64,000 bases of DNA, taken from assembly GCA_963731735.1 (NCBI GenBank), contig CAVSWO010000002.1, positions 402,891-466,890 of the forward strand, in the 5' to 3' direction. The notes beneath the pieces are model-generated. The model did not search any database. It had not been told where the DNA came from and worked only from the letters and a program-made list of their open reading frames with translations. The stretch comes from Candidatus Kerfeldbacteria bacterium (GTDB taxonomy: Bacteria; Patescibacteriota; Patescibacteriia; SBBC01; CAIJZX01). Position numbers and translations under genes: made by a program. Positions 1 through 64,000 of this stretch are shown here, piece after piece (position 1 is the stretch's first letter; the number at the start of each line of letters is the position of its first letter).

Positions 1-5
1 AGCCC

Positions 6-545
6 TTAGGCGCGATAGAGCAGCAGCGCGCTGCCACCCGGACGCTTTGGATTTTCGACTCGTTGTTCGAGGGGCCAATCCGGCAATGCAAACCCGAACG
101 AAATAACGCGGGTGCCGGCCCGGAGTTTGTTTCGAAGCGTGTGTCGGAGCTTTGGGACGAAATTGGTAATAAAAAAACCGTAGACCAGCGTGGCCGCAGA
201 CAAGTCCTGTCGGTATAAATCAGCTCGGAGAATCGTGACATTCCGAAGCTGGCGGGTTCGCCATTTGGCCAACAGATACGGCCACCATTGAATTTCAATC
301 CCGATGCATTTGGTATCAGGAAAACTGGTTGCTAAGGCGGTCAGAACACGCGCGTCACCGCAGCCCAATTCATACAGCACGTCCGACGGTTGCAACGGGA
401 GATTGTTTTGTAGCCACGCAATTGCCCAGCGCGGCGTACTGACGTATGGCAGCCCCGTTCGCAAGGTTTGCCAGAGCGTGTTGATTGCGAACACCAGCGC
501 GATCAATGTCGCGAACAGTAGCACAACGAAAAAGGCTAACACCAT
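6..545 (-). CDS. membrane-anchored class I SAM-dependent methyltransferase
   Basis: Methyltransferase motif I (LYELGCGDARV) follows an N-terminal hydrophobic helix. I chose the start at the internal Met (MVLAFF...) because ATGCTATACT lies 7 nt upstream; the ORF extends to 638. Confidence 0.55.
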   Translation of the reverse strand: MVLAFFVVLLFATLIALVFAINTLWQTLRTGLPYVSTPRWAIAWLQNNLPLQPSDVLYELGCGDARVLTALATSFPDTKCIGIEIQWWPYLLAKWRTRQLRNVTILRADLYRQDLSAATLVYGFFITNFVPKLRHTLRNKLRAGTRVISFGFALPDWPLEQRVENPKRPGGSALLLYRA

Positions 546-675
546 AGCCGCAGTATAGCATGGTCGCAGACGGGGCTTGACAATTTTACATTTTGTGCTT
601 AAAGTTCCGTCAATCCGTCGTGGTTCATTCATAGTCAAACGCTCGCCCCGCTTCCATCTCCAACACGGAGGTTCG

Positions 676-1158
676 ATGGACGAACATGTGTTTCATCCGC
701 GCCTGCGGCAAAATGTCATGTCTCACGCCGAGGTAGCCTATCAATTCAATCTCCTGGTCAAAGGAATTGAGGTAGAGGATCTCGGAACTCAACAGTTGAC
801 GCCGAGTTTGCTCGGCCGCATCCGATTGATCCTGGATGGCCTGGACGCATTCATTCCCGGTCTCGAGTATCATCCGATCAATGACTTTGAAGCCGAACTG
901 GCTTACGAAGCCGCGCTCGATGATTTCGAGCATCGGAAGTTCTGGGCCGCCACCCAAAACATCTGTCATGGCTTGCAAATTTCCTGGCACCACCCGCAAC
1001 TCTGGCACCTGCTGGGATGCCTGGCCCGGCGACTTCAGTACACCGGCCTGGCTGAACGCTGTTTCTACCACGCGGTCTGGATCAATCCGGGCTTCCTGGA
1101 AGCCAGGCGTGACTTGCTGGCCACCAGTCAGTTGCATCCACCACAACAGCTCTTCTGA
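676..1158 (+). CDS. hypothetical protein
   Basis: ORF runs 577-1158. I chose the MDEHVF start because GGAGG lies 5 nt upstream. A hairpin plus T7 terminator follows directly. Confidence 0.4.
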   Translation: MDEHVFHPRLRQNVMSHAEVAYQFNLLVKGIEVEDLGTQQLTPSLLGRIRLILDGLDAFIPGLEYHPINDFEAELAYEAALDDFEHRKFWAATQNICHGLQISWHHPQLWHLLGCLARRLQYTGLAERCFYHAVWINPGFLEARRDLLATSQLHPPQQLF

Positions 1159-1181
1159 ACCCCTGCGGGGGTTCTTTTTTT
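1157..1181 (+). terminator. rho-independent terminator
   Basis: gaacccc-tgc-ggggttc hairpin followed by ttttttt. Confidence 0.6.
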
Positions 1182-1785
1182 ACAACCAGGTATGTTGATC
1201 GGGGAAATAGGATGGTTGGGTGTCCGGATGATGGGATCGGTTAAACGCGCGCATCCGATTGCGCCAGTGACTGATCACCCGACCGGACAATCGAAGCGGT
1301 GTATGCGGAATATTCCGCAGTGCTTCTTCAACAAACCAGACATTGTGCCTGGCCGAACGCCAGCGGCCGTTGAGGGCGCGAAGATCGAGCAGACCATAGG
1401 CTTCGAGACAGGCCCGCTCATCGATATATGGAATGACATAACTTTGGACCAAGGCCGGAATGGTTGAAAAAACCGGTTTGCGTCCATCCAAACCAACATC
1501 CCGAGATTTCCCGACCGCTCCGTACTTCCCGTGGTGCTCAAAAACAAACAGCGTGTGATCAATTTGATCAGCGGATTCCAGATCAAGAATTACTGGGGGA
1601 TACCCGTGCGGTTCGAGCAACGCCGCCGCGGCCATCGCGCCCTCGAGACAATGGGCGGAATTCGTGGAGATTACCCCGGGCAAGGTTCGCATCGTATCCG
1701 CCGGGTTATAAGCAAGCGAGTCGAGCCAGCGTTGGACATGAAGGGGAGTATTCAGATGTTGCATGGGTAAAGTATAACAAAACAC
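1180..1785 (-). CDS. hypothetical protein
   Basis: 201-aa ORF with no family recognised. Conserved Cys, His and Asp-like residues suggest a possible hydrolase fold, but I could not confirm this. Confidence 0.35.
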   Translation of the reverse strand: MFCYTLPMQHLNTPLHVQRWLDSLAYNPADTMRTLPGVISTNSAHCLEGAMAAAALLEPHGYPPVILDLESADQIDHTLFVFEHHGKYGAVGKSRDVGLDGRKPVFSTIPALVQSYVIPYIDERACLEAYGLLDLRALNGRWRSARHNVWFVEEALRNIPHTPLRLSGRVISHWRNRMRAFNRSHHPDTQPSYFPDQHTWL

Positions 1786-1813
1786 AGAAATATATTGATT
1801 TTTTCTTTAAAAC

Positions 1814-1822
1814 GTGATATAA
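1814..1822 (+). promoter_or_regulatory. extended -10 element (TGaTATAAT)
   Basis: TGATATAAT lies in the AT-rich stretch 35 nt upstream of the ATG at 1857. Confidence 0.4.
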
Positions 1823-1856
1823 TACTACTCAGGATAAATAATTAAAATAAAACAAT

Positions 1857-2867
1857 ATGCCTAATACCCAGCTCGATATCGAGCAAAAAACCGGTACGAG
1901 GATTTCGCAAGCCGTTGGTTTAGCGCTGGTAATTGGCGCTGGGGCGCTTGGTGCCGCAGCCTTTTTATTTATTGGCTCGCAGGAGAAATTATCAACGACC
2001 TCTCCCGGAGTAGTCAAAAAAAGTGCTACAACGCAAAGTGCGGTTGATCTTACAAGCGCGGAGATTTTTTCAGCCGATCCTACGAATGTCACCTACACAG
2101 GCTATGATCAGGCGGTTGCGGAAACGGAGGCGATTAAAAATCCGGATGATATAACAATTACTATTACAACACCATCTGAAGGGGCGTTGGTAGACGACTC
2201 AAATGGCAACTATCTGACGGCCGAACTTAATGACCCGAACCATAAAGTTAGCTCGCTGTATGTTCGAACTTTTAACGACCGTTACAAATTCATGATTGGG
2301 TGGAATAATGACACAACAGCTCCATACCAGTGGAACACAGCGCTTTCCTTGTATCCAAGCGGTGAATATCGGGACGTTATCTATGCCCGGGATGCGGCGG
2401 GCAATTTTCTCGCCTGGACTGATGTCATGTACACAAAAACACACAATTGCTACTATCTCGGCTATCAAGATATGACGTTGACAGCACCCACTGATACTAT
2501 TACAGCTGGAAAAACATTTACGATGACTGCTAGTGTAAAGAATAATATACGTGGTGCGTGCCAAAATAATTATGCAGTTTCCACTACGTCACCATTATCT
2601 TTGGACTCGCTTTTACCGGAAGGTTGGACGGCAACTACTGACCCGGATGGATATATGTCAATTGGAATCGGGGAGACCCGCGACTACACCGTGAGCGTCA
2701 AGGTGCCAGTCTCAGCTACCACCGGAACCTATACAGTTGGTGTTACAAGTCAACGGCAAAACACTGGCTTCATTGTAACGAAAGAAGCTACCGTAAACGT
2801 AGCTGCGAACACTGGCGGCGGAGGCGGCGGCGGTATCAAGATCGATCCAGGCGACCTAGCCCCATAA
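1857..2867 (+). CDS. membrane-anchored surface protein (Ig-like/CARDB-like), Gly7 tract near C-terminus
   Basis: N-terminal TM helix, Thr/Ser-rich beta-sandwich-like sequence, and GGGGGGG near the C-terminus. A terminator follows. Confidence 0.5.
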   Translation: MPNTQLDIEQKTGTRISQAVGLALVIGAGALGAAAFLFIGSQEKLSTTSPGVVKKSATTQSAVDLTSAEIFSADPTNVTYTGYDQAVAETEAIKNPDDITITITTPSEGALVDDSNGNYLTAELNDPNHKVSSLYVRTFNDRYKFMIGWNNDTTAPYQWNTALSLYPSGEYRDVIYARDAAGNFLAWTDVMYTKTHNCYYLGYQDMTLTAPTDTITAGKTFTMTASVKNNIRGACQNNYAVSTTSPLSLDSLLPEGWTATTDPDGYMSIGIGETRDYTVSVKVPVSATTGTYTVGVTSQRQNTGFIVTKEATVNVAANTGGGGGGGIKIDPGDLAP

Positions 2868-2883
2868 GACAACCTACTAGCAA

Positions 2884-2908
2884 GCGGCGGAGTAATCCGC
2901 CGCTTTTT
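2884..2908 (+). terminator. rho-independent terminator
   Basis: gcggcgg-agtaat-ccgccgc hairpin followed by ttttt. Confidence 0.7.
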
Positions 2909-3014
2909 AGTCATATGAAAAATCCTTTATTGCAAAAGGACTTTTTGAAATTCTCTTAAAACTTCAGCCAATGCCCCATAGAGCTACGTCGGACCAGCGG
3001 ATCTAGTTCGACAA

Positions 3015-3042
3015 TAAAAAAAGCCGAACGGAATAGTTCGGC
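3015..3042 (-). terminator. rho-independent terminator (minus strand)
   Basis: An A8 run precedes the gccgaac-ggaata-gttcggc hairpin on the plus strand, which gives a hairpin plus U-tract on the minus strand. Confidence 0.65.
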
Positions 3043-3057
3043 ACACAGGAAGTAGCG

Positions 3058-3360
3058 TTATTCAGATTGTTCTTTGGTCTGCGACCACTGGTTCGCGAAA
3101 TACCGCATGTACGCAACGAAGGCGATGATCAGAACCAAGGCCGCGAACCCAAATACATCAAGGAGCGTGAGCGTAACCGCAATCCCAACCAGAAAAAAAA
3201 CAATCAAGAACCGAATCAGTGCCTGAACTCGCTTTTCGGCAGCCAGTCCAGAGTCTCCGATCATCGGAAAGGGTGTCCACATGACCCAGAGCATATGAAA
3301 ACCGCGGAGTGCAAAAATGAACAAGACGCCACACGAGGCCAATAGCGCGAATTTCGGCAT
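3058..3360 (-). CDS. small integral membrane protein
   Basis: 100 aa with 3-4 predicted TM helices. GGAGGA lies 9 nt upstream and a terminator lies downstream. Confidence 0.5.
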   Translation of the reverse strand: MPKFALLASCGVLFIFALRGFHMLWVMWTPFPMIGDSGLAAEKRVQALIRFLIVFFLVGIAVTLTLLDVFGFAALVLIIAFVAYMRYFANQWSQTKEQSE

Positions 3361-3426
3361 TAGTTGATTCCTCCAGGCAGAAAGCGAAATACTCGTCTTC
3401 GTTTCTACTTCAGCATCGTCTCAAAA

Positions 3427-3542
3427 CCCTGGCGCTGGCCTACTTTCCCCGCGGTATGCCCCGCAGTATCATCGGCGCTGGCTGGCTTAACGACCGTGTT
3501 CGGAATGGGAACGGGTGTGGCCCAGTCGCTCGAAGCACCAGG
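3427..3542 (-). rRNA. rrf: 5S rRNA
   Basis: Reverse complement reads CCTGGTGC...CACACCCGTTCCCATTCCGAACACGG...GCGCCGATGATACTGCGGGG...GCGCCAGGG, which matches the canonical 5S sequence. Confidence 0.9.
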
Positions 3543-3942
3543 GTACTGAGACGATGTCTCTGGTAATCAATGTAAAGTGAGGAAACAAGCGAACGCTTGC
3601 TTCTGGTTCTGGTGAATTCCGCACCAGCTTGGTGCAGTTTGAAGAATTATCTCGTCCTGTGCGTCCCAACAGTCCGTCGGAACGTGATCAGTTAGTACGG
3701 TTCGGCTCAACACCTTACGGTGCTTACACCTGCCGCCTATCAACCGTCATGTCCCTGGAGTCTTAACGAAAGCTAATCTTGAGGACGGCTTCACGCTTAG
3801 ATGCTTTCAGCGTTTATCCCTGCCGAACGTCGCTACCCAGCAATGCCCCTGGTGGGACAACTGGTACACGAGAGGTTCGTTCTTCCCGGTCCTCTCGTAC
3901 TAGGGAAGAATTCTCTCAAGTTTCGACGCCCACAGTGGATAG

Positions 3943-3994
<52 letters not shown>

Positions 3995-4007
3995 TGGCGA
4001 ACAGCCA

Positions 4008-4066
<59 letters not shown>

Positions 4067-4579
4067 GCGCCGTCGCTGTGGACGCTTGGGCGCGATCAGC
4101 CTGTTATCCCCGGAGTAACTTTTATCCGTTGAGCTTCCGCCGTCCTATATGCGTACGGTCGGATCACTAAGTTCTACTTTCGTAACTGCTCGGCGTGTAG
4201 GTCTTGCAGTAAAGCTGGCTTGTGGCGTTTGCCCTATCGATCCGGATTTCCATCCCGACCTAGCCAACCTTTGTAAACGCCTCCGTTACCTTTTAGGAGG
4301 CAACCGCCCCAGTCAAACTACCCACCAGACACTGTCTCCCGTGCCGGATTCAGGGCGCGAGGTGAGTGCACAGACACAGCGAAGCGTGGTATTTCACTGT
4401 TGACTCCACCGCAGCCTACGATCCGGACTTCAAAGTCTCCCACCTATGCTGAGCATCGCACATCTGTGCACAATGCCAAGTTGTAGTAAAGCTTCACGGG
4501 GTCTTTTCGTCCAATGATGGGTAACCGGCATCTTTACTCGTCTTGTAATTTCGCCGAGTCCCTCGTTGAGAGAGTTCTC

Positions 4580-4632
<53 letters not shown>

Positions 4633-5404
4633 CATTGTGCTGGGCGAGACAACCTACGGTTTTCTCGTCCCACGCCACTCTTTCCCTTTTGCGTGTCGCC
4701 ACCTCCATCCTCGCGCAAAGCAAGTTTGACGCTCGGCTGTTCGATGCTCGACCTGTCTTTTCTTTGTGCGGCGCTTCGCTATCGCTCGCGCCGCCTTGGG
4801 CTGAGTGGGGATACTCACTGTATCGCTGCATATTGCTATGCAGATCAGACTATATCTTCAACCTTGCTTTTAGAAAAAACAGAATGGGGCGGCGGCAGAC
4901 AAGCTTCGTTGTCGTCGCCCCGCAAGGTGCTCGGGTACTAGTCGTTGGGGGAATGCTAGGGTTCTTCATCGTGATCGCCCTCCTCATCTTCGGGTTCGGG
5001 CGGAACTTCTCGGTGAAGCTCAGTCGTAATCTCTTCGCGATCTATTCTCTGAAGCAGGACCTCCTTGGCCCAACTTAGAGACAGAATCTCGAGACACTTT
5101 ACTTGAGCTTCATCATCATTTGATGCTTCGAACTCATAATCTTGAAAGGTATCTCCGACCATCCAGCTTTCCTGGAAAGTCTGACGGATACGGTATTTCA
5201 TTTCACCTCTCCTTTCCCTGCGAATTGTCCGATCATTCGATCGGAGTTTTCCGCATATTTCCGCGTATTTATGGACCAATCACGAATTACTTCGTGATAG
5301 GCAGTTACTTTTCCTTACTGCACTGTTTCTGTTGGAACTCTTGGAACTGCTTACTTCCATAACCGTCGCTAGTCCTTCGCCCAACCACTTTCGTGATTGA
5401 GCAA
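4633..5404 (-). mobile_element. group I intron in 23S rRNA at E. coli-equivalent site ~1931
   Basis: The exon sequence CCTAAGGT|..|AGCGAAATTCC is interrupted by 772 nt. The 5' exon ends in U and the intron ends in G. It contains an S/P7'-like AAGATATAGTC (4848-4858), an R-like CAACGACTAG (4938-4947) and a P-like AATTCGCAGGGAAA (5213-5226). Confidence 0.75.
4956..5201 (-). CDS. intron-encoded small acidic protein (81 aa), no known homing-endonuclease motif
   Basis: ATG preceded by GGAAAGGAGAGGTGAA on the rRNA strand. Protein is MKYRIRQTFQESWMVGDTFQDYEFEASNDDEAQVKCLE...PEPEDEEGDHDEEP. No LAGLIDADG, GIY-YIG, HNH or His-Cys box. Confidence 0.45.
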   Translation of the reverse strand: MKYRIRQTFQESWMVGDTFQDYEFEASNDDEAQVKCLEILSLSWAKEVLLQRIDREEITTELHREVPPEPEDEEGDHDEEP

Positions 5405-6185
5405 ACCTTAGGACGGTTATAGTTACCGCCGGCGTTCATCAGCGCTTCGGATCAAGGCGTAAACCTCTCCCCTTAACGTTCTGACACTGGCCAGGCATCA
5501 GCCCCTATACATCAGCTTGCGCTTTGGCAGGGACCTAAGTTTTTGGTAAACAGTCGCTTGACGTCATTTAGCTGCGGCCCAGCTTGCGCTGGGCAGGCCA
5601 TATACCGAAGGTACGGCCATTGTTTTGCCGAGTTCCTAAACGAGGGTTCTCTCGTACGCCTTAGCAGATTTGCTGCCCACCCACCGGTGTCGGTTTACGG
5701 TACGGAAACGTCGTGACATAACCAGCGGACTTTTTCTCGGCCCCCGTGTCGTCTGTATTGGCTTGCCCTTGCGGGTTCGTCTGCGCCTTGCGGCCCGCAC
5801 ATAACCAAAGTACGGACAGATCTCACGGATGCGTCATCCACTGGGTAATCACGCCGTTGCACGGGAATATTAGCCCGTTGTCCATCAGCTACGCCTTTCG
5901 GCCTCGCCTTAGGGCCGGCTCACCCTGGGTCGATTTGCGGTGCCCAGGAAACCTTGGGTTTACGGCGGACGGGGTTCTCACCCGTCGTTGTGCTACTTAT
6001 ACCTACATTCTCACTTCGGTGCACTCCACGGTCGCTCGCGCTTCCGCTTCGGCGCACACCGAACGCTCCGCTACCACTGGAAGGTCATCACTGACCAACC
6101 AATCCTCAGCTTCGGTACGACACTTGAGTCCCGATACATTTTCGGCGCTTCGGGGCTCGACCAGTGAGCTGTTACGCTTTCTTTA

Positions 6186-6216
<31 letters not shown>

Positions 6217-8815
6217 TTGTTTGAGCCTCAAAACTACCTTTCAAACACTGAGTGTCGATTTAGGGACCTTAACTGGAGGTCTGGGTTCTTTCCCTCACGT
6301 CCGGTGGAGCTTAGCCCCCACGGACTGACTGCTGAACTGTAATACTGCGGCATTCGGAGTTTGGTTGGGGAGACTAGGATTGCTCCACGCCACCCCATTC
6401 AGTGCTCTACCACCGCAATGGATCATTCAACGCTAGCCCAAAAGCTATTTCGCGGAGAACCAGCTATCGCCGAGTTCGATTGGAATTTCTCCTCTACCCA
6501 CAACTCATCCCAGAGCGTTGCACGACTCACGGGTTCGGACCTCCACGACGTTTTACCGCCGCTTCATCCTGGTCATGGGTAGCTCACCCGGCTTCGGGTC
6601 TGTTACGGATCACGAGTGCCTCATGAGCATGATGATCACCGAAGTGACCGCCACACTCATTCAGCACATGCGCCGGTGAAGGCTCGCTTTCACTATGACA
6701 TCGGCCTGGACGGCCTTAGTCGAGCGATCCGTAATAACTCGTAGGTTCATTCTTCAATAGGCACGCTGCAACCCCGCCGAAGCGAGGCCGCAACTGTTTG
6801 TAAGCGATATGGTTTCAGATACTATTTCATTCCCCTCCCGGGGTGCTTTTCACCTTTCCCTCACGGTACTGGTTCACTATCGATCATCAACAATATTTAG
6901 TCTTGGAAGTCTAGTCCTCCCAGCTTCCCACAAGATTTCACGTGTCTCGTGGTACTTGAGGAATAGAACCAGTAAAGCTTTAACCGATTTCGCTTACGGG
7001 ACGATCGCCCTGTGTCGTAGGCCGTTCCAGGCCGCTTCAGCTATCGATTGGTCATATTCATTCTCCCACTGTAGAAACTGCAGTGAGAGAAAGAATCAAC
7101 ATGCGCTTTACTCCTAAAGATGTAAGCTTTAGACGTTCTACTCTCGCAACCCCCAACCAGTATGCGGGCTTACACCCTTGCACCCTTGCGGATGCAACTG
7201 GAAAGGTTTTGACTGTTCCCGTTTCGCTCGCCACTACTCAGGGAATGTTCTCCGCCAAAGGCGGAGGTTGTTTTCTGTTCCACTGGCTACTAAGATGTTT
7301 CAATTCACCAGGTTACCTTCGCATGCCCTATGTGTTCAGGCACGGATGTTCCGAAATTTCCTTCGGAACGGGTTTCCCCATTCGGACATCCCCGGATCAC
7401 AGGTTGGTTGCCACCTTCCCGAGGCTTTTCGCAGGCTCCGACGTCCTTCATCGTTCGTTGATGTCGAGGCATCCACCATACGCCCTTATGTGTTCCGACG
7501 AACTGTCGAGACACGCACCCCTGCACTTACGCAGGGGGTAGCAGGTACGAGATTCGATGTATCGCTTGATACACCAATCTTTTCTTCTTTCACCAGAACC
7601 ACAAACAGACGTTCGTGATTCTGCGAGTATGATGCTTATTTCCTCTTACTTTACTCTATGTCTTGATTACCCTTATTCAGTTGTCGATGATCGGGTGATT
7701 CGAAGAGAAACCGCTTCGGTTTCTCTTGCGACACATCTCTTCCCGCCAGGTGAGTCGACTCTCGTCGCTGCACCGAAAGCAAGTTTCGGTTCGCGACTTC
7801 GCGGTTCGACCCGTCTGTATCTGCGCGGCCTCGCTATCGCTCGGCCGCAGACTGGGTTAAAGAAATGTTCGAGATCAACAGCACTGGAGAGATCACGAAC
7901 GGGTCGTGATCAGATCAGTATGGTTGAAGAAAGAACAGGTGGATTGGTTTAAGGGAATGGAGCATCGAGAGTGCCCGCGAAGCCTACGAAGAGAAGCGGG
8001 GGGTACATTCCCTCAGATGCTCCACCACGGAGGTTGGCGTCCAGCGGGACGTGGGAGTTGTTTCCGGCTCGCTTTTCGTTCGCCGTTCCGCACGTCCCGC
8101 CGGGACAAAAGGTCGAGAGATGAGAAGATTGCTCTTCTCCAGCTGCTGTCGGAGGCTGAATTCACGACCAACTGTTTCTCCCGACCAGTAATCTCCAGGA
8201 GGGCGTCCGCGGTTTTCCGCATGCGCCGTGCATGTGACCACAGAAGTGATCGCCACGAACGCTCCTGCCTGGAGTCGGGGAGCCCTCATGTATCCGGGCA
8301 AGGATGAGGACGTGTTCCCCGAATAAGGTTGCGCCGATGTCCCGCCGCCGACTTCTTCTCCCCCAGAGAAGGTTAGCAGCATCGATCGACGCAACAGCTG
8401 GTCGGGCCCGCGACTGTCGGATGATTTTGTGCGCTTGCGCGCTGCCATCACGAACTACGGGCGGGCCCGATAGATTGAAGAGACGTTCCAGTGTACGCCT
8501 GCGCGGACAGCCGAACCGCTGTCTGGCAATTGTTCCTCGAACGTCTCATATTTTGAAGAGCGAAGTAGGATCACGCACGGCATGAGACTGCTTCGGACTT
8601 CAAGTGGTAAAAAGAGCTGGAGACTGAAAAACCGCCCGTCGGCGGCTCATTTTTGGACAGACACGTGTACGCGCTATCAGCTAGCCGTCGACATTCTCCT
8701 TGCGGTTGGTCTGTTCCATATGAACCGTCATCATTTATTAGTGGGCTCAGCATACAGGTTTTGTTTGTCTGCGTCAAGGCGGATTCGGGACAACCGGGGG
8801 AAAATATCCGGAAAG

Positions 8816-8844
8816 TTGACTAACGGCCAAAAAAATGATATAAT
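8816..8844 (+). promoter_or_regulatory. sigma70-type promoter, TTGACT-17-TGaTATAAT
   Basis: Consensus -35 and extended -10 elements with an ideal 17-nt spacer. The -10 ends 8 nt before the ATG at 8853, which implies a leaderless mRNA. Confidence 0.6.
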
Positions 8845-8852
8845 ACGGTCAA

Positions 8853-11800
8853 ATGAACATGAAAAAAGCGGTATTTGTCATCCTTTTGCTTGGTGCCTTG
8901 GTTTGGGAAACCGCGCCTATTTTTCGTAATTTCGATTCGCCCCCTCCGGCCAAGGCGGTCTACCTGACACCGCTCAACAACTACCGCCCCAAGGACCATG
9001 CCATCATCCGCAAGGATGGCGTCTGGCATGTCTTTGCAATTTACACCTGCATCGATCAGACACCGCCGTGTGACACCGGGCTTTACGGCTTGATGCACCT
9101 GACCTCAACCGATTTGAAAAACTGGACTGAAGTTGGGTATGTGATTCCGCCTGGTACCAGTGGCGCTTGGGATGATTACGATATCTGGGCACCATCGATT
9201 GTTGAACGTGACGGAACGTACTACATGTTTTATACCGGCGTGACGGACGCCTCAAAATTAATTCAAAAAATCGGGGTCGCGACGTCAACGGATTTATATA
9301 CTTGGACAAAATCCGGCAGCAATCCCGTCGTAAACTGTGGGGATTTTTCCTGGGCGCACTATGATACCGGGACTGCCTATCAAGCCGCTTGCCGCGATCC
9401 GTATGTCTACTGGGATCAAAACCAGCACCAGTGGGTGATGTTCATGAGCGCTCTGTCAACCGATGGATCACCAACGACCAATGCGCCCACAATTGGTATC
9501 GCGACTTCCGAGGATTTATTGACCTGGCGCGAGTATGGACACATTGCGACCACTGATGATTACACTGCCGAGTCACCGCATGTGATTGAACACGGCGGAA
9601 CGTATTACGTGGTCTTTACCGACAACTGCTCTCCGCAGCCGTGCCTGAAATATGTGTCGTCCACGAATTTGTATTCCGGGTACGGGGCGCAGACCTCAAC
9701 CGGTCTGGAGGATAATGCCTATGCATCCGAATATTATAAAGACGGCGACGGCCGGGAATATTTTTCCCGGGTTGACGGCACCACCAACCTCAATCTTGAT
9801 ATTAGCCAACTGACCTGGACCGGCTCACCCTTTACCGTCCAGGAACCCGCTTACGGATCGATCGGTGATTACGTTTGGAACGACACGAACGCGGATACCG
9901 CCCAAGACAGCGGAGAATCAGGGCTTGATAACGTCGCCTTGACCCTCTATCTCGATAACGGTGATGGGGTGTTTGATGCGGCCAGTGACGACGTCTACGC
10001 CACCACGACGACGGGTGATGATCCAAACACCATCGGTACGCAACATGGGTATTATACATTCAGCAATGTCTTGCCGGCCACCTATTGGGTCAGCGTTGAT
10101 CCAAGCAATTATGCCGGCGGCGGAGCCCTCGAGAACATGGTTCCGACCACGACCGCTTCGCCGCTGGCGGTGACTATTAGCGATAGTGAAAATGACGCCA
10201 CCATCGACCTTGGATTCCAAACGTTGGGCACGAGCTGGTCGCTCAACACGCCCGCCAATTTCAGTCTCGATTCGGGCCTGACGCTCAGCAACGGTCGCGC
10301 CTCACCGACCTCGACCAGCAATTGGTGGAATAACGATTACCGATACCGCCAACAGCTGACCGTCACGGCTAATACCCAAACCCTGGATACCACCAAGACC
10401 ATGATTCTGACCACGGATCTGGCGACTTTGGTCAGTGCCAGTAAACTACAATCCTCGTACAATGATCTGCGGCTGGTCTATTGGGACGGATCAAGTAATA
10501 CCGAAATTCCAATTGATATCATCAACAGCACCACCGTTCGGTTTAAAGTTCAGGCCAGCGTCACGGCCGGAAACACGGATAGCGGTTACTATTTATACTT
10601 CGGCGATCCAAACGCGCTGCCTCGGTCGCAGCAGTTAGCGGATGTTTATGACTACTATGATTCCTTCAACGCGCCGGACGGCACGACCTATAATTCTTGG
10701 GAGGAAAGCGGGGATACCAACTGGGTGATTTCCAACAACGCCTTTCGGTATAATGCCACCACCGTGGCTGACCGATTCGCCCGTGACACGTCAAAAACCG
10801 TTGACCTGAAAAACAACTGGCAGCTTGAAGCTACCGCCACCATCAACAGCGGGTCAATTGGCGGAGCGGGTTTTTTCGATGTCGCGGCCCTCGGTACCGA
10901 TCCTGATCACTTGTACGCGAATTTTGACGCGGCCAATGATCGCACCCAATTTTATCACTATGATTTCGGTCAGGTCGGGTCAAATACTGCTACGACCATC
11001 AACACCGCTACCGCCTATCGGATTGGCTTTGGACTCCGCTACCTCGGCGTTGATTCGCGGTTTTACGCGTCCACTTTGGATGGAACAACTGCCGGGTCGG
11101 CTATCGAAAGCGGCACCGGTTATGACATTTGGTATCCGGGGAATAACACGACCGCCCACCCAGCCCTGAATACGTTTAACGGCAATGTAACATTCGATGA
11201 CCTGAAGGGCTGGGAGGTGCATGATGGGAGCGTCAGCGCGGGCAGCGAAGCGTATATCGCGCCAGCCGTGAGCGCCAGTCTGCAACCGACTAGCGCTTCG
11301 ACTTTTGCTCGCTTGACCGCTTTCGGGACGGATCAAATCGCCCAAGGCGGCGACGTTACTTACGTACTCTCGAATGACGGTGGTACTACCTGGCAGTATT
11401 GGGATGGATCAAGTTGGACCAGCTCAAACAGTACAGCCGCGCAGTCAAATAGCGCCAGTACGGTCAATACCAATGCCGCCAGTTTCGCGGTTGGTTCCGG
11501 ACAATTTACCTGGAAAGCAATTTTTGCGGCCTCGGGAGATGACCAACCAACCTTGTTGCAAGTCGCGGCGACACTCAATCAGGCGCCCAATTCGCCAACG
11601 ATCAGCAGCCCGGCTGACGGTGCCGAGCTCAGTGTTTTCAAACCGGTGCTCAAATTTTCCACCACCGATAGTGAAAGTAACAATCTGCAATATCAGGTGC
11701 AAATTGATACCGTGAATACCTTTGACTCATCCGGTCTAATCACCTATACGCAGGCTAGTTCCCAAACCGGATGGAGCGGGCAAGATGCGAGCAGCGGTAC

Positions 11801-12956
11801 GCAGTACACTTCCGGCACGACGGCGACTCTCACGGTGCCAACCGCCTTATCCAATGGCACCTATTATTGGCGCGTCCGGGCCATCGATCCGAGCGGTTCA
11901 AACGTGTATAGCAGCTATACGTCAGCCCGTTCGTTCGACACGCCGCCGGCGCTGATCTTGTCGAACATCAATGGCCTAGCCGATTCACCGACGACCGCCG
12001 TGGTGAGCTGGACCTCTTCTAACGCCGGAACCAGCACGGTGGAGTATGGGCGCACGGCAGCCTATGGGACGACCGCCATTTTGAGCGCGAGCACCACCAG
12101 CCACAGCCTATCCTTACCACAACTAGAACCGGAAGCTACGTACTTCTTCCGAGTCAGCACGACCGATAGTTACGGTCAGACTACTTCTTCGGCAAATCAA
12201 ACCTTTGTTACGCCGCGAAAATATTCACTCCGAACTCCGACACTGTTTGATCCAAGCGCCGATTCCATCACCCTTACTTCGCGTCCGATCTTTACCGGAC
12301 TCGCCCAATCCGGCAACACCATCTTTATCCTGCTGGATGGATCGATTGAAGCGACGGTCAAAACCAGCAGCAATGATTCCGGCGTTGGATCCTTTGCCTA
12401 CCGAACCCGACGCGATCTTTCACCAGGCGTGCATGCCGTCCAACTGATTGCGCGGGATGACGCGACCAATGGTATTAGCCGCACGACCGCCCGCCGATAT
12501 TTCACCACCTTTCCAGATTCGGGTCCGACTATTCTCAAACCGGCCACTGGCACAACCACTAATTCGCAATCCGTGACGGTGGCGGGAGTTGCCTGGCGGA
12601 ATCATGACGTTTTCATTTTTGTCGACGGCAGTATCGCGCAAGTCGTGAAGGCCACCGATGATGCGTCCGGGGTCGGTTCATTTGCGGCGCATCTTAAGCT
12701 TGATAATGGTGTCCATCGAATCCATGCTCGGACGCGCGGACCGGATGGGAGCATCAGCCCGGCCGGCCGTGGCATTACCGTGGAAGTTAAAGATTCAGTA
12801 CTGGTTCACGTCGTCACCAGCGGGGAATCACTCTGGTCAATTGCCAAAGACTATTTCGGCCAAGGCAGCTTGTATCCGCGGATTATTGACGCCAACCCAA
12901 CCCTGCTGAATAACCCGATCCTGCTGATCGGGCAACTGCTCAAAATTATTTTCTAA
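8853..12956 (+). CDS. giant secreted multidomain protein: GH43-like 5-bladed beta-propeller + SdrD-B/Cna-B-like + LamG/DUF2341-like + FN3/Ig-like repeats + C-terminal LysM
   Basis: Signal peptide; WAPSIVERDGTYYMFYTG glycosidase-propeller motif; GDYVWNDTNADTAQDSG; FN3-like PNSPTISSPADGAEL...YYWRVRA; C-terminal LysM (VTSGESLWSIAKDYFGQGSLYPRIIDAN). Confidence 0.8.
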   Translation: MNMKKAVFVILLLGALVWETAPIFRNFDSPPPAKAVYLTPLNNYRPKDHAIIRKDGVWHVFAIYTCIDQTPPCDTGLYGLMHLTSTDLKNWTEVGYVIPPGTSGAWDDYDIWAPSIVERDGTYYMFYTGVTDASKLIQKIGVATSTDLYTWTKSGSNPVVNCGDFSWAHYDTGTAYQAACRDPYVYWDQNQHQWVMFMSALSTDGSPTTNAPTIGIATSEDLLTWREYGHIATTDDYTAESPHVIEHGGTYYVVFTDNCSPQPCLKYVSSTNLYSGYGAQTSTGLEDNAYASEYYKDGDGREYFSRVDGTTNLNLDISQLTWTGSPFTVQEPAYGSIGDYVWNDTNADTAQDSGESGLDNVALTLYLDNGDGVFDAASDDVYATTTTGDDPNTIGTQHGYYTFSNVLPATYWVSVDPSNYAGGGALENMVPTTTASPLAVTISDSENDATIDLGFQTLGTSWSLNTPANFSLDSGLTLSNGRASPTSTSNWWNNDYRYRQQLTVTANTQTLDTTKTMILTTDLATLVSASKLQSSYNDLRLVYWDGSSNTEIPIDIINSTTVRFKVQASVTAGNTDSGYYLYFGDPNALPRSQQLADVYDYYDSFNAPDGTTYNSWEESGDTNWVISNNAFRYNATTVADRFARDTSKTVDLKNNWQLEATATINSGSIGGAGFFDVAALGTDPDHLYANFDAANDRTQFYHYDFGQVGSNTATTINTATAYRIGFGLRYLGVDSRFYASTLDGTTAGSAIESGTGYDIWYPGNNTTAHPALNTFNGNVTFDDLKGWEVHDGSVSAGSEAYIAPAVSASLQPTSASTFARLTAFGTDQIAQGGDVTYVLSNDGGTTWQYWDGSSWTSSNSTAAQSNSASTVNTNAASFAVGSGQFTWKAIFAASGDDQPTLLQVAATLNQAPNSPTISSPADGAELSVFKPVLKFSTTDSESNNLQYQVQIDTVNTFDSSGLITYTQASSQTGWSGQDASSGTQYTSGTTATLTVPTALSNGTYYWRVRAIDPSGSNVYSSYTSARSFDTPPALILSNINGLADSPTTAVVSWTSSNAGTSTVEYGRTAAYGTTAILSASTTSHSLSLPQLEPEATYFFRVSTTDSYGQTTSSANQTFVTPRKYSLRTPTLFDPSADSITLTSRPIFTGLAQSGNTIFILLDGSIEATVKTSSNDSGVGSFAYRTRRDLSPGVHAVQLIARDDATNGISRTTARRYFTTFPDSGPTILKPATGTTTNSQSVTVAGVAWRNHDVFIFVDGSIAQVVKATDDASGVGSFAAHLKLDNGVHRIHARTRGPDGSISPAGRGITVEVKDSVLVHVVTSGESLWSIAKDYFGQGSLYPRIIDANPTLLNNPILLIGQLLKIIF

Positions 12957-12980
12957 AAAAAGCTCCAGCTAGGCTGGAGC
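12955..12980 (-). terminator. rho-independent terminator (minus-strand operon; possibly bidirectional)
   Basis: gctccagc-tagg-ctggagc hairpin preceded by an A7 run on the plus strand. Confidence 0.6.
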
Positions 12981-12984
12981 GGGG

Positions 12985-13212
12985 TTAGGCGGCCGGTGGC
13001 AAATCATTGCGCTCCGGCGGTTCGATTACCGTCAGGTTCGGGCGGGGCGGGAACAGCGCGTGCCAGCCCTTGACCGATAATGCGATGGCGCCTTCGATCA
13101 TTCGGACCCAGAGTGGATTGGCCGGTTCAGGCACGGTTGGCCTGAGCGGAAATGGATAGCCGGCCGGGTGGGGATCCTGTTTGATTTTCTGAAGCGTTTC
13201 TCGCTCGATCAT
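12985..13212 (-). CDS. small hypothetical protein (75 aa)
   Basis: Internal Met with AGGAGGA 7 nt upstream. It does not overlap the GH1 gene, and a terminator follows immediately. Confidence 0.4.
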   Translation of the reverse strand: MIERETLQKIKQDPHPAGYPFPLRPTVPEPANPLWVRMIEGAIALSVKGWHALFPPRPNLTVIEPPERNDLPPAA

Positions 13213-13297
13213 GCGATCCTCCTGATCGTGAAATCGGTAAACGCGAATCCGTAACGTGCAAATCTGTCCGCACCCTAGCACAGCCCGCCCGAAAAAT

Positions 13298-14494
13298 TCA
13301 AGCCCCGAGTCCGCGCTGAATAATGTCGCGGAAAGCGTAGGCGCTGGGCCGTACTCGGCGTTCCAGGTTGGCGTAGTCAATCTCAATCAGGCCAAAGCGG
13401 GGATCAAATCCCTCGCGCCATTCAAAATTATCGATCAGGGACCAGTAAATATAGCCGCGGACATCAAGGCCAGAAGCCAACGCCTGCGAAACTTGGGCAA
13501 TATGGTCGCGAATATATCCGGCTCGCCGGGAATCTTCGGCATCGGCCAAACCGTTTTCCGTGATAATGATCGGCAATTGATACGCCCGCAGACTTTCCAT
13601 CACCAACCCGAGTCCCTTTGGATAAATCGTCCAGCCTAAGTCGGTGGTTGGCAGATGCGGCATCGGGGCTGGTGAAAAAAGCCTTTCAATCCCCGAGATT
13701 TTGAATTTGACCGGATGATAGAAATAATAATTCAAACCGATGAAATCGACCTGGGCATAGGTTTGATCCAAAAACCAACGGTTATGCCAATATTGGCTAA
13801 ACCAGGTGAGTCCGCGGTCGAGCAGATTGTCCGGCCGTAGGGGGGCAAAGTGGTTGAGATTATTTGCGACGCCAACTTTGGCGTGCGGAAAGCGGCGGTG
13901 AATAATTTGACTGGCCAGGCGATGCGCCGTTACAAAATTCCGAATCGCCGATCCGGAAGCCAAGAAGTTTTTCCGTTGCGGCGGCCAATAGCCGGAAATG
14001 TACCCGAGCGAGGTATAGACCGTTGGCTCGTTGATGGTTATCCAGTACGGGACCTGCGCTCCCAACTGATCAACCACCAATTCGACGAATCGCGCAAAGG
14101 CGTCAACGGTCCGCCGGTTCGTCCAGCCGCCGCGATCACGTATCCAAATTGGATTGGTGAAATGCCAAAGCGTCACGATTGGCTGGATCCCAAGTTGATG
14201 GAGACTGGTCAGCACTTCTTTGTAGTGCTTCAGCGCATCTTCGTTGATGACACCCGGGCGCGGTTCAATCCGACTCCATTCAACCGAGAGACGATGGGCA
14301 TTATGCCCAAGCTGCTTGGCTAAAGCAAAATCTTGATGAAAGCGTTCGTAGTGCCCGCTCGCACGACCCGAACGTTCGCCATGCCGAACCCGGCCAAGTT
14401 TTTCCCACTCCGACCAGTCATTATGGTTATTTCCTTCAACTTGGTGCGCGCTGGTGGCGGCGCCCCACAGAAAGTTATGTGGAAAATGTTTCAT
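13298..14494 (-). CDS. bglB: GH1 family beta-glucosidase
   Basis: FLWGAATSAHQVEG N-terminus, the ITINEP acid/base motif and the ITENG nucleophile motif. Confidence 0.9.
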   Translation of the reverse strand: MKHFPHNFLWGAATSAHQVEGNNHNDWSEWEKLGRVRHGERSGRASGHYERFHQDFALAKQLGHNAHRLSVEWSRIEPRPGVINEDALKHYKEVLTSLHQLGIQPIVTLWHFTNPIWIRDRGGWTNRRTVDAFARFVELVVDQLGAQVPYWITINEPTVYTSLGYISGYWPPQRKNFLASGSAIRNFVTAHRLASQIIHRRFPHAKVGVANNLNHFAPLRPDNLLDRGLTWFSQYWHNRWFLDQTYAQVDFIGLNYYFYHPVKFKISGIERLFSPAPMPHLPTTDLGWTIYPKGLGLVMESLRAYQLPIIITENGLADAEDSRRAGYIRDHIAQVSQALASGLDVRGYIYWSLIDNFEWREGFDPRFGLIEIDYANLERRVRPSAYAFRDIIQRGLGA

Positions 14495-15546
14495 GGCGAT
14501 AGAGACAGCATACCGTCGCGAATTGATTGGCGCAAACTTTCCGGAACAAATGAATTGTCCGCAAGCCGGTCGAGTAATTGTTCCCGGGCCGGCGAATCCA
14601 GCGGCAAAATTTGGCTCGAGGTGATCAACGTTGGGAGCAGCCTAACGCTGATCCGGTTCGCAGCGACGGAAAATTGCAGCAGTAACCCGTGGACCGTTTC
14701 ATCGGAAAAAAACTGGTCAAACAGAAAATTACCGAGCGAATAGGCGATAAACTTTTGTTGATATATTTCAAACGGTTCAACCACGTGCGGGTGAGCGCCG
14801 ATGATCAGATCCGCTCCGGCTTCAACCAGGGCGTGGGCATCATCACGCTGCCGATTGGTTACGCCCAGCTGGTATTCATTGCCCCAGTGAGCCATCACGA
14901 CCACGAACATTCCAGCCGCGTCAGCCTGGCGCACCTCGGATACGACCTTTTCCAGGCCACCGGATAATCCATGGTAGCCAATCAACGCGACTGGCTGGCC
15001 GCCAACCGTTTCGGTTACGGAATACCCCGGGGCATTCCGCGGGTCGCCAAAGGCGTGGAGACTCGCCTCGGCCAGGACCTGACGCGTATTGTCAAGACCA
15101 CGCTGACCGAAATTAAGCGTGTGATTATTCGCCAGGGATAGATCGGTAAAGCCCGCGGCATGGAGTACTGGCGCCAGGGCGGGATCAAAAGTAAATACCA
15201 GATGCGTGTCAGTTGCCACGCTCTCGGCGGTTGTAAAGGGGCCCTCAAGGTTCCCCACCACCAGATCACCCATTAAGTATTGATCGATAGTCGAGAACGG
15301 AAAAAGGGGATCGCGTCGATTCAGTATCGTCCGGACATACCGGTCGAGCATGATATCACCGACCGCGGTCAGCGACCAGGCGGAAGTTTCTAAACCAGTC
15401 GGTGAATGCATCAAGACGTTGCCAGGCACGCTGACCCGAACAGCCTGGTTCGTATTAGCTCCCGTGGTGCTCCAGTTGAGCACGATGACGGCACTCAAGC
15501 AGAGTACGATGACACTGACCACAAGCACACCGGTCGGCAATTTCAT
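14491..15546 (-). CDS. CapA/PgsA-family metallophosphatase (poly-gamma-glutamate capsule biosynthesis-like)
   Basis: GDIMLDR, NLEGP, ANNH, MAHWGNEY and GAHPHV motifs; N-terminal TM helix. ATGA overlap with bglB. I chose the MKLPTG start because ATGCTACACT lies 7 nt upstream. Confidence 0.75.
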   Translation of the reverse strand: MKLPTGVLVVSVIVLCLSAVIVLNWSTTGANTNQAVRVSVPGNVLMHSPTGLETSAWSLTAVGDIMLDRYVRTILNRRDPLFPFSTIDQYLMGDLVVGNLEGPFTTAESVATDTHLVFTFDPALAPVLHAAGFTDLSLANNHTLNFGQRGLDNTRQVLAEASLHAFGDPRNAPGYSVTETVGGQPVALIGYHGLSGGLEKVVSEVRQADAAGMFVVVMAHWGNEYQLGVTNRQRDDAHALVEAGADLIIGAHPHVVEPFEIYQQKFIAYSLGNFLFDQFFSDETVHGLLLQFSVAANRISVRLLPTLITSSQILPLDSPAREQLLDRLADNSFVPESLRQSIRDGMLSLSP

Positions 15547-15672
15547 ATTCAGTAGTGTAGCATGCTCGCGGGCGGGGATTGACAAACCTCCGAGGATCAG
15601 CTACGGTGCGGAGTTAGATTTTTGTTCTTTGCAGACCCGACGATTTTTCATAGAACGGACTGGAGGGAGCGG

Positions 15673-16209
15673 ATGCTGGCCAGACAGTATCGAACCGACT
15701 GCGGTGGCATCATCGAGGTGCATCCGAAGGCCGCATTTCTGCGATACGCCGATGAGAACTTTCGCTACTACTTAGTAGCCGCGATTCAGCGGATTCGTCT
15801 GCCGAACCAGGATCCGTTCGAAATCGAAATTGATTTCGGTGAGACGATCGGCAAATCGGAGTGTGTAGAAACTGCGGTCATTACTGAACAGACCGTCGTA
15901 GATTTCGCCATTCGGCGCGGCAAGCATTTCCCTTCGCGGATTGTGCTCCAGGATGCCAAACTGTCGGTCTCGAGCATGACCTTGATTGCGCGACGCCTTG
16001 AGCCCAAGCGCTTTCGCCTGGTCAGTGCGTATTTCGGCAGTTTGTCGAAACGGGAACCGTGGGACCGGACGCACACGGAGACCTCCCGGGCGGAAGCGAT
16101 CCAGTACTGGTGTCGTCACGCTCTGATCTATTCCCCGACCTGGATGCTGCCGCCGCAGCGGACGTCCTGGGCGAACATTCTGCAGTCTGCCTTGGAGCGC
16201 GATGCCTAG
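15673..16209 (+). CDS. hypothetical protein
   Basis: ORF runs 15622-16209. I chose the MLARQY start because GGAGGGA lies 6 nt upstream. No family recognised. Confidence 0.4.
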   Translation: MLARQYRTDCGGIIEVHPKAAFLRYADENFRYYLVAAIQRIRLPNQDPFEIEIDFGETIGKSECVETAVITEQTVVDFAIRRGKHFPSRIVLQDAKLSVSSMTLIARRLEPKRFRLVSAYFGSLSKREPWDRTHTETSRAEAIQYWCRHALIYSPTWMLPPQRTSWANILQSALERDA

Positions 16210-16253
16210 CGCTCCTTTTTCTTGGTAAAATGCTCATGCTATACTGAGCCGGT

Positions 16254-17234
16254 ATGCAGCAAGTAATTGTAACCGGCGGGGCCGGATTCATTGGGTCGAA
16301 TTTTATCCGTTTTGCACTCGATCGACACGCGGATTGGGAAATTTTGAATTTCGATAAATTGACCTACGCCGGCAACTTGGCAAATCTTCAGGATGTCGCC
16401 GATCATCCACGCTACCGCTTTATCCAGGGTGATATCGCCGATTCTGTCGCGGTAGCCAAAGTTTTTGCGGTTGGCGCGGATCTCGTTATCAATTTCGCCG
16501 CGGAATCCCATGTCGACCGTTCAATTACCAGCGGGGATGAATTTTTACGCACGAATGTGCTTGGCACCAACGTTCTGTTAGACGCTGCCCAGACTACCGG
16601 GGTGAAAAAATTCTTACATATTTCAACGGATGAGGTGTACGGCGATCTGCCGGCCGGCAGCTTTGCCAGTGAAACCGATCCGTTGCGCGCCTCAAGCCCC
16701 TATGCCGCCTCAAAAGCCGCCTCAGATTTACTCGTCTTGGCACACGCCCGGACGCATCAGTTACCGATCCTGATTACCCGCTGTACCAACAATTACGGCC
16801 CGTTCCAATTTCCGGAAAAAATGCTGCCACTCTTTACGACCAATCTGCTGCAGGGAAAAAAGGTTCCGGTCTACGGCGATGGCCGGCAAATTCGCGACTG
16901 GTTGCACGTTGAAGACCATTGCCGGGCAATTGACCTGGTCGTAAGCGATGGAACAGTCGGGGAGATATACAATGTCGGTGCGAATCATGATCCGGAGCGG
17001 ACGAATCTTGCGATTACCGAGCTTATTTTACGCGAACTCGGCCTCGATCAATCGATGATTGAGCATGTCACCGATCGACCGGGGCACGATCGTCGGTACG
17101 CCGTGGCGACTGATAAAATTGAAACCCTGGGCTGGCAGCCCCAAGTACCGATTGAGGATGGAATCCGCGCGACGGTCCGTTGGTACAAAAAACATCCTGA
17201 GTGGTGGCAGCCGTTAGTCCATCCAGCCTCATGA
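16254..17234 (+). CDS. rfbB: dTDP-glucose 4,6-dehydratase
   Basis: VTGGAGFIGSNF Rossmann motif, YAASKAASD catalytic motif, and TGCTATACT -10 element 8 nt upstream. Confidence 0.9.
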   Translation: MQQVIVTGGAGFIGSNFIRFALDRHADWEILNFDKLTYAGNLANLQDVADHPRYRFIQGDIADSVAVAKVFAVGADLVINFAAESHVDRSITSGDEFLRTNVLGTNVLLDAAQTTGVKKFLHISTDEVYGDLPAGSFASETDPLRASSPYAASKAASDLLVLAHARTHQLPILITRCTNNYGPFQFPEKMLPLFTTNLLQGKKVPVYGDGRQIRDWLHVEDHCRAIDLVVSDGTVGEIYNVGANHDPERTNLAITELILRELGLDQSMIEHVTDRPGHDRRYAVATDKIETLGWQPQVPIEDGIRATVRWYKKHPEWWQPLVHPAS

Positions 17235-18058
17235 GGGTGATGGTGATTGGAGCCAAAGGTATGCTCGGCCAAGCCACACTCGATGCTTGGTTTGATCATG
17301 ACGTCTTGGCCCTTGATTTGCCGCAGCTCGATATTACCGACCCGGTCCAAGTCAAACGCATAATTGCCAATCTTGCACCGCAGGTGGTTATCAATTGTGC
17401 TGCCTACACTGATGTGGACGGAGCCGAATCACACTATGATCTGGCCGACCGCGTTAACGGCATCGCGGTTGGATACTTGGCGCAGGCCTGTGACGCCCAT
17501 CGCATTCCACTCGTCCATATCAGTACGGATTATGTCTTCGACGGTACCGCAGAATCTGGCTATCGCGAGAGCGATCAACCGAAGCAGCCGGTCAACGCCT
17601 ATGGCCAGACAAAATTGCACGGCGAACAACAGCTGTTGCTACACGTCCGCCGTTTCTACTTGGTCCGGACTTCTTGGCTGTATGGACCGGGCGGAAAAAA
17701 TTTCGTGGGGACGATGCTGCAACTCGGCCGAACAAAACCAGCATTGCAGGTCGTGAATGATCAACACGGAAAACCAACCCTGACGCGTGACCTGGCCGGT
17801 TTTATCAAAAAGCTAGTCGTCGAAAAGGCCCCGTACGGGACATACCATGGAGTGAATGAAGGCTCGACGACCTGGTATGATTTTACGCGCGAGATTTTTC
17901 GACAGGCGGGCATCAACACGCCGGTCGAGCCGACCACCAGCGATCACTTCTCTCGACCTGCCAAACGACCGGCCTGGTCAGTTTTGCTTAATCTCAAACG
18001 ACCGCCATCGCGGCCCTGGACGGAAGCCTTGGCGTCCTATCTTGCAGAAATAGACTAA
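17231..18058 (+). CDS. rfbD: dTDP-4-dehydrorhamnose reductase
   Basis: MRVMVIGAKGMLG...INCAAYTDVD...YGQTK. ATGA overlap with rfbB. Confidence 0.85.
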   Translation: MRVMVIGAKGMLGQATLDAWFDHDVLALDLPQLDITDPVQVKRIIANLAPQVVINCAAYTDVDGAESHYDLADRVNGIAVGYLAQACDAHRIPLVHISTDYVFDGTAESGYRESDQPKQPVNAYGQTKLHGEQQLLLHVRRFYLVRTSWLYGPGGKNFVGTMLQLGRTKPALQVVNDQHGKPTLTRDLAGFIKKLVVEKAPYGTYHGVNEGSTTWYDFTREIFRQAGINTPVEPTTSDHFSRPAKRPAWSVLLNLKRPPSRPWTEALASYLAEID

Positions 18059-18080
18059 ATTCAGTACCCTCAGAACGTCT

Positions 18081-18815
18081 ATGAAAGGTATTATATTAGC
18101 CGGTGGAGCCGGGACGCGCTTACGGCCGCTGACGCTCGTATCTAGTAAGCAACTGCTGCCGGTCTATGATCAGCCGATGGTGTATTATCCCTTGCAAACC
18201 CTGCTCCAGGCCGGGATTAAGGATATTTTAATTATCGTGGCGCCCGATCGGGCCGGAGAATTCTTACGGGTCTTAGGATCAGGCAAAGAATTTGGCGCCA
18301 AATTTACCTATGAAATTCAAGACAAGCCGAACGGTTTAGCGGAAGCGTTCATCCTAGGCGCGAATTTTATTGATGAAGATAATGTGACCCTTATTCTGGG
18401 TGACAACCTCTTCCTTGGCCAAGAACAAGAAATCCTTGAAGCAATTACCAGCTTTGAACGAGGTGGCCGGGTGTTTGCGAAAGAAGTGTCTGACCCCAAG
18501 CGCTTTGGGGTGGTTGAATTTGATACTGACCGAAAGGTCATTTCGATCGAAGAAAAACCCAAGCAGCCGAAAAGCAACTACGCACTGGTTGGACTCTATG
18601 TGTTTGATCGAACGGTGGTTGAAATTGCCAGGCAACTGAAGCCGTCGGCTCGCGGCGAGTTGGAAATTACCGATGTGCATAAAGCCTACTTAGAGCGCAA
18701 TCAGCTAGACGTCCGAATGTATACCGGCCGGTGGTTGGACACCGGAACGTTTGATTCGTTACTTGAGGCCGGAAACGTGGTAGCCGACTGGAAGCGAAAT
18801 CAGTCGCCTACTTGA
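18081..18815 (+). CDS. rfbA: glucose-1-phosphate thymidylyltransferase (short form)
   Basis: MKGIILAGGAGTRLRPLT and the nucleotidyltransferase fold. 244 aa. Confidence 0.85.
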   Translation: MKGIILAGGAGTRLRPLTLVSSKQLLPVYDQPMVYYPLQTLLQAGIKDILIIVAPDRAGEFLRVLGSGKEFGAKFTYEIQDKPNGLAEAFILGANFIDEDNVTLILGDNLFLGQEQEILEAITSFERGGRVFAKEVSDPKRFGVVEFDTDRKVISIEEKPKQPKSNYALVGLYVFDRTVVEIARQLKPSARGELEITDVHKAYLERNQLDVRMYTGRWLDTGTFDSLLEAGNVVADWKRNQSPT

Positions 18816-20760
18816 TAACCTGGTAGGATCCCTTTTTATAGACCCACGATCCGCCCGGACCGGAGCTGAAAACCACACTGGCCAAACCCGTTTCGTAAGT
18901 TACCTGCGAGCCGTTTTGGAGCACAATTCGTTGGCCGGTGACTTCTTTTAAGTCCGCACTGTTCTTCAGGACGACCGATCCGTTATGCGCGTACACGACA
19001 CCCGCCGTCAGGTTGTTCGAAACATCAATCGCGCCATCAAGGTCAGAGGTCGTTTTATTCATTGATAACAGCATAATATAGGTGTCGGCACTGCTATTGC
19101 CGACCGCGTTACCGCCACTCAGGACTATGATCCGGCCGCTGTTCAAATCATCATCCGGATTATCAGCCACAATCGTTCCGCTGTCACTGCCGTAAGCCTC
19201 GGACAGGGTGATGGTGTTATCAATTGTCAGATTCCCTTTGACCCAGACTGTGCCAGTTAAGGTCACGTTGCCATTAATTAATACGTCACCATCATATTTG
19301 GCCGGTCCGATACTGCCACTCGAAATGGTACAACCGCTGGTGCAATCAATCGTATTTCCGTTGGCGGCCTGAGCCTCCATTTGACCTATCTGGGCGGTGG
19401 TTAAGGGGAAGCCAACCGGTTCGAGCGTGGCATTACCGGCATGACAATACGGGCCGGTATCATAGGTGGTGTTATTATTGTCGCACGGGATTGGCGCCGT
19501 GCTGCTGTCGGTGCAGGTTTCGGTGCCCGATCCAGTTGTGACTGCGCCAAGGATGTGTTGGTAACAGGCGTGTTGCTTGATATTGGTCGAATCTATGGTT
19601 TCAGAATACGCGTTACCACCGATGGCGTAACTTCCGTCGATGCAGAGTACCCCCGTGCATCCGATCTTTAAGGTTGGTGTTACACCACCCATAAACACCT
19701 GGAATGCGATATCGCAACCAGAACCCGAACAGGCGTTGGTCAGACTGGTCAGGCTACCGCCGATTTTGGCCTGACCCGATGGGTAGCTGCTGTTATCTGC
19801 ATCACGGACGGATTCCCAATATTTTGATCCGTCGGCGCCGCTGGTCTTCAAAACTAACCAATAGGTTTGCCCAGCCGTTAAGATTGGATTAATTGCCGGG
19901 GTAAAGGTGACAGTCGTCCAGCCAGAATTTTCCCAGCCCGCATACTCGACGATCGGATTTTGGAGAGTAATACCTCCGCCAGTTAGCTCACTTCCCGGCT
20001 GGCCGGAATTATCATCATACAAATAGACAGTGATAGTTGATGTCACCAACGAACTGACTTTTGCGACTTTAAACCCGAGGCTGTAAATTTTGTCAGACAC
20101 CGAGGGCACGAAACTTTGCGCCAAATAATCATCGCTTGAACCGTTAGTCCCAAAGTTCAAAGTATTGGTGGCGGGATCAGGATCGGCGGTGGCATCGATG
20201 GTCGGCGAGCCTTTGGTCAGCACCACATCACCGCTGACGGCACTTTTATCGCCGGTTACCGGGCCGCTCGAGAAAACATTACCGGTAATCAAGTTATTGT
20301 TTTTCATATCAAGCCCGCCAATTCCCGCCTGCAAGCCGTAAGAAAATGAGACATCAGCGGTTGAGGTGGTCAGCTGAACCTGCAAATGTTGGGTTGAGGC
20401 GCTAATGCCGCCCCCGACAGATCCATAGGCATCAATAGTCCGGTTGTTACCACTGCCGCTGACGGTAGTCGAAAAACTTCCGCGCCCGAACGCAACGTTG
20501 CTCTCTCCAACAAAACTTGGGTTATTCGAACAGTCAGTCGTATTGGAAGGATTATTCAGACACCAAACCGCTTTTTCAATCCCGGCCTCGGCAATGCGGG
20601 TCGCTTCTTGATCGTTGACGCGGCGGCTGGTGGTCTGGACATTCGCGTTGGAACGATCGAAAGTAGTAGCCACTAAAATTCCGATCACCGTCAAAAAGAT
20701 GATACTAAAAATCAGGGTCGAACCTGAGCGATGATTACGGATGGTTGCGGAATGTGGCAT
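18808..20760 (-). CDS. large pilus-associated protein with PilX-like N-terminal hydrophobic segment (type IV pilus tip/minor component candidate)
   Basis: N-terminal GSTLIFSIIFLTVIGILVATTF followed by 600 aa of Gly/Thr/Ser-rich beta-rich sequence. Adjacent to two pilin-like genes. Confidence 0.45.
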   Translation of the reverse strand: MPHSATIRNHRSGSTLIFSIIFLTVIGILVATTFDRSNANVQTTSRRVNDQEATRIAEAGIEKAVWCLNNPSNTTDCSNNPSFVGESNVAFGRGSFSTTVSGSGNNRTIDAYGSVGGGISASTQHLQVQLTTSTADVSFSYGLQAGIGGLDMKNNNLITGNVFSSGPVTGDKSAVSGDVVLTKGSPTIDATADPDPATNTLNFGTNGSSDDYLAQSFVPSVSDKIYSLGFKVAKVSSLVTSTITVYLYDDNSGQPGSELTGGGITLQNPIVEYAGWENSGWTTVTFTPAINPILTAGQTYWLVLKTSGADGSKYWESVRDADNSSYPSGQAKIGGSLTSLTNACSGSGCDIAFQVFMGGVTPTLKIGCTGVLCIDGSYAIGGNAYSETIDSTNIKQHACYQHILGAVTTGSGTETCTDSSTAPIPCDNNNTTYDTGPYCHAGNATLEPVGFPLTTAQIGQMEAQAANGNTIDCTSGCTISSGSIGPAKYDGDVLINGNVTLTGTVWVKGNLTIDNTITLSEAYGSDSGTIVADNPDDDLNSGRIIVLSGGNAVGNSSADTYIMLLSMNKTTSDLDGAIDVSNNLTAGVVYAHNGSVVLKNSADLKEVTGQRIVLQNGSQVTYETGLASVVFSSGPGGSWVYKKGSYQVIK

Positions 20761-21304
20761 AGAGGATATTCGTCCGGGCGAAAGCGCGATTGTTCAAATC
20801 TTTTTCGATCACCACCGTGGCCGTGGCGGCCGTGGCGTCGGCCGGTACAGCGGTAGTATAGCGAAAATAGACGTCTTTGACATGTTCGGCCACAATTTGA
20901 TCAACCGCGGTTCGACTTGAAAGCGCGTTTGGTTCGATGATGAGGCGGAGTCGAGGATTGCCGGTGACGCTGGTATCCAGGGTAATGACACCGGAATCAA
21001 TGTCAAAGCTTGCCAGTTCACCGCCCTCAATACTCGGGAGGCTAAAGACGAAGGTATCCGAATCAGATGCGTAGGCGGTGCCATTGATAGTGGCTGAGGC
21101 TAAAACATTTTTTGTTTGGCGCATGGCTTCATCCATGGCTGAAAACACCCGGACCACATTTTCACCGACATCAATCCGGCTTTGCTCGTTGCGGGTGAAT
21201 TGGTTCGTACTGACAAACAGGTTGCTGACCACTACCACAATCAACCCCAGCACGGCAATACTGATCATTAACTCTACTAAAGTGATGCCGGGACGACGAG
21301 TCAT
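20735..21304 (-). CDS. type IV pilin-like protein (prepilin-type N-terminal cleavage/methylation domain)
   Basis: RRPGITLVELMISIAVLGLIVVV is the class III signal G-(F/I)-T-L-(I/V)-E. Confidence 0.65.
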   Translation of the reverse strand: MTRRPGITLVELMISIAVLGLIVVVVSNLFVSTNQFTRNEQSRIDVGENVVRVFSAMDEAMRQTKNVLASATINGTAYASDSDTFVFSLPSIEGGELASFDIDSGVITLDTSVTGNPRLRLIIEPNALSSRTAVDQIVAEHVKDVYFRYTTAVPADATAATATVVIEKDLNNRAFARTNILYATFRNHP

Positions 21305-22341
21305 AGTCCGACCTCACTTTTTCCAATTAAGACAGTGCTGGTGTACTCAATCAATTGGGCATTGTAACGCCACTGCACAGTCACCGTCGCCTTTTTTAGG
21401 GTGGTGGCGCCGGCGGGATAGGCTTCAATCGTCAGCTTCCCATTATCGTCAAAAGTATTCGGGGTGCTATCTGGCAAATCGTTCAAGCCCAAACGCGTCC
21501 AGGCCGCCGGCAAATCGCTTTGGCCATCAAAATCCCAATTTTCGGTACTGGTGGTAATCGTTTGCGCATCATCAACTAGCACGTGAGCGCCACCCCAACT
21601 CAGCAGAGCGGCCGGACCCGATGTGAAGGTGGTATCGGTGATGATCGGGCTGACAATCTGCTGACTGCCATCGAGATAGATATCAATAGTGGGGTTCGGA
21701 TCGACATCCAGGACGAGTTTGAGTGTATACCATTGGTCGGTATTGATGGTCGCTTGTTTCGCGAATAACAAGCTAGCCGTTCCGTTCACCACCTTCTCGA
21801 GTACCATATTTTGCACGCCGCCATCCACCGTATCTAGATCGGTGGTAGTTCGGGCGATGCGCAGACGGTAGTAATTTTGATTATCCTGCGCTTGAAAAAT
21901 ATAGCCAAAGGCTGAATTCGTCGGGCTATCCGATTTAAGTTGCCAGGCCGCCTGGATGGTACCCGTATCGTACGAGCCAGCGGGGAATTGTAAGCGTCCT
22001 GAATCACTTGAAGGGCTAGCCGTATTCTTGGCAAGTTCCAGCGCGTTTCCGGTAACGCCCCCCGTCACGATCTTCCAATCACCCGCGTTGTATAAAATAT
22101 TATGAAAATCGCCGTTGGTTTGGTCCGGTAAATTTTTAAACCCCCAGCGCTTCAGGGCGTTGATTTCTTCGTCAGCCAAGGCGGCCGCTTGCGCCCGATA
22201 CAAAACCCGGCGATTGATTTCGTGGGCGCTGACTAAACTCGCGTAGACCAGAATTAAGGTCGACAAGACAAACAGCCCGAGGACCGTGTCCAGGATAGAA
22301 AATCCTCGTCGGTGGTGACGTTGCTTTTGTTTTCGCTCCAT
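21301..22341 (-). CDS. type IV pilin-like/pseudopilin protein (variant GFSILD signal)
   Basis: MERKQKQRHHRRGFSILDTVLGLFVLSTLILVYASL. I chose the internal Met because the longer ORF would overlap tRNA-Leu. Confidence 0.5.
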   Translation of the reverse strand: MERKQKQRHHRRGFSILDTVLGLFVLSTLILVYASLVSAHEINRRVLYRAQAAALADEEINALKRWGFKNLPDQTNGDFHNILYNAGDWKIVTGGVTGNALELAKNTASPSSDSGRLQFPAGSYDTGTIQAAWQLKSDSPTNSAFGYIFQAQDNQNYYRLRIARTTTDLDTVDGGVQNMVLEKVVNGTASLLFAKQATINTDQWYTLKLVLDVDPNPTIDIYLDGSQQIVSPIITDTTFTSGPAALLSWGGAHVLVDDAQTITTSTENWDFDGQSDLPAAWTRLGLNDLPDSTPNTFDDNGKLTIEAYPAGATTLKKATVTVQWRYNAQLIEYTSTVLIGKSEVGL

Positions 22342-22412
22342 TTCGATTAGTGTATCATATTGGGACAGAATTGACCCAGCCTCGCAACTAGCGTAGGATT
22401 CTTTCGTAATTT

Positions 22413-22499
22413 GCTGGAGTGGCGGAATTGGCATACGCGCTAGCCTTAGGAGCTAGTGCCCGCAAGGGCTTGAGAGTTCAAATCTCTCCTCCAGCACCA
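22413..22499 (+). tRNA. tRNA-Leu (anticodon TAG), class II with long variable arm, CCA encoded
   Basis: Acceptor GCTGGAG/CTCCAGC, 3-bp D stem with GG in the D-loop, anticodon loop CTTAGGA, variable arm GCCCgcaaGGGC, T-arm GAGAG-TTCAAAT-CTCTC, then ACCA. Confidence 0.8.
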
Positions 22500-22503
22500 T
22501 TTT

Positions 22504-22749
22504 ATGAAACGCCACTGGAAAGAAATACTCGGTTGGTATGGCGTGAGTGCCATACTCTTGGCCTATGCGCTGACGAACCTTCGGCTCCTGTCGGTTGATG
22601 CCTGGCCGGCGCTGATCTTAAATTTATCCGGATCGATCGGAATTATCGTAGTAGCTCGATCAAAACGTGACATGCAGCCGGTTGTACTGAATTTGATCTG
22701 GGCCGGCATCGCGGTTTTTGGAATCCTTCGGGCCTGGGCGGGAACTTGA
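22504..22749 (+). CDS. small membrane protein (81 aa, 2-3 TM)
   Basis: Hydrophobic segments GVSAILLAYAL, ALILNLSGSIGIIVV and LNLIWAGIAVFGIL. Confidence 0.4.
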   Translation: MKRHWKEILGWYGVSAILLAYALTNLRLLSVDAWPALILNLSGSIGIIVVARSKRDMQPVVLNLIWAGIAVFGILRAWAGT

Positions 22750-22834
22750 CAGAAGGCGACGACTGACGTATCCTTGCGACATAGACAAACTTTGGTGACT
22801 CCAGTGGGAGCCACCAATGTTTTTATCCAGAAAT

Positions 22835-23089
22835 TTATTCAAGCTGCATCGGGTTGCCGATCGTATCGTCGACCGACTGAATTACAAAGACATCGCCCTT
22901 TTCGAAGGTGACCTGGTAGGTCGTGTTGCGGAAACGAAACTCCGCATGGCCATGATTTTTGGCGTCAAAACACAGGCGGTCAATAATCGTATGGCTGGTA
23001 TTGCGGAGAAAATCAATCACATCTTCTTCGCCCCAGACATGGTGAATGACGATATACTCATCCCGGAAATTTTTTCGAATTTTTGCCAT
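22835..23089 (-). CDS. small protein, member of a 4-copy paralog family in this window (see 50262-51019)
   Basis: IVIHHVWGEEDVIDFLRNTSHTIIDRLCFDAKNHGHAEFRFRNTTYQV aligns with LINVHQVYAHKDVIRFLKNSDKEFVEGLFYQAKRYGRAEFEFSDVSYVI at 50768. Confidence 0.5.
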   Translation of the reverse strand: MAKIRKNFRDEYIVIHHVWGEEDVIDFLRNTSHTIIDRLCFDAKNHGHAEFRFRNTTYQVTFEKGDVFVIQSVDDTIGNPMQLE

Positions 23090-23144
23090 GGATTGTTATT
23101 TGCAGAATACGCTAATGCAGACGCAAGGTAAACCTTTTGTCAAT

Positions 23145-25226
23145 ATGCGGAGCTTGAGCCGAGTGATTGTGGTGACCATGGTACTGATGTGTCTACCGAA
23201 CGCGCCTATCGCACGATCGGTTGATCAGCCGGTCGTGATAAATGAACTCCTCTGGATGGGGTCCGATCGATCATCATCTGATGAGTGGATTGAATTACGC
23301 AATCTAACGACCGCGCCAATTGACCTAACGGGCTGGCAGCTGACCAAGCACAGCGGCGGCGCAGAAGTCCCGATGCTGACTTTCCCGAACGGAACAATTG
23401 CCGCCCAGGGGTATTTTCTAATCGCTAATTATTCGGAAACCCACGCGAATTCAGCCCTAGATATTACGCCTGACCTGGTTACCAGCGATGTGGCGCTGGC
23501 GAATTCAGCTCTGCAAATTACTCTTTATGATGCAGCTGGAGTATTGATCGACAGGGCGGATGATGGTTCGGGGAATCCCTTGTCGGGAGTCTATGATAAC
23601 GCGGCTGAAAAATATATTTCGATGGAACGTAATCGAGTGCCCGGCGATGGCCAGCTGGCCCAAAGTTGGCATCCCAACACCCAGGCGGTAAATATCAAAG
23701 CTACGAGCTTAGTCCAAGCCACTCCGGGCGCAAAGAATTCCAATGCCGCTCCGGTGGCGGTTGTTGGCTCGGACGTAACCGGCCAAATCAATCTACCGGT
23801 AAATTTTGATGGGAGTGATTCGTATGATCCGGACGCCGATCCATTATCATACAGCTGGGATTTTGGTGACGGTACTACCGCTAGCGGCGTTACGCCCGAA
23901 CATATATTCACAGCAGCCGGAGACTTCGCGGTTGTTTTAACGGTCAGTGACAGCGCGCTCAACTCGACCGTCGGGTTGACCGCCAGTATCACGAGCCCAC
24001 CAGCTCCATCGACGTCCACGCCAAATCCCAGTCGCGGAGAAACCGCAACGCCAAGTTCATCCTGCCGTGGACTTCGATTGAGTGAACTTTGGCCAAATCC
24101 GGCTGGCGTGGACGATGGTGAATTTATTGAATTAGAAAATGTAACCGGCCAAGCCATTTTGCTGGCGGGGTGTAAACTCTGGGTCAATGATAAACGCGTC
24201 TATACCTTTTCCGATGGCCAAGCGCCGGCTCGAGGCTTTGTGGTCGCGGATAAAGCCACCACGAAACTCTCGCTAACCAATGCGGGCGGCACGGTTCGAT
24301 TGGAGGATTCGGATGGGACTGAACTTGATCGAGCCGAATATGCCAAGGCGAAAGATGACCTGAGTTGGTCACGGTTCGCAGACAGTTGGGGTTGGACGGA
24401 AACGCCGACGCCGGGCGCAACCAATCAGGCACCGAATGAAGACGGGGCGGTGGCCGGAGCCAGCACGTCCGCTCAAACGGGCGGCGGGCACGTAGTTGTT
24501 GATGCGGCGATTGGTGAAATTCAGGAACAAGACAGCGGCGACCGCGTGCATGTCCAGGGCATTATTACCGCGCCGGTTGACGCGCTGGGTACGCGGGTCA
24601 CTTATCTTCAGGATGCCAGCGGCGCCGTCAGCTTGCTGCTGGCCGAAGACGCGGACAAACCTGATCTCGGTGATCAGGTGGATATTGTCGGCATCGTTCG
24701 GTCCTATCAAGGCCGCAAACGCTTGTCGGTAGCCAAGCAAGACTTGCAGATTCTTGGATCCGACCCCTGGTCGCCAAAAGCGATTACGATTGATGAATTG
24801 TCGCCTGACCTGGCCGATCAATTGGTGACCGTATCCGGGGCGATTGGGGCAATCAGTGGCACCAAGATTACCTTGGATGATGGGAGCGGTGAAGGAACCA
24901 TTTACCTCAAATCTTCCACCGGCATCTTAAAACCAAAAATGTATAGCGGTGATACCCTGACCGTCACGGGCATTGTGAACGTCACCACCGCCAGTGGAAT
25001 TCGAATCATGCCGCGGCAGAATCAGGATCTGGTCGTAGACGCCCAAACCAATCGTGTCAATACCAATCAAACCACCCAAACAACTCTTCCAACCGCCCCG
25101 GTCCAACATGTCTGGTGGTACTGGATTTTAGTTGGGACGGGAGCGGGAGCGGTTAGCATTAAACCCCTTTGGACGGCTTGGCGGAAACGAAAGGACCCAA
25201 GCCGTGAGCAAAGTAGCACCGTGTAG
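23145..25226 (+). CDS. secreted lamin-tail-domain (LTD) x2 + PKD domain protein with C-terminal TM anchor
   Basis: Signal peptide; VINELLWMGSDRSSSDEWIELRN and LSELWPNPAGVDDGEFIELEN are LTD motifs; DGSDSYDPDADPLSYSWDFGDGT is a PKD motif; C-terminal WWYWILVGTGAGAV followed by RKRK. Confidence 0.7.
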   Translation: MRSLSRVIVVTMVLMCLPNAPIARSVDQPVVINELLWMGSDRSSSDEWIELRNLTTAPIDLTGWQLTKHSGGAEVPMLTFPNGTIAAQGYFLIANYSETHANSALDITPDLVTSDVALANSALQITLYDAAGVLIDRADDGSGNPLSGVYDNAAEKYISMERNRVPGDGQLAQSWHPNTQAVNIKATSLVQATPGAKNSNAAPVAVVGSDVTGQINLPVNFDGSDSYDPDADPLSYSWDFGDGTTASGVTPEHIFTAAGDFAVVLTVSDSALNSTVGLTASITSPPAPSTSTPNPSRGETATPSSSCRGLRLSELWPNPAGVDDGEFIELENVTGQAILLAGCKLWVNDKRVYTFSDGQAPARGFVVADKATTKLSLTNAGGTVRLEDSDGTELDRAEYAKAKDDLSWSRFADSWGWTETPTPGATNQAPNEDGAVAGASTSAQTGGGHVVVDAAIGEIQEQDSGDRVHVQGIITAPVDALGTRVTYLQDASGAVSLLLAEDADKPDLGDQVDIVGIVRSYQGRKRLSVAKQDLQILGSDPWSPKAITIDELSPDLADQLVTVSGAIGAISGTKITLDDGSGEGTIYLKSSTGILKPKMYSGDTLTVTGIVNVTTASGIRIMPRQNQDLVVDAQTNRVNTNQTTQTTLPTAPVQHVWWYWILVGTGAGAVSIKPLWTAWRKRKDPSREQSSTV

Positions 25227-26358
25227 TACAGCCGTTTTACTGATTGCGCTTCTCTGGCCATTGACTGGCCGGGCAATCAGTCTAATTCCTGACGATCAGC
25301 CGGGATCAAGTCAAGCGAAAAATATTTCCCAGGTGTTGGTCATGCGCGGATATTTCAACGGACAGTCCCAACCAACCCAGCCAATCGATCAGACCCAACA
25401 AATATTTTTTGGACGCTCGCCGAGCGCTAACGACTACTTTCATGAAGTATCATACGGACGTTTCGGGATTGCCGGCCAAGTAACGCCGTGGTTGCCGCTG
25501 GCAATTGCTTCAACCTGTGACACACAAACACTGACCGATGCGGCCTTACGCGCTACCGCCACCTGGCAGCCGACCTTCCCATTTCTCAATTATCATTATT
25601 TTGTGGTGGTGGCGCCGTACGATACCAGTGGATGTCCCGATGGCCAGGCCTATATCGGACCCAAGTTATTTGCGACCCCGGCCGGCCCGATCCGGGCCGG
25701 CCGGGCTGTGCTGCAAGCCGAACACCTGAATCTCTACACTGTCATTCATGAACTTGGCCATGCTTTTGGTCTCCATCACGCTGGGCTCTTGAATTGCGAC
25801 GTCAGCGTCCAAACGCGTTCAACCTGCCCGACCTGGGAATATGGTGATCACTTCGATAGCATGGGTGGCGCCTATCAAACCATGGGCGGCCACTATGACG
25901 CGCTTCACAAACGCCGGCTCAATTGGTTACCGGATGGATATAGTCAAACCATTACGCAGAGCACAGTTGTATCGATACAGCCACTTGCCGCGCGGACGGA
26001 CGGAGTGCATGCGATCTTTCTTCAGACCCCGAACACCCCGGACCTCTCCATTGAGTATCGGCAACCAATTGGTTACGATCATGACCTTGATGACCCCGCG
26101 GTGTTTCAAGGAGCCTTACTTCATAGCGACAGCGATGACGGACGAACGTTTCTGATTGACCCGACGCCGCCGGCCTATTCCCGTCTGAACAGTCTCCTGA
26201 CGGGTGAGCGGTTGGTTGATTTGGAGTCTGGCATACAAATCGAAACACTCAGCCGGTTGCCAAACGCGTTAACCGTCCGGATTCTATTTCCGCGCCAAGC
26301 AACCCCGGTACCAATTATTCCCACTTATGAAAAAAAAGTCCTGCCAGTGCAGGACTAA
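25204..26358 (+). CDS. secreted metzincin-type zinc metalloprotease
   Basis: HELGHAFGLHHAG (HEXXHXXGXXH motif). Signal-like N-terminus starts from a GTG; start is uncertain. The ORF overlaps the upstream gene. Confidence 0.65.
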   Translation: MSKVAPCSTAVLLIALLWPLTGRAISLIPDDQPGSSQAKNISQVLVMRGYFNGQSQPTQPIDQTQQIFFGRSPSANDYFHEVSYGRFGIAGQVTPWLPLAIASTCDTQTLTDAALRATATWQPTFPFLNYHYFVVVAPYDTSGCPDGQAYIGPKLFATPAGPIRAGRAVLQAEHLNLYTVIHELGHAFGLHHAGLLNCDVSVQTRSTCPTWEYGDHFDSMGGAYQTMGGHYDALHKRRLNWLPDGYSQTITQSTVVSIQPLAARTDGVHAIFLQTPNTPDLSIEYRQPIGYDHDLDDPAVFQGALLHSDSDDGRTFLIDPTPPAYSRLNSLLTGERLVDLESGIQIETLSRLPNALTVRILFPRQATPVPIIPTYEKKVLPVQD

Positions 26359-26365
26359 TTTGGGA
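26330..26365. terminator. bidirectional terminator hairpin
   Basis: An A8 run, then the gtcctgc-cagt-gcaggac hairpin, then taattt. Confidence 0.55.
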
Positions 26366-26732
26366 GCGTGTACGGTACTGGGTAAGGCTTCGTGCCATTC
26401 GGCGAATCCAGAAATCCGAATCCGTGATAGGCGCCTTCGAGCCAGTATTCGAGAAATTGCGGCTTCCAGATACCATCATCGGTGCGAGCGTACAAAAATT
26501 GTCCGCTGATTTGGAGCTCGCCGTCCAGGCGATCGATGATGATGCCATCGATTTCGATGTTGGCGGTCTGTTCATCGATCTCGATGCCACCCAGATACAT
26601 ATTGGCGGAAGCCATGTTTGGACATGACTGTCGCAGGCAGCCGGTTGCATCGACCGTGATCAGCTCGATTGGATGGTCGAATTCTCCCTTGGTGTTTGTC
26701 ATCGTACCCTCCGTGTTCGCGGGACGAAGCAT
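26355..26732 (-). CDS. hypothetical protein
   Basis: 125-aa ORF ending at the shared terminator. No family recognised. Confidence 0.4.
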   Translation of the reverse strand: MLRPANTEGTMTNTKGEFDHPIELITVDATGCLRQSCPNMASANMYLGGIEIDEQTANIEIDGIIIDRLDGELQISGQFLYARTDDGIWKPQFLEYWLEGAYHGFGFLDSPNGTKPYPVPYTLPN

Positions 26733-26801
26733 GGAAAGGGCAGTCCTGCCTCAAGGTGTATCGAGAATGCGATTGATTGTCAAGCATGCTAAAATGCATG
26801 C

Positions 26802-29522
26802 ATGCCTCCCAAACAACGCCTGCTGATCATCGATTCAAACGCGCTGATACACCGCAGTTACCACGCCTTACCGCCGCTCACCGATAAACACGGACAGCCA
26901 GTTCAAGCCGTCTATGGATTTGCGACCACGTTGTTAAAGGCTTGGAAAGAACTCAAACCGACCCACATCGTGGCTTGTTTTGACATGCGGGGCCCAACCT
27001 TTCGCGAACAGGAATACAAAGACTACAAGGCCACCCGCGCCAAAGCCCCGGACGATCTTTACGAACAGATTCCGCTGGTGCATGACCTGGTCGAAGCCTT
27101 CCATATTCCGATTTTCGAAAAGCAAACCTTTGAAGCAGACGATCTGATCGGGACTATCACTCAGCAAGAACCAAAAATCGAAAAGATAATCCTGACTGGC
27201 GATATGGATTCCATGCAGTTGGTCGATCCGCTGACGAAAGTGTATACCTTGCGTAAAGGGATGAGCGATACAGCGCTGTTCGACGTCGCCGCCGTTAAGG
27301 AACGCTACCAGCTAACCCCGGAGCAGGTGATTGATTACAAAGCGCTGCGTGGCGATCCGTCGGATAATATCCCCGGCGTTAAAGGGATTGGCGAAAAAAC
27401 CGCAACGGAACTGCTCAAACAGTTCAAAACCCTCGACAAACTCTACCAAGCGTTAGCGGACGAAACACCCAAAGCCAAAAAACTCAAAGACAGCCTGAAG
27501 GAAAAACTGATCAAACATAAATCAGACGCATTTCTGTCGCAGAATATAGCCACCATCAAACGCGATGTGCCGATCACATTCAAGCTCGACCAAGCCGCGG
27601 TCACAAACTATGATCGCTCCAAAGTGGTTGGCATGCTGCAAGATTTCGGGTTCAAATCACTGTTGAATAAGCTGCCGGATGTTGATGCTAAGTCCGTACG
27701 ACAAGCTCGGCAGGCAGCCATGTTGCTTGATACGAGTGCGCCGAAAAAAGCCGGCCACGAATACACCTTGGTTAATGATGCCGCGGCCTTCAAAAAATTC
27801 CTGACCGAACTCAACCAGCAAGCCGCCTTTGCAATCGACACCGAAACAACCGCCTTGAAACCGCACGATGCGAAACTCCTGGGCATGAGTTTCAGCTGGA
27901 AACAGGGAACCGGCTACTATGTAACCGCCAAATATCTTGAACAACTCAAGCCAATTTTAGAAAACCCGAAAATCGAAAAATATGGTCACCATTTGAAATA
28001 TGACGGTGAAATCTTTAGGTTACACGGTCTGCAGCTCAAACCGTTCAGCTTCGATACCATGATTGCTTCCTACCTGATGAACCCCGGCACCCGGCAGCAC
28101 TCGCTGGACGCGCTGGCTTTTTCTGAATTCGGTCATGAAATGATGCCGATTGAAGCGCTGATTGGTCCAAAGGGCAAGAAACAGGTGACTATGGCAGACG
28201 TGCCGTTGGAAAAAGTTGCTTGGTATGCCAGTGAGGATGCCGATTTCACCTGGCGGCTGGCTGAAAAGTTCAAACCCGAAATCGAACAGGCGGGCTTTAC
28301 CGGATTGATGCGGACCCTGGAATTACCGTTAATTCCGGTTTTGATGGACATGGAACTCACCGGGGTCAAAATCGATACGGATTTTTTAGCGGAAATGTCC
28401 AAGCAGGCCAAGGCTAAGTTGCGAAAAATTGAAGAAAAAATCTATGCGTTAGCTGGTACGAAATTTAATATTAGTTCACCGCTTCAGCTGAAAGAGATAC
28501 TATTCGAAAAATTGCAGATAGAAACGCGGGGAATAAGTCGAACCAAAACCGGCTTGTCGACCGCCGCTGATCAGCTGGAAAAAATGAAAGACGCCCACCC
28601 GATTATTCCGTTGATTGGTCAGTATCGCGAACTCTCGAAATTGATTTCAACGTACCTGGATGCGTTACCGGAGCTGGTGCATCCGAAAACCGGCCGCGTC
28701 CATACCAGTTATAACCAGACAGTGGCGGCCACCGGTCGGCTTTCCTCAACCGATCCCAATTTACAAAATATTCCGATTCGGACTGAACTGGGCGCGAAAA
28801 TTCGTCACGCATTTATCGCTGATCGCGGGAACCGTTTGGTTAGCGCGGACTATTCGCAAATTGAATTGCGGATCATTGCCTCGATGGCGAAAGACCAAGC
28901 GATGATGGATTCGTTCCGAAACGGTGAAGATATTCACGTTCGAACGGCGGCCAACATTAATGAAGTTCCGCTTGAGCGGGTGACCAAGCAAATGCGCCGG
29001 GCAGCCAAGGCGGTGAACTTCGGAATTATTTACGGCCTCGGCTACGTTGGCCTGGCCCAGGGCGAAGGTATTTCTCGAGAAGAAGCCAAGGCCTTTATTG
29101 AAAAATATTTTCAAATTCATAAAAATATCAAAACCTGGATCGAAAACACGAAGAAACTAGCCCATCAAAACGGATTCGTTGAAACGCTGTTCGGTCGCAA
29201 ACGATATTTTCCTGAAATCAACTCCTCGAATGGCATGCTGGTAGCCTCGGCTGAACGCCAAGCTATCAACGCCCCAATTCAAGGGACGGCCGCCGATTTG
29301 ATGAAACTAGCCATGATCCATGTCCACGACAAGTTGCCGAGCGTCAGCCCGCAAGCCAAACTCCTGCTCCAGGTACATGACGAATTGATTGTCGAGGCCC
29401 CGAAGGATGAAGCTGAAAAAGTCGCCAGGTTTTTAAAAGAGACGATGGAAATGGTATACACCCTGAATGTTCCGATAGCAGTTGACGTTGGAATTGGAAA
29501 AAATTGGGGTGAAGCGAAGTAG
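26802..29522 (+). CDS. polA: DNA polymerase I
   Basis: 5'-nuclease domain (LLIIDSNALIHRSYHAL), 3'-5' exonuclease domain, and a polymerase domain containing RRAAKAVNFGIIYG and VHDELIVE. TGCTAAAAT lies 6 nt upstream of the ATG. Confidence 0.95.
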   Translation: MPPKQRLLIIDSNALIHRSYHALPPLTDKHGQPVQAVYGFATTLLKAWKELKPTHIVACFDMRGPTFREQEYKDYKATRAKAPDDLYEQIPLVHDLVEAFHIPIFEKQTFEADDLIGTITQQEPKIEKIILTGDMDSMQLVDPLTKVYTLRKGMSDTALFDVAAVKERYQLTPEQVIDYKALRGDPSDNIPGVKGIGEKTATELLKQFKTLDKLYQALADETPKAKKLKDSLKEKLIKHKSDAFLSQNIATIKRDVPITFKLDQAAVTNYDRSKVVGMLQDFGFKSLLNKLPDVDAKSVRQARQAAMLLDTSAPKKAGHEYTLVNDAAAFKKFLTELNQQAAFAIDTETTALKPHDAKLLGMSFSWKQGTGYYVTAKYLEQLKPILENPKIEKYGHHLKYDGEIFRLHGLQLKPFSFDTMIASYLMNPGTRQHSLDALAFSEFGHEMMPIEALIGPKGKKQVTMADVPLEKVAWYASEDADFTWRLAEKFKPEIEQAGFTGLMRTLELPLIPVLMDMELTGVKIDTDFLAEMSKQAKAKLRKIEEKIYALAGTKFNISSPLQLKEILFEKLQIETRGISRTKTGLSTAADQLEKMKDAHPIIPLIGQYRELSKLISTYLDALPELVHPKTGRVHTSYNQTVAATGRLSSTDPNLQNIPIRTELGAKIRHAFIADRGNRLVSADYSQIELRIIASMAKDQAMMDSFRNGEDIHVRTAANINEVPLERVTKQMRRAAKAVNFGIIYGLGYVGLAQGEGISREEAKAFIEKYFQIHKNIKTWIENTKKLAHQNGFVETLFGRKRYFPEINSSNGMLVASAERQAINAPIQGTAADLMKLAMIHVHDKLPSVSPQAKLLLQVHDELIVEAPKDEAEKVARFLKETMEMVYTLNVPIAVDVGIGKNWGEAK

Positions 29523-29589
29523 ATTTTGAATCATACTTGGTTTTTTCATCCAGCTGGCATTTGCGGCAGTTGGTTGATATAATTACTCC

Positions 29590-30177
29590 ATGAAACGCGT
29601 CTTCATTGTCCATCGCTGGGAAGGGAGTCCAGATTCGGACTGGTACCCGTGGCTGAAGCAAGAATTGCTGCGTCGCCAACTCGATGTGCATATGCTGGAA
29701 ATGCCAACGCCGGAGGCACCGCAAATCGATAGTTGGGTTTCCTATCTGGCCGCTGCGATTGGCAAAGCGGATACGCAAACATTCTTGGTCGGGCACAGCA
29801 TCGGTTGCCAAACGATTTTACGATATTTGGAAAAAATTCCGGACGCCGTCAAGATCGGCGGCGCGGTGTTTGTAGCCGGTTGGATTGGGTTGAAGCCGGC
29901 CGCGATTGAGGACGAAGGTGCGAAACGAATTATCGATCCCTGGCTGCACCGGCCAATTCAATGGACGATGGTTAAAAAGCATTTGCCGCGGCTGATCGCG
30001 ATCGCTTCCGATAACGATCCGTTTGTTGAACTTGATGATCAGCATTTATTTCGCCAACACTTGGGCGCTGAAATTCGGATCGAGCATGAGCATGGTCATT
30101 TTACCGGCGACGATGGCATTACCGCCTTGCCCAGCGTTCGCCAGGCCGTACTTGAAATAGTCGATTCAACCACGTAA
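29590..30177 (+). CDS. alpha/beta hydrolase, YdeN/RBBP9-like serine hydrolase
   Basis: IVHRWEGSPDSDWYPWL...GHSIGC (GxSxG motif). TGATATAAT lies upstream. Confidence 0.6.
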   Translation: MKRVFIVHRWEGSPDSDWYPWLKQELLRRQLDVHMLEMPTPEAPQIDSWVSYLAAAIGKADTQTFLVGHSIGCQTILRYLEKIPDAVKIGGAVFVAGWIGLKPAAIEDEGAKRIIDPWLHRPIQWTMVKKHLPRLIAIASDNDPFVELDDQHLFRQHLGAEIRIEHEHGHFTGDDGITALPSVRQAVLEIVDSTT

Positions 30178-30583
30178 GCAACACGACTATGCAAGAACGA
30201 GAACCAGGCCTCCAACCCGAAGAAGAAAAAGAAATCTCGGAAGAAAACCGTGACCTCGATCAAGTGCCGGGCGTGCCGGACGAAGCTTTTGAGAACGAAC
30301 ATCAGCGCCAAGCCGAAGACGAGCGTCGCCAAGAGTCTTGAGCGGTAGAAAATCGGCGGGTTGCGGGGTTGACAGTCAAGTATTTTTTTTGCTACTTTTC
30401 CCCTGTCACGTCGTGGCGGGTCTCATCACGGCGGGTTAGGTTCAACACTAAGAGACCGGAAAGGGACGAGTCCATGATTCAAGACGCGACCCCTACCCAA
30501 GAACCGCAAACTGGCGGCGACAATATGCCGCAGCCGGAAGAAGGCGGATCTGAACAGCAAGCTGCGTAAGCAGTTCGCTACGG

Positions 30584-30611
30584 TGAGGCCGTCGCAAGGC
30601 GGTCTCTTTTT
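30584..30611 (+). terminator. rho-independent terminator
   Basis: gaggccg..gcggtctc hairpin followed by ttttt, downstream of the tiny acidic ORF that ends at 30569. Confidence 0.5.
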
Positions 30612-31221
30612 ATTCCTAAAAATATCCACAGGCCGACTGGTTGTAGCTCTTGTCGCCCATTTTGGGAGGTGATATTCTGCCTATCCGCTTATTCACTAAT
30701 CGCGCAATCATGCTCGAAGACGACATGATAGACGGTGACGATACCCAATCCGACGAGATGGGTGACGACGCCAGTCTCGAGGAAGCCCAAGAGGAAGAAA
30801 TGGCTGCCGACGACGACGGCGAAGAAACGGAATAACGCAGTATTTTTCGCCCGGCCAACGGATGTTGGCCGGGCTTCGGTATAAAAAAACGACCCCGAGC
30901 TCGAGATCGTTCCTGCCTTTGTATGTTTGGATGCGAGTGAGCATCCGTCGGCCGATTCCACTGCGTCCATCGAGGTTCCCGGTGAGTCATCATGACTCAA
31001 GTGGTTCCTTTGGAACCCGCATTGGTTCTGCCCAGATGGCGTAGGGATGGGCGGTCCGAGCTCGGGGTGGGGAAATGATTCCGGCACAACCACTAGTGGC
31101 TAGCCGGGGTGATCCGTGGGAAGGGGCGCCATGCGTACCTCCTTTACTTCCTTGTAGGACCGTCCGGAATCTTCGCGAAACCGGATTCAAGTAGCATGCA
31201 CCTCTTTCAAAACATGGTCAA

Positions 31222-31250
31222 GTGGAAAAAAGCAACCCCGAAGGGTTGCT
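31222..31250 (-). terminator. rho-independent terminator (minus strand)
   Basis: An A6 run precedes the gcaaccc-cgaa-gggttgc hairpin on the plus strand, which gives a hairpin plus U-tract on the minus strand. It overlaps the stop codon of the 31249-31500 ORF. Confidence 0.6.
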
Positions 31251-31500
31251 AGTGTGTGCCGGTGATAACGGCGTCGAAGTCACGACCGGAAAACGGATGC
31301 TCGGGTCGAGGAAAGAAGTAGAGCAATGATCCGGGACCCGACAGCGGTTGACCGGGCAATGCTCGATCGAGATCTCGCAGCCGCAGCCGAAAGTGGCGAT
31401 GACGAAGTGATCGTTCGGGACCGATCGGGCGCCCACAGTTCGAACACGGACTGACGCCGAAGGGGATGTTCTGTCCACAATGATGACAATGCAGTTGCAT
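31249..31500 (-). CDS. small zinc-ribbon protein (two CxxC pairs)
   Basis: MQLHCHHCGQNIPFGVSPCSNCGRPI. A terminator sits at its stop codon. Confidence 0.4.
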   Translation of the reverse strand: MQLHCHHCGQNIPFGVSPCSNCGRPIGPERSLRHRHFRLRLRDLDRALPGQPLSGPGSLLYFFPRPEHPFSGRDFDAVITGTH

Positions 31501-31553
31501 CGTTCCTCCGGGGAGCGGGTAAGGAGCGGGTCTGTCGGCAGGCTACGGAATTG

Positions 31554-31568
31554 TTGACAGACTGTCAA
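31554..31568 (+). promoter_or_regulatory. perfect 7-1-7 palindrome TTGACAGaCTGTCAA (operator candidate) 36 nt upstream of holA
   Basis: Exact inverted repeat lying over or just upstream of the TGCTACACT -10 element (31589-31597). Confidence 0.4.
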
Positions 31569-31603
31569 TATATTGGCCGAGCCGGACGTGCTACACTAGG
31601 TCT

Positions 31604-32572
31604 ATGGTTATCGAGTTACGCGGTCCCGATACGTTTCGTTCGCAGCAGCGGCTGAACCAGCTGCAACGAGCATTTCGTGAAAAACACGATCCACGCGGTT
31701 TGAGTATGCGGTGGCTGGATGGACAGACAGCCAGTTTTGAAGACATTCGCGACGCGGTCACGGCCAGCGGCTTTTTCTCGACAAAAAAATTTATTGCGCT
31801 GAATTATTACCAACCGAAAAAATCCCCGGTTCGGGGTGAACAATTGATCGAAATACTCCAGCCGATCATAGCTTCCAAAGATTCGATTGTCGTAATTCGG
31901 GAAACAAGCAGCCAGGAGACTGACGCAGCCCGAAGGCGCACGAAAAAAATCGCTTTCAAACCCCTGGTACCAAAATCTAAACTTGAACTATTTGCGCCGC
32001 TGACTGATGCGGAACTTCGAAGTTGGATAACCTCCGAAATTAAACGACTCGGCGGGAACATGAAACCGGAGGCAGTGGAACGATGCCTGGTATTGTGCGG
32101 TCAAGACCTCTGGCGCTTGCATTCGGAATTGGAAAAGCTGGCCGCCTACGCAGGCGATCGGTCGATTGATGTGGCGATGGTGGAAGATCTGGTCCATTCA
32201 AGCGTCTCTTCAGATGTCTTCGCGCTGACCGATGCATTAGGCAATCGGCAGACGGCGGAAGCGCTGCGCTTGCTCGATCAGGAATTAACTTCGGGCAACC
32301 ACCCCTTGGCCCTAATCAGTCTACTGGCGAATCATGTTCGGCGTTTATGGTTGATAAGCCGGGCGGCTCAAGCCGGCCAGAAACCCCAGCAGATTGCCGA
32401 ACAATTCCATCTCCATCCGTATGTGGTCCAAAAAGGCTTGGCCCAAGCCCGCCAAGCGCCAATCGGGTTACTGCAACGCTGGCACCACCAACTTATGCAG
32501 ACTGACTTGGCACTCAAAAGCACGCCGTTGGACGCGGCCACGCTGCTGACTCTGCTGATTGTTCGGGATTAA
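31604..32572 (+). CDS. holA: DNA polymerase III delta subunit
   Basis: 322 aa with the delta-subunit architecture (GQDLWRLHSELEKLAAY..., C-terminal helical domain). Confidence 0.7.
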   Translation: MVIELRGPDTFRSQQRLNQLQRAFREKHDPRGLSMRWLDGQTASFEDIRDAVTASGFFSTKKFIALNYYQPKKSPVRGEQLIEILQPIIASKDSIVVIRETSSQETDAARRRTKKIAFKPLVPKSKLELFAPLTDAELRSWITSEIKRLGGNMKPEAVERCLVLCGQDLWRLHSELEKLAAYAGDRSIDVAMVEDLVHSSVSSDVFALTDALGNRQTAEALRLLDQELTSGNHPLALISLLANHVRRLWLISRAAQAGQKPQQIAEQFHLHPYVVQKGLAQARQAPIGLLQRWHHQLMQTDLALKSTPLDAATLLTLLIVRD

Positions 32573-32832
32573 GCTGAGCGCTTAACGGCGGCGGCAATTC
32601 GGGATTTCTTGCGGGCGGCCGTATTGGCGTGAATGACCCGATGCTGGGAGGCTTTATCGAGGGCCTTCGTGAACTGCACCTGAATTGCTTTGGCTTTGGC
32701 CAGATCTTTAGTGACTAACGCTTTGCGCAACAGAACATTGAGCTTCTTGAGCTGATGCTGGACGCGCAAATTCCGGGCACGACGAGTTTGGGCTTGACGG
32801 AGCGCCTTATAGGAGGCGCGTTTAACTGGCAT
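32569..32832 (-). CDS. rpsT: 30S ribosomal protein S20
   Basis: MPVKRASYKALRQAQTRRARN...AARKKSRIAAAVK. Confidence 0.9.
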   Translation of the reverse strand: MPVKRASYKALRQAQTRRARNLRVQHQLKKLNVLLRKALVTKDLAKAKAIQVQFTKALDKASQHRVIHANTAARKKSRIAAAVKRSA

Positions 32833-32972
32833 GAAACTTGTGAGAATAAGTCAATAAGGACAGGCGGAGTCTAGCAGCCGACGGTAATTTTTGCAAGTCC
32901 CGATCGGATTAAGACTCCGGTTTGGGCTTGACGGGGCAAGCTGAAAGAGTAGGCTAAAAAATAGCTATTTGT

Positions 32973-33185
32973 ATGGTGCTGGTTGGAGCTCGGCCCGAGC
33001 GTTCGCACCGACGCCCGGAAAGCATGGGTTGCCCCCTCCGATTCGGTGGTTTACCCGAAATACTGGGGCTCGAATCAGCGGATCAAGCTTGTTTCCAGCT
33101 ATCTTCCAAGACGCTCCATCGGCTGGACGCAATACCAGCACCATGTTCTCAGCCTTCCGTTCCCCCGGAAGGCTTTTTCTTTTCT
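32973..33185 (+). ncRNA. candidate structured small RNA (unknown family)
   Basis: An 11-bp perfect long-range helix (ATGGTGCTGGT at 32973-32983 pairs with ACCAGCACCAT at 33134-33144), then a gccttccg/cggaaggc hairpin followed by tttttctttt. No SD is present and the region is not protein-like. Confidence 0.35.
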
Positions 33186-33363
33186 TGACGCCCGTTTCGG
33201 ACAGGGGTAGGGTGACCTTAACTCTGACTCAAGCACAAATAAAGCCGAAAATCGGCCCGTTTGGCTTAGTCAGTCCGTTCATTGACAATCCATCTTCTTG
33301 ATGGCTGATTGTCATACCCTTGCCGGAAATTTCTCAGGTGTACATCCCCCAATGGAGGTTCCC

Positions 33364-34104
33364 ATGTACAAGACTGGTTTGGCACTCCTGCTGGGCGTGC
33401 TCTGCACGTTCAATACGCCGGCTTTGGCTGGCCAGGCAGGATTCGCCCAGGTGACGATCCGGCCACGGCAGCTGAACTGGCTGGGCACGGACATTCCGGC
33501 TGGCCAGCTGACTTTCTCGCTGTCATCGGATAGCGCGAATGTCCTGATGACCGATCGGACGGGCGCCACGTATCCGATGATTGTACACGATCCGAAACTT
33601 GAAGCCAGGCGCGCAAAGATTCGAGCGGCCGCGGCTAAGTTGCGTCCGGATACATTGCTCCAGGGCGTGACCGATTTTTCGGCCGCCCAACTGCGCTCGG
33701 GCAGATCCAAGTCGCAAGTTGCCGAAGACGTCGCGCGCTATCTTCGTCATAGTGCCGGGGTGTCTCAGGTAACAATCGATGGGAATACCGTCAGATACTG
33801 GCGCAATGGGAGTGAGCGCTTGATGCTCATCACAGATCCACTCGCTCTGCCAAGTCGTTCGGCACAGCTGATGAACTACGCGCAGAGCACCATCCAGTTG
33901 CTGCAGGCCGGTCACGTTGTATTCATCGAATTCGAAGCTCGAACCTGGATCGTGCCTCCAATCCATGTCAGGCGCATCTGGGAAGAAGTTGACGCGCTTC
34001 GCGCCGGTGAAGAACTACCACTGGGTCTCGTCAGACCGGCAGTTGCCGATCTCGTCAAGCACCCGTTCAACCCCCAGACTCTGCGGCCGCAGATGGGAGA
34101 CTAA
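33364..34104 (+). CDS. secreted hypothetical protein
   Basis: GGAGG lies 5 nt upstream. Signal peptide MYKTGLALLLGVLCTFNTPALA. Confidence 0.5.
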   Translation: MYKTGLALLLGVLCTFNTPALAGQAGFAQVTIRPRQLNWLGTDIPAGQLTFSLSSDSANVLMTDRTGATYPMIVHDPKLEARRAKIRAAAAKLRPDTLLQGVTDFSAAQLRSGRSKSQVAEDVARYLRHSAGVSQVTIDGNTVRYWRNGSERLMLITDPLALPSRSAQLMNYAQSTIQLLQAGHVVFIEFEARTWIVPPIHVRRIWEEVDALRAGEELPLGLVRPAVADLVKHPFNPQTLRPQMGD

Positions 34105-34106
34105 CC

Positions 34107-37004
34107 ATGCGCTGGCATGCATCGCTTTTGATGGCGTTGCTGATCAGTAGCCTGGTTCCGTCATCCACGCACGCCAATGAGTCTCCGTGGTCATCCGAAG
34201 CACTGATCGTCCAAGCGGCGGACTTTGAGGGCTGGAACGACGGTCTCTACGTCAAGTTCTTGGCCCCGAGCCTCGCGTACGGTCTGTCGGTGGTGACCGA
34301 ACCGGTTGTCAGCAACAGTCCGACGGTAACGGTCCAGCTGATGGCCAACCTGATTGCGCATGGATATGGCTGGGAATATTTCAGTTCGCATGGGAACGAC
34401 TGCCTGGCAGTCGAGTTCTATGCAAGCTCGAGCATACGTGATGCAACCATAACCAGCCTGTTGCAGTCAGGCGGCTACACTGCTGATGATCTAATCCGAG
34501 TTGATACTCTCTCGGGTGTGTATGGCATCGGACTCAAACCCCACTTCTTCACGCGTGGGTACTGGTTCGGCACGTTCGTTCACGTTTCGGCTTGCAAAGG
34601 GGCGATCCTGTCCCAAGGCATGCCGGGCGCGCTCGGATTCGTGGGCTACAATTACAGCGTGGCCTACTATCAGTCACGGCAAGCTGATTCGTTGTTCTAC
34701 CATCGACTCGGCGGCTTCACGACGCCCCAGGCACGAACGCTCGGTCAGGCGGTCAGCGGACTCCAGCTTAGCTGGGCCGGTGATCCAAATGCTGAGTTGG
34801 CACCAATGGTGTCGGCGACTGATCTGATCTACAACGAACGGATCAGTGGCGATGTCACGCGGTACGTGAAATTCAGCGGACCGATGAACACCGCTCCAGC
34901 CGAAAATGTAGTACGGGCGTCCGGAGCAATGCAGATCGTGAATGCCTTTTGGCAGGGAAATGACCAACTGGCATTTACAGTTCGGCCTCGCTATAAAGGG
35001 CCCGGCCAAGTCTGGATTGCGGCTGATACGACTTCGGGCATCTTCGGATCAGCCAAAAGCTATCCGGGACTGATTCCGTTAGTCGGGAACGTCAACGGTC
35101 CGTCGAGCATCGGCGGTCCGGGGACGAATGGCTACGCTCCGTTCGGGGACTATGCAGTTGCGATGTTCTCAGATGCGGGCGGAGATAACCCGGCGGCTGC
35201 AGTTACTGCCTTTACGGCAGTGGCTGCACCAAGCGGCATCCAGGCAAACTGGTCGGTCGAATCGGAAGCCGAAACGGAGCGGTATCGGATTGAACGCGCG
35301 AGCGATTGGTCCGGACCGTTTGTCACCGTTGGTGAAGTGCCGGCTACCCAGGCGCATCACTATCAACTCGACGATCCAAATGGTCAGGTGGAGGACATCT
35401 ACCGTTTGGTCGAAGTCGAAACCAGCGGTCGGGAACTGCGGCAAGCTGAGGAACAAGCTGTGGCCTCACTCAACATTGCTCCTGACCAGACTGTTACCGC
35501 GTCAGAAGCAGACAGCCTGGCCTCAGCGCTGCTACAGCGGTATCCGACCCAGACCACCATGGCTCCCCAGGATGTCCAACCGATCTACGGATGGGTGGCA
35601 GTTATTCCGGATGAGTCCTGGCGTTGGGCGATTCAGCCGCTGGTCAATTACCACCAGTCGCAAGGCATGGTGGCGCAGGCGATGACGCTGGATGAGTTAG
35701 GCAGTTGGGCAAACGAAACGGCGTTTTCCAGCTGGGCGGTCCATTACGGACTATGCTATTTGGTGAATTGTGCGGATGCCAACAATTGGATCACGCACGA
35801 CGACCCGAATTCGTATGTCAACGGATGGTCCTATCCCGGCTACGGATCGCAAGCGCAATATGACCTTCTGCCAACCCATTACCTGCTGGATCCGGTGGAT
35901 GAGCAGCCACACTCACAAACCTGGTTCACTCGGCACTTTGCGTGTGACTGGTTAAACGGGGCTGATGTTGACGGGGATTCCTTACCGGACATCGCCTATG
36001 GACGTCTGCCAGCTCGAACGCCTGAAGAATTAGCGGTTATGGTCGCCAAGACAATCACCGGTGATCAGCAAACGACCGAGCACCCGATTAGCGTCTGGGG
36101 AGAATTCCGGAGCTTGTCAGGGCTTGATGGACCATTCGCACAGCTGCTCACCGACAGCACCATCACCACCCGTCTTCAGGGGAAAGATGTCCGAAAGTTG
36201 TATAACACCGACGCCAACCCTTTGGCCTACTGGTATCGGGAACAGCAAGCGATTGCCGAATTGGTGGACGGTCGGACGATCATCCAAACCAGCGGCACGC
36301 AGTCGAATCGCTCAAAGTGGGCGATTTGGCTGGACCAGACGCAAGGATTTTCCTGGTCGCAAGTACCGGACCATACGGTTTTACCGTTACTGGTCGCGAC
36401 TAGCTGCGACATTCTCGATTTTGACCGCTCCGAAGATCCAACCTTTGGACGACCGCTGATCGAGCGTGCGCTGCTAGAACTTCAGAAGGGTCCGTTTGCA
36501 GCTGTGGGCTTCACCCGTGGCACCTGGCAACACGCCGACTATATGGCGGCCGATGAATTCTATCGACTGCTCTACGGAGTGGGCGCACGGTCAATCGGGG
36601 AAGCCTGGATAACAGCGCTGCATAACGTCGTTATTCAGCAGCCGGGTTACAAGTCACTGATGCTGGAAGCGATCATGCTGGGCGATCCAGCCGTCACAAT
36701 TCCGGGTATGCGGGTCTTGCAAACCACGGATGTGGAGGACATTTTGCCAGGGAGGCTGGCTATGACGGTTTCTCCTAATCCGGGTTTTGGGGCTCGGCAA
36801 ATTTCCTTCGGAGTGACGGAGGCGGACCATGTCCAACTGGCCATTTTTGATCTGCAGGGTCGAAAAGTTATCACCCTGATTGATCGCTGGATGCAGGCTG
36901 GGCACCACACGGTTCGTTGGGTGCCGCAACAACCGGGTCTGTATTTCGTTCGGGTCCAAGTCGGATCGGATGCAATCGTCAAGAAGGTGGTCGTGCTTCA
37001 GTAG
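34107..37004 (+). CDS. secreted protein with T9SS C-terminal sorting domain; N-terminal clan CD (gingipain/C25-like) cysteine peptidase candidate
   Basis: Signal peptide. The candidate catalytic dyad is SSHGN...VHVSACKG. The C-terminal ~80 aa (VSPNPGFGARQISF...VQLAIFDLQGRKVITL...AGHHTVRW...GLYFVRVQVGSDAIVKKVVVLQ) match the T9SS C-terminal domain pattern. Confidence 0.7.
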   Translation: MRWHASLLMALLISSLVPSSTHANESPWSSEALIVQAADFEGWNDGLYVKFLAPSLAYGLSVVTEPVVSNSPTVTVQLMANLIAHGYGWEYFSSHGNDCLAVEFYASSSIRDATITSLLQSGGYTADDLIRVDTLSGVYGIGLKPHFFTRGYWFGTFVHVSACKGAILSQGMPGALGFVGYNYSVAYYQSRQADSLFYHRLGGFTTPQARTLGQAVSGLQLSWAGDPNAELAPMVSATDLIYNERISGDVTRYVKFSGPMNTAPAENVVRASGAMQIVNAFWQGNDQLAFTVRPRYKGPGQVWIAADTTSGIFGSAKSYPGLIPLVGNVNGPSSIGGPGTNGYAPFGDYAVAMFSDAGGDNPAAAVTAFTAVAAPSGIQANWSVESEAETERYRIERASDWSGPFVTVGEVPATQAHHYQLDDPNGQVEDIYRLVEVETSGRELRQAEEQAVASLNIAPDQTVTASEADSLASALLQRYPTQTTMAPQDVQPIYGWVAVIPDESWRWAIQPLVNYHQSQGMVAQAMTLDELGSWANETAFSSWAVHYGLCYLVNCADANNWITHDDPNSYVNGWSYPGYGSQAQYDLLPTHYLLDPVDEQPHSQTWFTRHFACDWLNGADVDGDSLPDIAYGRLPARTPEELAVMVAKTITGDQQTTEHPISVWGEFRSLSGLDGPFAQLLTDSTITTRLQGKDVRKLYNTDANPLAYWYREQQAIAELVDGRTIIQTSGTQSNRSKWAIWLDQTQGFSWSQVPDHTVLPLLVATSCDILDFDRSEDPTFGRPLIERALLELQKGPFAAVGFTRGTWQHADYMAADEFYRLLYGVGARSIGEAWITALHNVVIQQPGYKSLMLEAIMLGDPAVTIPGMRVLQTTDVEDILPGRLAMTVSPNPGFGARQISFGVTEADHVQLAIFDLQGRKVITLIDRWMQAGHHTVRWVPQQPGLYFVRVQVGSDAIVKKVVVLQ

Positions 37005-37103
37005 GACACTGGAGCGTTCAAATTTATGTTGGTCGAATCATGACGATTCGACCAACATCTTCTTGAGCGAAAAAATTATTAGCATTATGAAAGGAGCATG
37101 CGT

Positions 37104-37286
37104 ATGAAAAAAATCTTGGCAATCGCGGGGCTGATCGGCATGATCGGCACGCTCGGATTAGCTATTTTGACACCCAACCCGGTGCGGGCACAAAATATGA
37201 CCTGGGGTCAGGTGAAATGCTTGTATAGCCCACGTTGTGCGGTCAAACCGCCGACGCTTCCAGACGACAATAAGGACGTTGGATAA
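37104..37286 (+). CDS. small secreted peptide (signal peptide + ~35-aa mature part with 2 Cys)
   Basis: AGGAG lies 7 nt upstream. MKKILAIAGLIGMIGTLGLAILTPNPVRA|QNMTWGQVKCLYSPRCAVKPPTLPDDNKDVG. A terminator follows. Confidence 0.45.
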   Translation: MKKILAIAGLIGMIGTLGLAILTPNPVRAQNMTWGQVKCLYSPRCAVKPPTLPDDNKDVG

Positions 37287-37294
37287 GCAATAAA

Positions 37295-37330
37295 AAAGAA
37301 GCCGTTCCTCACCAGGAACGGCTTTGTAGT
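37295..37330. terminator. bidirectional rho-independent terminator
   Basis: aaaaaag, then the gccgttcct-cacc-aggaacggc hairpin, then tttgtagtt. Confidence 0.65.
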
Positions 37331-37332
37331 TA

Positions 37333-38610
37333 TTAGAATCGAATGGCGTCCAGGAGCTGCGATCGTTGCAGGCCCCTAACCGGTCCGATCAGAATCATGT
37401 TCAATTTGTGCATTCGGATCATCCGACGCGCCAGTGTTTGGATGGTTGTCGGCGTAACCAACTGATTCAACTCTCGCACATACTGCTCGGCGGTCACCAG
37501 CTGGCCGCTGACCATCAGCATTTCGGCGAACAGCGAGGCTTCCCGAGCCGGGTCGAACGACCGATCCCGGGCGTGCCGTTTCAACGAACGCATCGTCAAT
37601 CGGAGCTCTTCGTCGTCCAGTGGTTGTTCACGCAACCGCCGTAACTCATCGCGGAGAACCCGTAAACACCGGATGAGGTTTTTTGGGCCAACCGAGGCGG
37701 TGATGACGAATTGTCCGGTTTCATGGTAATTCCAGACACTGCTGGAGGAACGGTGAACTAATCCGGTATCACCCATCAGCGAAATGACCAGTCGGGAACT
37801 CCACCGATTTGTGCCCCCAAAGTGATTGTTGAGGGCCGAAAGCACAATTCGGTTCGGATGGCCGAGTCCGAAGGTGGTCGGGAAGGCGATCGCGACGCGA
37901 ACGGTGCGTTGTGACTTGGGAACCAGCAGCAATCGGGGTCGGCGCTGGCGGCTCCGGAAGGGGCGCAATCGCAAACTGCCACCCGGTATACCAACAAAGG
38001 TTTTTCGGATATGTGTCTCGACCCGGGCTGGATCGAAATTTCCGGTCACCACCATCACTACCGGACCCCGTACCAAGCCGCGATGCCACCGCCGCAGATC
38101 ATTGATGGTGATGGACCGAATGATGCGGGCCAGGCCGGCTGGCTGGTGTCCCAATTGGTGGCCCGAGAACAGCAGCTTTTCTACCAGCTCTTCGGCTTGG
38201 ATATCGGGGTCGTCCTCGCGGTTACGCAATTCTTCCAAAATTCGCTCGCGTTCACGACGATAGATTGATACACGAATATCCTGAACGCGTAACATTTCGG
38301 CCAGAAAGTCGAGACACTCGTTAACGTGGCGACGCAGACATTCAGCACTGAACGTGATGGCGCCCTTGCCGGTGTTTTGGTCAAATGCGCTGGTGATACT
38401 GTCGACACGCTTGGCAAACAACTCGAAGGTTGGGTAAGAAGGCGTCTCGCCGGCGATGTGGTGTTCAACCGCGTGCGAAATCCCATTCTTACTCGGGGTT
38501 TCGAAACGTGTTCCGGCCAAAGCGATAGCGATACCGACTTCGCTCCGGCTGGCGTTGGGGAGAAGCACGCAGCGTAAACCGCGTCCCAGGGTGAAATTTC
38601 GAACCGACAC
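37333..38610 (-). CDS. M16 family (pitrilysin-like) zinc peptidase
   Basis: The inverted zinc motif HAVEHH (HxxEH). GTG start with GGGAGGTGA just upstream. Confidence 0.7.
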   Translation of the reverse strand: MSVRNFTLGRGLRCVLLPNASRSEVGIAIALAGTRFETPSKNGISHAVEHHIAGETPSYPTFELFAKRVDSITSAFDQNTGKGAITFSAECLRRHVNECLDFLAEMLRVQDIRVSIYRRERERILEELRNREDDPDIQAEELVEKLLFSGHQLGHQPAGLARIIRSITINDLRRWHRGLVRGPVVMVVTGNFDPARVETHIRKTFVGIPGGSLRLRPFRSRQRRPRLLLVPKSQRTVRVAIAFPTTFGLGHPNRIVLSALNNHFGGTNRWSSRLVISLMGDTGLVHRSSSSVWNYHETGQFVITASVGPKNLIRCLRVLRDELRRLREQPLDDEELRLTMRSLKRHARDRSFDPAREASLFAEMLMVSGQLVTAEQYVRELNQLVTPTTIQTLARRMIRMHKLNMILIGPVRGLQRSQLLDAIRF

Positions 38611-38690
38611 ACATCACCTCCCTGTGAAAGAAGTTGTCGAAGAACCAAAAAGAGCCCGGCTATCCTATACCCGTCGGTTCGGGATTGCAA

Positions 38691-40742
38691 CTAGCGTCGC
38701 CGACGGCCAGGCAGTTGCCGCTTGATAACTTTGCCCCGCCCCCGCCCGCCTAGTCCGCCGGTACGTGATGGAGTTGGCAACTGTTTTTCCGCTTCGGCCA
38801 ATTGGTCGCGCAAGAGCGCGGCTTTCTCGAATTCCAGATTGCTGGCGGCCAATTCCATTTTTTCCTTCAGCTGGCGGATCAGGTACCGGAGTTCGTCGGG
38901 CGGAATATCGCTCGGGACTCTTGGGAGATCCTGATCGGGTTTCTTCATGCCCTTGAGATGTTCGTCGCGAATAGCGCGCGTGATGCTGGCGGGGGTAATT
39001 CCATGAGCTTGATTATATGTAGCCTGAATTTTTCGACGGCGCTTGGTTTCGTCAATTGCGCGCAGCATGGAATTAGTCATGCGATCGGCATACATTATGA
39101 CCCGGCCCTCGAGATGTCTGGCGGCCCGGCCCATGACCTGCATCAGCGACGTTTCCGAGCGCAGAAAGCCCTCCTTATCGGCATCAAGAATTGCCACCAG
39201 CGAGACTTCTGGTAAATCCAGCCCCTCCCGAAGCAAGTTAATCCCGACCACTACATCATATTTCCCAAGCCGCAGGTCGCGCAGAATTTCCAGCCGTTCA
39301 AAAGTTTCGACTTCTGAGTGTAAATACTGAACCTTGATTTTCATTTCTTCCAAATAATCTTTCAAGTCTTCGGCCATCCGCTTGGTCAAGGTGGTGACGA
39401 GAACCCGCTGGCCCTTTTTGGTGGTAGCCTTGATTTCCTCTACCAAGTCGTCAACTTGGTGTTTGAGCGGCCGGACGGCCACGTCCGGATCGAGTAAACC
39501 GGTCGGACGAATCAATTGCTCCACCACTTGTTTTGATTCTTGGAGCTCAAAATCAGCCGGTGTGGCCGAGACGTAAATGCGCTGCCCGACTCGCTGGCTA
39601 AATTCGTCGTACTGCAGCGGCCGATTGTCGAGTGCCGAGGGTAAACGAAAACCATAATCAACCAGGGTGGTTTTTCGCGACCGATCTCCGGCATACATGG
39701 CCCGAATTTGCGGTAGCGTGACATGCGACTCATCAATAAACAGCAAATAGTCTTTTGGAAAGTAATCCAGCAAGGTGGCCGGCGGTTGTCCGGAATTTCG
39801 AAAATCGAAATACCGCGAATAATTCTCAATGCCCGTGCAATAACCGGTGGTTTCCATCATTTCAAGGTCGAAGGTAGTTCGTTGTTCAAGTCGCTCAGCT
39901 TCGAGGGGGCGATCATGTTGCTTATACCAGGCCACCCGTTCCCGCATTTCCTGTCGAATAGTCGAGATTATTTTTGGCAACTGTTCCTCAATGGTTACGA
40001 ACTGGCGGCCTGGATAGAGGGTGGTTTGTTTGAGCTTTTCGACCACTGCTCCGGTCAACGGGTCAATCACACGCAAACTGGCCAACTTCGCATCATCAAA
40101 CACCAGGCGCAAGGCGGTCTCGGCATAGGCCGGAAAGATGTCAATAATTTCCCCCCGGACGCGGAAGGTGGCGCGTTGAAAGTCGTAATCATTTCTTTGG
40201 TACAGGGCCAAGGTCAATTGACGCAGGAAGGCGGTCCGCGGATAAGAATTTCCAACTTCGAGCGGGATGGAAACCTGCTGGTACTTTTGTGGATTACCCA
40301 ATCCGTAAATGCATGAAACCGAAGCCACGATCAGCACGTCCCGGCGCGTCAGCAGCGCGTGGGTGGCGGCGTTCCGCAGGCGATCAATTTCTTCATTGAT
40401 TTCCGATTCTTTCTCAATATACAAATCTTTCTGCGGAACATAGGCTTCTGGTTGGTAGTAATCGTAATAGGAGACGAAATAGTGTACCGCATTGTGCGGG
40501 AAAAATTCCTGAAATTCGGCGGCCAGTTGCGCCGCCAGGGTCTTGTTATGGGAAATTACCAGCGTCGGCCGGTTGACCGCCGCGACCACGTTGGCCATGG
40601 TGAAGGTTTTCCCCGACCCGGTCACGCCCAACAGGGTTTGGGCCGGCAGCCCCTGCGCCAATCCACGCTGCAAAGCCGCGATCGCCTGCGGCTGATCGCC
40701 GGTTGGTTGAAATGGAGCCACCAGCGAGAATGTTTTCGCCAT
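38691..40742 (-). CDS. uvrB: excinuclease ABC subunit B
   Basis: GVTGSGKTF Walker A motif, helicase motifs, and the UvrB beta-hairpin and C-terminal UvrC-interaction domain. Confidence 0.95.
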   Translation of the reverse strand: MAKTFSLVAPFQPTGDQPQAIAALQRGLAQGLPAQTLLGVTGSGKTFTMANVVAAVNRPTLVISHNKTLAAQLAAEFQEFFPHNAVHYFVSYYDYYQPEAYVPQKDLYIEKESEINEEIDRLRNAATHALLTRRDVLIVASVSCIYGLGNPQKYQQVSIPLEVGNSYPRTAFLRQLTLALYQRNDYDFQRATFRVRGEIIDIFPAYAETALRLVFDDAKLASLRVIDPLTGAVVEKLKQTTLYPGRQFVTIEEQLPKIISTIRQEMRERVAWYKQHDRPLEAERLEQRTTFDLEMMETTGYCTGIENYSRYFDFRNSGQPPATLLDYFPKDYLLFIDESHVTLPQIRAMYAGDRSRKTTLVDYGFRLPSALDNRPLQYDEFSQRVGQRIYVSATPADFELQESKQVVEQLIRPTGLLDPDVAVRPLKHQVDDLVEEIKATTKKGQRVLVTTLTKRMAEDLKDYLEEMKIKVQYLHSEVETFERLEILRDLRLGKYDVVVGINLLREGLDLPEVSLVAILDADKEGFLRSETSLMQVMGRAARHLEGRVIMYADRMTNSMLRAIDETKRRRKIQATYNQAHGITPASITRAIRDEHLKGMKKPDQDLPRVPSDIPPDELRYLIRQLKEKMELAASNLEFEKAALLRDQLAEAEKQLPTPSRTGGLGGRGRGKVIKRQLPGRRRR

Positions 40743-40824
40743 AATCTGGGTAGCCTAGCATGCATAAAATTGATTTCCAAGTGGCTGGAATTTTCCTTTG
40801 GTTTTCGGTACACTACACGTTGAT

Positions 40825-42444
40825 ATGCCAGCGCGCCGAAAACCTTTGGAAACCAAAACGACCGTGATTGAAAAGGTCCACATTGGCCAGCGAGTTTCCA
40901 TTGGCCTGATTGCAATTTCACTCAGCCTGATCTCGCTGGCGCTCGGATTGGCGCTATTTAACAGCCCCGCCGCGTTACTGATTGTGCCTACCCCGGCGCC
41001 GTTAACCGCTTCGTCGGCGTCGGCGGTCACGTTGACCTGGACGGCGCCGGGCGACGACGGCAACACGGGCCAGGCCACCGGCTACCAATTGCGTTATTCA
41101 ACCAGTCCGCTGACAGCTGCAAACTTTGCGTCGGCGACGGTCGTTTCTCCGACCCCGATTCCGCAACCGGCAGGCAGTACGGAAACATACACCGTGACGG
41201 GCCTGCAACCTTCAACCACCTATTTTTTCGGATTAAAAAGTTATGATGAGGCGGGGAACACCTCAGTAATTTCTAACATTGCCACGAAAACCACCGATGC
41301 CCTGCCCGAGGCATGTGTGCCAACCTATACGTGTACCAGTTGGTCGGCCTGTACGAACGGCACGCAGACCCGTACCTGCTCAGTCACGAATGGTTGTGCA
41401 TCAAATGTCGATCAACCCGTCATCACCCAGAGCTGTACCAGCCCGTCGCCGGATGCGTTGACTGGCGCGGGTGGCACGATTGGGGAGATAGACAACCCAA
41501 TGGTCGTAGCCGGCGTGGCACAGCGGACTATTCCAGTGGTGCGGACAATAAATTATATCAGCGGCCGGGTGCTGCGTGAGTGGCTGGTGTTTTCTCGGAC
41601 TGATCGGAACGGCACGCACGTCGCGACCGGTGATGTAACCGGAGACCATCGGGCGGACGTGGTGGTCGGTACGGGGATTGGGAGCGACCCATTAGTGAAA
41701 ATTTATACTGATGCGGGTGAGCTCCTAACGCAATTTGATCCGTATCAGACTAGTCGGGGAATCGGCGTCTACGTGGCTACCGGTGACATCGATGGAGACG
41801 GCGTGGATGAAATCATTACCGTGCCGTCGCGTTCAGCCGCGCATATCCGAGTTTTCCGCTATAGTCCCGCTCAACATCGCGTGAACGCGGTGACGCAAGC
41901 CTTTGCCTATGATTCAAGTCAACGGAATGGATTTAGTTTAGCGGTTGGCGATCTTGATTTGGATGGTAAGGATGAAATCGCGATTGCCGCCCGAACAAAC
42001 GCGCTGACCGTCAGTGTCTTTGATTACGGTGCGGATAAAGCGTTGCACCGGGTCAGTAAGTTTGTGCCCTATGGTCGACTATTTGAGAGCGGCATTACAT
42101 TGGCGATTGGCGATATCAACGGCGACGGACGCGGCGATATCGTAACGGCTCCCGGTCCGAATCTGTATACGCACATCAAAGTCTTCACTGAACAGGGTCA
42201 GGAACTGGCCGGATTTTTACCGACCTCAACCGCTTACCGGGGCGGTGTTGATTTGGCCACATCCGATATCAATCACGACGGTAAGGATGAGATTATTACC
42301 GGCTCGTACGGCCACGGCGATCCCGGTGTTTGGGCGTTCCGCTACAGTGGCCTGACCAAACATTTTGAACGGATCAAAGCCATGTTCGTCTATCCGCGGA
42401 CCATGCAAGACGGCTTACGAATTGATGCCACCCCGCACACATGA
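40825..42444 (+). CDS. membrane-anchored FN3 + FG-GAP repeat (integrin-alpha-like) protein
   Basis: TM helix; FN3-like LTWTAPGDDGNTGQATGYQLRYS; repeated GDxxGDGxxD(I/V) FG-GAP motifs. Confidence 0.6.
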   Translation: MPARRKPLETKTTVIEKVHIGQRVSIGLIAISLSLISLALGLALFNSPAALLIVPTPAPLTASSASAVTLTWTAPGDDGNTGQATGYQLRYSTSPLTAANFASATVVSPTPIPQPAGSTETYTVTGLQPSTTYFFGLKSYDEAGNTSVISNIATKTTDALPEACVPTYTCTSWSACTNGTQTRTCSVTNGCASNVDQPVITQSCTSPSPDALTGAGGTIGEIDNPMVVAGVAQRTIPVVRTINYISGRVLREWLVFSRTDRNGTHVATGDVTGDHRADVVVGTGIGSDPLVKIYTDAGELLTQFDPYQTSRGIGVYVATGDIDGDGVDEIITVPSRSAAHIRVFRYSPAQHRVNAVTQAFAYDSSQRNGFSLAVGDLDLDGKDEIAIAARTNALTVSVFDYGADKALHRVSKFVPYGRLFESGITLAIGDINGDGRGDIVTAPGPNLYTHIKVFTEQGQELAGFLPTSTAYRGGVDLATSDINHDGKDEIITGSYGHGDPGVWAFRYSGLTKHFERIKAMFVYPRTMQDGLRIDATPHT

Positions 42445-42998
42445 TTGCTTCGTTGACCGGCCAGGTAAAAGATCGGGACGCGCGATCGCTGGTTTTGGAT
42501 ATTCACGGGGTCGGTATGCGGGTGGAAGTTCTGCCGCGGGTTTTTGATCGTGCGCCGGCCGGATCTTCGGTGACGCTCTGGACACATCTCTACGTGCGGG
42601 AAGACGCGCTGGAACTATACGGTTTTCTTGAACGGAATGAATTGCAACTTTTTCAGCAACTGATCGAAATTAGCGGGGTGGGGCCGCGCATGGCGATGGG
42701 CGTTTTGTCGGCCGCCAGCGTCAAAGATCTGGAAGCCGCCATCGAACTTGGTCAATCAACGGTGCTGACCAAAGTTTCCGGAGTAGGCAAAAAAACCGCC
42801 GAGCGGATTATTCTTGAATTGCGCGGGAAATTAGCCGACGTTATGCCCGGTGATGACAGCGACTTATCCGCTACCATTGATGCCTTAACGAGTCTGGGGT
42901 ATTCGGCCCGCGAGGCGCGGGAAGCGGCGGTCGCCACGCCGCCGGAAATGTCAGTTGGCGATCGCGTCAAAACCGCGCTCAAGCAACTCGGACGATAA
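42441..42998 (+). CDS. ruvA: Holliday junction branch migration protein RuvA
   Basis: MIASLTGQV...GVGMRVEV...HhH motifs (ISGVGPRMAMGVL, VSGVGKKTAERI). Confidence 0.85.
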   Translation: MIASLTGQVKDRDARSLVLDIHGVGMRVEVLPRVFDRAPAGSSVTLWTHLYVREDALELYGFLERNELQLFQQLIEISGVGPRMAMGVLSAASVKDLEAAIELGQSTVLTKVSGVGKKTAERIILELRGKLADVMPGDDSDLSATIDALTSLGYSAREAREAAVATPPEMSVGDRVKTALKQLGR

Positions 42999-43001
42999 GG
43001 C

Positions 43002-44003
43002 ATGGAAATTCGTGTCCTGACGCATCCTGACCAAGGGCGAGTCTTGCTGGCGGCTCAACCGCTCCAGCCGTTTTTACAGTCCTGGGCCTGGGGGGAGTTT
43101 CAAGCAGCCGTTGGCCGTCGTGTTTGGCGACTTGGCGCGTGGGAACAGGACCGACTCCTGGCTATGGCGACGGTGATTGAACACCAGCTGGTCTTGGGAC
43201 GCACGTATTTATATTGTCCGCGCGGACCGATCGCGGCTGATGCGCAGTCGCTTGCAACACTCTTGGCGGAGCTGCGGAAGCTGGCTGACCGGGAAGGGGC
43301 GATGTATCTCAAAGTTGATCCACCCAACTATGCGTTTCCATTCGACCCAAAAAGTCTATCAGACTTTACCCCTGGCACTACCTTGCAACCGCGGCAAACC
43401 CTAATCATTGAAACGAAACGCAAGCCCGAAGATTTACTTTCGGCCATGCACCAAAAAACCCGATACAATATCCGATTGGCGGAGAAGCGTGGCGTGAACA
43501 TACAGTGGAGCACGAATGATAGCGCCTTCGCCACCTTTCTTGATCTGATCCACCAAACCTACGCGCGCCAAGGTATCCGACTGCATCCGGATAAGTATTA
43601 TCAGCACATGTTTACGGCCCTCCGAACGGCCGGACTGGTCGAAATCGGAACGGCCGAATACAACGGCCAACCAGTGGCGGCGAACCTGGTCATTTGGCAC
43701 GATCAAACAGCCACCTATCTACACGGTGGATCCAGTCAGGCGCACAAAGAGGTGATGGCGCCGCATTTGTTGCAATGGTCAACCATGCAAAGAGCCCACC
43801 AGCGCGGTTTTTCCGAATACGATTTGTGGGGAATCGCACCCACAGATCAACCATCGCACAAGTGGTCGGGTGTGACGCGCTTCAAAAAAGGCCTTGGTGG
43901 CCATACCGTGGTATTTCCACCTGCCATGAATGCCGTGCTGCAGCCGGGTTGGTATTGGGCTTATCGGTATGCAAAACGGATCCGCGGCGGCGTGGACCAA
44001 TAA
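43002..44003 (+). CDS. FemAB-family (aminoacyl-tRNA-dependent peptidoglycan branch) transferase-like protein
   Basis: FemAB-family length; YLHGGSSQAHKEVMAPHLLQWSTMQRAHQRGFSEYDLWGI. Confidence 0.55.
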   Translation: MEIRVLTHPDQGRVLLAAQPLQPFLQSWAWGEFQAAVGRRVWRLGAWEQDRLLAMATVIEHQLVLGRTYLYCPRGPIAADAQSLATLLAELRKLADREGAMYLKVDPPNYAFPFDPKSLSDFTPGTTLQPRQTLIIETKRKPEDLLSAMHQKTRYNIRLAEKRGVNIQWSTNDSAFATFLDLIHQTYARQGIRLHPDKYYQHMFTALRTAGLVEIGTAEYNGQPVAANLVIWHDQTATYLHGGSSQAHKEVMAPHLLQWSTMQRAHQRGFSEYDLWGIAPTDQPSHKWSGVTRFKKGLGGHTVVFPPAMNAVLQPGWYWAYRYAKRIRGGVDQ

Positions 44004-44127
44004 AACCTTCCCACCATCGAAAAGTTTGGTGATGGTGCCCTTCCACGGTCTTGGAACTGGGCTATAGGGGCATTATAAGGTGGCCTGACCCCCATATACT
44101 AGACACAAGAGTTCAGATTATTTACCC

Positions 44128-44397
44128 TTGTGTCCTATGCCCAAGAAACAATATCGTATTGCTCCGGAGGTGAAGGCGGATATTCTCCGCAAGATTAAAG
44201 AAGATGGTGTCTCCGTCGCCCAAGCGGCCAAAGATCACGGTGTGGCTGAAGGGACGATCTACGGCTGGCTCGGGAAGGGTGTTGAAGGAGCCCCAACGAT
44301 TGCAGACATCATTCGCCTCAAGCGAGAGAACAAACAATTGCTTGAGCTGGTGGGTGAACTGACCGTCAAACTCTCCACCGCCCAAAAAAAGAATTGA
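44128..44397 (+). CDS. IS3-family transposase OrfA (HTH)
   Basis: HTH IKEDGVSVAQAAKDHGVAEGTIYGW, a leucine-zipper-like C-terminus, and a sequence end at the AAAAAAAG frameshift site. Confidence 0.8.
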   Translation: MCPMPKKQYRIAPEVKADILRKIKEDGVSVAQAAKDHGVAEGTIYGWLGKGVEGAPTIADIIRLKRENKQLLELVGELTVKLSTAQKKN

Positions 44398-45218
44398 CCG
44401 TTGGCTCGACGAACAAAACCACCCTGGCCCGCAGCCTGGGAGTGTCCCGTGCGTCACTGTATTACGTTTCCAGACAGGATCAAAAAGACTGGACCCTGAA
44501 GCGCCGCATCGAGGATGTTCTGAACCAATATCCCAGTTATGGTTACCGCCGCATGGCGCTGGCCCTTGAGGTGAACAAGAAACGGACCCAGCGGGTGATG
44601 CACCATTTCGGTCTCCATGCCTATCGCCGCCGAGGCCGACGACACCGGAAAACAAAGGCCAAAAGCCTCATCGTCTATCCCAACCTACTTCGGGAAACGA
44701 CCCCACGCTACCCCGGCCACGTCTGGGCAGCGGATTTTACCTATCTCTGGCACCGGCACCGATTCATCTACCTGGCCACAGTTATGGATCTCTACACTCG
44801 GGAGATCGTGGGCTGGTCCGTGATGACGACCCACACGGTGCCGCTCATTCTCCAAGCACTATTCGTGGGACTGCACGGCCATGCCCGTCCGGCCATCTTT
44901 CATTCGGACAACGGGCGGGAATACCTTTCCCAGGCATTCACTGGCGTCCTGCATGACCTGGGGACGTCCATTTCCCGTTCCCGGCCTGGGTGTCCGTGGG
45001 AGAACGGCTACCAGGAATCCTTCTACTCGCAGTTCAAGGTGGAGCTGGGCGATCCGAACCGGTTTTCCTCACTCGGCACATTGGTCTATGAAATCTACAA
45101 AACCATCCATACGTACAACCACTCCCGGATTCACTCAGCCCTTAAAATGCCGCCGCTACTCTTTCTTCAGCAACACCAAATGATTCCAGAAAAAGTGTCT
45201 TACGTTCGGGGGTCTTGA
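44394..45218 (+). CDS. IS3-family transposase OrfB (DDE integrase core)
   Basis: The rve-fold motifs WAADFTYL, HSDNGREY and PWENGYQESF. Confidence 0.8.
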   Translation: MTVGSTNKTTLARSLGVSRASLYYVSRQDQKDWTLKRRIEDVLNQYPSYGYRRMALALEVNKKRTQRVMHHFGLHAYRRRGRRHRKTKAKSLIVYPNLLRETTPRYPGHVWAADFTYLWHRHRFIYLATVMDLYTREIVGWSVMTTHTVPLILQALFVGLHGHARPAIFHSDNGREYLSQAFTGVLHDLGTSISRSRPGCPWENGYQESFYSQFKVELGDPNRFSSLGTLVYEIYKTIHTYNHSRIHSALKMPPLLFLQQHQMIPEKVSYVRGS

Positions 45219-45269
45219 CATGTCTTTAGCTGTTTTGGTAAAACCTCTTGTTGGTAGGCCAGCGATGGT

Positions 45270-46133
45270 CTAGTCATAAGTTATATCTCCGAGTTTAATC
45301 GCGGGAACTACCCGTCCTTCCCCGTATTCCCCGTATGGTGTATCATCTTTTTTCCCATGGCTATCAGAGCCCCCCGTATAAGACAGACCGCGCTCTCTAA
45401 CAATATTATTCAGTTCCTCCGTTTCTTGGTCATTTGTGTGAGCATGATATACCTCAACACCCGTACACCCACCCTGAATCAATCGTAGTAGATTCGTCGA
45501 GTCTAGCTTTCTTGAGGAAAAGCTTACCTTCACTCGTGGGTGTGCAACTATTAAGTCACCAACGAGTGGCTTAATATGTTCCTTTATCCAATCAAAAGTT
45601 ACGCCGCTCCTTGGCACATGACACGGCTTACCTGGTGCCTGGTAGGCAGTATAAAACTCCTCAGGACCAAGAAGCGTTCCGGTGTTGCTGAGAAGTTTTT
45701 GATGGTTTGTTGGGTTTCGGTAAACATCTCTTGCAACGATATAACCAACCGGCAACTTGGGATCGACCTGCAAACTATCGTTGACCTGAAATCCTTGGTG
45801 TTGAAATGCTTCTGTAGTTTTAATCAACTCTTGTATTTTCATGGAATCAACGATGTTTTTTCGACGCAATAAAACATTTCGCATAGGTTCGAGCTCGAAA
45901 CCATAAGCAATCAAATGGGTTTCATACTCTTCAAATAATGCGGTTAGCTCTACGCCATTAATTACATTGATTCCGGTTCCTGCTAGGGCGCTTTTAAATG
46001 CCAGAACTCCATCTACCGTATCGTGGTCAGTGAGGGCGCAGGTCCTCATTTTTGTTACACGAATTCGGTTAGCGACCTCCTCAGGAGTCAGCTTCCCATC
46101 CGAAATAGAAGAATGAAAATGTAGGTCAATCAT
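45270..46133 (-). CDS. PHP-domain metal-dependent phosphoesterase
   Basis: MIDLHFHSSISDG...LTDHDTVDG...GGSDSHG motifs. Confidence 0.75.
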   Translation of the reverse strand: MIDLHFHSSISDGKLTPEEVANRIRVTKMRTCALTDHDTVDGVLAFKSALAGTGINVINGVELTALFEEYETHLIAYGFELEPMRNVLLRRKNIVDSMKIQELIKTTEAFQHQGFQVNDSLQVDPKLPVGYIVARDVYRNPTNHQKLLSNTGTLLGPEEFYTAYQAPGKPCHVPRSGVTFDWIKEHIKPLVGDLIVAHPRVKVSFSSRKLDSTNLLRLIQGGCTGVEVYHAHTNDQETEELNNIVRERGLSYTGGSDSHGKKDDTPYGEYGEGRVVPAIKLGDITYD

Positions 46134-47127
46134 ATTTTGTAATGCCTAAATCCTGTAGTTCCCGTTGAATTTTAGATTGAACAACTTCTACTTGTCTTAT
46201 GCCATCCTGAGAAGAGGCAGCGGTGGAGTTTTTATGAATATAGCCGTACCGCCACAGCAACGAATTGACCCGAACAAGGTCGTGGTAAATACTTAGTCGG
46301 TCTTCAAGGCCTGAATCTGGATTGACATGCTCATATGTTTGCAGAAAATCTCGAGCCTGATCCGAATTGAGATCACACTTGAGAAAGAATTTTGCAATAT
46401 CCATGGCAGGATCTCCGATCGATGCCGATCCCCAGTCGATGAGTGTAACTGATTCCTTCTTTGGATCCCATAAAATGTTTGACGGGTTGAGGTCAAAATG
46501 AATAAGTGAAAAACTCTCACCGGCGAAAGCGTTGGGGGATTTACCAGCAAGTGTTTTATTATTGTTAATTACTCCTAACAGGGAGCTCCGGAGTTTTTCA
46601 GGAAGGCCCGGTGTAGTTTGCGCACGCTCAGAGAGATCTCCGATTCCATCAAGTAGGAAGTCGTGTTGGTTACCAGCCTTTCTGTTCTCCAGAGGCTTTC
46701 CATATTTATTAAAAATTGGTTGGTGTATTTCCCCCAGTGCTTGAGCAATAACTTGAATGAGTTTGCCGTTAAATTCTTTCGGGGGTTCACCTAGCGCCTT
46801 CGTCTCAACCAAAGTTTCTTGACTCGGAATGAACGCCCTTAGTTCTGGACTGTGTGGGGAGCCAGTTCGCCTCAAGAGTCTTAAGATTACGTGCTCGCGG
46901 TCAATGCTTTGATCCTGTCCGACTTCTTTACCATGCCTTTTTAAAACCAAGTCCTCTCCATTTTGTCGGGTCACAAAAGTCGTGGCAACCGTCCCGTGAT
47001 TTTCTGGTGATTCGTGGAAAATCTTTTCTAGTGATTCTTCATTGAGCCCGATACGACCCAAATCATCTTTTTCTCTTTCGGAGAGAGCCGAATGGGGTTC
47101 TTGCTCTTGGGCAGAGAATTCAGACAT
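46126..47127 (-). CDS. APH/choline-kinase-family phosphotransferase
   Basis: LIHFDLNPSNILW (Brenner motif) and LIDWGSASIGDPAMDIAKF (DxD). 8-nt overlap with the PHP gene. Confidence 0.7.
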   Translation of the reverse strand: MSEFSAQEQEPHSALSEREKDDLGRIGLNEESLEKIFHESPENHGTVATTFVTRQNGEDLVLKRHGKEVGQDQSIDREHVILRLLRRTGSPHSPELRAFIPSQETLVETKALGEPPKEFNGKLIQVIAQALGEIHQPIFNKYGKPLENRKAGNQHDFLLDGIGDLSERAQTTPGLPEKLRSSLLGVINNNKTLAGKSPNAFAGESFSLIHFDLNPSNILWDPKKESVTLIDWGSASIGDPAMDIAKFFLKCDLNSDQARDFLQTYEHVNPDSGLEDRLSIYHDLVRVNSLLWRYGYIHKNSTAASSQDGIRQVEVVQSKIQRELQDLGITKYD

Positions 47128-47214
47128 ATCAACCCCAGTATAGCTGTAATTACTCGAAAAATCAATTTGTAATTGCTTGATTGTTCCAAGAAAATATGAG
47201 AATATTTAGCCATT

Positions 47215-48159
47215 ATGATCCTAGAGAAGAAAACTGTTTTGGTGACAGGTGGGGCAGGGTTTATCGGCCACCATCTTTGTTCAGCGTTACTGTCCAGAGG
47301 CTATAAGGTCCTTTGTCTGGATAATTTTTCTAGTGGGACACCTCAGAACATCAGCCACTTGAAAGGCCATAGAGCATTCGGCCTCATTCGCCACGATATC
47401 GCTAAGCCGATAAGCATACGAGGAAAGATACATTCGATATATAATCTTGCTTCCCCAGCTTCCCCGGTTGATTATCAACGAAGGCCGCTTGACACGCTTA
47501 GAGCTAACACACTTGGTATCTTCAATGTGGCATTTTTGGCCCTGAAAAAGAGGGCAGACTTATTTCAAGCATCTACTTCGGAAATTTACGGCGACCCTCT
47601 CGTCCACCCGCAGATAGAAAGATACTTTGGCAACGTAAACCATCTTGGTTGGAGAGGGTGCTACGAAGAGGGCAAGCGCGTGGCTGAGACAATACTATTT
47701 ACCTTCTACCAAACACAGAATTTAAAACTCCAGATCGTCCGTATTTTTAATACATACGGTCCGGGCATGCGAGCGAATGATGGCCGAGTGATACCTTCCT
47801 TCATTGTTGCAGCAAAACACAACAAACCCATCAGGATCTATGGAGGAAGCCAAACGCGTTCCTTCTGCTACGTTGATGATCTGGTGCTTGGTTTATTGCG
47901 ACTCCAAAATCTGAAACAGTATGCTGGTCCAATTAATTTAGGAAACCCTGAAGAGGCTACTATGTCGGAACTCGCATCGAAGATATTGCTTATGACTAAT
48001 TCCAAAAGCAAAATTACTACCTTACCTAGTCAACTGGATGATCCCAAAAAGCGACGGCCAAATATTGATAAGGCAAAAAAATTGCTACACTGGATACCAA
48101 AAATTCCGTTAGAAAAGGGTTTACAGTCTACCCTTGACGGCCTTATCACGTCTTCATGA
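47215..48159 (+). CDS. NAD-dependent epimerase/dehydratase, UDP-glucuronate decarboxylase (UXS)-like
   Basis: VLVTGGAGFIGHHL, DNFSSG and a YxxxK-type catalytic region. Confidence 0.7.
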   Translation: MILEKKTVLVTGGAGFIGHHLCSALLSRGYKVLCLDNFSSGTPQNISHLKGHRAFGLIRHDIAKPISIRGKIHSIYNLASPASPVDYQRRPLDTLRANTLGIFNVAFLALKKRADLFQASTSEIYGDPLVHPQIERYFGNVNHLGWRGCYEEGKRVAETILFTFYQTQNLKLQIVRIFNTYGPGMRANDGRVIPSFIVAAKHNKPIRIYGGSQTRSFCYVDDLVLGLLRLQNLKQYAGPINLGNPEEATMSELASKILLMTNSKSKITTLPSQLDDPKKRRPNIDKAKKLLHWIPKIPLEKGLQSTLDGLITSS

Positions 48160-48626
48160 GTAAGAAAAAGTTAGCCTATACTCCCACAACCGACGCCGGT
48201 GGCGTTATTGTCCGTAAACACAACGGCCACATTGAGGTTCTACTCTTTCAAGATCAAGAATATGATGACTGGAAACTCCCTAAGGGGCACGCTGAGCCCA
48301 ACGAGACACTCGAGCAAACCGCTCAAAGGGAAATTCTTGAAGAGGTTGGTGTGACAAACGTGTACCTTCACGGGCTTCTCGACACACTTGATCTGAATGA
48401 ACTGGGCATCAAGCATAAATTCAAAGACGAGGTGACGCGATACAACAGGTTCCGGAAAATCGCCTTGGGCAAGAGCAAAGAAAAGGAATCCGGGGAAACC
48501 TTCGATATGAAGGCCTATGCCGTCTACCTTCTGACCGAGGGATCAATAGCGGAGAAACGAGAATTACTAGCGAATCTCAAGAGTAGGCTGACGATGAAAA
48601 ATAAAGTGCTGGCGCTAGAGAAATAA
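48156..48626 (+). CDS. NUDIX hydrolase
   Basis: Nudix box GHAEPNETLEQTAQREILEEVGV. ATGA overlap with the epimerase gene. Confidence 0.8.
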   Translation: MSKKKLAYTPTTDAGGVIVRKHNGHIEVLLFQDQEYDDWKLPKGHAEPNETLEQTAQREILEEVGVTNVYLHGLLDTLDLNELGIKHKFKDEVTRYNRFRKIALGKSKEKESGETFDMKAYAVYLLTEGSIAEKRELLANLKSRLTMKNKVLALEK

Positions 48627-48634
48627 TAAACTAC

Positions 48635-49351
48635 TTATTCGGCAGCACTCATAGAGATGTTTCTTTGATACATTTTTGCTTCTCCTGTTTCAGGATCCTG
48701 TACAACGTTCTCGACTTTCTTCTTCTCCGTATCCCAGGACACGGGTTCATCCAATGAATAGGCATAAAATGGGCGGATGCCTCTACCGGCGAATTCCAAC
48801 GTTCTGAAAACATAGTTCAGGAATGAACCGGTATACCGATACCGACGAATACAGCCTTCTAACTGTCGTTGAGCTTCTTCTTCGTACCCTTGCCAACGAT
48901 TGAGAAAGTAATACTTTTCCAGCCAGTCGCTGATAGTATAAGTGACCAACTTGATGACCTCGTTTTTGGCCGAGAGATTACCACGCTGGGCTAAGCGCAC
49001 CAGCGTGATGCTAATAATGTCTCTGGTGCGCCGGTCAGTCAGGTCTTGCGGAGCGATAAACACATAAAGCTTATTCCGATATTTACTTGTAACTGCATCA
49101 ACCTCTACAATGTTCTCATACGGGATTGGATTCTGACGTGACCGTCCTGGAGCCCAGCGTCGTTGGTACTTCCACTCCAAGGCATAGGTGACTGTATCCC
49201 AATCAATGCCGCCAGTTTCCGCTCTTACATTTCTCCAAATGAATCGGTAACAATGGGGGGCGTATTTTAATATCCAAGAACTATTGAATGACAGAGGGCT
49301 TTTCTTTACTAACAATTTGTTGAGAGTTATAATCACATCATCGAAATGCAT
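48635..49351 (-). CDS. hypothetical protein (island-borne)
   Basis: 238-aa ORF in low-GC DNA. No family recognised. Confidence 0.4.
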   Translation of the reverse strand: MHFDDVIITLNKLLVKKSPLSFNSSWILKYAPHCYRFIWRNVRAETGGIDWDTVTYALEWKYQRRWAPGRSRQNPIPYENIVEVDAVTSKYRNKLYVFIAPQDLTDRRTRDIISITLVRLAQRGNLSAKNEVIKLVTYTISDWLEKYYFLNRWQGYEEEAQRQLEGCIRRYRYTGSFLNYVFRTLEFAGRGIRPFYAYSLDEPVSWDTEKKKVENVVQDPETGEAKMYQRNISMSAAE

Positions 49352-49365
49352 TGATTCATTGTATC

Positions 49366-49396
49366 GTAAAAACAGTCGCGATTATGCCACTGTTTT
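49366..49396. terminator. 11-bp stem hairpin downstream of tRNA-Arg
   Basis: gtaaaaacagt-cgcgattatgcc-actgtttttac. Confidence 0.4.
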
Positions 49397-49467
49397 TACT
49401 CAAGGGCTGAGGCACGTCGGTCGCGCAAGCAAGTCGACTACCACGGTCTCTCGATACTAAATGTTGT

Positions 49468-49542
49468 TGGTGCCCCCCAGAGGAATCGAACCTCTATTAC
49501 GAGATCCGGAATCTCGCGTCCTATCCGTTGAACGAGGGAGGC
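49468..49542 (-). tRNA. tRNA-Arg (anticodon CCG), CCA encoded
   Basis: Reverse complement GCCTCCC-TC-GTTC..GGAC-G-CGAGA-TTCCGGA-TCTCG-TAAT-AGAGG-TTCGATT-CCTCT-GGGGGGC-A-CCA. Confidence 0.8.
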
Positions 49543-49612
49543 ACGCTGGCGGCGTCACTCTACCGTATTGGTTAATTTCTGCCAAGTAAAAAAAAGTACG
49601 GCCGAAGCCGTA

Positions 49613-49843
49613 CTAGGAAGCCCGTTGGATGCCGAGCATGGCAAAATCCTCGGGGAGGAGCGGCGGCGAAGTGCCGTCGCAGACTTTGACGTGCGCATCG
49701 AACGCACCGGCGATGATCTTGCGGTTGCAAGCCGGACAGGTCGTGCAGCAGGGAGTGAGGTGGGCGACTGATTGCCCGAATTCGGGATGGTGACAATCGC
49801 AATCACACTCGATCAAGGAACGAACGCAGGTACTAGACATCAT
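49613..49843 (-). CDS. small Cys-rich (9 Cys) putative metal-binding protein
   Basis: AAGGAG lies 6 nt upstream of ATGATG. ...IECDCDCHHPEFG...PCCTTCPACN...VKVCDG. Confidence 0.45.
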   Translation of the reverse strand: MMSSTCVRSLIECDCDCHHPEFGQSVAHLTPCCTTCPACNRKIIAGAFDAHVKVCDGTSPPLLPEDFAMLGIQRAS

Positions 49844-49978
49844 ATTCTCCTTTCAAAAGAGCCTAACGCTACCCTAACGGATTTTTCTTCAATAAACTAG
49901 CCATGAGATAAAACGTAACATGGCTGGGATTGTGGATAACTTTTTCATGACGTGCAAAATACCGCCTAAAACGGGGGC

Positions 49979-50007
49979 TTGACGGGTTTTATTGCCAGGT
50001 GTATGAT
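49979..50007 (+). promoter_or_regulatory. sigma70 promoter TTGACG-17-TATGAT
   Basis: Near-consensus hexamers with a 17-nt spacer. It sits ~250 nt upstream of the first small paralog gene. Confidence 0.6.
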
Positions 50008-50179
50008 TCTCCTCCGGTTAATTGACAAGTAGTTCCGAGGAACGAAAAAAGAAGCGCTGGATCTCCACCCCATCATCACCGTCTCATCGAGACACCCAGC
50101 CCTTCAATTTTCACCCCCTCACTAACTACTTCTCAACCAAACCACCCCATTCGCACCTTCGTCCTATCGGACACCCCCC

Positions 50180-50245
50180 AACCCCGCACCTTCTCGTGAG
50201 TCCCCTCAAAAGGACTCTTTTTCTTTGTTGCTTTTTCGGGTTAGG
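50180..50245 (+). promoter_or_regulatory. leader-internal intrinsic terminator (attenuator candidate)
   Basis: gagtcc-cctcaaaa-ggactc hairpin followed by tttttctttgttgcttttt, lying inside the 5' leader. Confidence 0.45.
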
Positions 50246-50261
50246 GGAGTAGGATGAAGAC

Positions 50262-50507
50262 ATGGGTAGCCATATGCTGACAATTCACGGCCACAAGGTC
50301 TACTGCGATTCAGACCACGAGTATCACGGACTGAAGTATTTGATGTACGACTTGGATGAAGACTCGGTTAAAGAACTCTTTGCCCAGGTTGAACATGACC
50401 GCGAGGTGCCGTTCGAAGACAAAGAGCATCGCAAGTTCGCACTGGTCGACGGAGAAAACGGATCGTTTACCGTAGTCAGCCATGGACACGCCAGCGGCTG
50501 GTTCTAA
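50262..50507 (+). CDS. small paralog family protein, copy 1
   Basis: GGGGAGTAGGA SD. LTIHGHKVY...ELFAQVEH... is shared with copies 2-4. Confidence 0.5.
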   Translation: MGSHMLTIHGHKVYCDSDHEYHGLKYLMYDLDEDSVKELFAQVEHDREVPFEDKEHRKFALVDGENGSFTVVSHGHASGWF

Positions 50508-50727
50508 CGTTCGGTTACACGTTCAAGGCCACACCGTGGTGGGAACCGTTGAAGCCGTACGGCATTTACGTCGACTCTCTTCCATGTCATTGAGTCAACT
50601 TTTCTTACAAGCCAAAGAACACGGCGCTTCAACCGTCACGATTGATGGCGCGGCTTGGACGCTGAATCGGATGCCGGACCATACTTTTACCTTGACCCAA
50701 GGCGCCGCCCACCAGCAGATTCTCTAA
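50482..50727 (+). CDS. small paralog family protein, copy 2
   Basis: LHVQGHTVVGTVEAVRHLRRLS..LSQLFLQAKEHGASTVTIDG. Overlaps copy 1 by 26 nt. Confidence 0.45.
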   Translation: MDTPAAGSNVRLHVQGHTVVGTVEAVRHLRRLSSMSLSQLFLQAKEHGASTVTIDGAAWTLNRMPDHTFTLTQGAAHQQIL

Positions 50728-50767
50728 GGCTCGACGAATGCGGTGAGAGTTGCTAGACTAGCCCCCG

Positions 50768-51019
50768 ATGGCACTTGAACGTAAAGCGGTTCCGGAGCTG
50801 ATCAACGTCCACCAGGTCTATGCCCATAAAGACGTGATTCGGTTTCTCAAGAACTCTGACAAAGAATTTGTGGAAGGACTTTTTTATCAGGCCAAACGCT
50901 ATGGACGAGCTGAATTTGAATTTAGCGATGTGTCGTATGTGATTCTTCGCAACCGTGACTTTTCGTTTACGATTGAAGAAAATCCCGATACCGATCTTTC
51001 AACTGAGGCCTTCTCCTAA
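50768..51019 (+). CDS. small paralog family protein, copy 3
   Basis: LINVHQVYAHKDVIRFLKNSDKEFVEGLFYQAKRYGRAEFEF. Confidence 0.5.
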   Translation: MALERKAVPELINVHQVYAHKDVIRFLKNSDKEFVEGLFYQAKRYGRAEFEFSDVSYVILRNRDFSFTIEENPDTDLSTEAFS

Positions 51020-51025
51020 GCACCC

Positions 51026-52348
51026 ATGTCGCCACTGAATCTCATCCGTCGCATCCTCCCCCGGCGCTGGCTGCGTGCTTATCACCGATTCTTAGCCCTG
51101 CTGGCCGGGTATTGGTACGGCCGACCATCGCGTCATGTTGTGGTTGTTGGAATTACGGGCACGGACGGCAAAACGACCACTGCCGCGTTGGTCGCGCACC
51201 TGTTATCTGATCCAGATCGAACAGCCGGTTTACTGACCACGGCCATCATTGATGACGGTCAGCGGCGCTGGCTGAACGAACAACACATGACTATGCCGGG
51301 CCGTTTTCAGTTGCAGCGGATGCTCAAGGCCATGCGGCAACACGGCTGCCGATACGCGGTGCTGGAAGTATCTTCCGAAGGGCTCTTACAACATCGTCAT
51401 CGGGGTATCGATTTTGACGGCGCGCTGCTGACTAACCTCTCGCCGGAACATTTGGATGCCCACGGAAGTTTTGAGGCCTATCGGAATACTAAAGGTCGTT
51501 TATTTAATCAAATTATTCGAGGCGGGGACAAGACGCTTGGCGGCCAAGCGATTCCGAAATTTTCAGTCGTCAACTTGGACGACCCGGCCGCGGAATATTT
51601 TTTATCTTTTTGGGCCGAGCAAAAACATGGTTTCACACTGACACATCATCCGGCGCCAAACCTCGATATGCCGGTTAAGGTTTGGGCGGGCGAAGCCATG
51701 ACGAACGGTCCGGCCAGCAGCCGCTTCACGGTGGATGGACATGCTTTGGAAGTTCCGCTACCCGGACAATATAACGTGGCGAATGCGCTGGCCGCGGTGA
51801 CCGTAGCCAGAATATTGGGAGTCAGCTGGGAGAACATTGCCGAACGACTTCGTCAGTTCCCGGGTGTCCCTGGCCGCTATCAAACACTCCCGTTACCGAA
51901 CGGGGCGCAGGCGGTGATCGACTATGCCTTAACGCCAGCCGCACTCGAAGCTTTTTACCGCACGCTTAAACAAAACGGCGCCAAACGAATCCTGGCCGTC
52001 TTTGGTGCGGCCGGTGGCGGGCGCGATAGCTGGAAACGTCCCGAGCTTGGCAGAATCGCGGCCGCCCAAGCCGACCGGATTTGGTTAACGACGGATGATC
52101 CGTATGATGAAGATCCCGCGGCGATTGCCGCGGCAATCGCCGCGGGCATCCCCAAAGATCAACTGGGAAAAGCTCAAACCGTTTTGTACCGCCGGGAGGC
52201 TATCAAGATGGCGATTGCGATGGCGCAGCCGGGTGATGTCGTCGCGATTACCGGGATGGGCTCAGAAACCTCGATGGTTATCAAGGGTAAGCGGGTAGCG
52301 TGGAACGATGCCCAAGCGGTTACTGAGCTGGCAAATGGGGCCAAATAG
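51026..52348 (+). CDS. murE: Mur ligase family protein (MurE-like)
   Basis: GITGTDGKTTT (P-loop), VLEVSSEGL and TNLSPEHLDAHG motifs. Confidence 0.7.
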   Translation: MSPLNLIRRILPRRWLRAYHRFLALLAGYWYGRPSRHVVVVGITGTDGKTTTAALVAHLLSDPDRTAGLLTTAIIDDGQRRWLNEQHMTMPGRFQLQRMLKAMRQHGCRYAVLEVSSEGLLQHRHRGIDFDGALLTNLSPEHLDAHGSFEAYRNTKGRLFNQIIRGGDKTLGGQAIPKFSVVNLDDPAAEYFLSFWAEQKHGFTLTHHPAPNLDMPVKVWAGEAMTNGPASSRFTVDGHALEVPLPGQYNVANALAAVTVARILGVSWENIAERLRQFPGVPGRYQTLPLPNGAQAVIDYALTPAALEAFYRTLKQNGAKRILAVFGAAGGGRDSWKRPELGRIAAAQADRIWLTTDDPYDEDPAAIAAAIAAGIPKDQLGKAQTVLYRREAIKMAIAMAQPGDVVAITGMGSETSMVIKGKRVAWNDAQAVTELANGAK

Positions 52349-52648
52349 GGAAATTTGACTGTGGATGAACATCGGAAAAGCCTGGGGACAAGAATTCAGA
52401 AGGATATCCCCAAGCCCAAATTTATTTCCCTAACCTTAGCCAAAAAAAATATATTGACAAAAATTTCGGCTTGCGCTTGACAGTCACTTATATTCCTGGT
52501 ACTCTCGAACAACGTTTTCGTTAGATTACCGCTAGTATTTTTAGCGCATATTCAGCTCGTTTAGGCGAGCAAACTCGCGCCGGGCACGTCCTGGCAACCT
52601 TTATCAGCTAACCCAACTTCCCGTTATCCAACCGGGAAGGGGGCTCTT

Positions 52649-55600
52649 GTGTTCATGTCTCCTGAAACGCAACTTCGCGAACGAAAGGTTTTTACTACGA
52701 TCCACGAAGCCACGCCGCTGCCGAATCTGATCGAGATTCAGCGCCGGAGTTACGACTGGTTTTTTCGTGAAGGGCTGAAAGAGTTATTTGAAGAAATCTC
52801 ACCGGTCAAAGACTTCATTGGCCGAGATTTGGAATTGTCATTTCTGGATTATTACCTGGACGAACCGAAGTTCGACGAAGTTACCGCCAAAGGAAAAAAC
52901 ATTTCATTCGAAGCCGCCCTGCGCGTGCAGGTACGATTGGTCAATAAAAAGACTGGTGAGATTAAGGAACAGGAAATCTACCTCGGAGATTTCCCCTTAA
53001 TGACCGATCGCGGCACCTTTATTATTAATGGCATTGAGCGCGTCGTGGTTAGCCAGCTGATTCGATCGGCTGGCGTATTTTTTACGGCCGAAATGATTCG
53101 AGGCCGCCGGTACTACGGCGCCAAGATAATTCCGAACCGCGGCGCCTGGTTAGAATTGGAAACTGACGCGAATGGGGTGATTTCGGTCAAGATCGATCGC
53201 AAACGCAAAGTGCCGATCACGACGCTCTTGCGCGCGTTTGGCATGGGCACCGATGCCGACCTGAAGGATTTGTTTAAAGAAGTCGATACCCATCCGGACG
53301 TGAAGTATATGGAAGCGACGATTGCCAAAGATTCTTCGCATGACGAGAATGAAGGCTTGAAAGAAGTCTACAAGCGGATTCGACCGGGCGATTTGGCCAC
53401 CATCGATAACGCCCGTGATTTAATTTATAAAATGTTTTTCTCGTTCGACCGCTACGACTTCGGTCGGGTTGGACGATATAAACTGAACACCCGATTCGGA
53501 TTCGATCGGCCGAATACCAAAGAGTATCGCGTCCTCCAGAAGGATGATCTGCTGGCGATTGTGAAAGAAATTATCCGTTTGAATAATTCGCAAAAGGATC
53601 CGGATGATATCGACCACCTCGGTAACCGACGCGTCCGCGCCATCGGTGAATTAGTCCAAAATAAATTCCGAGTTGGTTTGGCCCGGATGGAGCGCATCAT
53701 TAAAGATCGCATGTCGACGCTCGATATCAATACCCTCACGCCGAACCAATTAATAAATGCTCGGCCGGTGATCGGGTCGATCAAAGAATTCTTCATGAGT
53801 TCGCAGCTGTCGCAATTCATGGACCAAACCAATCCACTGGCTGAACTTGAACACAAGCGTCGTTTGTCGGCCATGGGCCCGGGCGGCTTGTCCCGTGAAC
53901 GCGCCGGTTTCGATGTCCGTGACGTACACCGCACGCACTACGGTCGGATTTGTCCGATCGAAACGCCGGAAGGACCGAATATCGGCTTGGTTGGTCATCT
54001 GTCGAGCTATGCCCGTGTCAACGATTATGGATTTATTGAAACACCGTTCCGCAAAGTTGTGCACGATGTTCCGAATGACGGTACCAGCGCCGTCGGAGAG
54101 ATCGCTCGCGGTCACCAGGGTGATATCAAGGACGGTGAAAAAATCACGGCCGCCCAGGCCAAAACCCTGAAAGGAAATGGCGCCAAAACGGTGGCGGTCA
54201 AACCACGCGTGACCGATCAAGTTATCTACCTCGATGCGTTTACGGAGGAACAACACATCACCACCGCCGCGACCACGCCCATTGACGAACACGGATACTT
54301 TACCGTTGACAAGGTGGAGGTTCGCGAACATGGCGAACCGACCATCGGAGCGGTTGAAACGATCGATTACATGGATGTGTCACCGAAACAGATCGTGTCG
54401 ATTGCGACCGCCTTGATTCCATTTCTTGAACATGATGACGCCGTTCGCGCCTTGATGGGCTCAAACATGCAACGCCAAGCAGTTTCCTGTATTAAACCGG
54501 ACGCGCCAATCGTCGGTACCGGGGCTGAAGCCCGAGCGGCGGCCGATTCCGGCCAAGTCGTCCTGGCCCAGAAAAGCGGCAAGATTATTAAAGTCGATGC
54601 CAATGAAATTCAGCTGATGGAGGATGACGGCAATATTCGGACCTACAGTCTGCGAACCTTCTTCCGTTCTAACGCCTCTACCTCAATCAACCAAAAGCCG
54701 GTGGTCATGCCGGGTCAGCGCGTGGAAGCCGGGGGCTTACTCGCCGACGGAGCCGCGACCGAGAATGGCGAGCTCGCCCTGGGCCAAAACTTGGTCGTCG
54801 CCTTTATCCCGTGGGAAGGCGGAAACTATGAAGACGCCATCCTGATTTCGGAACGCGTGGTTCAGCAAGATCGCTATACGTCCGTCCATATCGAGGACTA
54901 TACGATTGATGTCCGCGATACAAAACTCGGACCGGAAGTTGTGACGCGAGATATTCCAAACATCTCAGAAGAGAAGTTGAAAGATTTGGATGAAGAAGGC
55001 GTGGTTCGAATCGGAGCGACGGTCCAATCCGGTGATATTTTGGTCGGGAAAATTACTCCCAAAGGCGAAACCGAACTGTCAGCCGAAGAAAAACTCTTAC
55101 GTGCTATTTTTGGTGAGAAGGCCAAAGATGTGAAAGACTCGAGTCTCTACTTGGAACACGGTGAACACGGTAAAGTCGTTGATATTAAAGTTTTCTCGCG
55201 CGAAAAAGGCGATAAACTTTCAAGCGGCGTAATTAAGCAGATTCAAATTTCGGTCGCTCAACTGCGTAAGATCCAAGTGGGTGACAAAATGGCCGGCCGA
55301 CACGGGAACAAAGGCGTGATTTCCCGAATTGTGGCGGTGGAAGATATGCCATACTTGGCTGACGGTACGCCGGTGGATATTATTCTCAACCCGCTGGGCG
55401 TTGCTTCACGCATGAACCTTGGCCAAATTTTGGAAACGCACCTCGGTTTTGCAGCCAAGTTACTCGGTTTCCGCGTGGCCTCACCGGTCCTCGACGGCTT
55501 GCCCGAATCCATGATCCGCGACCTGCTCAAGCAGGCCGGCTTACCGAAAGACGGCAAGATGACAGTCTTCGACGGCCGGACCGGCAAACCTTTTGATCTG

Positions 55601-56065
55601 CCCGTCACGGTCGGTGTGATGTATGTCTTAAAGCTTAACCACTTGGTTGAGGATAAAATTCACCAACGCTCCATCGGTCCATACTCATTGGTAACCCAGC
55701 AGCCATTAGGCGGTAAGGCCCAATTCGGCGGCCAACGCTTTGGTGAAATGGAAGTTTGGGCGCTGGAAGCTTATGGTGCCTCGCACATGTTGCAGGAAAT
55801 GTTGACGATTAAATCCGATGACGTAGCGGGTCGGTCAAAAGCCTATGAAGCGGTCATTAAAGGTGAACCGATTCGAAAATTGAACGTGCCGGAATCATTT
55901 AACGTGTTGGTCCGAGAATTGAAAGGTCTCGGCCTGGAAGTTGATTTGATCGGTGCCGAAGTTCGACCGGATGACGACGATGAAGATGAGAAGCCGCGGG
56001 AGAAAACCGTCGAACCCGCTGAACCGGCTAAAGCCAAACCTGAGCCAGTAACGGAGGAAGCCTAA
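52649..56065 (+). CDS. rpoB: DNA-directed RNA polymerase subunit beta
   Basis: Full-length beta subunit with conserved blocks (e.g. [20 protein letters not shown]). Confidence 0.97.
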
Positions 56066-56069
56066 ATTT

Positions 56070-59000
56070 ATGTCCTACGAAGAACTGCACGCCGTCGATT
56101 TTAAAGCCATCCGACTGAAAGTCGCCTCACCCGACGATATTCACCGTTGGTCCTATGGCGAAGTAACCAAACCGGAAACCATCAACTACCGGACCCAAAA
56201 ACCGGAAAAATCTGGCTTGTTTGCCGAAGAAATTTTCGGTCCGTCAAAAGACTGGGAATGTTTCTGCGGGAAGTACAAGCGCATTCGATACAAGGGTATT
56301 ATTTGCGACAAGTGCGGCGTCGAAGTAACCCGCTCGGTGGTTCGCCGTGAGCGGATGGGCCACATTGACTTGGCCGCACCAGTCTCGCACATCTGGTTTT
56401 TGCGCGGCGTACCATCCAAGGTGGGCTTGATGCTCGACCTGGGTGTTCAGGACTTGGAAAAAGTCGTCTATTTCGCCAACTTCATTATCACCTCGGTCAA
56501 TGAGAAGTTGCGCCAGGAAACGCTCCAGCAACTGAAAGCGGAACACGAGGCCAAGCAGAAGCAGATCGAAGCCGAATGGCATCAAAAGACCAATCATGTT
56601 AAACAACAGCTCGCCGGCGCCGACGAGAAAGGCAAGGCTGCGCACGAGAAAGAACTTGAGCAACTCAGCCTGGCCAAGACCGAACAACTGAAACTCTTGG
56701 AAGAAGCGGTTGATACAGCTGAAGACGAAATCAAGAGTCTGGCGCCACTGCAAATTTTGACCGAACAGGCCTATCAAGATCTCTCGATCAAGTACGGTCA
56801 TGTCTTTGAAGCGTCAATCGGCGCCGAAGCGATTCGTTTCCTGTTGGAAAAAATCGATTTGAATAAGATGATTGATGAGCTGGAAACTGAAGTCGAAGAC
56901 GCCAGCGAGAACAAACAACGCCGAATTATCCGCCGTCTCCGCCTGGCCAAGAACCTCAAGAACAACAATATTCGACCTGAGTGGATGATCATGACCGCCT
57001 TGCCGATCATTCCGCCGGATTTACGGCCGATGGTGCAATTGGACGGCGGCCGCTTCGCGACCTCTGATTTAAATGACCTGTACCGTCGCGTTATCAATCG
57101 CAACAATCGATTAAAACGGTTATTGGAATTGAATGCTCCGGAGGTGATTGTCCGCAACGAAAAGCGGATGCTCCAAGAAGCCGTTGATGCGTTGATTGAT
57201 AACAGCGCGCGTCATGGGAAGACCGTGACCGCTTCGACCGGTCAAAAGCGCATGCTGCGTTCGCTGGCCGACATGTTGAAAGGCAAACAAGGCCGATTCC
57301 GGCAAAACTTGCTGGGAAAACGCGTCGACTATTCCGGACGCTCAGTTATTGTGATTGGCCCGCATATGCGGCTCAATCAGTGTGGTTTACCGAAGCGCAT
57401 GGCCCTGGAACTCTTCCGTCCGTTTGTGATTTCTCAATTGATCCGACGCGAGTTAGTTCACAACGTTCGTTCGGCTGGGCGCTATATTGAAGCCGGGCAC
57501 CCGGAAGTTTGGGACATATTGGAAGAAGTGACCAAGAACGCGGCGGTACTGCTCAACCGGGCTCCGACCCTCCACCGTCTCGGGATTCAAGCTTTTCAAC
57601 CAGTCCTGATCGAAGGTAAGGCCATTCAAGTCCATCCGCTGGTTTGTTCGGCGTTCAACGCTGACTTCGACGGCGACCAAATGGCCGTGCATGTGCCGCT
57701 GACTGAACAAGCCAAGTGGGAAGCGCATAACATCATGATGTCGAGCAATAACTTGCTCAAACCCGCCACCGGTACCCCAGTGGTAACCCCGAACATGGAT
57801 ATCGTGCTGGGTTGTTACTACATGACCCAGCAAGGTGAAGAAAAGCCCTATATCTTTGCCGATGCCGATGAAGCAACCCTGGCCTATGAACAACACCGCG
57901 TGGGCCTGCAAGACCTGATCACGGTACGGATTGACGGGAAACGCATGCAGACGACGGTCGGACGAATTCAATTTAACGAAATTCTGCCGGCCAAGTTTGG
58001 CTATGTGAATGAAAGCATGGACAAGAAATCACTCAGCAACATCGTGGCCCAAGTGCTGGAGAATCACGGCAACGAAGCCGCGGTTGAATTACTGGATGCG
58101 GTCAAGCGTTTCGGCTTCCAATCCGTGACGCAATCCGGTATTTCCTGGGGGATGGGCGACTTGGAAGTTCCACCCGAAAAAGCCAAAATCTTAGCCGATG
58201 CGGATGTGAAAATCACCGAAATCCAAACCGCTTTTGATAACGGTCTGCTGACGGATGATGAGCGCTATGTGCGCGTGATTAATGTTTGGTCCCAAGCCAA
58301 AGAACAAATCCAGGCTATCTCAAAAGAATCACTCAGCAAACTCGGTCCGGTGTTCATGATGATCAACTCCGGTGCTCGCGGTTCCTGGGCCCAGACCACC
58401 CAGATGATGGGCATGAAAGGCCTGGTAGCCAACCCGTCGGGGAAAACCATGGAACTGCCGGTCAAGGCCAGCTTCAAAGAGGGCTATGACGTGCTTGAAT
58501 ATTTCATCTCGACGCACGGCGCACGAAAAGGCCTGACCGATACCGCGCTTCGAACCGCCAATGCCGGGTATCTGACCCGACGCTTGGTAGATGTTTCGCA
58601 AGACGTGGTGATTACCGCTGAAGATTGCGGTGATACTCAAGGCCTGGTTATGACGCAATCGGAAAGCGAAGCGATGGGCACTGACTTGCTGCAACGAATT
58701 ACCGGCCGCGTCCTAGCCAAAGATCTGACCGACCACAAGGGCAAAGTACTGGTTAAGGCCGGTGAACTCCTCACCTTCCCGTTAATTGAGAAACTCAAAA
58801 AGTCCACTATTGAACAAGCCGCTATCCGCTCAGTGATGTCGTGTAAAACCAAGCGCGGACTCTGTCAGCAATGCTACGGATTCGATCTTGGTCGCAATGC
58901 CATGGTCAAGCTTGGAACGGCGGTTGGTATTATCGCCGCTCAATCAATCGGTGAACCGGGTACCCAGCTGACCATGCGGACCTTCCACACCGGCGGTGTG

Positions 59001-59942
59001 GCCGGCGGTCAGGATATTACCCAAGGTCTGCCGCGGGTGGAAGAATTGTTCGAAGCCCGACCGGTCAAATTCCCCGCGGTGTTGGCTGACGTGACCGGCA
59101 AAGTTTCACTTGAGCAAGAAGGTGACCGCCGCCTGATTAATATTCAACATCAAGATGTCGGCCAGGATCGGTATGAGCTGCCCAAGAAGCGCGCCAAGGT
59201 GAAAGCGGAAATTTCGGTTAAGGATGGGCAAACCGTCAAATCCGGTCAGACCATTATGCTGCTTGGCGAAGAAAAAGTCGTGGCCCAGCACTCCGGCAAG
59301 GTAGCGATGGAAGATGATGCGGTGGTCGTTTTCTTCGATCGCGACAGCATCAAGCAGTATGAAATTCCGGCTACCTTCGTGGCTACGGTCAAAGACGGTG
59401 AATTGGTCGGTCCGGGCACGGTGCTGACCGAGGGCAGCGTCAACCTGCAGGAACTCTTCCACCTGCAAGGTCGCGAGGCCGTCCAAAAGTATATTATTAA
59501 AGAAATTCAGTTTATCTATTCGTCCCAGGGCCAATACCTGAATGACAAGCACATCGAAGTGATTGTGCGCCAGATGTTTGGCCGTGCCTACGTAACGGCC
59601 AGCGGCGACTCCGGCTTGGTGGCGGGAGAAGTGGTTGACCGCAATACCGCGGAGGCCATGATCGCCGACCTTTCGAAAGGCAAGAAACATCCGCCGCAAA
59701 TTGATCCGCTGCTGTTAGGGGTTACCAAGGCCTCGCTCAGCACCGAAAGCTGGCTCTCCGCCGCCTCGTTCCAAGAAACAGCCCGCGTCCTGATTGATGC
59801 CGCCGTTTCCGGACGAGTTGATCCACTCCGTGGCTTGAAGGAAAACGTCATTATTGGAAAACCAATTCCGGCCGGAACGGGATTTGAAACCCGCCAAAAG
59901 GAATTATCGGAATTGGACGATCTGCTCGAAAAGAAGGCCTAA
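56070..59942 (+). CDS. rpoC: DNA-directed RNA polymerase subunit beta'
   Basis: Zn-finger CGKYKRIRYKGIICDKCGVEV, NADFDGDQMAVH catalytic motif. Confidence 0.97.
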   Translation: MSYEELHAVDFKAIRLKVASPDDIHRWSYGEVTKPETINYRTQKPEKSGLFAEEIFGPSKDWECFCGKYKRIRYKGIICDKCGVEVTRSVVRRERMGHIDLAAPVSHIWFLRGVPSKVGLMLDLGVQDLEKVVYFANFIITSVNEKLRQETLQQLKAEHEAKQKQIEAEWHQKTNHVKQQLAGADEKGKAAHEKELEQLSLAKTEQLKLLEEAVDTAEDEIKSLAPLQILTEQAYQDLSIKYGHVFEASIGAEAIRFLLEKIDLNKMIDELETEVEDASENKQRRIIRRLRLAKNLKNNNIRPEWMIMTALPIIPPDLRPMVQLDGGRFATSDLNDLYRRVINRNNRLKRLLELNAPEVIVRNEKRMLQEAVDALIDNSARHGKTVTASTGQKRMLRSLADMLKGKQGRFRQNLLGKRVDYSGRSVIVIGPHMRLNQCGLPKRMALELFRPFVISQLIRRELVHNVRSAGRYIEAGHPEVWDILEEVTKNAAVLLNRAPTLHRLGIQAFQPVLIEGKAIQVHPLVCSAFNADFDGDQMAVHVPLTEQAKWEAHNIMMSSNNLLKPATGTPVVTPNMDIVLGCYYMTQQGEEKPYIFADADEATLAYEQHRVGLQDLITVRIDGKRMQTTVGRIQFNEILPAKFGYVNESMDKKSLSNIVAQVLENHGNEAAVELLDAVKRFGFQSVTQSGISWGMGDLEVPPEKAKILADADVKITEIQTAFDNGLLTDDERYVRVINVWSQAKEQIQAISKESLSKLGPVFMMINSGARGSWAQTTQMMGMKGLVANPSGKTMELPVKASFKEGYDVLEYFISTHGARKGLTDTALRTANAGYLTRRLVDVSQDVVITAEDCGDTQGLVMTQSESEAMGTDLLQRITGRVLAKDLTDHKGKVLVKAGELLTFPLIEKLKKSTIEQAAIRSVMSCKTKRGLCQQCYGFDLGRNAMVKLGTAVGIIAAQSIGEPGTQLTMRTFHTGGVAGGQDITQGLPRVEELFEARPVKFPAVLADVTGKVSLEQEGDRRLINIQHQDVGQDRYELPKKRAKVKAEISVKDGQTVKSGQTIMLLGEEKVVAQHSGKVAMEDDAVVVFFDRDSIKQYEIPATFVATVKDGELVGPGTVLTEGSVNLQELFHLQGREAVQKYIIKEIQFIYSSQGQYLNDKHIEVIVRQMFGRAYVTASGDSGLVAGEVVDRNTAEAMIADLSKGKKHPPQIDPLLLGVTKASLSTESWLSAASFQETARVLIDAAVSGRVDPLRGLKENVIIGKPIPAGTGFETRQKELSELDDLLEKKA

Positions 59943-59996
59943 AAATCGACCAATTGCGTCGCTCGGGAGCGGAAGATATGCTACACTGAGAGCTCT

Positions 59997-62228
59997 ATGG
60001 CATCATCCGAACGCTCCCGACGCTCGCGCCGACGCGCTGAGCGCGAACAACCCGAAGCCACTCCGGCTGCGCCAATCGTTAGTCCCGAAACGCGACACGC
60101 GGTCGTGATTGTGGTGCTACTGACGGTGGCCGCGGTTGGGCTGTTGAGTGTTTTTGGATTTGCTGGAGTCATGGGCGAGGCCATCAGTAACGGCCTGGGC
60201 GTGTTGTTTGGTTGGCAGCGGTTTGTGATTCCGGTCTACATTGCGGTGATTGGATTTTTACTGCTGTTTCCGGAACGATTTCACCTTGGTCGGGGACGGT
60301 GGTTTGGCTTTGTGCTCTGGCTGCTGACCAGTGAAGCGCTGCTACACTACTCGATTTCCAATGATCAGGCTTTTCCGCAAGCTTTGCTCGGCGAAGGGGG
60401 CGGATATCTCGGAGCGTTGATGAGTTATCCGTTGCGCAGCGCACTCGGCGTCTGGGCCTCCGGGTTACTTTTCTTTGGGCTGTTGCTGACCAGCCTGATG
60501 GTTATGTTCAATTCCAGCCTGGCGAACTTGGCGCGATCGGGCACGGTATTCGGACGCTGGATGCAACGTTGGCAAACCGCTCGCTGGGATCGGAAATTGG
60601 AAAAGCAGCAGGCGCAGACGGCCGAAGATGAGTCCGAAGCTGATGGAGAACCCGTCGCTCCCGAATTTGCACAACGTGAAATCGCTAAAGCGGAGGCTGA
60701 CGAAGAGCCGGATGAAGAAATCGTGGTGGCGCCGTCGAAACCAAAAAAGCGGCCGCGCCAAGAAATTTCACTCCCGATCGATTTACTGGAACCGAGCACC
60801 GGTAAGCCAACCAGCGGCAATATCGAGGCCAACAAGGAAAAAATTCAACGCACCCTTGAGACCTTTGGAATTAGTGTTGCGATGGATGAAGTCAACGTCG
60901 GTCCAACCGTCACGCAATTCACCTTGAAGCCGGCTGAGGGAGTAAAACTTTCGCAGATCACATCGCTCAATAATGATTTGGCCCTGGCCTTAGCGGCGCA
61001 CCCAATTCGCATTGAAGCACCAATTCCCGGGAAGTCCTTAGTCGGTATTGAAGTGCCAAATCAAAGCGTGGCGATCGTTCAACTGCGCGAAATCCTGGCC
61101 TCAGAGGCCTTCAAGCAGCGTAATTCCGATTTGACGTTCAGTCTCGGGAAGGACGTCAGCGGGCGGCCATGGGTCGCTAACCTGGATCCGTTGCCGCACT
61201 TACTGGTGGCCGGTGCGACCGGCTCGGGTAAATCAGTTTTGATTAATGATTTACTGATCAGCTTGCTCTACGCGAATTCACCGGATGACTTAAAATTTAT
61301 TTTGGTCGACCCGAAGCGAGTGGAGTTGTCGTTATATAACGGTATCCCGCACTTGATGACCCCGGTGATTACCGATACCACGAAAACGATCAACGCCCTG
61401 CGCTGGATCGTCGGAGAAATGGATCGTCGATACGCCGTATTACAACAAGCCGGCAAGCGCAACATTGCGTCGTATCGGAAGGAAGTCAGCGATGATATGC
61501 CGTACCTGGTGCTGGTGATTGATGAGTTAGCCGATCTGATGGCCGTGGCCGCCAACGAAGTCGAAGCGGCGATTGTCCGGCTAGCCCAAATGGCCCGAGC
61601 GGTTGGTATTCACCTGGTACTAGCCACCCAGCGCCCATCCGTCGATGTCATCACCGGTTTAATTAAAGCCAATGTGACGGCCCGGATTGCCTTTAGCGTC
61701 GCCTCACAAATTGATTCGCGGACAATTCTGGACACCAGCGGCGCCGAAAAACTCCTCGGCCGCGGCGACATGCTGTTTGTGTCTTCGGATTTGAGTAAAC
61801 CCAAACGCCTGCAAGCGGCTTACGTTTCGGAAAAAGAAGTTGAACGGGTAGCCCAATTCCTCAAATCCCGCGGCCGGCCGGATTACCTACACGACGTTGT
61901 TGAAAAACCGGCGCCGGCCATCGGGCAGAGCATGGAGGATCTGGGCGACGATGAATTACTGCCGCAAGCGAAAGAAGTTATCCTCCAAGCGGATAAGGCC
62001 TCTGCATCATTGCTCCAGCGACGATTACGGGTGGGGTATGCCCGGGCCGCTCGGATTCTCGATTTGCTTGAAGAGGAGGGATTCATCGGGCCAGGCGAAG
62101 GCGCTAAACCGCGTGAAGTCCTTGGCCACCGATCAATGGATTCCCAGCCGTCGGCGGACATGCCGCCAGACACGGCGGCCGATTCGGATCCGGATGAAAC
62201 CACCGACGAATACGACGAGACCGCATGA
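59997..62228 (+). CDS. ftsK: DNA translocase FtsK/SpoIIIE
   Basis: N-terminal TM segments, AGATGSGKS Walker A motif, ATQRPSVDVITG, and a C-terminal gamma (KOPS-reading) domain. ATGCTACACT lies 9 nt upstream. Confidence 0.9.
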   Translation: MASSERSRRSRRRAEREQPEATPAAPIVSPETRHAVVIVVLLTVAAVGLLSVFGFAGVMGEAISNGLGVLFGWQRFVIPVYIAVIGFLLLFPERFHLGRGRWFGFVLWLLTSEALLHYSISNDQAFPQALLGEGGGYLGALMSYPLRSALGVWASGLLFFGLLLTSLMVMFNSSLANLARSGTVFGRWMQRWQTARWDRKLEKQQAQTAEDESEADGEPVAPEFAQREIAKAEADEEPDEEIVVAPSKPKKRPRQEISLPIDLLEPSTGKPTSGNIEANKEKIQRTLETFGISVAMDEVNVGPTVTQFTLKPAEGVKLSQITSLNNDLALALAAHPIRIEAPIPGKSLVGIEVPNQSVAIVQLREILASEAFKQRNSDLTFSLGKDVSGRPWVANLDPLPHLLVAGATGSGKSVLINDLLISLLYANSPDDLKFILVDPKRVELSLYNGIPHLMTPVITDTTKTINALRWIVGEMDRRYAVLQQAGKRNIASYRKEVSDDMPYLVLVIDELADLMAVAANEVEAAIVRLAQMARAVGIHLVLATQRPSVDVITGLIKANVTARIAFSVASQIDSRTILDTSGAEKLLGRGDMLFVSSDLSKPKRLQAAYVSEKEVERVAQFLKSRGRPDYLHDVVEKPAPAIGQSMEDLGDDELLPQAKEVILQADKASASLLQRRLRVGYARAARILDLLEEEGFIGPGEGAKPREVLGHRSMDSQPSADMPPDTAADSDPDETTDEYDETA

Positions 62229-62896
62229 GTTTTCAGCGCCGTGAATTACAAGGGCCAGCGACGCTGGGCCAGCGATTGCAGCAACTGCGCACAGAAGCCG
62301 GCTTGGCAGTCAATGATGTAGCCGAGCGAATTCATGTTGCGCCGAAGTACCTTACGGCGATTGAAGAGGGACGGTACCAAGATCTTCCCGGCCACGTCTA
62401 TGCGCGCAATTTCATTAAAAAATATGTCGCTTTAGTCCAACTAGACGCCCAAGCCGCGATGGAAAAATTTGACGAGGAGTATGCGGTCATCACCTCCGCT
62501 CGGCCCGCCAGTCGACCATTGATGGCTCAACGGGCGAAGACGGAGCTTCCGTGGTGGCGACGGCATTTTCGTTTATTGATTGCCGGCGCCACTGTGGCAT
62601 TGGTGCTGGTTTACCTGGGTTTGCAAGTGGTCAACTTGTTTCGTCCGCCGGAATTGATTATCAGCCGTCCGGATCATGATATTACCACTACCCATCGATC
62701 GATTGAAGTTACGGGTAAAACAGATCCGACCGCCAGCGTTACGATTAACCGGCAAGCCGTCGAGGTGGCTGACGACGGGTCATTTGACGAGATGGTCGAT
62801 TTGCAAATTGGACTGAACACCTTACGCATTGCCGCCGCCAAACCGCGAAGTCAGGAACGAATTGTGACCCGACAGATTTTGGTTGAAGAGCAATAA
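62225..62896 (+). CDS. RodZ-like HTH-TM protein
   Basis: XRE-type HTH (LGQRLQQLRTEAGLAVNDVAERI) followed by a TM helix and a C-terminal beta-rich domain. ATGA overlap with ftsK. Confidence 0.55.
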   Translation: MSFQRRELQGPATLGQRLQQLRTEAGLAVNDVAERIHVAPKYLTAIEEGRYQDLPGHVYARNFIKKYVALVQLDAQAAMEKFDEEYAVITSARPASRPLMAQRAKTELPWWRRHFRLLIAGATVALVLVYLGLQVVNLFRPPELIISRPDHDITTTHRSIEVTGKTDPTASVTINRQAVEVADDGSFDEMVDLQIGLNTLRIAAAKPRSQERIVTRQILVEEQ

Positions 62897-62954
62897 TGTA
62901 CGAATCGACAATCGGGGTGTAAACTTCAAGTATTACCTGGTAACTACTTGGCCC

Positions 62955-63332
62955 ATGATACATCAAGCACCCGTCGCGCCCGCCATTCCCGTGGTGGACA
63001 TGGAGCGCGCCAAAAAATTTTACCACGAGATGCTCGGTCTCGAGCTGGTTGAATCCCAGTCGATGGGTGGGGCAGTCTTTGCGGCTGGCGAAGGGACGAA
63101 GCTTTATCTGTATGAACGGGCGCCTTCAACGGCGGATCACACTCTAGCTGGATTTCAGGTGCAAGACATTGAAGAGGAGGTAGCTGACTTGTCGGCCAAG
63201 GGCGTGGAATTCTTAGAGTATGATACACCGCCAATTGTGACCGAAAACTCTATTGCGACGATTGGAAACCTGAAAGCGGCCTGGTTTAAGGACAGCGAGG
63301 GGAATATTCTGAGTATCAACCAGGCCAACTAA
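62955..63332 (+). CDS. VOC (glyoxalase/bleomycin-resistance) family protein
   Basis: VVDMERAKKFYHEMLGLELVE...FQVQDIEEE...AWFKDSEGNIL. Start uncertain; the ORF begins at 62883. Confidence 0.6.
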   Translation: MIHQAPVAPAIPVVDMERAKKFYHEMLGLELVESQSMGGAVFAAGEGTKLYLYERAPSTADHTLAGFQVQDIEEEVADLSAKGVEFLEYDTPPIVTENSIATIGNLKAAWFKDSEGNILSINQAN

Positions 63333-63341
63333 CGGAAAATC

Positions 63342-63377
63342 AAAAAAAGAAAAAGGGAGAAACTGTATAGCTTCTCC
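63342..63377 (-). terminator. rho-independent terminator (minus strand)
   Basis: An A-rich run precedes the gggagaa-actgtatagc-ttctccc hairpin on the plus strand. Confidence 0.55.
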
Positions 63378-63398
63378 CTAAACGTTTTCTGGAAAGTC

Positions 63399-63731
63399 CT
63401 ACTTCTGAACTACAACTGGCGGCAGCACATGTTGTCCCTCAAACAGCTTGGTGACCAGATAGTGTTCACCTGTGCTGTCGGGCACCACTGTGATCATCAG
63501 GCCGTGAAAGCCACCTTTCGGAACGACGTAGAGCGTGTCCCGGGACGCCAGCCGATACGGATGCTCGGGCAGGTTGGTTTCGTGGTAGGTCATGTTCCAC
63601 ACAGAACCTGCAACCAAGACCATCCCAAGGGTGACAAGAAAAGACACCAAGCCCTTCGAAGCTTGCGACCAAGCGAAAACAGTCGAAGCAATGATTGCGG
63701 CAACGCCCACACAAAGTAACGCAATCAACAT
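63399..63731 (-). CDS. membrane protein, hypothetical
   Basis: Two N-terminal TM helices (LIALLCVGVAAIIASTVFAW and LVSFLVTLGMVLVAGSVW). Confidence 0.45.
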   Translation of the reverse strand: MLIALLCVGVAAIIASTVFAWSQASKGLVSFLVTLGMVLVAGSVWNMTYHETNLPEHPYRLASRDTLYVVPKGGFHGLMITVVPDSTGEHYLVTKLFEGQHVLPPVVVQK

Positions 63732-63852
63732 TGATCCTCCACGGTTCAGGTTGAAAAACGAGCACTTTATTCTCTCTTGAACATTCCATATTTTCGTATC
63801 GAATGCTCGAGAGAAGCCAACTCACGGGCTGGCATTATCTCAAGGTGCGTTA

Positions 63853-64000
63853 CTGCCGGAGCTGCAGCGTACGGATCTCCTGCGCGTACTCGCGCACGGC
63901 CTCCTCGTCGCCGCACATGTCGGCGATGTCGAGATCCTGCATGAGGTCAGCAGTCCGATTTTCACGGCACGCAGGACACTCTCCCGAGACGGCCACGCAG
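63853..64000 (-). CDS. partial CDS (C-terminal fragment; ...DLMQDLDIADMCGDEEAVREYAQEIRTLQLRQ*), runs off the window
   Basis: Open frame to the window edge with stop TAA at 63853. High local GC. Confidence 0.25.

Follow-up and report, generated by a model that had tools for sequence, protein, structure and literature searches.

The 23S rRNA gene in the window, the whole stretch of 64,000 nucleotides of DNA that was analysed, is probably interrupted by a mosaic group I intron at LSU-1931. The intron is placed in a lineage named here class B, and its proposed architecture combines two guides for the 5' exon, a cassette in P6 that holds a real gene, and a structured module at the 3' end.

The host gene lies on the minus strand and is followed by a 5S gene; a 16S gene was not found within the 64,000-nt window. 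The features that frame the intron are the following.

3673..7500, minus strand: 23S rRNA gene, the intron host (Rfam LSU_rRNA_bacteria, 2231 bits over model positions 1-2925, cmscan)
3427..3542: 5S gene, downstream of the 23S gene (cmscan)
5404..4633, minus strand: group I intron of 772 nt, after E. coli U1931 (LSU alignment, Intron_gpI match and direct reading)

In the LSU alignment, ...GUCCUA is separated from G..AGCGAAAUUCC by a single large insertion, which is printed there as 775 nt. By direct reading, the 5' exon ends ...AACCGUCCUAAGGU with its final base, a U, at window 5405; the intron begins with U and ends with G at window 4633; and the 3' exon, AGCGAAAUUCC..., starts at window 4632. 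Neither boundary can slide: the first base of the intron is U but that of the 3' exon is A, and the last base of the 5' exon is U but that of the intron is G. Intron position n corresponds to window coordinate 5405-n. The insertion point is taken to be U1931|A1932 in E. coli numbering, counted on the E. coli sequence, and position 1931 is part of the subunit interface, with helix 69 on one side and helix 71 on the other. The original prediction had described exons continuous with E. coli apart from a 772-nt insertion, a 5' exon ending in U and an insertion ending in G; the alignment and the reading of the sequence agree with the first of these, and direct reading with the other two. The 23S rRNA in the window shares 82% identity with its counterpart in a Candidatus Kerfeldbacteria MAG and 76-78% with the others compared, which makes the host bacterium a probable member of the Patescibacteria (CPR).

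The covariance model supports the original group I assignment in part. Intron_gpI (RF00028) gives a significant match over 5308..4826 in a 1-kb search (E 2.4e-6), but its 32.7 bits lie under the gathering score of 50 bits. Homologous introns occur at LSU-1931 in L047 (31 bits, E 6e-5) and, in compact form, in L121 (47.7 bits, E 4e-9); the scores of all three are significant, yet all fall under the gathering score. The model imposes a penalty for the 260-nt ORF and for long insertions in P8. The core elements, in intron numbering, are arranged as follows.

Within 5214..5265, minus strand: P3 5' strand (140-144), J3/4, P4 (150-155) and P5 hairpin (160-177), from the Rfam alignment
Within 5214..5265, minus strand: P4' (181-186) and P6 5' strand GGGAA (187-191), from the Rfam alignment
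Within 4827..4953, minus strand: P6 3' strand UUCCC (452-456), J6/7, P7 5' strand GACUA (462-466) and P3' (471-475), from the Rfam alignment
Within 4827..4953, minus strand: extended P8 (478-543), then J8/7 with the P7 3' strand AAGAUAUAGUC (547-557), from the Rfam alignment
Within 4827..4953, minus strand: P9 hairpin with a GCAA loop (563-578), from the Rfam alignment

Helices P3-P9 were placed by hand and then compared across relatives. Compared with L047 and L121, P4 has compensatory changes at four positions, P7 covaries as GACUA/UAGUC, GACUG/CAGUC and GACCA/UGGUC, and P3 and P8 also covary, a pattern that supports a conserved P3-P9 core. The core-like motifs quoted in the original prediction, AAUUCGCAGGGAAA (179-192), CAACGACUAG (458-467) and AAGAUAUAGUC, were all located, and its reading of them as group I elements gains from the covariation of P3, P4, P7 and P8. 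The 5' splice-site U stands in a G.U wobble with a guide and the intron ends in G, as in group I introns generally. Together these features argue for a group I intron at LSU 1931. Its own P3 contains one internal G.A mismatch, P1 has only 4 bp and P10 only 2 bp. Among the matches listed in a genome scan, canonical L1931 introns come closest to the core segments. Searching the intron for promoter-like or terminator-like sites returned none. A 36-nt exact P4-P6 pattern had no match in the species-representative genome contigs, and the intron of this genome is therefore absent from that set.

Recognition of the 5' exon appears to be divided between two separate guides, which places the intron in the CPR-typical class B lineage. 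The elements involved are these.

Intron 103-106, minus strand: internal guide GCCU, pairing with exon AGGU, with G103 opposite U-1 (G.U)
Within 5273..5302, minus strand: P2 hairpin with a GUAA loop (intron 107-126), then GGUCC (128-132), from sequence reading
Within 5361..5375, minus strand: GGACU (intron 30-34), 5' strand of a helix with GGUCC 128-132, from covariation
Within 5361..5375, minus strand: upstream exon guide AGCGACGGUU (intron 35-44), complementary to the exon at 9/9 positions
5410..5418, minus strand: 5' exon -14 to -6 (AACCGUCCU, 3' strand of helix 69), pairing with the upstream guide
5377..5404, minus strand: 5'-terminal hairpin with a GAAA loop, from the first intron nucleotide (intron 1-28), with compensatory changes in L047 and L121

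The P2 hairpin corresponds to the first stem in the Rfam alignment, and the GCCU guide is homologous to the GCCUUAG guide of canonical L1931 introns. The exon and the upstream guide covary, C-11 occurring with a guide G and G-11 with a guide U or C, and in L121 exon U-12 stands opposite a guide A. The GGACU/GGUCC helix is replaced by UGACU/AGUCA and GGAUU/AGUCU in other introns, and the 5'-terminal hairpin is present in all class B L1931 introns among the matches listed. The two exon pairings and the GGACU/GGUCC helix cross one another on the sequence, so that they would have to coexist in a pseudoknotted junction or else follow one another in time. Two other pairings were considered and dropped. 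A guide GGACUAG, with U-1 opposite A29 or G31, conflicts with the covariation of GGACU with GGUCC and with the homology of GCCU to the canonical guide. The loop of a 3' hairpin, AACCGUAGG, might have bound the upstream guide as a mimic of the exon, and in L121 it does not covary with that guide. The internal GCCU guide and the second, upstream guide had both been overlooked in the original prediction.

In the proposed pathway, the intron would be transcribed within pre-23S rRNA and would then fold. The GCCU guide would form the G.U pair at the splice site while the upstream 10-nt guide would hold exon -14 to -6. Free guanosine would attack after U1931, and the terminal G would direct exon ligation, restoring the sequence of helices 69-71 with a junction that would read ...CCUAAGGU|AGCGAAAUUCC... 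Until splicing, recognition by two guides would occupy one strand of helix 69. Two accessory pieces would travel with this ribozyme: a 260-nt P6-loop cassette, consisting of a Shine-Dalgarno sequence and an 81-aa gene carried as a passenger, and an RNA module of ~190 nt ahead of the 3' splice site.

The cassette consists of the following.

4956..5213, minus strand: ORF cassette in the P6 loop, with the Shine-Dalgarno sequence AGGAGAGG at 5213..5206 and the 81-aa ORF
5201..4956, minus strand: acidic ORF of 81 codons plus stop, from the ORF list

The ORF list confirms the ATG behind GGAAAGGAGAGGUGAA and the 81-aa product ending PEPEDEEGDHDEEP that had been described from the sequence. Since 8.7% of shuffles of the intron yield an ATG-ORF of at least 81 codons, length by itself is no proof of a gene, and the evidence comes from homologues. 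A phmmer search of 1.84 billion representative proteins found two (E 5e-8 and 8e-6), here called P0004 and P0005, with 41-45% identity to the window protein (P0001). The three members are alike in length, start and domain layout, a Shine-Dalgarno sequence precedes all three genes, and their alignment has 21 invariant columns, with several acidic residues invariant. Nucleotide differences among the three are distributed over codon positions as 29/19/45, 28/20/41 and 29/24/32, a third-position bias, and ~60% of identical residues in the 29/19/45 comparison are encoded by different codons. By these comparative measures, the ORF appears to be a real gene in the P6 loop and to belong to a previously unannotated family of three small acidic proteins; with three members, the alignment behind both the conservation and the structure model is very thin. 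The claim that the ORF is novel stands, as no database family was matched. A search with the three-member profile found no further members, and a word-indexed search of 5.8 billion proteins returned only the window protein itself.

P0005 is encoded at the corresponding place in P6 of another group I intron, which interrupts a 16S gene near position 788. Outside the generic core, most of the RNA of these two ORF-bearing introns is different. The closest relatives of the window intron among the matches listed, L047 and L121, are without the ORF, and the non-coding P6 inserts of L047 and L045 resemble it no better than shuffles do (z 0.5 and -0.1). P0004 is free-standing on the opposite strand, between trmD and a KH-domain gene adjoining rpsP.

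AlphaFold2 predicts residues 1-60 of the window protein confidently from the single sequence (pLDDT ~88), and the predicted fold of all three members is beta-beta-alpha-beta followed by a disordered acidic tail. The pI is 4.1-4.5 across the three, and the net charge is -16 overall and -7 in the folded core. With E values of up to 10 allowed, searches of Pfam, NCBIfam and PHROGs gave a sub-threshold YhzD entry for the window protein (E 0.19) and nothing for its homologues; the sole other entry, with PADLOC included, was PglX (E 0.02), for the window protein alone. A sequence-profile search of the PDB found no match, and neither a phage collection searched by tblastn nor IMG/VR gave anything significant. 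The profile searches likewise returned no LAGLIDADG, GIY-YIG, HNH or His-Cys family for the ORF, the predicted structure shows no nuclease fold, and tblastn with four LAGLIDADG proteins of sister introns detected no remnant in the intron. The absence of these four signatures, noted in the original prediction, is upheld by the profile searches and tblastn. A GIY-YIG-like reading, suggested by a 'YRI ... VGD' spacing that resembles GIY ... YIG, was rejected: the required Arg, Glu and Asn are not conserved, Pfam gives no match, and no GIY-YIG protein stands among the fold matches listed. By sequence, predicted fold and charge, the protein does not appear to be a homing endonuclease or a maturase.

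The likeliest of the alternatives, though itself unlikely, is that the protein represents a minimal homing endonuclease of a new type, or a mobility factor, which cuts intron-less rRNA genes or other conserved targets and so has its gene and the intron copied into them. Its distribution is indeed like that of a homing endonuclease gene. Two of the three members lie in P6 loops, at 23S-1931 and 16S near 788, and the third is free-standing on the opposite strand in the conserved rpsP / KH-domain gene / trmD cluster. In sister introns the place of the ORF is taken by LAGLIDADG genes, the closest listed relatives have no ORF, as expected of a gene that is gained and lost, and the invariant positions include several acidic residues. 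Genes for homing endonucleases (LAGLIDADG, GIY-YIG, HNH, His-Cys box, PD-(D/E)xK) resemble the ORF in P6 placement, in occurrence in different introns, in absence from sister introns and in having a free-standing copy in an operon. The 81-aa protein matches none of these families in sequence or fold, is folded over only ~60 residues, and is strongly acidic rather than basic.

That the insert is not removed by self-splicing, and either stays in mature 23S rRNA or is excised by RNases without ligation like an intervening sequence, is quite unlikely. Such an outcome would fit the Rfam score under threshold, the P3 mismatch and the very short P1 and P10, and a Simkania group I intron at the same site is reported to remain unspliced, according to the title of reference 28 in PMC11270868. 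Against this, compensatory changes maintain the core helices among relatives, and the last 55 nt are 100% identical in two genomes whose 23S rRNA is only 82% identical, which indicates functional constraint at the 3' splice site. A 772-nt insert between helices 69 and 71 should be harmful. The text of PMC11270868 on this point, citing a metagenome study, further states that CPR rRNA insertions are removed from transcripts. RNase III-processed intervening sequences are simple extended stem-loops in helix 25 or 45 of 23S that have no ribozyme core, whereas the window insert contains a group I core and is found at position 1931, between helices 69 and 71.

Excision by splicing remains the preferred reading. 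The original prediction had proposed a maturase or regulator, which can be phrased as an intron-specific splicing cofactor or a regulator of splicing or rRNA maturation. The gene does sit within the ribozyme, the loci of all three members (23S, 16S and the rpsP-trmD cluster) have to do with ribosome biogenesis, and the weak P3, P1 and P10 of the window intron might need help in folding. No positive evidence for such a role emerged, and the strongly acidic charge (net -16; core -7) disfavours direct binding of RNA or DNA. L047 and L121 keep the same outer architecture without the ORF, the ORF-bearing introns share little RNA beyond the generic core, and one family member lies outside any intron. 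A maturase or regulator is therefore very unlikely. That the ORF is no gene, but a frame left open by chance or what remains of an endonuclease gene after decay, is hardly credible: the frequency of such frames in shuffles and the solitary hit among 5.8 billion proteins would allow it, but the 'decayed endonuclease gene' of the original prediction is contradicted by two conserved homologues of the same layout, each with its own intact Shine-Dalgarno sequence, by third-position bias, by the confident single-sequence structure prediction and by the lack of any LAGLIDADG remnant.

The reading retained is that of a passenger gene, which might be translated either from the precursor or, after excision, from the intron, and might act by binding protein rather than nucleic acid. 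At low confidence, it could serve as an inhibitor or nucleic-acid mimic, or it could partner basic proteins in the manner of a chaperone. The closest known systems include small acidic inhibitors from phages whose fold joins a beta-sheet with a helix (phi29/VMY22 p56, T7 Gp2). As a more general and tentative proposal, CPR rRNA introns may be able to carry non-endonuclease cargo, with a conserved, tiny acidic family that rides on the intron, owes to it an expression at the level of rRNA, and acts on a protein target (as a mimic or inhibitor, or as a ribosomal-protein chaperone), and the 3' extension may be a portable RNA module that moves between intron peripheries and the rRNA leader. The ORF family suggests that conserved non-endonuclease genes can fill the same niche in two different rRNA introns, and raises the question of what an acidic protein gains from, or gives to, an rRNA intron.

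A comparison with known introns at this site shows how much is shared. Site 1931 had been named as a known group I position, and this is confirmed by insertions at LSU-1931 in at least 120 GTDB species and by published accounts (PMC6125680, PMC11270868). Archaeal LSU-1931 introns have been assigned to subgroup IB4 (PMC6125680), and in CPR the position is site 23IS7 in the nomenclature of PMC11270868. That the window intron may itself be of subgroup IB4 is hinted at by the likeness of its core segments to canonical L1931 introns. L1931 introns of Thermotoga, Simkania, archaea, organelles and CPR (23IS7) have the same site, a U in a G.U pair and a terminal G, along with the same P3-P9, GACUA and AAGAUAUAGUC as P7 strands, and an ORF looped out of P6. 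The window intron differs from them in that its cargo is not LAGLIDADG, its Rfam score is under the gathering threshold, its guide is shortened to GCCU and supplemented by the upstream guide and 5' hairpin of the class B module, and a structured module of 190 nt precedes its 3' splice site. Since L1931 introns are common in bacteria, especially in CPR, the intron itself is of a known kind; group I introns at LSU-1931 are textbook material, CPR rRNA genes are full of them, and the cargo matters more. Their commonness in CPR had escaped the original prediction.

The CPR rRNA insertions surveyed by Tsurumaki et al. 2024 (PMC11270868) resemble the window insert in having a probable CPR host, a 23S-1931 position and an Rfam-model group I signature at the E-value level. 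The survey's account of its intron ORFs describes annotation by Pfam only, with LAGLIDADG_1 predominant at 1931, so that an ORF without a Pfam domain would count there as ORF-less. Its passages on insertions contain neither the two-guide architecture nor the 3' module of the window intron. ORF annotation through Pfam is described both there and in the relevant text of a second bacterial intron survey (PMC13011429), and this would explain why only endonucleases have been seen.

The remaining part of the intron lies between P9 and the 3' splice site and has a second copy outside it.

4633..4824, minus strand: structured 3' RNA module of ~190 nt, from P9 to the 3' splice site (minimum free energy, covariation and model R1)
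7692..7860, minus strand: second, diverged copy of the module in the 23S leader (model R1, full length, 63.9 bits, E ~1e-13)

The extension of ~215 nt behind the S element that had been pointed out earlier measures 215 nt to the 3' splice site. The module folds with a minimum free energy of -73 kcal/mol (z -3.96), is 83% identical to that of L047, with the final 55 nt identical, and has 86.7% of cells paired against 26-46% with slid partners. It scores 198.8 bits with covariance model R1. By this covariation, the extension appears to be an RNA module, and it most likely serves as a peripheral stabiliser or as a domain that positions the 3' splice site, because P10 has only 2 bp. Antisense ORFs over the two copies (4566..5078 and 7557..7952, plus strand) were rejected as genes, as the window and L047 use different frames for the same nucleotides and indels of 1-2 nt separate the copies.

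Peripheral extensions of group I introns (P9.1/P9.2-type, P8 or P5) are likewise structured, non-coding and outside the core, and like the module they can lie between P9 and the 3' splice site and be missing in compact relatives. The module differs from them in recurring at other positions, including outside introns, and it matches no Rfam family. Among the matches listed, its sites are the 3' tails of L1931 introns, the P8 extension of the L1951 intron of L075, and the 23S leader. No convincing ORF was found in the leader region (7550..8850). Two guides and a portable 3' module with a leader copy would offer testable handles on how introns are integrated into ribosome assembly in minimal genomes. 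The leader copy lies ~190 nt upstream of the 23S 5' end and is ~72% identical to the intron copy over 78 nt; that the 215-nt extension is a discrete, conserved RNA module with a paralogue in the 23S leader had been overlooked.

The finding is real. The intron itself is a variant of a well-known type; the genuine novelty is its cargo, which by sequence comparison appears to be a conserved, non-endonuclease family of acidic mini-proteins residing in two different rRNA introns. The rRNA genes, the insert and a second copy of the RNA module at its 3' end are arranged in the window as follows.

Features of the rRNA region
3673..7500, minus strand: 23S rRNA gene, full-length bacterial (Rfam)
3427..3542, downstream of the 23S: 5S rRNA gene (Rfam)
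5404..4633, minus strand: intron insert, 772 nt (read from the sequence)
7860..7692, minus strand: second full-length copy of the intron's 3' RNA module (covariance model R1, 63.9 bits, E ~1e-13)

An Rfam scan found no 16S gene within 64 kb of the 23S-5S pair, so the rRNA genes are unlinked. The LSU alignment contains a single large insertion, between ...AACCGUCCUA and AGCGAAAUUCC. The 5' exon ends with ...CCUAAGGU at window position 5405, the 3' exon starts with AGCGAAAUUCC at 4632, and the flanking bases leave no room to shift the boundaries; the insertion point corresponds to U1931|A1932 of the E. coli sequence. Intron aside, the 23S is ~130 nt longer than the Rfam model, and further small expansions are therefore present. 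Of the loci compared, its closest counterpart is the 23S of L047, a Candidatus Kerfeldbacteria MAG with an intron at the same site (82% identity, versus 76-78% for the others); the host is therefore probably a CPR bacterium. The L047 gene has a second group I intron further downstream (L047:901-1215, minus strand; Intron_gpI 49.9 bits), and the window gene has no intron at that position.

The motifs named in the original prediction, along with its Shine-Dalgarno sequence, 81-codon ORF (5201..4956) and 215-nt tail, were all found in the sequence, confirming the observation. At the gathering threshold, Rfam reported no intron in the window. A 1-kb search gave an end-to-end Intron_gpI match at 5308..4826 (32.7 bits, E 2.4e-6); the same-site introns of L047 and of L121, a metagenome contig with a compact 394-nt intron, scored 31 bits (E 6e-5) and 47.7 bits (E 4e-9), respectively. 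The helices were placed by hand and compared across relatives.

Intron helices located by hand (intron position n is window position 5405-n)
140-144 with 471-475: P3
150-155 with 181-186: P4
160-177: P5
187-191 with 452-456: P6
462-466 with 553-557: P7
478-543: P8
563-578: P9, with a GCAA loop

Across relatives, both strands of P4 are altered at four positions, P7 appears as GACUA/UAGUC, GACUG/CAGUC and GACCA/UGGUC, and covariation extends to P3 and P8. The weak spots of the window intron are a G.A mismatch in its own P3, a P1 of 4 bp and a P10 of ~2 bp. On structural grounds, the helices P3-P9 and their covariation identify the insert as a group I intron; its score stays below the curated Rfam cut-off for membership.

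LSU/1931 is a standard IB4 intron site in archaea (PMC6125680). In CPR bacteria, whose 23S genes contain insertions in 82% of cases, the site is named 23IS7 and its main cargo is LAGLIDADG_1 (PMC11270868). When one genome per GTDB species was scanned, at least 120 23S genes had a non-A after ...CCUAAGGU. Among the matches listed, the inserts concentrate in two size ranges, 200-330 nt and 620-800 nt. They also split into two classes. Class A has a short loop at the start, then the guide GCCUUAG. Class B, mostly CPR, has a hairpin from nucleotide 1, AAGGACU and a 9-10-nt complement of exon positions -14..-6, followed further 3' by a guide cut down to GCCU, the P2 hairpin and GGUCC. The window intron is class B. 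Mini class-B inserts (205-250 nt) are found at 23S-1931 in many CPR genomes (loci L062, L073, L085, L025, L063, L019 and others). They combine the 5' hairpin, the upstream exon guide and a AAGAUAGAGUCC element with the guide ACCU, which places A, not G, opposite the splice-site U; Intron_gpI, searched up to E 0.01, matched the L1931 insert in none of the five mini loci scanned (L062, L073, L085, L025 and L019).

The upstream guide follows its exon by covariation: exon AACGGUCCU pairs with GGGAC(U/C)GUU, exon AACCGUCCU with (A/G)G(N)GACGGUU and, in L121, exon AAUCGUCCU with GGGACGAUU. The helix GGACU/GGUCC also covaries, being UGACU/AGUCA and GGAUU/AGUCU in other introns. The upstream-guide, internal-guide and GGACU/GGUCC pairings cross on the sequence, and either make a knotted junction or form sequentially. 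The variable stretch between the two guides holds a tandem direct repeat, AGUUCCA-AG-AGUUCCA (window 5332..5348, minus strand; intron 57-73), absent from L047 and L121.

The intron is a mosaic. Among the matches listed, its outer parts are common only to L047 and L121; relative to L047, identity is ~73% over the first 130 nt and 83% over the 3' tail, whose last 55 nt match exactly. Its core is closest, among the same matches, to canonical class-A introns, and the region around P6'-P7 to a 16S intron bearing a homologue of the ORF product. The outer parts resembling L047 and L121 while the core resembles class A suggests that modules have been exchanged between introns.

The ORF fills the P6 loop almost exactly, its Shine-Dalgarno sequence starting one base past the P6 5' strand and its stop codon lying three bases ahead of the 3' strand. 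An ORF of such length occurs in 8.7% of intron shuffles, so length alone is not evidence. A word-indexed search of 5.8 billion proteins returned nothing besides the ORF product, P0001, itself. When phmmer was run exhaustively over 1.84 billion cluster representatives, two homologues emerged: P0004 (79 aa, 45% identical, E 5e-8) and P0005 (80 aa, 41% identical, E 8e-6). A profile search with this family added no members. The three-member alignment has 21 invariant columns, a Shine-Dalgarno sequence precedes all three genes, the counts of nucleotide differences at first/second/third codon positions are 29/19/45, 28/20/41 and 29/24/32 for the three pairs, and ~60% of identical residues are encoded by different codons. 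Together these features identify the ORF, at the level of sequence, as a gene under selection; the family has three members only, which limits every inference on the protein.

P0005 is encoded in an 838-839-nt insertion of a 16S gene; the insertion interrupts GGAUUAGAUACC near E. coli position 788 and matches Intron_gpI weakly (21 bits, E 0.008). Its ORF has CCCGCAGGGAAG on one side and UUUCCCUCAACGACUA on the other and sits in P6 just as the window ORF does. This 16S gene (L128:700-4900) is interrupted at least three times: by an insertion with a 23S_rRNA_IVP-type ORF, by the ~788 intron and, near the 3' end, by a group II-like insert that holds a LAGLIDADG_1 ORF. P0004 (L122:1862-2101) is free-standing: its gene runs on the opposite strand, with trmD on one side and a KH-domain gene adjoining rpsP on the other, and has a Shine-Dalgarno sequence and a terminator-like hairpin of its own. 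Its slot is about where rimM would be expected in many bacteria. At the end of the L122 locus, a 16S gene begins. Inside the window intron, no promoter-like or terminator-like site was found, so its ORF would be transcribed as part of the pre-rRNA, with either the precursor or the excised intron serving as the message for translation.

LAGLIDADG genes occupy the ORF's P6 place in sister class-B introns, P6 is a plain hairpin in L121, and the P6 inserts of L047 and of another compared locus, L045, are non-coding and unrelated to the ORF. The suggestion of a decayed endonuclease gene is not supported: the family is conserved, and no LAGLIDADG remnant is detectable in the window. AlphaFold2 models P0001 confidently from the single sequence (pLDDT 78) and reaches pLDDT ~88 over residues 1-60 with the three-sequence alignment, predicting strands 2-13 and 16-26, helix 29-42, strand 47-58 and a disordered Asp/Glu/Pro tail. 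Foldseek against the PDB gave nothing below E 0.05, and no nuclease fold is among the fold matches listed. P0001 thus has no recognisable mark of an endonuclease or a maturase. All three members are strongly acidic, with a pI of 4.1-4.5 and a net charge of -10 to -16, of which the folded part has -7 to -8; this would favour a protein over a nucleic acid as the partner.

A secondary novelty is a portable RNA module. The 192 nt after P9 fold at -73 kcal/mol (z -3.96 versus shuffles). In a three-sequence alignment, 86.7% of cells are paired versus 26-46% with slid partners, and seven pairs are altered on both sides. Copies differ by 1-2-nt indels, arguing that the extension is non-coding. R1, a covariance model built from this extension, recovered the three introns, the second copy ~190 nt ahead of the 23S 5' end and, more weakly (29 bits), the extended P8 of the L075 intron at 23S-1951. 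A five-sequence alignment has 20 pairs altered on both sides versus 9.6 +/- 2.0 when shuffled (none of 500 shuffles as high), though it was fitted to R1 and is thus biased towards structure. The module matched no Rfam family. On the simplest reading, it would act in the intron as a peripheral stabiliser or, P10 being nearly absent, position the 3' splice site.

L075 is a Candidatus Peribacteria MAG whose introns at 23S-1931 and 23S-1951 are separated by a 20-nt exon, AGCGAAAUUCCUUGUCGGGU (L075:1166-1185), the second starting at 1186. An exact AAGGGAAAG-N15-GAAAACCGUAGGUU occurs in an intergenic spacer of L133, a 4-kb IMG/VR viral contig (3205-3280, minus strand), adjoining a 391-aa ORF (2036..3211, plus strand) with Cys-rich zinc-finger-like motifs (CRYCH, CNHCS). 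L133 has no rRNA or intron signal and scores only 18 bits with R1; the pattern may be chance or a minimal terminal hairpin.

In nucleotide sequence, the second copy in the window is nearer to the L047 intron copy (78% identical over 93 nt) than to the window intron copy (72% over 78 nt). It lies in a region of ~1.3 kb upstream of the 23S (7501..8850), neither strand of which has a convincing ORF. A promoter-like site at 8777..8749 (minus strand) would give a leader of ~1.25 kb, and a 30-nt stretch at ~8620..8648 recurs with 97% identity upstream of the L047 23S.

Follow-up and report, generated by a model that had tools for sequence, protein, structure and literature searches.

The window analysed here is a stretch of 64,000 nt of DNA from a Candidatus Kerfeldbacteria bacterium. 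Within it the gene rpsT, on the minus strand (32569-32832; Pfam Ribosomal_S20p) and preceded by holA, forms the left flank of an intergenic region. The right flank encodes a 246-aa protein with a signal-peptide-like N terminus and without a Pfam family, and next to this lies the gene for a 965-aa C25-type peptidase. These flanks agree with a preliminary description of the DNA, which had placed a candidate structured RNA between divergent rpsT and a secreted-protein gene. The exact 11-bp reverse complement by which that RNA was thought to be closed is also there: ATGGTGCTGGT (32973-32983) and ACCAGCACCAT (33134-33144) are perfect complements, with a spacer of 150 nt. The same holds for the hairpin and T-run that were said to follow the long-range helix, a stem of 9 bp (6 GC) with a 6-nt loop at 33151-33174 and then TTTTCTTTTC, which together provide the GC-rich hairpin and U-run of an intrinsic terminator. 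The coordinates of all features are collected in Table 1.

Table 1. Parts of the element in the window, neighbouring boundaries and positions of the copies in related loci
Feature	Location	Strand	Basis
-35-like hexamer TTGACG of the predicted promoter of the RNA	32928..32933	+	read from sequence
-10-like hexamer TAGGCT, 16-nt spacer from -35; predicted start near 32962	32950..32955	+	inferred from sequence
P1 5' strand AUGGUGCUGGU	32973..32983	+	complementarity, fold, homologues
P2 arm, variable; fold uncertain in the window	32985..33025	+	homologue folds
P3 arm: outer GGGU/ACCC, internal loop UGCCC, inner CCUCCG-AUU-CGGUGG	33026..33056	+	R1 alignment
C-rich motif GCCCCCUCC (family consensus UCCCCCCUCC)	33031..33039	+	homologue comparison
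Extra P3-P4 segment with GCUCGAAUC	33057..33088	+	homologue comparison
P4 hairpin UUGUUUCCAGCU / GGCUGGACGCAA	33089..33132	+	fold; P4 stem in every homologue
P4 loop, 20 nt, with GCUCCAU at 33113-33119	33101..33120	+	fold
P1 3' strand ACCAGCACCAU	33134..33144	+	complementarity, covariation
Intrinsic terminator AGCCUUCCG-UUCCCC-CGGAAGGCU, then UUUUUCUUUU	33151..33184	+	terminator prediction
Boundary outside the RNA: promoter-like TTGACG (33185-90)-N17-TAGGGT (33208-13) of the next gene	33185..33213	+	sequence
Boundary outside the RNA: divergent promoter-like TTGCAA-N17-TAGACT of rpsT	32868..32896	-	sequence
RNA copy	window 32973-33144	+
RNA copy	L001 5357-5543
RNA copy	L002 5362-5499
RNA copy	L003 2218-2353
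RNA copy	L004 5363-5519
RNA copy	L005 5362-5513 (near-identical relative L215 2546-2697; counted as one distinct copy)
RNA copy	L201 4000-4142
RNA copy	L206 3855-4022
RNA copy	L207 2198-2330
RNA copy	L208 3865-4021

By itself, the 11-bp repeat is at chance level and is not significant: perfect inverted repeats of 11-mers with spacers of 50-250 nt number 4 in the 64-kb window, against a mean of 3.46 and a maximum of 10 in shuffled sequences. Folding z-scores are modest and differ little between the strands (-2.84 on the plus strand, -3.13 on the minus strand). It is conservation and covariation in related genomes, and no other evidence, that place the feature beyond chance. Searched against Rfam 15 at gathering thresholds, the whole window yields only a 23S rRNA, a 5S rRNA and two tRNAs. 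This 23S rRNA exceeds the model by about 900 nt, and the 16S gene does not lie in the window, a combination that we take to fit a bacterium of the Candidate Phyla Radiation (CPR).

Related loci were sampled around holA, from species-representative genomes and from contigs encoding the closest holA proteins. The latter are just 40-50% identical; where their genomes bear names, these place them in Candidatus Kerfeldbacteria or in other Patescibacteria. BLAST matches the 5' end of the candidate weakly in L001, L002 and L005, each time about 110 nt past the rpsT start, and the three loci have in common, besides inner motifs, one block on the 5' side (GGUGCUGGUUGG) and one on the 3' side (CACCAGCACC). 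A homologous element of 133-187 nt is found directly past rpsT in nine other distinct genomes or contigs. Together with the window this makes ten distinct copies, all on the strand opposite rpsT, or eleven sequences when L215 is included. The window copy is the most divergent of the family, and L206 and L207 are probable members on the grounds of synteny, architecture and motifs. A GGCGGAGTGTAnCA block upstream of rpsT is conserved in related loci as well.

The distribution has clear edges. At the syntenic position the element is absent from L205, L211 and L216, and in L214 a different inverted-repeat element occupies its site. More distant CPR loci (Falkowbacteria, Parcubacteria and others) keep holA-rpsT, with a gap after rpsT of usually about 25-145 nt and no match to R1, the covariance model described below. 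One weak model match, in L028, lies just past the end of holA, where other loci have rpsT; no rpsT match was found in that locus, and the hit was judged to be noise. Searching for homologues of rpsT at E<=1e-8 yielded the query itself as the sole match. A metagenome scan with the pattern GGTGCTGRTTG..C..AYCAGCACC gave at least 120 matches, which were taken as chance: among the matches listed, nearly all fall in GC-rich coding sequence, and none has the loop motif in a P4-like hairpin, or the right context. In the holA/rpsT neighbourhoods that were covered, the RNA is clade-restricted, having been encountered so far in one order-level clade of ultra-small, Kerfeldbacteria-like Patescibacteria.

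A common plan emerges from independent minimum-energy folds of the copies, in which a closing helix, P1, and three hairpins, P2, P3 and P4, form a four-way junction. P1 is 8-13 bp long across the copies; after it come a single unpaired U, a composite P2 of variable length and a composite P3 that carries a C-rich motif. The linker between P3 and P4 is short and purine-rich, often GAAC, and P4 is a large-looped hairpin whose 3' strand abuts the 3' strand of P1. Junction nucleotides are conserved, with CUGR between P2 and P3 and GAAC before P4. All eleven copies outperform their dinucleotide shuffles in folding, with z-scores of -1.4 to -5.4 (-5.2 for L207). The window copy shows no evident CUGA or GAAC junction motif, and the folding of its P2 and P3 is ambiguous. 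Its minimum-energy fold pairs GGAG (32985-88) with CUCC (33036-39); the R1 alignment treats the P2 arm as an insertion and matches P3 to the GAGG-UCCCC-CCUCCG-CUGC-CGGAGG of L005, L215 and L201. The extra segment between P3 and P4 contains a GCUCG(A/U)A(C/U)-type motif that is also present in L001, L004, L206 and L208 and is missing from the shorter copies. In the window, 6 bp of pseudoknot pairing can be drawn from the 5' UUGGAG to the loop of P4, but L004 and L206 give it no support and it was rejected.

MAFFT alignments of the full RNAs are unreliable in the interior, and the covariance model R1 was therefore built from the L005/L215 pair alone, with a structure set by hand. R1 recovers L201 (58 bits), L208 (40), L004 (38), L003 (28), L001 (21) and L002 (18.5), and it scores the window copy at 17 bits, with an E value of 0.026 (in 122 kb). 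On L206 and L207 its scores are at noise, and a search of 726 kb of CPR loci gave nothing further convincing beyond the seven recovered copies. In the resulting alignment, which was fitted to R1 and is hence biased towards the structure, 91.3% of cells are standard-paired, compared with 76.3% when the 3' partners are shuffled and 33-53% when the partners are slid; 23 of 45 pairs are changed on both sides, and none of 500 shuffles attains any of these measures. P4, where recovered, is 100% paired in this alignment, with seven of its eight pairs changed on both sides. Under a stricter test, which required a perfect hairpin of 6 bp or more with 0-1 nt between its end and the P1 3' strand, five of the ten copies pass, against 0.75 expected from shuffled interiors.

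The stem sequences of P2 and P4 differ in essentially every genome. Covariation of the outer stem of P2 is seen directly in its pairs GGAC/GUCC, GGGGCU/GGCCCC, GGUGC/GCACC, GGAUCG/CGAUCC and GAAGU/ACUUC. P1 is mostly conserved in sequence (GGUGCUGGU in eight of the ten homologues), with compensatory changes in L002 (GAU/AUC), L206 (GUAUGUUGG/CCAGCAUAU) and L207 (CGCUCUGGU/GCCAGGGCG). The P1 helices of L206 and L207 contain G.U pairs; read from the opposite strand these would be A.C mismatches, and the plus strand is thereby identified as the RNA strand. The U-runs and promoters indicate the same strand. With compensatory changes in all helices, and with the element present at the corresponding site of nine other genomes or contigs, the proposal of a structured RNA closed by a long-range helix is upheld.

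The limits of the transcript can be predicted from its flanking signals. The promoter type of this lineage, as judged by eye, is TTGACR-N16/17-TAGGGT, and a generic sigma-70 scan misses the site of the RNA, the -10 of which is G-rich. In nine of ten distinct homologues the P1 block has a TAnnnT element 8-21 nt ahead of it, and the -10 elements at the equivalent place are of the TAGGGT / TATACT / TAGACT class. In L002, L005/L215, L201 and L206 the -10 is so near that the start would fall at P1 itself. A canonical terminator hairpin with a U-run follows six of the ten copies (window, L001, L003, L004, L206 and L207), and in L002, L005/L215 and L201 a U-run comes straight after P1 without a separate terminator hairpin; L208 has neither hairpin nor U-run downstream. 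For the window copy these signals point to an RNA with its own promoter, TTGACG-N16-TAGGCT, that would begin at about 32962 and end at about 33184. The predicted transcript of about 220 nt is in keeping with the earlier estimate of about 210 nt for a structured RNA ending in an intrinsic terminator.

What such an RNA might do is suggested by two unpaired C-rich motifs. On the 5' side of P3, (GA)GGUCCCCCCUCC persists while the stems vary, its version in the window being GGUUGCCCCCUCC (33027-33039). The core of this motif, UCCCCCCUCC, is conserved in the window, L001, L002, L005, L215 and L201, and L003 has a shorter variant, GGUCCCCAUCC. The C-run is predicted to be unpaired with a probability of 0.66-0.68 in the window, L002, L005/L215 and L201, and to be paired in L001 (0.18). 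The loop of P4 carries GCACCUCCA(U) in L001, L004, L005/L215, L206 and L208 and ACCUCC in L201 and L002. L003 has ACCCCA only, L207 carries ACCUCC (GUACCUCC) in P3 instead of P4, and the window loop reads GCUCCA(U), not CACCUCC. The P4-loop motif is predicted to be unpaired at 0.50-0.90 in 10 of 11 copies and at 0.34 in L206, for a whole-molecule mean of 0.32-0.38. The CACCUCC within GCACCUCCA is the anti-Shine-Dalgarno core of 16S rRNA, and the genes in these loci use ribosome-binding sites of the GGAGG type (for example 33353-33357).

Conserved and mostly unpaired motifs that resemble the anti-Shine-Dalgarno sequence, together with GGAGG sites, make Shine-Dalgarno pairing the most economical mechanism. 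In essence, the RNA would act in trans, showing UCCCCCCUCC in the internal loop of P3 and GCACCUCCA in the large loop of P4. The C-rich loops would pair with the G-rich Shine-Dalgarno regions of mRNAs, and ribosome loading would thus be blocked; the role of scaffold would fall to the junction and P1, which might in addition be recognized by a protein. This explanation as a whole, a stand-alone four-way-junction RNA acting in trans through Shine-Dalgarno pairing, we consider evenly poised between right and wrong. Pairing with Shine-Dalgarno sequences as the mode of action is its weakest step, offered tentatively from the motifs and, in our judgement, less likely to hold than not. A motif identical to the anti-Shine-Dalgarno sequence would pair with any strong Shine-Dalgarno, so specificity is not accounted for. 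A duplex scan against the 40 Shine-Dalgarno-bearing ORF starts in the window gave a mean of -14.6 kcal/mol (sd 3.6). The lone outlier, GCCCCCUC with GAGGGGGC at an unannotated ORF starting at 39915 (-26.2 kcal/mol), was given no weight.

The near-invariant P1, the conserved junction nucleotides and the compact junction are a poor fit to an RNA that works purely by base pairing, and such conservation suggests recognition by a protein or through a tertiary fold. This leads to the alternative of a protein-binding or housekeeping RNA, in which the P1 duplex GGUGCUGG/CCAGCACC, the junction nucleotides and the loops would form a protein surface and the RNA would serve as scaffold, decoy or sequestering RNA. 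P1 is near-invariant in eight of ten copies even though pairing alone permits change, and the linkers of the four-way junction are near zero in length. The P1 duplex sequence also recurs, in opposite topology, in separate elements with 16-19-bp arms in L003, L201 and L214. One version of this alternative has the RNA mimicking the 16S 3' tail for a tail-binding factor, with no mRNA pairing at all; here it can be noted that the P4 segment GGUGAAGUCGU-GGCACCUCCAUUA of L004 resembles the 16S 3' end minus helix 45, when set against the E. coli 16S sequence. Against a protein partner stand the altered P1 sequences of L206 and L207, the want of a conserved neighbour gene that would point to one, and the failure of the RNA to match 6S, SRP, RNase P, tmRNA or Y RNA in Rfam, its hairpins being unlike the rod and bubble of 6S. 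On balance we hold this alternative, which is the main rival, to be rather unlikely. Distinctly less probable is a further reading, a CPR-specific mimic of the anti-Shine-Dalgarno sequence. The four-way junction, as a stable scaffold, would present a copy of the 16S 3' tail (GCACCUCCA, sometimes after GGUGAAGUCGU) and a second C-rich loop, and the RNA would compete with ribosomes for Shine-Dalgarno sequences or draw away some factor with affinity for the 16S tail; the P1 duplex, which recurs in the separate inverted-repeat elements, would be read by a dedicated protein. If this were true, the RNA would be a global governor of translation in very small genomes with few regulators.

The remaining alternatives do away with an independent RNA, or with an RNA altogether. 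A DNA-level repeat, or the remnant of a MITE-like mobile element, could have inverted ends that mimic an RNA helix, and the patchy presence of the feature (absent from three of the loci named above and replaced in L214), the occurrence of the same arm sequence in the perfect 16-19-bp-armed elements and the Y1 transposase genes at a distance of about 2 kb in L211 and L214 would suit such an origin. But the feature is single-copy in the 64-kb window and occurs once per related locus, its P1 shows G.U pairs and compensatory changes, its three internal hairpins covary, and it has conserved loop motifs and its own predicted promoter and terminator. No target-site duplication was seen around the RNA, and we judge a mobile element very unlikely. 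The preliminary description had left the choice between an sRNA and a leader or riboswitch for the downstream gene. A cis-acting leader of the secreted-protein and C25-peptidase genes, working through the terminator, would have the typical anatomy of a riboswitch, a multi-helix junction and then an intrinsic terminator, and in nine of ten loci the next gene is read in the same direction as the RNA. The next start codon is, however, some 170-530 nt away, and between it and the terminator lies a consensus promoter, TTGACR-N16/17-TA(G/A)GGT, which is found also in L002, L004, L005, L206, L215 and the RNA-less L205 and L211. In L207 the neighbour is uvrB, which is convergent; L002, L005 and L201 are without a separate terminator hairpin, no anti-terminator is evident by eye, and Rfam gives no riboswitch match. 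Because a terminator and a conserved promoter intervene, because L205 and L211 keep both that promoter and the next gene, and because uvrB is convergent, a leader or riboswitch is most improbable. The sRNA half of the earlier proposal stands, with its promoter-like site and terminator, and the leader half is disfavoured; the best reading of these signals is a stand-alone small RNA.

A small protein was also considered, together with chance structure. An ATG-initiated ORF of 71 aa (32973-33188) does span the element, as first described, and none of the three frames is interrupted in the window copy, which is GC-rich. Counted from the conserved 5' block, however, not one frame stays open across all copies; in L004, L207 and L208 all three are stopped. 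The lengths of the elements differ by non-multiples of three, the ORF is without a Shine-Dalgarno sequence, and substitutions in the stems are compensatory. The ORF is, from its sequence, a by-product of GC-rich composition, in line with the first impression that it was spurious, and a small protein gene or a chance structure is the remotest of the explanations we have weighed. That the locus contains a genuine non-coding structured RNA gene is, in our estimation, very probable.

No known family accommodates this RNA. It had been left unmatched to any family by eye, and Rfam 15 agrees: at E<=10 the locus gives a terminator-only partial match to ctRNA_p42d (17.6 bits, against the 50 required) and noise, and seven homologous loci searched at E<=1 show no match at the RNA. 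In our survey of the literature, we found no report of sRNAs in the CPR or Kerfeldbacteria, or of this motif. The RNA appears to be a previously undescribed structured sRNA family with no counterpart in Rfam 15. Several candidates were tried and rejected, and the likenesses to SRP, RNase P, hammerhead and Y RNA noticed by eye do not hold up across the varying copies. Y RNA and YrlA have no Rfam match here; the genes called beside the RNA encode holA, rpsT, secreted proteins and the C25 peptidase, and not the rsr (Ro) next to which Y RNAs are encoded; and a GGCUGGUCCGA-like similarity at the 5' end is superficial. The CUGA...GAAC junction is reminiscent of a hammerhead core, but the core positions vary (CUGG, CCGA), and Rfam again gives no match. 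The GGAA and AGCA of SRP domain IV occur in the window copy only, and the RNA is far too short for the CR-I/CR-V of RNase P, to which there is no match. ARAGORN found no tmRNA, and the reverse transcriptase gene that would be expected beside a retron ncRNA is not found nearby.

Better-known systems show both likenesses and differences. The closest in proposed mode of action are the RsaE/RoxS-type sRNAs of Firmicutes, which have C-rich loops with a UCCC motif, pair with Shine-Dalgarno regions and block initiation (PMC2790875). Like them, the present RNA is predicted from its sequence to be a stand-alone sRNA with its own promoter and intrinsic terminator, and to have at least two unpaired C-rich motifs complementary to Shine-Dalgarno sequences. 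Unlike them, it is about twice as long and is a closed four-way junction with a conserved closing helix; it comes from another phylum, and there is no sequence or Rfam relationship. The 3' tail of 16S rRNA (the anti-Shine-Dalgarno, GAUCACCUCCUUA) is a second point of comparison, as the P4-loop consensus includes its 7-nt core and the GGUGAAGUCGU that stands ahead of the core in L004 also matches 16S, a likeness seen by eye against the E. coli sequence. The present RNA is a separate molecule of about 200 nt outside the rRNA operon, and the window copy has GCUCCA only. With 6S RNA (RF00013) it has in common a length of about 180-200 nt, paired ends, a single copy and a possible housekeeping role in a reduced genome; it differs in having three covarying hairpins on a junction in place of a rod with a central bubble, and RF00013 gives no match at E<=10. 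Four-way-junction riboswitch aptamers with a terminator platform, such as SAM-I, yybP-ykoY and NiCo, likewise combine a P1 that closes a multi-helix junction with conserved nucleotides in that junction and a terminator directly 3'. None of their models matches, a promoter intervenes before the next gene, the L207 neighbour is convergent, and the presence of the RNA is tied to no conserved class of downstream gene.

The Candidate Phyla Radiation accounts for a very large part of bacterial diversity. Its genomes are reduced and few of its members have been cultured, and to our knowledge almost nothing has been learned of its regulatory and structural RNAs. If the loops that resemble the anti-Shine-Dalgarno sequence are functional, they offer a concrete handle on post-transcriptional control in these bacteria; if a protein reads the P1 duplex, it points to a new ribonucleoprotein. 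Either way, a model of a new RNA family could readily be started from the element, which has a defined architecture, covariation support and conserved loops to test.

The separate inverted-repeat elements are about 110 nt long, occur in L003, L201 and, twice, L214, and have perfect arms of 16-19 bp (CCAGCACCACUUUU...AAAAGUGGUGCUGG) around variable interiors. These CCAGCACCAC...GUGGUGCUGG elements contain the P1 duplex sequence in the opposite topology. In appearance they are inverted repeats at the DNA level, and both L211 and L214 have Y1 transposase genes close by. None is found in the 64-kb window, where the 8-mer common to P1 and the arms occurs in 7 copies against about 2.3 expected, a mild enrichment.

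Besides the RNA next to rpsT, a second stretch of the window folds into a rod-like imperfect hairpin, closed by the 12-bp repeat ACCCCGAGCTCG/CGAGCTCGGGGT. Its predicted minimum free energy is -92.2 kcal/mol (z = -5.9), and none of 200 shuffled sequences was equally stable. The hairpin is flanked on one side by a small acidic ORF and on the other by the terminator of a zinc-ribbon gene. No convincing ORF was found in the approximately 350 nt that hold it, Rfam gave no match at E<=5, and no similarity was detected in the related loci, where a FabA-like gene occupies its place. The hairpin may be a second uncharacterized structured RNA.

Three of the related holA/rpsT loci carry inverted-repeat elements of around 110 nt that either adjoin the rpsT-adjacent RNA or stand in its place. 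Their arms are perfect, 16-19 bp long (CCAGCACCACTTTT...AAAAGTGGTGCTGG), and share an identical duplex sequence with P1, the closing helix of that RNA, in the opposite topology. The interiors are AT-rich and variable, and these elements look MITE-like.

Reading of the sequence also points to an apparent lineage-specific promoter consensus, TTGACR-N16/17-TAGGGT, the G-rich -10 element of which also occurs as TAGGCT, TAAGGT, TAGACT and TATACT. The same predicted consensus is present in L001, L002, L004, L005, L205, L206, L208 and L211, and a standard sigma-70 scan reports none of the sites of this type.

Features of the window and of related loci
Feature	Location	Strand	Basis
Rod-like imperfect hairpin, ~190 nt	window 30885-31075 (inside 30885-31230)	+	folding
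Inverted-repeat element, ~110 nt	L003 2391-2492
Inverted-repeat element, ~110 nt	L201 3848-3957
Inverted-repeat elements, ~110 nt (two)	L214 2355-2460 and 3852-3953
Promoter-like site	window 32928-32955
Promoter-like site	window 33185-33213
Promoter-like site	window 32868-32896	-
Secreted Peptidase_C25 protein, 965 aa	window 34107-37004	+	domain search
23S rRNA, then 5S	window 3427-7500	-	Rfam model match

The C terminus of the C25 peptidase gives a sub-threshold match to Por_Secre_tail, the type IX secretion sorting domain (25.5 bits versus a cutoff of 27). Such a C terminus seems unusual outside Bacteroidota-like lineages. The pairing of its gene with that of a secreted protein of ~250 aa is syntenic in L001-like loci (L202-L204), L208 and L211.

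Loci from the genome collection (L002, L006-L008 and many others) often bear the record title 'uncultured Gammaproteobacteria bacterium' (TPA MAGs). The holA/rpsT loci of records so titled group with Kerfeldbacteria and Falkowbacteria, which makes the submitters' taxonomy look wrong.

The 23S rRNA of the window spans 3828 nt versus 2925 nt for the model, indicating some 900 nt of insertions, and no 16S gene was found across the 64 kb, so that the rRNA genes are unlinked. Both features look typical of CPR bacteria.

Follow-up and report, generated by a model that had tools for sequence, protein, structure and literature searches.

Genes and features at the locus

The segment described here lies in a 64-kb stretch of DNA from a Candidatus Kerfeldbacteria bacterium, a member of the Patescibacteria (CPR) (the window), between a FemAB gene and an intact tRNA-Arg(CCG) gene (49468-49542; ARAGORN). 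The tRNA gene is on the minus strand, so that its 3' end is directed towards the segment, as a first-pass annotation of this DNA had already noted. Next to FemAB is an IS3-family insertion sequence on the plus strand (about 44081-45220; Pfam HTH_Tnp_1 and rve, NCBIfam transpos_IS3), with terminal inverted repeats that are present but imperfect. Its orfA (44137-44397, plus strand, HTH_Tnp_1) is followed in the -1 frame by orfB (44394-45218, plus strand), with an A7G slippery site for frameshifting at 44384-44391; orfB scores 225 bits against transpos_IS3 (cutoff 160), and the IS is intact, as had been described.

Beyond the IS, two genes on the minus strand overlap by 8 nt; they encode a PHP-domain phosphoesterase of 287 aa (45270-46133; Pfam PHP, E = 5.5e-14) and an APH-fold, eukaryotic-like small-molecule kinase of 333 aa (46126-47127; Pfam APH, E = 1.2e-15). 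On the plus strand, a gene identified with phmmer as UDP-glucuronate decarboxylase (UDP-xylose synthase, UXS; 314 aa, 47215-48159) overlaps by 4 nt an ORF at 48156-48626, and convergent with the latter is the gene of a conserved 238-aa protein (48635-49351, minus strand). The earlier calls of a PHP protein, a kinase, a UXS-like SDR and a 238-aa ORF with no Pfam match all stand; the ORF at 48156-48626 is the exception, since it had been read as a NUDIX hydrolase and is in fact an in-frame chimera, in which what is left of the 5' part of a NUDIX gene runs into the 3' end of a gene for a large serine recombinase (LSR).

Composition and insertion site

The interval 45219-49467 has a GC content of 44.6%, compared with 53.2% for the remaining window (z = -5.6), and no other window of equal length falls below 50.1%. 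The GC dip of the first-pass annotation is therefore real, but its flanks are less GC-rich than the roughly 58% given there, at 52-56% overall: the left flank has 55-56% and the right flank 49-53%, with a whole-window mean of 52.7%. Checking codon usage, as had been suggested, gives a mixed answer: GC3 is shifted (0.40-0.48 in island genes vs. a host mean of 0.58 ± 0.04), while the codon-usage distance of the same genes reaches only into the upper tail (0.14-0.17 vs. 0.104 ± 0.022).

In the closest relative found (L003) the gene order is UvrB, FG-GAP, RuvA, FemAB, a gap of 22 nt from the FemAB stop to the 3' end of a minus-strand tRNA-Arg, three small ORFs and Mur ligase. To this order the window adds about 5.4-5.46 kb between FemAB and the tRNA, and its tRNA-Arg(CCG) is 97% identical to the tRNA of the L003 site. 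Given the common gene order and the 22-nt spacing in L003, the ~5.4 kb are best seen as an insertion; comparison with relatives at this tRNA, which had also been proposed earlier, thus finds the segment absent from the syntenic site. L003 is the sole "empty site" and a distant relative (FemAB 58% identical), and synteny alone is compatible with loss in L003.

That distance is one reason to ask whether the region is ancestral and was lost from L003, its low GC being local compositional heterogeneity and not a mark of horizontal transfer; GC does range from 49% to 57% along the window, and the codon-usage distance of the island exceeds the host range only partly. We regard this as very improbable. 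The island lies below every equal-length window in GC, and its ends and LSR fragment share ~80% of their nucleotides, and 93-94% at the protein level, with elements from genomes whose flanking FemAB has just 40% protein identity to that of the window host. In one of these, L070 (below), a low-GC block with the same arms at the same tRNA sits in a different gene arrangement. Together with the absence from L003, these identities uphold the earlier proposal of horizontal acquisition, and the segment is supported as horizontally acquired DNA at the 3' end of tRNA-Arg.

Junctions shared with an intact LSR element

The final 8 nt of tRNA-Arg(CCG) (49468-49475) form the putative proximal att core. 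The predicted distal core at 44033-44040 reads TGGTGCCC on the plus strand, equal to GGGCACCA, the final 8 nt of tRNA-Arg, and lies 30 nt past the FemAB stop codon. The repeat is short, at 8 bp, and its plus-strand copies in the 64-kb window number just two, at 44033 and 49468, which are both of the predicted junctions. On the element side, the distal junction is followed by an arm at 44041-44080 (P arm), recognized by homology to the distal end of L070, that looks like a degenerate tRNA T-arm plus acceptor; the tRNA-proximal junction is preceded by an arm at 49418-49467 (P' arm, minus strand) that is homologous to L070 11894-11943 and L083 9885-9934 and carries the motif TTAGTATCGA at 49451-49460. 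With both att arms and a core repeat identifiable, the earlier statement that there is no clear att repeat has to be withdrawn, and the left limit of the island moves ahead of the IS, to 44033, from the 44088 at which the feature had been started (the IS itself begins at ~44081).

The two ends of the island correspond to those of an intact 3.1-kb LSR element in L070, a distant Kerfeldbacteria genome. There the element (11894-15029; GC of 43-47% in a host of 54-56%) likewise lies at tRNA-Arg(CCG), and it is bounded by the 11-nt repeat GGGGCACCAGC. The match at the distal end covers 48 nt (44033-44080 vs. L070 14982-15029) at 83% identity (E = 2.7e-6). The surrounding gene arrangement in L070 differs from that of the window, while the arms and tRNA are alike. 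The LSR encoded by the L070 element is intact, at 444 aa; it has the domains Resolvase, Recombinase and Zn_ribbon_recom, is 92% identical to the LSR of L083, is the sole recognizable recombinase of the element, and ends 129 nt from the tRNA. A piece of a related enzyme is present in the window: the final 82 codons plus stop at 48375-48626 (plus strand) are 94% identical in amino acids to residues 360-441 of the L083 LSR (tblastn) and about 93% identical to the L070 LSR, and the longer interval 48378-49476 aligns with L083 9876-10975 at 80% nucleotide identity over 1102 nt. The first-pass annotation, which listed no integrase, had thus missed a surviving fragment of one.

The adjacent 238-aa gene appears to be an element-associated accessory gene, as it adjoins the LSR gene in several other loci (L083-85, L089-91, L098 and L198). 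The protein has at least 478 homologs at 57-86% identity and a dN/dS of 0.05 against L083; neither it nor its homologs match Pfam, NCBIfam or PHROG. A weak structural likeness to sigma-factor region 2 makes it conceivable that the protein may act as a regulator, a suggestion we offer tentatively.

A link to tRNA 3' ends extends across the LSR relatives. In 13 of the 13 tRNA-bearing loci, one meets the first tRNA downstream of the LSR gene and on the opposite strand; in none is it upstream. A motif, TTWKTAYCGR, begins 8-10 nt past the tRNA 3' end in 8 loci (expected, 0.027) beside tRNA-Arg, Trp, Asp and Ser genes. IMG/VR holds 33 relatives of the LSR, at 45-64% identity. The adjacency of the LSR gene and the conserved junction architecture point to the LSR, rather than another enzyme, as having made the insertion in the window.

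The obvious competitor is a classical tyrosine-integrase island that has lost its integrase, in which the LSR fragment would be mere debris or cargo with no part in the integration. Use of tRNA 3' ends is typical of tyrosine integrases: tRNA or tmRNA genes serve 44.5% of tyrosine-integrase elements vs. 4.9% of serine-integrase elements, and for the latter the targeting is, in the literature searched, predicted only (14 of 297 elements), with the comment that "experimental proof will be required" (Mageeney et al. 2020, PMC7192596). Still, we judge this origin improbable: the island ORFs include no tyrosine-integrase remnant, the LSR has no recognizable companion recombinase in the 3.1-kb L070 element, and the LSR-tRNA geometry and junction motif are seen again, beside different tRNAs, at 8 to 13 independent loci.

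The IS3-family element

The left end of the IS was set from the end of the L070 homology (44080) and a Logan contig overlap at 44081-44110. Because the L070 homology stops exactly where the IS begins, and because the GC of the IS (54.7%) is like that of the host and unlike that of the island, the IS is seen to be a later insertion inside the island, 40 nt from the distal att core, and not the island boundary for which it had been taken. Target duplication was sought at the IS ends and none was found; the distal end may therefore have undergone a rearrangement associated with the IS.

It could be supposed that the IS imported the DNA, as a composite or one-ended transposition product or by IS-mediated capture, with the tRNA an incidental neighbor. 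An intact IS does abut the low-GC DNA, the missing target-site duplication would allow that it rearranged its surroundings, and the Logan assembly is interrupted at the left end of the IS. We nevertheless give this scenario very little credence. The IS is present as a single copy, with no second copy within the window and no solo inverted repeat on the tRNA side; its composition differs from that of the supposed passenger; the 48-nt stretch that separates FemAB from the IS has its homolog in the distal end of the L070 element, which is free of the IS; and the tRNA-side junction is common to L070 and L083, from both of which the IS is absent.

Chimeric ORF and cargo

In the ORF at 48156-48626 (plus strand), codons 1 to about 73 (48156-48374) are a NUDIX 5' remnant with an intact Nudix box, joined in frame to the LSR tail; the fusion point maps to ...HGLL|DTLDLNELG.... 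The Pfam NUDIX match spans profile positions 6-68 of 134, compared with 7-128 for a 147-aa homolog in L083. The interval 48186-48373 matches the L083 NUDIX gene at 17913-18100 with 74% nucleotide identity; that gene is collinear and 6.9 kb from the LSR-side match. By these alignments, the supposed NUDIX ORF is a chimera that joins the N-terminal half encoded by a NUDIX gene to an LSR C-terminus. In the LSR part pN is 0.04 and synonymous sites are saturated; the fragment seems to have been constrained, which would mean either that the deletion is recent or that the chimeric ORF has a role.

The UXS gene is apparently intact and probably yields a functional UDP-xylose synthase: phmmer matches it to human UXS1 structures at E = 4e-94 over residues 4-306 (next family, 1e-28), and the motifs GGAGFIG, STSEIYGDP and YEEGK are present. 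In L083 the NUDIX relative does not adjoin a UXS gene; a 182-aa gene takes its place. The kinase has the motifs HFDLNPSN and IDWG, matches none of the NCBIfam equivalogs at cutoff, resistance ones included, and gave just four homologs, each at no more than 41% identity. The PHP protein is TrpH/YciV-like, a relative of nucleoside 3',5'-bisphosphate phosphatase/RNase AM (PDB matches 2yb1 and 7ug9), with its metal-ligand motifs in place (DLHFHS, TDHD and GGSDSHG); its top NCBIfam match reaches 99 bits against a cutoff of 400. About 70 clusters of relatives lie at 39-47% identity and the next at 33% or less, which places it in a CPR-specific subfamily.

The kinase-PHP pairing recurs in L092, L094, L209 and one JGI contig, and in these four loci the two are the first genes of a five-gene CPR operon (kinase, PHP, unknown protein, Pol-beta-type nucleotidyltransferase and GT4 glycosyltransferase) that contains neither UXS nor NUDIX. 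By analogy with kinase/bisphosphate-phosphatase/nucleotidyltransferase logic, the five-gene operon probably, though at low confidence, brings a sugar or alcohol into an activated form that is then transferred to a glycoconjugate of the envelope. Its order of enzyme types resembles NDP-heptose-type pathways (kinase, bisphosphate phosphatase, nucleotidyltransferase, glycosyltransferase), and the nearest characterized PHP relatives act on bisphosphates; the protein families are unrelated (APH and not GHMP/PfkB, PHP and not HAD, and a Pol-beta nucleotidyltransferase). The likeness concerns the five-gene module, of which the window holds two of the five genes.

Neither L070 nor L083 has a counterpart of the cargo at 45221-48155, which is assigned to the same element by its location between both arms and its uniform low GC. 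Judged from these gene neighborhoods, the cargo is a mosaic from at least three source contexts and not one operon. The first-pass annotation had instead proposed a single kinase-phosphatase-NUDIX-NDP-sugar module, possibly for resistance; the NUDIX gene is cut at about residue 74, the kinase-PHP pair comes from another operon, and the kinase gives no support for resistance. A broader form of that proposal, in which the five genes work together as an accessory cassette under selection, serving resistance or the modification of sugars or small molecules, and the mobile features are secondary, draws on the facts that all ORFs are open, that two pairs overlap in operon-like fashion, that UXS, kinase and PHP retain catalytic motifs, and that the chimeric ORF is in frame with its LSR part conserved in protein. 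Against this, half of the NUDIX fold is missing, kinase and PHP lack their three usual partner genes, the UXS-NUDIX adjacency is not conserved, no resistance-type equivalog is matched, and the genes differ in source; we consider such a cassette unlikely.

Proposed history and known systems

We favor, with a probability of about 0.8, the reading that 44033-49475 is one decayed LSR-type integrative element, inserted site-specifically at the tRNA-Arg(CCG) 3' end. As judged from its relatives, an element-encoded LSR, with its gene near the tRNA-proximal end, would have performed the integration; recombination of attP with the tRNA 3' end would have kept the tRNA intact and left the 8-bp core GGGCACCA at both junctions, with the P' and P arms on the element side. 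Two events after integration are shown by the comparisons. A deletion of ~6.9 kb, relative to the L083 arrangement, took the first ~359 LSR codons and in the same event joined the remaining 82 in frame to ~73 NUDIX codons, and a resident IS3-family element with host-like GC inserted 40 nt inside the distal end. Lacking its own recombinase, the island is now fixed in place unless a related LSR works in trans.

As in tRNA-gene islands of the Islander/TIGER type, the island lies at a tRNA 3' end and leaves the tRNA gene whole, its distal boundary is marked by a short copy of the tRNA end, GC is atypical and cargo variable, and in intact relatives the integrase gene adjoins the tRNA-proximal junction. 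Those islands use tyrosine integrases; here the recombinase is an LSR, the core, of 8-11 bp, is very short, and the arm on the element side imitates T-arm plus acceptor with no long tRNA segment duplicated. In common with LSR elements (the phiC31, Bxb1, A118 and SPbeta prophages, SCCmec ccr and Tn4451/Tn5397), the relatives have a Resolvase-Recombinase-Zn-ribbon recombinase of about 445 aa, encoded at the element edge, with a short identity core between the junctions, and relatives of the island's LSR are found in phage contigs. The targets of known LSRs are protein-coding genes or intergenic sites, and such enzymes have rarely been linked to tRNA targets, unlike the tRNA-associated clade here; the window retains only the LSR tail. 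A further parallel comes from decayed islands and grounded or cryptic prophages, in that the integration module is deleted, the att junctions are kept, the cargo is mosaic and an IS has come in. Unlike cryptic prophages, the window island carries no phage structural genes, and its intact L070 relative, at just 3.1 kb, resembles a satellite or a minimal integrative element more than a prophage.

A low-GC insertion at the 3' end of tRNA-Arg(CCG)

The island between FemAB and tRNA-Arg(CCG) is real and horizontally acquired. The description that fits best is of an integrative element of the large serine recombinase (LSR, or serine integrase) type at tRNA-Arg(CCG), of which an immobilised remnant, invaded by an IS, is left. 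The GC content of 45219-49467 is 44.6%, compared with 53.2% in the remaining window; this is 5.6 SD under the mean of equal-length windows elsewhere and below every one of them (minimum 50.1%), bearing out the low-GC block described in the first-pass annotation. The roughly 58% GC that it had assigned to the flanks is too high, since the left flank has 55-56% and the right flank 49-53%; its gene calls were reproduced on re-annotation. Island genes have a GC3 of 0.40-0.48 (0.58 +/- 0.04 for 25 host ORFs), and their codon-usage distances reach only the upper tail of the host range.

ARAGORN places tRNA-Arg(CCG) at 49468-49542 on the minus strand, and its 3' end therefore points into the island. 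With FemAB (43002-44003) as query we retrieved Patescibacteria (CPR) genomes, the closest of which (L003, FemAB 58% identical) has the gene order UvrB, FG-GAP, RuvA, FemAB, 22 nt, tRNA-Arg(CCG) on the minus strand, three ORFs of about 81 aa, and a Mur ligase. The window has this same order with 5.46 kb added between FemAB and tRNA-Arg, and the two tRNA genes are 97% identical; by comparison with this syntenic relative, the island is a tRNA-associated presence/absence difference whose insertion point is the tRNA 3' end. The three tandem small ORFs between the tRNA and the Mur ligase (50262-51019; 81, 81, and 83 aa) keep their number and position in the relative (L003 11444-12207), and no family could be assigned to them, as judged from the corresponding ORFs on L001, a Logan contig of the same strain. 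Just past the 5' side of tRNA-Arg lies a cysteine-rich 76-aa ORF (49613-49843, minus strand), along with a strong terminator-like hairpin at 49595-49614.

Element ends and att sites

The ends of the island are defined by comparison with L070, a distant Kerfeldbacteria MAG (FemAB 40% identical to that of the window) that carries an intact LSR of 444 aa (Resolvase, Recombinase, and Zn_ribbon_recom domains; PHROG 'integrase') ending 129 nt from the 3' end of a tRNA-Arg(CCG). The L070 element (11894-15029) has a GC content of 43-47% in a host of 54-56%, and has GGGGCACCAGC at both ends. Its tRNA-proximal 50 nt match window 49418-49467, and its distal 48 nt match window 44033-44080 (83%, E 2.7e-6), i.e. 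the stretch between FemAB and the IS; this stretch starts with TGGTGCCC, the reverse complement of the last 8 nt of tRNA-Arg. The distal boundary thus carries a tRNA-end repeat, the 8-bp core GGGCACCA, next to an arm homologous to the distal end of the L070 element, and the core has only two plus-strand copies in the window, at 44033 and 49468. The core repeat is short, so that its weight comes from the arm homology; from the arms and the core copies together we place the island at 44033-49475. The distal core copy is 30 nt past the FemAB stop, and the tRNA end in L003 is 22 nt past it. Repeats sought in the window alone were at chance level, and it took the comparison with L003 and L070 to recognise the core.

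Two tandem tRNA-Arg(CCG) copies with differing 5' acceptor halves stand ahead of the L070 LSR element (11706-11893), which suggests either repeated integration or an element-borne tRNA segment. At L083, a locus with a related LSR, a distal-type arm and a proximal arm are joined directly with no tRNA (9857-9954; also in L084), and the GC content steps from about 60% to about 46% at the junction; the arrangement is that of either an attP-like junction or a tandem pair of islands. DNA methylase, DUF87, and AAA_16 genes lie on the high-GC side of the L083 and L084 junctions.

An integrase remnant fused to a truncated NUDIX gene

When LSRs from loci with homologs of the 238-aa gene were searched against the window, the L083 enzyme aligned through its residues 360-441 to 48375-48620 (94% identity), in the same reading frame as the ORF called NUDIX. 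At the DNA level, window 48378-49476 aligns to L083 9876-10975 (80% identity over 1102 nt), a match spanning the LSR 3' end, the 238-aa gene with its upstream region, and 9 nt of the tRNA; the preceding window 48186-48373 is 74% identical to, and collinear with, the L083 NUDIX gene, which lies 6.9 kb further along that locus. Because of these matches, ORF 48156-48626 is read as a chimera of NUDIX residues 1 to about 73 and LSR residues 361-441, with the junction ...HGLL|DTLDLNELG... The Nudix box is present, and the C-terminal half of the expected fold of about 130 aa is LSR tail: the window protein covers positions 6-68 of the 134-position Pfam NUDIX profile, compared with 7-128 for the L083 protein.

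What survives of the integrase is its last 82 codons (48375-48626). The fragment, residues 360-441, lies downstream of the Zn ribbon and thus contains none of the Resolvase, Recombinase, and Zn ribbon architecture that is complete in L070 and L083, whose LSRs are 92% identical; LSR relatives match PHROG 95 'integrase' (E 6e-60). No recombinase other than the IS transposase was found among the ORFs or by domain search of the island, and its ORFs have only generic PHROG matches, with no phage structural or packaging gene that would mark a prophage. Synonymous sites are saturated between the window and L083 or L070, and pN is 0.04-0.07; it follows that the element lineages are old and evolve under purifying selection. 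No amino-acid changes have so far built up in the LSR fragment, and either the LSR deletion is recent relative to the divergence of window, L083, and L070, or the chimeric ORF is constrained.

The 238-aa protein belongs to the mobile element

The 238-aa ORF has at least 478 homologs (57-86% identity), adjoins an LSR in several loci, and has a dN/dS of 0.05 between the window and L083; it is a gene of the mobile element. It has no match in Pfam, NCBIfam, or PHROGs, nothing above chance level came from a profile search of PDB or from scanning 27 members of the family with Pfam, and Foldseek against PDB and BFVD returned none at E below 1. The gene was considered as an LSR integration target and rejected as such: in both the window and L083 it is internal to the element, with the att core on one side and the LSR on the other, and L070 has the same element ends without it. 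A strict gene pair with the LSR was also rejected, as no LSR lies nearby in most of the metagenomic loci whose flanks are long enough to tell. A single IMG/VR contig (L198) contains the family.

Cargo genes

The short-chain dehydrogenase/reductase of the island is a predicted UDP-glucuronate decarboxylase (UXS), with E 4e-94 to human UXS1 over residues 4-306 (next family 1e-28) and the extended-SDR motifs GxxGxxG, STSE(V/I)YGDP, and YxxxK. The kinase has the general APH fold and catalytic motifs, matches none of the characterised equivalogs, and scores far below the resistance cutoffs (at best 29 bits for APH(3'), cutoff 205; at most 21 bits for the Mph models, cutoffs at least 500). Only four relatives were found, at no more than 41% identity, so that its substrate cannot be inferred from characterised family members. 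The PHP protein retains the PHP domain and metal ligands, scores 99 and 87.5 bits against the TrpH/YciV-type (3',5'-bisphosphate nucleotidase / RNase AM) equivalog models (cutoffs 400 and 375), and belongs to a separate CPR subfamily of about 70 clusters (39-47% identity) distinct from general TrpH-like proteins.

Kinase and PHP are the first two genes of a five-gene CPR module, present in full in L092 (4758-9299), L094 (5241-9698), L209 (6036-10484), and a JGI 3300072015 contig, in the order APH-fold kinase, PHP, a protein of about 276 aa with no Pfam match, a Pol-beta-type nucleotidyltransferase, and a GT4 glycosyltransferase; the L094 pair sits within a glycan cluster. The full module might activate a sugar or alcohol via a phosphorylated intermediate for glycosyl transfer, an assignment of low confidence, and the two-gene fragment in the window may be of limited use alone. 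The first-pass annotation had suggested a horizontally acquired modification or resistance cassette of kinase, phosphatase, NUDIX, and NDP-sugar genes. The island is not a coherent cassette of this kind: the kinase reaches no resistance cutoff, and the five 'accessory genes' are not one acquired pathway, as one is a fusion pseudogene (NUDIX), two come from a larger operon (kinase and PHP), and one is a mobile-element gene. At L208 (5579-7595) a PHP gene of the same subfamily is preceded by two NUDIX genes and not by the kinase, so that PHP and NUDIX genes do adjoin elsewhere, in another arrangement.

A secondary IS3-family insertion

The insertion sequence was correctly called as IS3-family with an A7G frameshift site: it scores 225 bits against the NCBIfam transpos_IS3 model (cutoff 160), has Pfam HTH_Tnp_1 and rve domains, and encodes orfA (HTH) and orfB (DDE/rve) with AAAAAAAG at 44384-44391 and orfB in the -1 frame. 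Its GC content is host-like (54.7%), its inverted repeats are imperfect (20 nt, 70%), and no further copies were found in the window or the loci used for comparison. The IS is secondary to the island. Homology of the distal arm to L070 ends at 44080, weak similarity continues across the IS insertion point, and two Logan contigs of the same strain (L001 and L002) share 44081-44110, the overlap that an assembly graph branching at the first IS base would produce. This short-read assembly breaks at the left end of the IS and reads through the right end, a hint that the population may be polymorphic for the left flank or that another, partial IS copy exists. There is no target-site duplication at any plausible IS boundary, and an associated rearrangement is therefore possible.

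An LSR clade at tRNA 3' ends

There is nothing unusual about the island as such; what deserves follow-up is that the same LSR-tRNA junction architecture recurs across CPR genomes and phage contigs. LSR relatives at 45-64% identity occur on 33 IMG/VR contigs, and in all 13 tRNA-containing loci the first tRNA is downstream of the LSR and on the opposite strand (none upstream), so that the 3' ends of the two genes face each other. In eight loci the motif TTWKTAYCGR begins 8-10 nt past the end of the tRNA, namely in the window and L070 (tRNA-Arg), L089 (tRNA-Trp), L175 (tRNA-Asp), and L177, L179, L186, and L188 (tRNA-Ser). These eight are among 37 motif matches in 447 kb, compared with 0.027 expected at the tRNA position; the remaining occurrences have no tRNA-like context and were set aside as chance matches. 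Most of the viral contigs are too short to contain a distal tRNA-end repeat, and besides L070 one was seen only in L195, whose terminal 10-mer is suggestive and no more.

A more far-reaching reading, which we put at slightly under even odds (about 0.45), is that the remnant belongs to a so far undescribed clade of LSRs of Patescibacteria and their phages that systematically use tRNA 3' ends (Arg, Trp, Asp, Ser, and others) as attB, with an attP made of a shared P' half-site and a tRNA-mimicking P arm, and that the island could still be moved in trans. In such an attP, the P' half-site would be TTWKTAYCGR, 8-10 nt from the tRNA end (window P' arm, 49418-49467), and the P arm (44041-44080) would mimic the tRNA T-arm and acceptor. 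Since the island seems to have kept its two att junctions intact, a related LSR of an incoming phage could excise or move it in trans; the island, if so moved, would be a non-autonomous, satellite-like element.

The literature covered here treats the combination of serine integrase and tRNA as rare and unproven. Use of a tRNA or tmRNA was predicted for 14 of 297 serine-integrase elements by Mageeney et al. (2020, PMC7192596), who describe it as previously unreported and requiring experimental proof; Durrant et al. (PMC10083194), in their large survey of LSRs, do not use the word tRNA, and our literature search found no paper on CPR serine-integrase elements. The present comparison offers several independent natural cases in which a serine integrase sits at the 3' end of a tRNA and the junctions share one architecture. 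If confirmed, tRNA targeting would not be confined to tyrosine integrases, genes would be documented to pass between distant CPR lineages whose genomes are tiny, and compact LSRs of about 445 aa would become available together with their defined att sites from nature.

The L089 element (7169-20708), one of those with the shared junction motif, starts at tRNA-Trp and contains two LSRs, a ParB-like gene, a diversity-generating retroelement (bAvd and reverse transcriptase), and a terminase; it is likely a CPR prophage.

What the first reader, a model, noticed from the sequence alone, without database searches (positions are those of the whole stretch)
49979..51019. Promoter + C-rich attenuator leader driving a tandem array of three divergent ~80-aa paralogs, just upstream of the murE-like ligase
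TTGACG-17-TATGAT (49979-50007) is followed by a ~250-nt leader, unusual where most genes look leaderless. The leader is rich in CACCCC/ACCCC repeats and contains a gagtcc..ggactc hairpin followed by a T-rich run (~50183-50240), which is an intrinsic terminator inside the leader and the hallmark of attenuation or riboswitch control. Three overlapping or adjacent small genes follow (50262, 50482, 50768), then the Mur ligase. The three encoded proteins are mutually homologous but highly diverged (shared L.(I/V)HG(H/Q).V...(V/I).(R/H)FL...LF.QAK..G...F), and a fourth copy lies at 22835. Tandem arrays of divergent small paralogs are typical of immunity or antitoxin-like and regulatory families. I recognise no known domain.
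Basis: seen in the sequence. Interest (0 to 1): 0.6.

Follow-up and report, generated by a model that had tools for sequence, protein, structure and literature searches.

The report
Structured small RNA before murE operon
The supposed regulated leader is most likely a separate, undescribed small structured RNA gene in front of a leaderless operon of three related small proteins and a truncated cell-wall ligase, a block conserved in one group of ultra-small (CPR) bacteria.

Summary
The sequence features are real. The promoter TTGACG-17-TATGAT (49979-50007), a C-rich 254-nt stretch, the hairpin plus T-run (50198-50229) and three small genes before a MurE-like ligase are all present. The block is conserved in about 20 related Kerfeldbacteria/Patescibacteria loci. 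The attenuator reading is not supported.

- **RNA:** the "leader" folds into a covarying rod and ends in a positionally conserved terminator with no detectable antiterminator.
- **Second promoter:** a conserved extended -10 element (TGnTAnnnT; TAGGAT in the window) follows the terminator. It lies exactly 6 nt before the c1 ATG, the normal leaderless gene start in this genome.
- **Third promoter:** c3-murE has a similar element of its own (50751-50759).
- **Separability:** two related loci keep the operon but lack the RNA.

So this is most likely a stand-alone small RNA gene, absent from Rfam, preceded by a conserved DnaA-box-like site, followed by leaderless c1-c2 and c3-murE units.

The small proteins are true paralogs; c1 is detectable only by profile, and the fourth copy is on the minus strand. 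They form a tiny lineage-restricted family with a bb-aa-bbb fold and no known relatives, always next to murE. They do not look like immunity or antitoxin genes. Function of both the RNA and the proteins is unknown.

The parts
49931..49940 (+). Conserved TGTGGATAAC box, the reverse complement of the DnaA-box consensus TTATCCACA, 38 nt upstream of the -35 hexamer.
   Evidence: Present with at most 2 mismatches in all 18 loci that carry the RNA. It lies 36-40 nt (12 loci), 49 nt (1) or 56-58 nt (5) upstream of the -35. The chance rate is about 0.027 per 110-nt segment. It is the only perfect copy in the window. The match to the DnaA box rests on general knowledge of that consensus.
49979..50007 (+). 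Promoter P1, TTGACG-17-TATGAT, of the small RNA.
   Evidence: Found. TTGACr-17-TATACT-like promoters occupy the same position in 18 loci.
50014..50229 (+). Structured C-rich small RNA of about 215 nt; the ends are inferred. It comprises a rod of 8 helices (50016-50143), a C-rich G-poor tail (50144-50197), a terminator hairpin (50198-50217) and a T-run (50218-50229).
   Evidence: - Fold z-score is -4.7.
- The comparative structure equals the MFE within 0.3 kcal/mol.
- In the CM-made alignment, 39 pairs are 91% paired against 37-49% when slid, and 11 pairs show compensatory changes.
- A hand alignment gives 35 pairs, 95% paired and 9 compensatory.
- G-U pairs fit only the + strand.
- It is single-copy in the window.
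- No Rfam hit.
50228..50255 (+). Promoter-like element P2: TTGCTT-16-TAGGAT. The -10 hexamer (50250-50255) ends 6 nt before the c1 ATG, which gives a leaderless mRNA.
   Evidence: - Orthologous loci have TGnTAnnnT here. It lies 6 nt before the ATG in window, L006, L009, L014, L016, L020, L022, L023, L028 and L029, and 9-87 nt before it elsewhere.
- Only the T, A and T positions of the hexamer are kept, not an AGGA.
- The same TGnTAnnnT-N6-ATG pattern marks 5 long-ORF starts in the window against 1.2 expected.
- The window copy is weak by consensus and was not listed.
50262..50507 (+). c1, 81 aa. It is the first and best-conserved paralog, with the HGH..C motif and a conserved C-terminal GW[FLI].
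   Evidence: Orthologs are 53-67% identical and are always the first gene of the array. The coding signature is clear: third-position divergence 0.52 against 0.25-0.30 at the other positions. AF2 gives pLDDT 81 with a bb-aa-bbb topology and a disordered tail.
50482..50727 (+). c2, 81 aa. It overlaps the end of c1 by 26 nt in another frame.
   Evidence: ORF and overlap are. BLASTP against c3 gives E 4e-8. Orthologs appear. The coding signature is. c2 is absent in the L020-L023 lineage.
50751..50759 (+). Promoter-like extended -10 element P3 (TGCTAGACT), 8 nt before the c3 ATG.
   Evidence: TGnTAnnnT lies 8-9 nt before the c3 ATG in 12 of 15 distinct loci.
50768..51019 (+). c3, 83 aa. It lies directly before murE, with 6 nt between its stop codon and the murE ATG.
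   Evidence: There are 22 close homologs, all 82-84 aa. AF2 gives pLDDT 82. Wherever downstream sequence is held it sits next to a Mur ligase, including a distant family member.
51026..52348 (+). MurE-like ligase, 440 aa, lacking the N-terminal UDP-binding domain.
   Evidence: It scores 344.5 bits on TIGR01085 (cut-off 257.3), covering only model positions 68-470 of 472. Pfam finds only Mur_ligase_M and Mur_ligase_C. It aligns to E. coli MurE residues 82-489.
22835..23089 (-). c4, 84 aa. This is the fourth paralog, unlinked in this genome and on the minus strand.
   Evidence: 35% identity to c3, E 4e-14. In L008, L010 and L015 the c4-type copy sits inside the array. It is not a called gene in the public collection.

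Best explanation
The region holds three successive transcription units, not one regulated operon.

- **Unit 1: small RNA gene.** A near-consensus sigma-70 promoter (49979-50007), preceded by a conserved DnaA-box-like site, makes an RNA of about 215 nt. The RNA folds into a long imperfect rod, with a purine-rich 5' strand paired to a C/U-rich 3' strand and C-rich unpaired loops. A C-rich tail follows, and the RNA ends at an intrinsic terminator (50198-50229).
- **Unit 2: c1-c2.** Right after the terminator, a -10 element placed 6 nt before the ATG starts a leaderless c1-c2 mRNA. c2 is translationally coupled to c1 through a 26-nt overlap.
- **Unit 3: c3-murE.** A second such element, 8 nt before c3, starts c3-murE.

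Shown here: conservation of every element, covariation in the RNA, and paralogy and coding status of the small genes. Inferred: the transcript ends, the activity of the two downstream promoters, and all function.

The terminator most likely acts as an insulator that makes a discrete small RNA. Some read-through into c1 is possible. The small proteins (bb-aa-bbb fold with conserved flexible C-terminal tails) are most likely accessory partners or regulators of the domain-1-less MurE. That last step is the weakest.
For: - **Promoter P1:** conserved in 18 loci.
- **RNA structure, window-type RNAs:** 39 pairs, 91% paired against 37-49% in slid controls, 11 compensatory pairs.
- **RNA structure, second subgroup:** 18 pairs, 94% paired, 8 compensatory.
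- **Terminator:** a hairpin plus T-rich tract with varying sequence in 15 of 18 loci by the lenient scan, and also in L022 and L023 by the stricter fold-based scan. No competing antiterminator was found.
- **Promoter P2:** TGnTAnnnT lies between the terminator and c1 in nearly all loci, exactly 6 nt from the ATG in 10. The same pattern marks 5 other gene starts in the window.
- **Promoter P3:** a similar element lies before c3 in 12 of 15 loci.
- **Separability:** L015 and L017 have P2 and the operon but no RNA.
- **Novelty of the RNA:** no Rfam match.
- **Small genes are real:** codon-position divergence resembles murE.
- **Linkage to murE:** the array is always adjacent to murE, even for a distant member.
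Against: - There are no expression data of any kind.
- P2 in the window lacks the TG and has a poor -35 (TTGCTT). It fell below the scan threshold.
- Many terminator U-tracts are interrupted by C, so they may be leaky.
- The RNA stays next to c1 even in the distant locus L026, where no terminator separates them. That argues for a functional, possibly cis, link.
- Homology between the two RNA subgroups rests on synteny, shared promoter and box, and overall design, not on sequence.
- The structure alignments were fitted to the structure.
- Nothing shows that the small proteins touch MurE.
Confidence: 0.55

Rival explanations
1. This is a true cis-acting attenuator or riboswitch. P1 drives c1-c3-murE, and a signal sensed by the rod RNA decides between termination at 50198-50229 and read-through.
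For: - The leader structure and the terminator are both conserved.
- The RNA-operon adjacency is kept over deep divergence, and in L026 the RNA abuts c1 with no terminator.
- In the window the C-rich tail can pair with the G-rich stretch around the c1 start.
Against: - No antiterminator was found in 14 loci.
- Conserved promoter elements lie between the terminator and c1, and before c3.
- L015 and L017 lack the RNA.
- No Rfam riboswitch or T-box match.
- The G-rich stretch before c1 is not conserved.
- The rod evolves fast, with no invariant pocket-like core shared by the subgroups.
Confidence: 0.2
2. The C-rich, G-poor stretch is a Rho-utilisation site. The leader works through Rho-dependent termination or attenuation.
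For: GC skew falls to -0.75 over about 150 nt. L026 has the C-rich tail but no intrinsic terminator. That rut sites are C-rich and G-poor is general knowledge.
Against: Much of the C-rich strand is base-paired in a covarying rod, whereas rut sites are unstructured. Intrinsic terminators are present in nearly all loci. Whether these genomes encode Rho was not tested.
Confidence: 0.07
3. The RNA is a highly diverged housekeeping RNA, such as 6S RNA or SRP RNA, that Rfam models miss in CPR bacteria.
For: It has a strong conserved promoter, a rod-like shape and a single copy. None of 6S, SRP, RNase P or tmRNA was found in the window.
Against: - No hit at E up to 10 to any Rfam family in the region or in 9 loci.
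- The rod is only about 100-130 nt.
- It has no two-stranded central bubble.
- It has no GNRA-capped SRP domain IV.
- The rest of the 823-kb genome was not available to show whether those RNAs lie elsewhere.
Confidence: 0.07
4. The small paralogs replace, in trans, the missing UDP-binding domain 1 of MurE, or they are carrier or substrate proteins whose C-terminal tails enter the ligase.
For: - They are always adjacent to a MurE that lacks domain 1.
- Each is about 80 aa, the size of domain 1.
- Their flexible C-terminal tails are conserved: GW[FLI] in c1 and E-x-[FL]-x in c3.
Against: - The top 120 Patescibacteria MurE homologs also lack domain 1, down to about 40% identity. The small-protein family has only 57 representatives among 1.84 billion proteins.
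- No Pfam PF01225 signal.
- No fusion proteins were found.
Confidence: 0.1
5. The tandem paralogs are immunity, antitoxin-like or defence proteins.
For: They are small, diverged tandem paralogs with no known domain.
Against: - No toxin or effector neighbour in any locus examined.
- A fixed position in housekeeping synteny, ruvA-femAB-tRNA-RNA-c1..c3-murE, with rpoB further downstream where enough sequence is held.
- Divergence similar to murE, with a purifying-selection signature.
- No PADLOC or PHROG hit.
Confidence: 0.02

Closest known systems
Terminator-ended trans-acting small RNAs with C-rich unpaired motifs, such as RsaE/RoxS of Firmicutes (recalled from general knowledge, not tested).
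   Same: It has its own sigma-70 promoter, its own intrinsic terminator, a length of about 200 nt, and several unpaired CCCC-type motifs.
   Different: There is no sequence or structure match in Rfam. The body is a long rod rather than short hairpins. Most genes here appear leaderless, so few Shine-Dalgarno targets for C-rich motifs are expected. No targets or expression are known.
Intrinsic-terminator attenuators and riboswitches.
   Same: A conserved structured RNA is followed by a hairpin plus U-run upstream of biosynthetic genes.
   Different: There is no antiterminator. Promoter elements lie between the terminator and the genes. The RNA is dispensable in two related loci. It matches no known class.
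6S RNA.
   Same: A rod-shaped, strongly promoted, single-copy RNA.
   Different: The rod is too short, there is no large two-sided central bubble, and Rfam RF00013 does not match.
MurE, UDP-MurNAc-tripeptide synthetase (TIGR01085).
   Same: The score is above the curated cut-off. The P-loop GTDGKT and the middle and C-terminal domains are present.
   Different: Domain 1 (about 80 aa) is missing. The DNPR motif reads DDPY. Both traits are shared with other Patescibacteria homologs.
Mur-ligase-fold enzymes without domain 1 that work with a partner, such as MurT-GatD or PgsB/CapB with small Pgs proteins (recalled from general knowledge).
   Same: A Mur-type ligase lacking the UDP-binding domain is encoded next to small proteins.
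   Different: The ligase scores as MurE, not as MurT: MurT models score at most 40.5 bits against a cut-off of 800. The small proteins show no similarity to GatD or the Pgs proteins.
PAS-like small alpha/beta domains.

Membership tests
Transcription attenuator / riboswitch with intrinsic terminator | Conserved structured leader (sensor domain). | tested here: met
   A covarying rod is present. No invariant core is shared by the two subgroups.
Transcription attenuator / riboswitch with intrinsic terminator | Terminator hairpin plus U-run downstream of the sensor. | tested here: met
   Present at 50198-50229. Found in 15 of 18 loci by the lenient scan, and also in L022 and L023 by the stricter fold-based scan.
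Transcription attenuator / riboswitch with intrinsic terminator | Mutually exclusive antiterminator that involves the 5' arm of the terminator. | tested here: not met
   In 14 loci, pairing the 5' arm with the preceding 80 nt gains 0 to -5.8 kcal/mol. That is no better than with shuffled arms, and the terminator hairpins themselves are -8 to -18 kcal/mol. This is a crude energy test.
Transcription attenuator / riboswitch with intrinsic terminator | No promoter between the terminator and the regulated gene; the gene depends on the upstream promoter. | tested here: not met
   A conserved TGnTAnnnT element lies after the terminator and another before c3. L015 and L017 lack the RNA. Promoter activity itself was not measured.
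Transcription attenuator / riboswitch with intrinsic terminator | Match to a described riboswitch, T-box or leader class. | tested here: not met
   Rfam 15 at gathering and E-value thresholds gave no relevant hit.
Independent small RNA gene | Own promoter, conserved across relatives. | tested here: met
   TTGACr-17-TATACT-like promoter in 18 loci, plus a conserved upstream box.
Independent small RNA gene | Own terminator that defines a discrete 3' end. | tested here: inconclusive
   A hairpin plus T-rich tract is conserved by position. U-tracts are often interrupted, and L026 has none. No 3'-end data exist.
Independent small RNA gene | Separable from the neighbouring gene. | tested here: met
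   L015 and L017 carry the operon without the RNA.
Independent small RNA gene | Expressed as a discrete transcript, with targets or a partner. | not testable with these tools
   No transcriptome data were available.
6S RNA / SRP RNA | Match to the family covariance model and its hallmark elements (a two-sided central bubble, or a GNRA-capped domain IV). | tested here: not met
   No hit at E up to 10. The hallmark elements are not seen in the consensus structure.
MurE (TIGR01085) | Score above the curated cut-off, with the ATP-binding P-loop and the middle and C-terminal domains. | tested here: met
   344.5 bits against a cut-off of 257.3. PF08245 and PF02875 are present. GTDGKT is visible in the alignment.
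MurE (TIGR01085) | N-terminal UDP-binding domain 1. | tested here: not met
   Only model positions 68-470 are covered. The protein aligns to E. coli MurE from residue 82. The top 120 homologs show the same.
MurE (TIGR01085) | DNPR motif of meso-DAP-adding enzymes. | tested here: not met
   It reads DDPY where the PDB chain 8g6p has DNPR. The link between this motif and substrate choice is general knowledge.
Toxin-antitoxin / immunity / defence genes | Adjacent toxin or effector, variable or mobile context, and a match to known models. | tested here: not met
   The context is fixed housekeeping genes. No PADLOC, Pfam, NCBIfam or PHROG hit.
Paralogous small-protein family (c1-c4) | Statistically supported mutual homology. 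| tested here: met
   - c3-c4 E 4e-14 and c3-c2 E 4e-8.
- c1 is linked by profile only, with probability 90% and E 1.4e-6.
- The same predicted topology arises from independent alignments.

The most novel reading that the evidence does not exclude
A CPR-specific cell-wall control module with two parts.

- A DnaA-box-controlled, rod-shaped C-rich RNA of a new class ties synthesis of the peptidoglycan stem peptide to replication status. It would act in cis through read-through into the operon, or together with the encoded proteins.
- A new family of 2-4 paralogous mini-proteins assembles on the domain-1-less MurE. They could do so through their conserved C-terminal tails and supply substrate recognition or localisation that the truncated enzyme has lost.
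Probability: 0.15. Interest if true: 0.75.

Novelty: new variant of a known kind. Interest (0 to 1): 0.5.

Why it matters
CPR/Patescibacteria are a large, almost uncultured part of bacterial diversity, and very few of their regulatory RNAs or lineage-specific proteins have been described. This locus offers three things:

- **A new RNA.** A covariation-supported structured RNA absent from Rfam, with a conserved promoter and a conserved upstream DnaA-box-like site.
- **A new protein family.** A small-protein family with no detectable relatives that is strictly linked to murE.
- **A truncated MurE.** Patescibacterial MurE generally lacks the UDP-binding domain, which raises the question of how the enzyme binds its substrate.

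It also gives a clear example of leaderless gene starts (TGnTAnnnT, then 6-9 nt, then ATG). That pattern could improve gene and operon calling in these genomes.

Tried and rejected
- **Family libraries for c1-c4:** Pfam, NCBIfam, PADLOC, PHROGs and PDB sequence profiles gave nothing.
- **Fusion search:** the longer MurE homologs were checked for a fused small-protein or domain-1 extension. None was found.
- **Rfam:** searched at the gathering threshold on the window, and at E up to 10 on the leader and on 9 loci. Only tRNAs and noise came back.
- **Automatic RNA alignment:** MAFFT plus RNAalifold on the raw RNAs misaligned them and recovered few pairs. I replaced it with hand alignments entered with N as padding and with a covariance-model alignment.
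- **SRP RNA idea:** prompted by a GGAAGCAsCAAG-like string in some loci. Rejected because the pairing does not fit and Rfam does not match.
- **Anti-SD sequestration:** the window's C-rich tail can pair with the G-rich stretch before c1. That G-rich stretch is not conserved.
- **TAGGAT as a Shine-Dalgarno site:** rejected. Orthologs keep T, A and T, with variants TACCAT, TAAACT and TAGCAT, and do not keep AGGA.
- **Replication origin:** rejected, because there is only a single DnaA-like box.
- **Literature:** four searches found nothing on such an RNA, on these proteins or on truncated CPR MurE.
Full report
**Organism and setting.** Related loci come from Candidatus Kerfeldbacteria and other Patescibacteria MAGs. 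The window's own proteins lie on an 822,872-bp contig. The 23S rRNA gene carries about 900 nt of insertions, which fits a CPR bacterium. Around the finding the gene order is FG-GAP protein, ruvA and femAB (40798-44003). An inserted block follows, with an rve-type integrase, PHP, APH, epimerase and NUDIX genes. Then come a 238-aa ORF, tRNA-Arg (49468-49542, minus strand) and a Cys-rich 76-aa ORF (49613-49843, minus strand). After these lie the region of interest, a MurE-like gene, and two long ORFs (52649-56065 and 56070-59942). The first of these occupies the position that rpoB holds in related loci.

**The observation.**
- TTGACG-17-TATGAT lies at 49979-50007.
- The hairpin GAGTCC..GGACTC lies at 50198-50217, followed by a T-run.
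- A 254-nt C-rich, G-poor stretch separates the -10 hexamer from the first ATG.
- The ORFs are at 50262-50507, 50482-50727 and 50768-51019.

Within this one sequence the promoter-like and terminator-like hits are no more frequent than in shuffles. Their significance comes from conservation. The fourth copy is on the minus strand (22835-23089).

**The small proteins.**
- **Pairwise similarity.** c3 is similar to c4 (E 4e-14) and to c2 (E 4e-8). c1 shows no pairwise similarity to either.
- **Profile link for c1.** A profile of c1 orthologs matches a 73-sequence family alignment collinearly, with probability 90% and E 1.4e-6.
- **Family size.** An exhaustive profile search of 1.84 billion representatives finds only 57 proteins, nearly all 65-97 aa. 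Pfam, NCBIfam, PADLOC, PHROGs and PDB profiles find nothing.
- **Coding status.** Against the closest relative (L029), third codon positions differ at 0.52-0.63 and first and second positions at 0.25-0.37. murE shows the same pattern. Amino-acid identities are 63% (c1), 44% (c2), 54% (c3) and 67% (MurE).
- **Array composition.** Arrays hold 2-4 paralogs. c1 is always first and the Mur ligase is always last. The c4-type copy lies inside the array in L008, L010 and L015. c2 is missing in L020-L023.
- **Distant member.** P0035 also sits before a Mur ligase, next to a c1-type gene that keeps the C-terminal SGWF.

This pattern is that of conserved housekeeping-linked genes, not immunity or antitoxin genes.

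**The ligase.** It scores as MurE (TIGR01085, 344.5 bits) but covers only model positions 68-470. It aligns to E. coli MurE from residue 82, so domain 1 is absent. All 120 best homologs, down to about 40% identity in other Patescibacteria, are also about 394-500 aa (most 430-450) with only the middle and C-terminal domains. The longer ones carry no recognisable N-terminal domain. The truncation is therefore general, and it is not obviously tied to the small-protein family. The DNPR motif reads DDPY.

**The "leader": conserved elements.** Upstream regions of c1 were collected from about 20 loci. The same order of elements recurs:
1. A TGTGGAtAAC box lies 36-58 nt upstream of the -35 hexamer. 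All 18 loci have it, against a chance rate of about 0.027 per locus.
2. A TTGACr-17-TATACT promoter follows.
3. An RNA of 150-390 nt comes next.
4. A hairpin plus T-rich tract of varying sequence ends the RNA. The lenient scan finds it in 15 of 18 loci, and the stricter scan also finds it in L022 and L023.
5. A TGnTAnnnT element follows.
6. The c1 ATG lies exactly 6 nt later in 10 loci and 9-87 nt later in the rest.

**The "leader": structure.** The window RNA folds better than shuffles (z = -4.7). Its comparative structure is within 0.3 kcal/mol of the MFE. A covariance model built from the window sequence alone finds full-length matches in L028, L018 and L009. On the resulting alignment, 39 pairs are 91% paired against 37-49% when slid, and 11 pairs show compensatory changes. 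A hand alignment gives 95% paired and 9 compensatory pairs. A second subgroup of nine loci has a different inner architecture. Its central domain also covaries, with 18 pairs, 94% paired and 8 compensatory. G-U pairs fit only the plus strand.

With filters off, the second model places its three best hits in other loci exactly upstream of c1. These are L016 (E 0.002), the distant L026 (E 0.007) and L022 (E 0.06). Rfam has no match. The alignments were fitted to the structure, so the counts lean towards it. The slid controls and the compensatory changes remain clear.

**Leader or separate gene?** Four results argue for a separate gene.
- **P2 is a promoter element.** The element after the terminator keeps the T, A and T positions of a -10 hexamer plus an upstream TG, not an AGGA. 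Variants include TACCAT, TAAACT and TAGCAT. The same TGnTAnnnT-N6-ATG pattern occurs five times in the window against 1.2 expected, each time at the start of a long ORF. It is therefore the ordinary leaderless promoter of this genome.
- **c3 has its own element.** TGCTAGACT lies at 50751-50759, 8 nt before the ATG. The same element is found in 12 of 15 distinct loci. murE is therefore probably transcribed with c3, not from P1.
- **The RNA is dispensable.** L015 and L017 have P2 and the operon, but only a protein gene and its terminator upstream, with no RNA.
- **No antiterminator.** Pairing the 5' arm of the terminator with the preceding 80 nt gains no more energy than with shuffled arms.

Three results argue the other way.
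- The window's P2 is weak (TTGCTT-16-TAGGAT, no TG) and fell below the scan threshold.
- Many U-tracts are interrupted.
- The RNA has stayed next to c1 over deep divergence, and in L026 no terminator separates them. This suggests a functional link that I cannot define.

I put 0.55 on separate units with an insulating terminator, 0.2 on true attenuation, and the remainder on the Rho-dependent and diverged-housekeeping-RNA readings.

**Comparison with known systems.** The RNA works like a terminator-ended small RNA with C-rich loops, but it belongs to no described family. It fails two defining tests for a terminator-type riboswitch or attenuator: the antiterminator, and the absence of an internal promoter. 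The ligase is MurE by score but lacks domain 1 and the DNPR motif. The small proteins belong to no known family. The idea that they replace domain 1 is not supported by sequence, fold or distribution, although it is not excluded.

**Verdict.** The finding is real and conserved, but it was misread. It is not a single attenuated operon. It is a new small RNA gene with a conserved upstream DnaA-box-like site, followed by leaderless c1-c2 and c3-murE units that encode a new, murE-linked mini-protein family. Function is unknown for both the RNA and the proteins. Interest is moderate.

Noticed in passing
window 3673-7500 (-): The 23S rRNA gene spans 3828 nt against a 2925-nt Rfam model, so it carries about 900 nt of insertions. 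ORFs inside it (4566-5078 +, 4956-5279 -, 5746-6186 +) have no Pfam hit.
   Followed up: partly
window 51026-52348; homologs P0079-P0198: MurE lacks the N-terminal UDP-binding domain in this genome and in all 120 best Patescibacteria homologs. The DNPR motif is replaced by (D/E)DPY in most of those read. How the enzyme binds its UDP-linked substrate is unclear.
   Followed up: partly
window 49931-49940: A perfect reverse-complement DnaA-box 9-mer (TGTGGATAA) is conserved at a fixed distance upstream of the small-RNA promoter in all 18 loci. It is the only perfect copy in the 64-kb window.
   Followed up: partly
window 543-560 (-), 1762-1779 (-), 26787-26804, 29575-29592, 31589-31606: TGnTAnnnT followed by 6 nt and ATG occurs 5 times against 1.2 expected. 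Every instance is at the start of a long ORF. Leaderless transcripts from extended -10 promoters therefore seem common in this genome.
   Followed up: partly
window 44394-49351: A block lies between femAB and tRNA-Arg. It holds an rve-type integrase (44394-45218), a PHP-domain gene, an APH-type kinase, an epimerase, a NUDIX gene and a 238-aa ORF with no family hit. Related genomes have femAB followed, with or without a tRNA, by the RNA and c1. The block is probably an insertion.
   Followed up: partly
window 49613-49843 (-): A Cys-rich 76-aa ORF has a strong AGGAG Shine-Dalgarno site and its own terminator (49614-49595). It is transcribed divergently from the small RNA. It matches no family in Pfam, PADLOC or PHROGs.
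   Followed up: partly
window 50482-50507: c1 and c2 overlap in different frames. The codons for the conserved c1 C-terminus ..GWF-stop also encode the conserved c2 N-terminal ..AGS(N/K). The GW[FLI] end of c1 is kept even in loci without c2 (L020-L023, L026). The constraint therefore seems to be on c1.
   Followed up: partly
window 22835-23089 (-): The fourth paralog is not a called gene in the public protein collection. It overlaps the annotated-looking start of the 726-aa plus-strand ORF at 23046. That protein more likely starts near 23145, at its signal-peptide-like Met.
   Followed up: no
L026 2607-2747: In a distant relative (GCA_016192205.1) the RNA is built of GUAGG repeats on the 5' side and CCUAC repeats plus C-rich tracts on the 3' side. 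It runs up to 18 nt before the c1-type ATG, with no terminator hairpin.
   Followed up: partly
L006, L011, L012, L018/L019, L021, L023, L024, L025, L028 and window 49468-49542: A tRNA lies within about 1.8 kb upstream of the small-RNA promoter in many loci, in either orientation. It is tRNA-Arg(CCG) in the window. The tRNAs in the other loci were detected but their anticodons were not determined.
   Followed up: no
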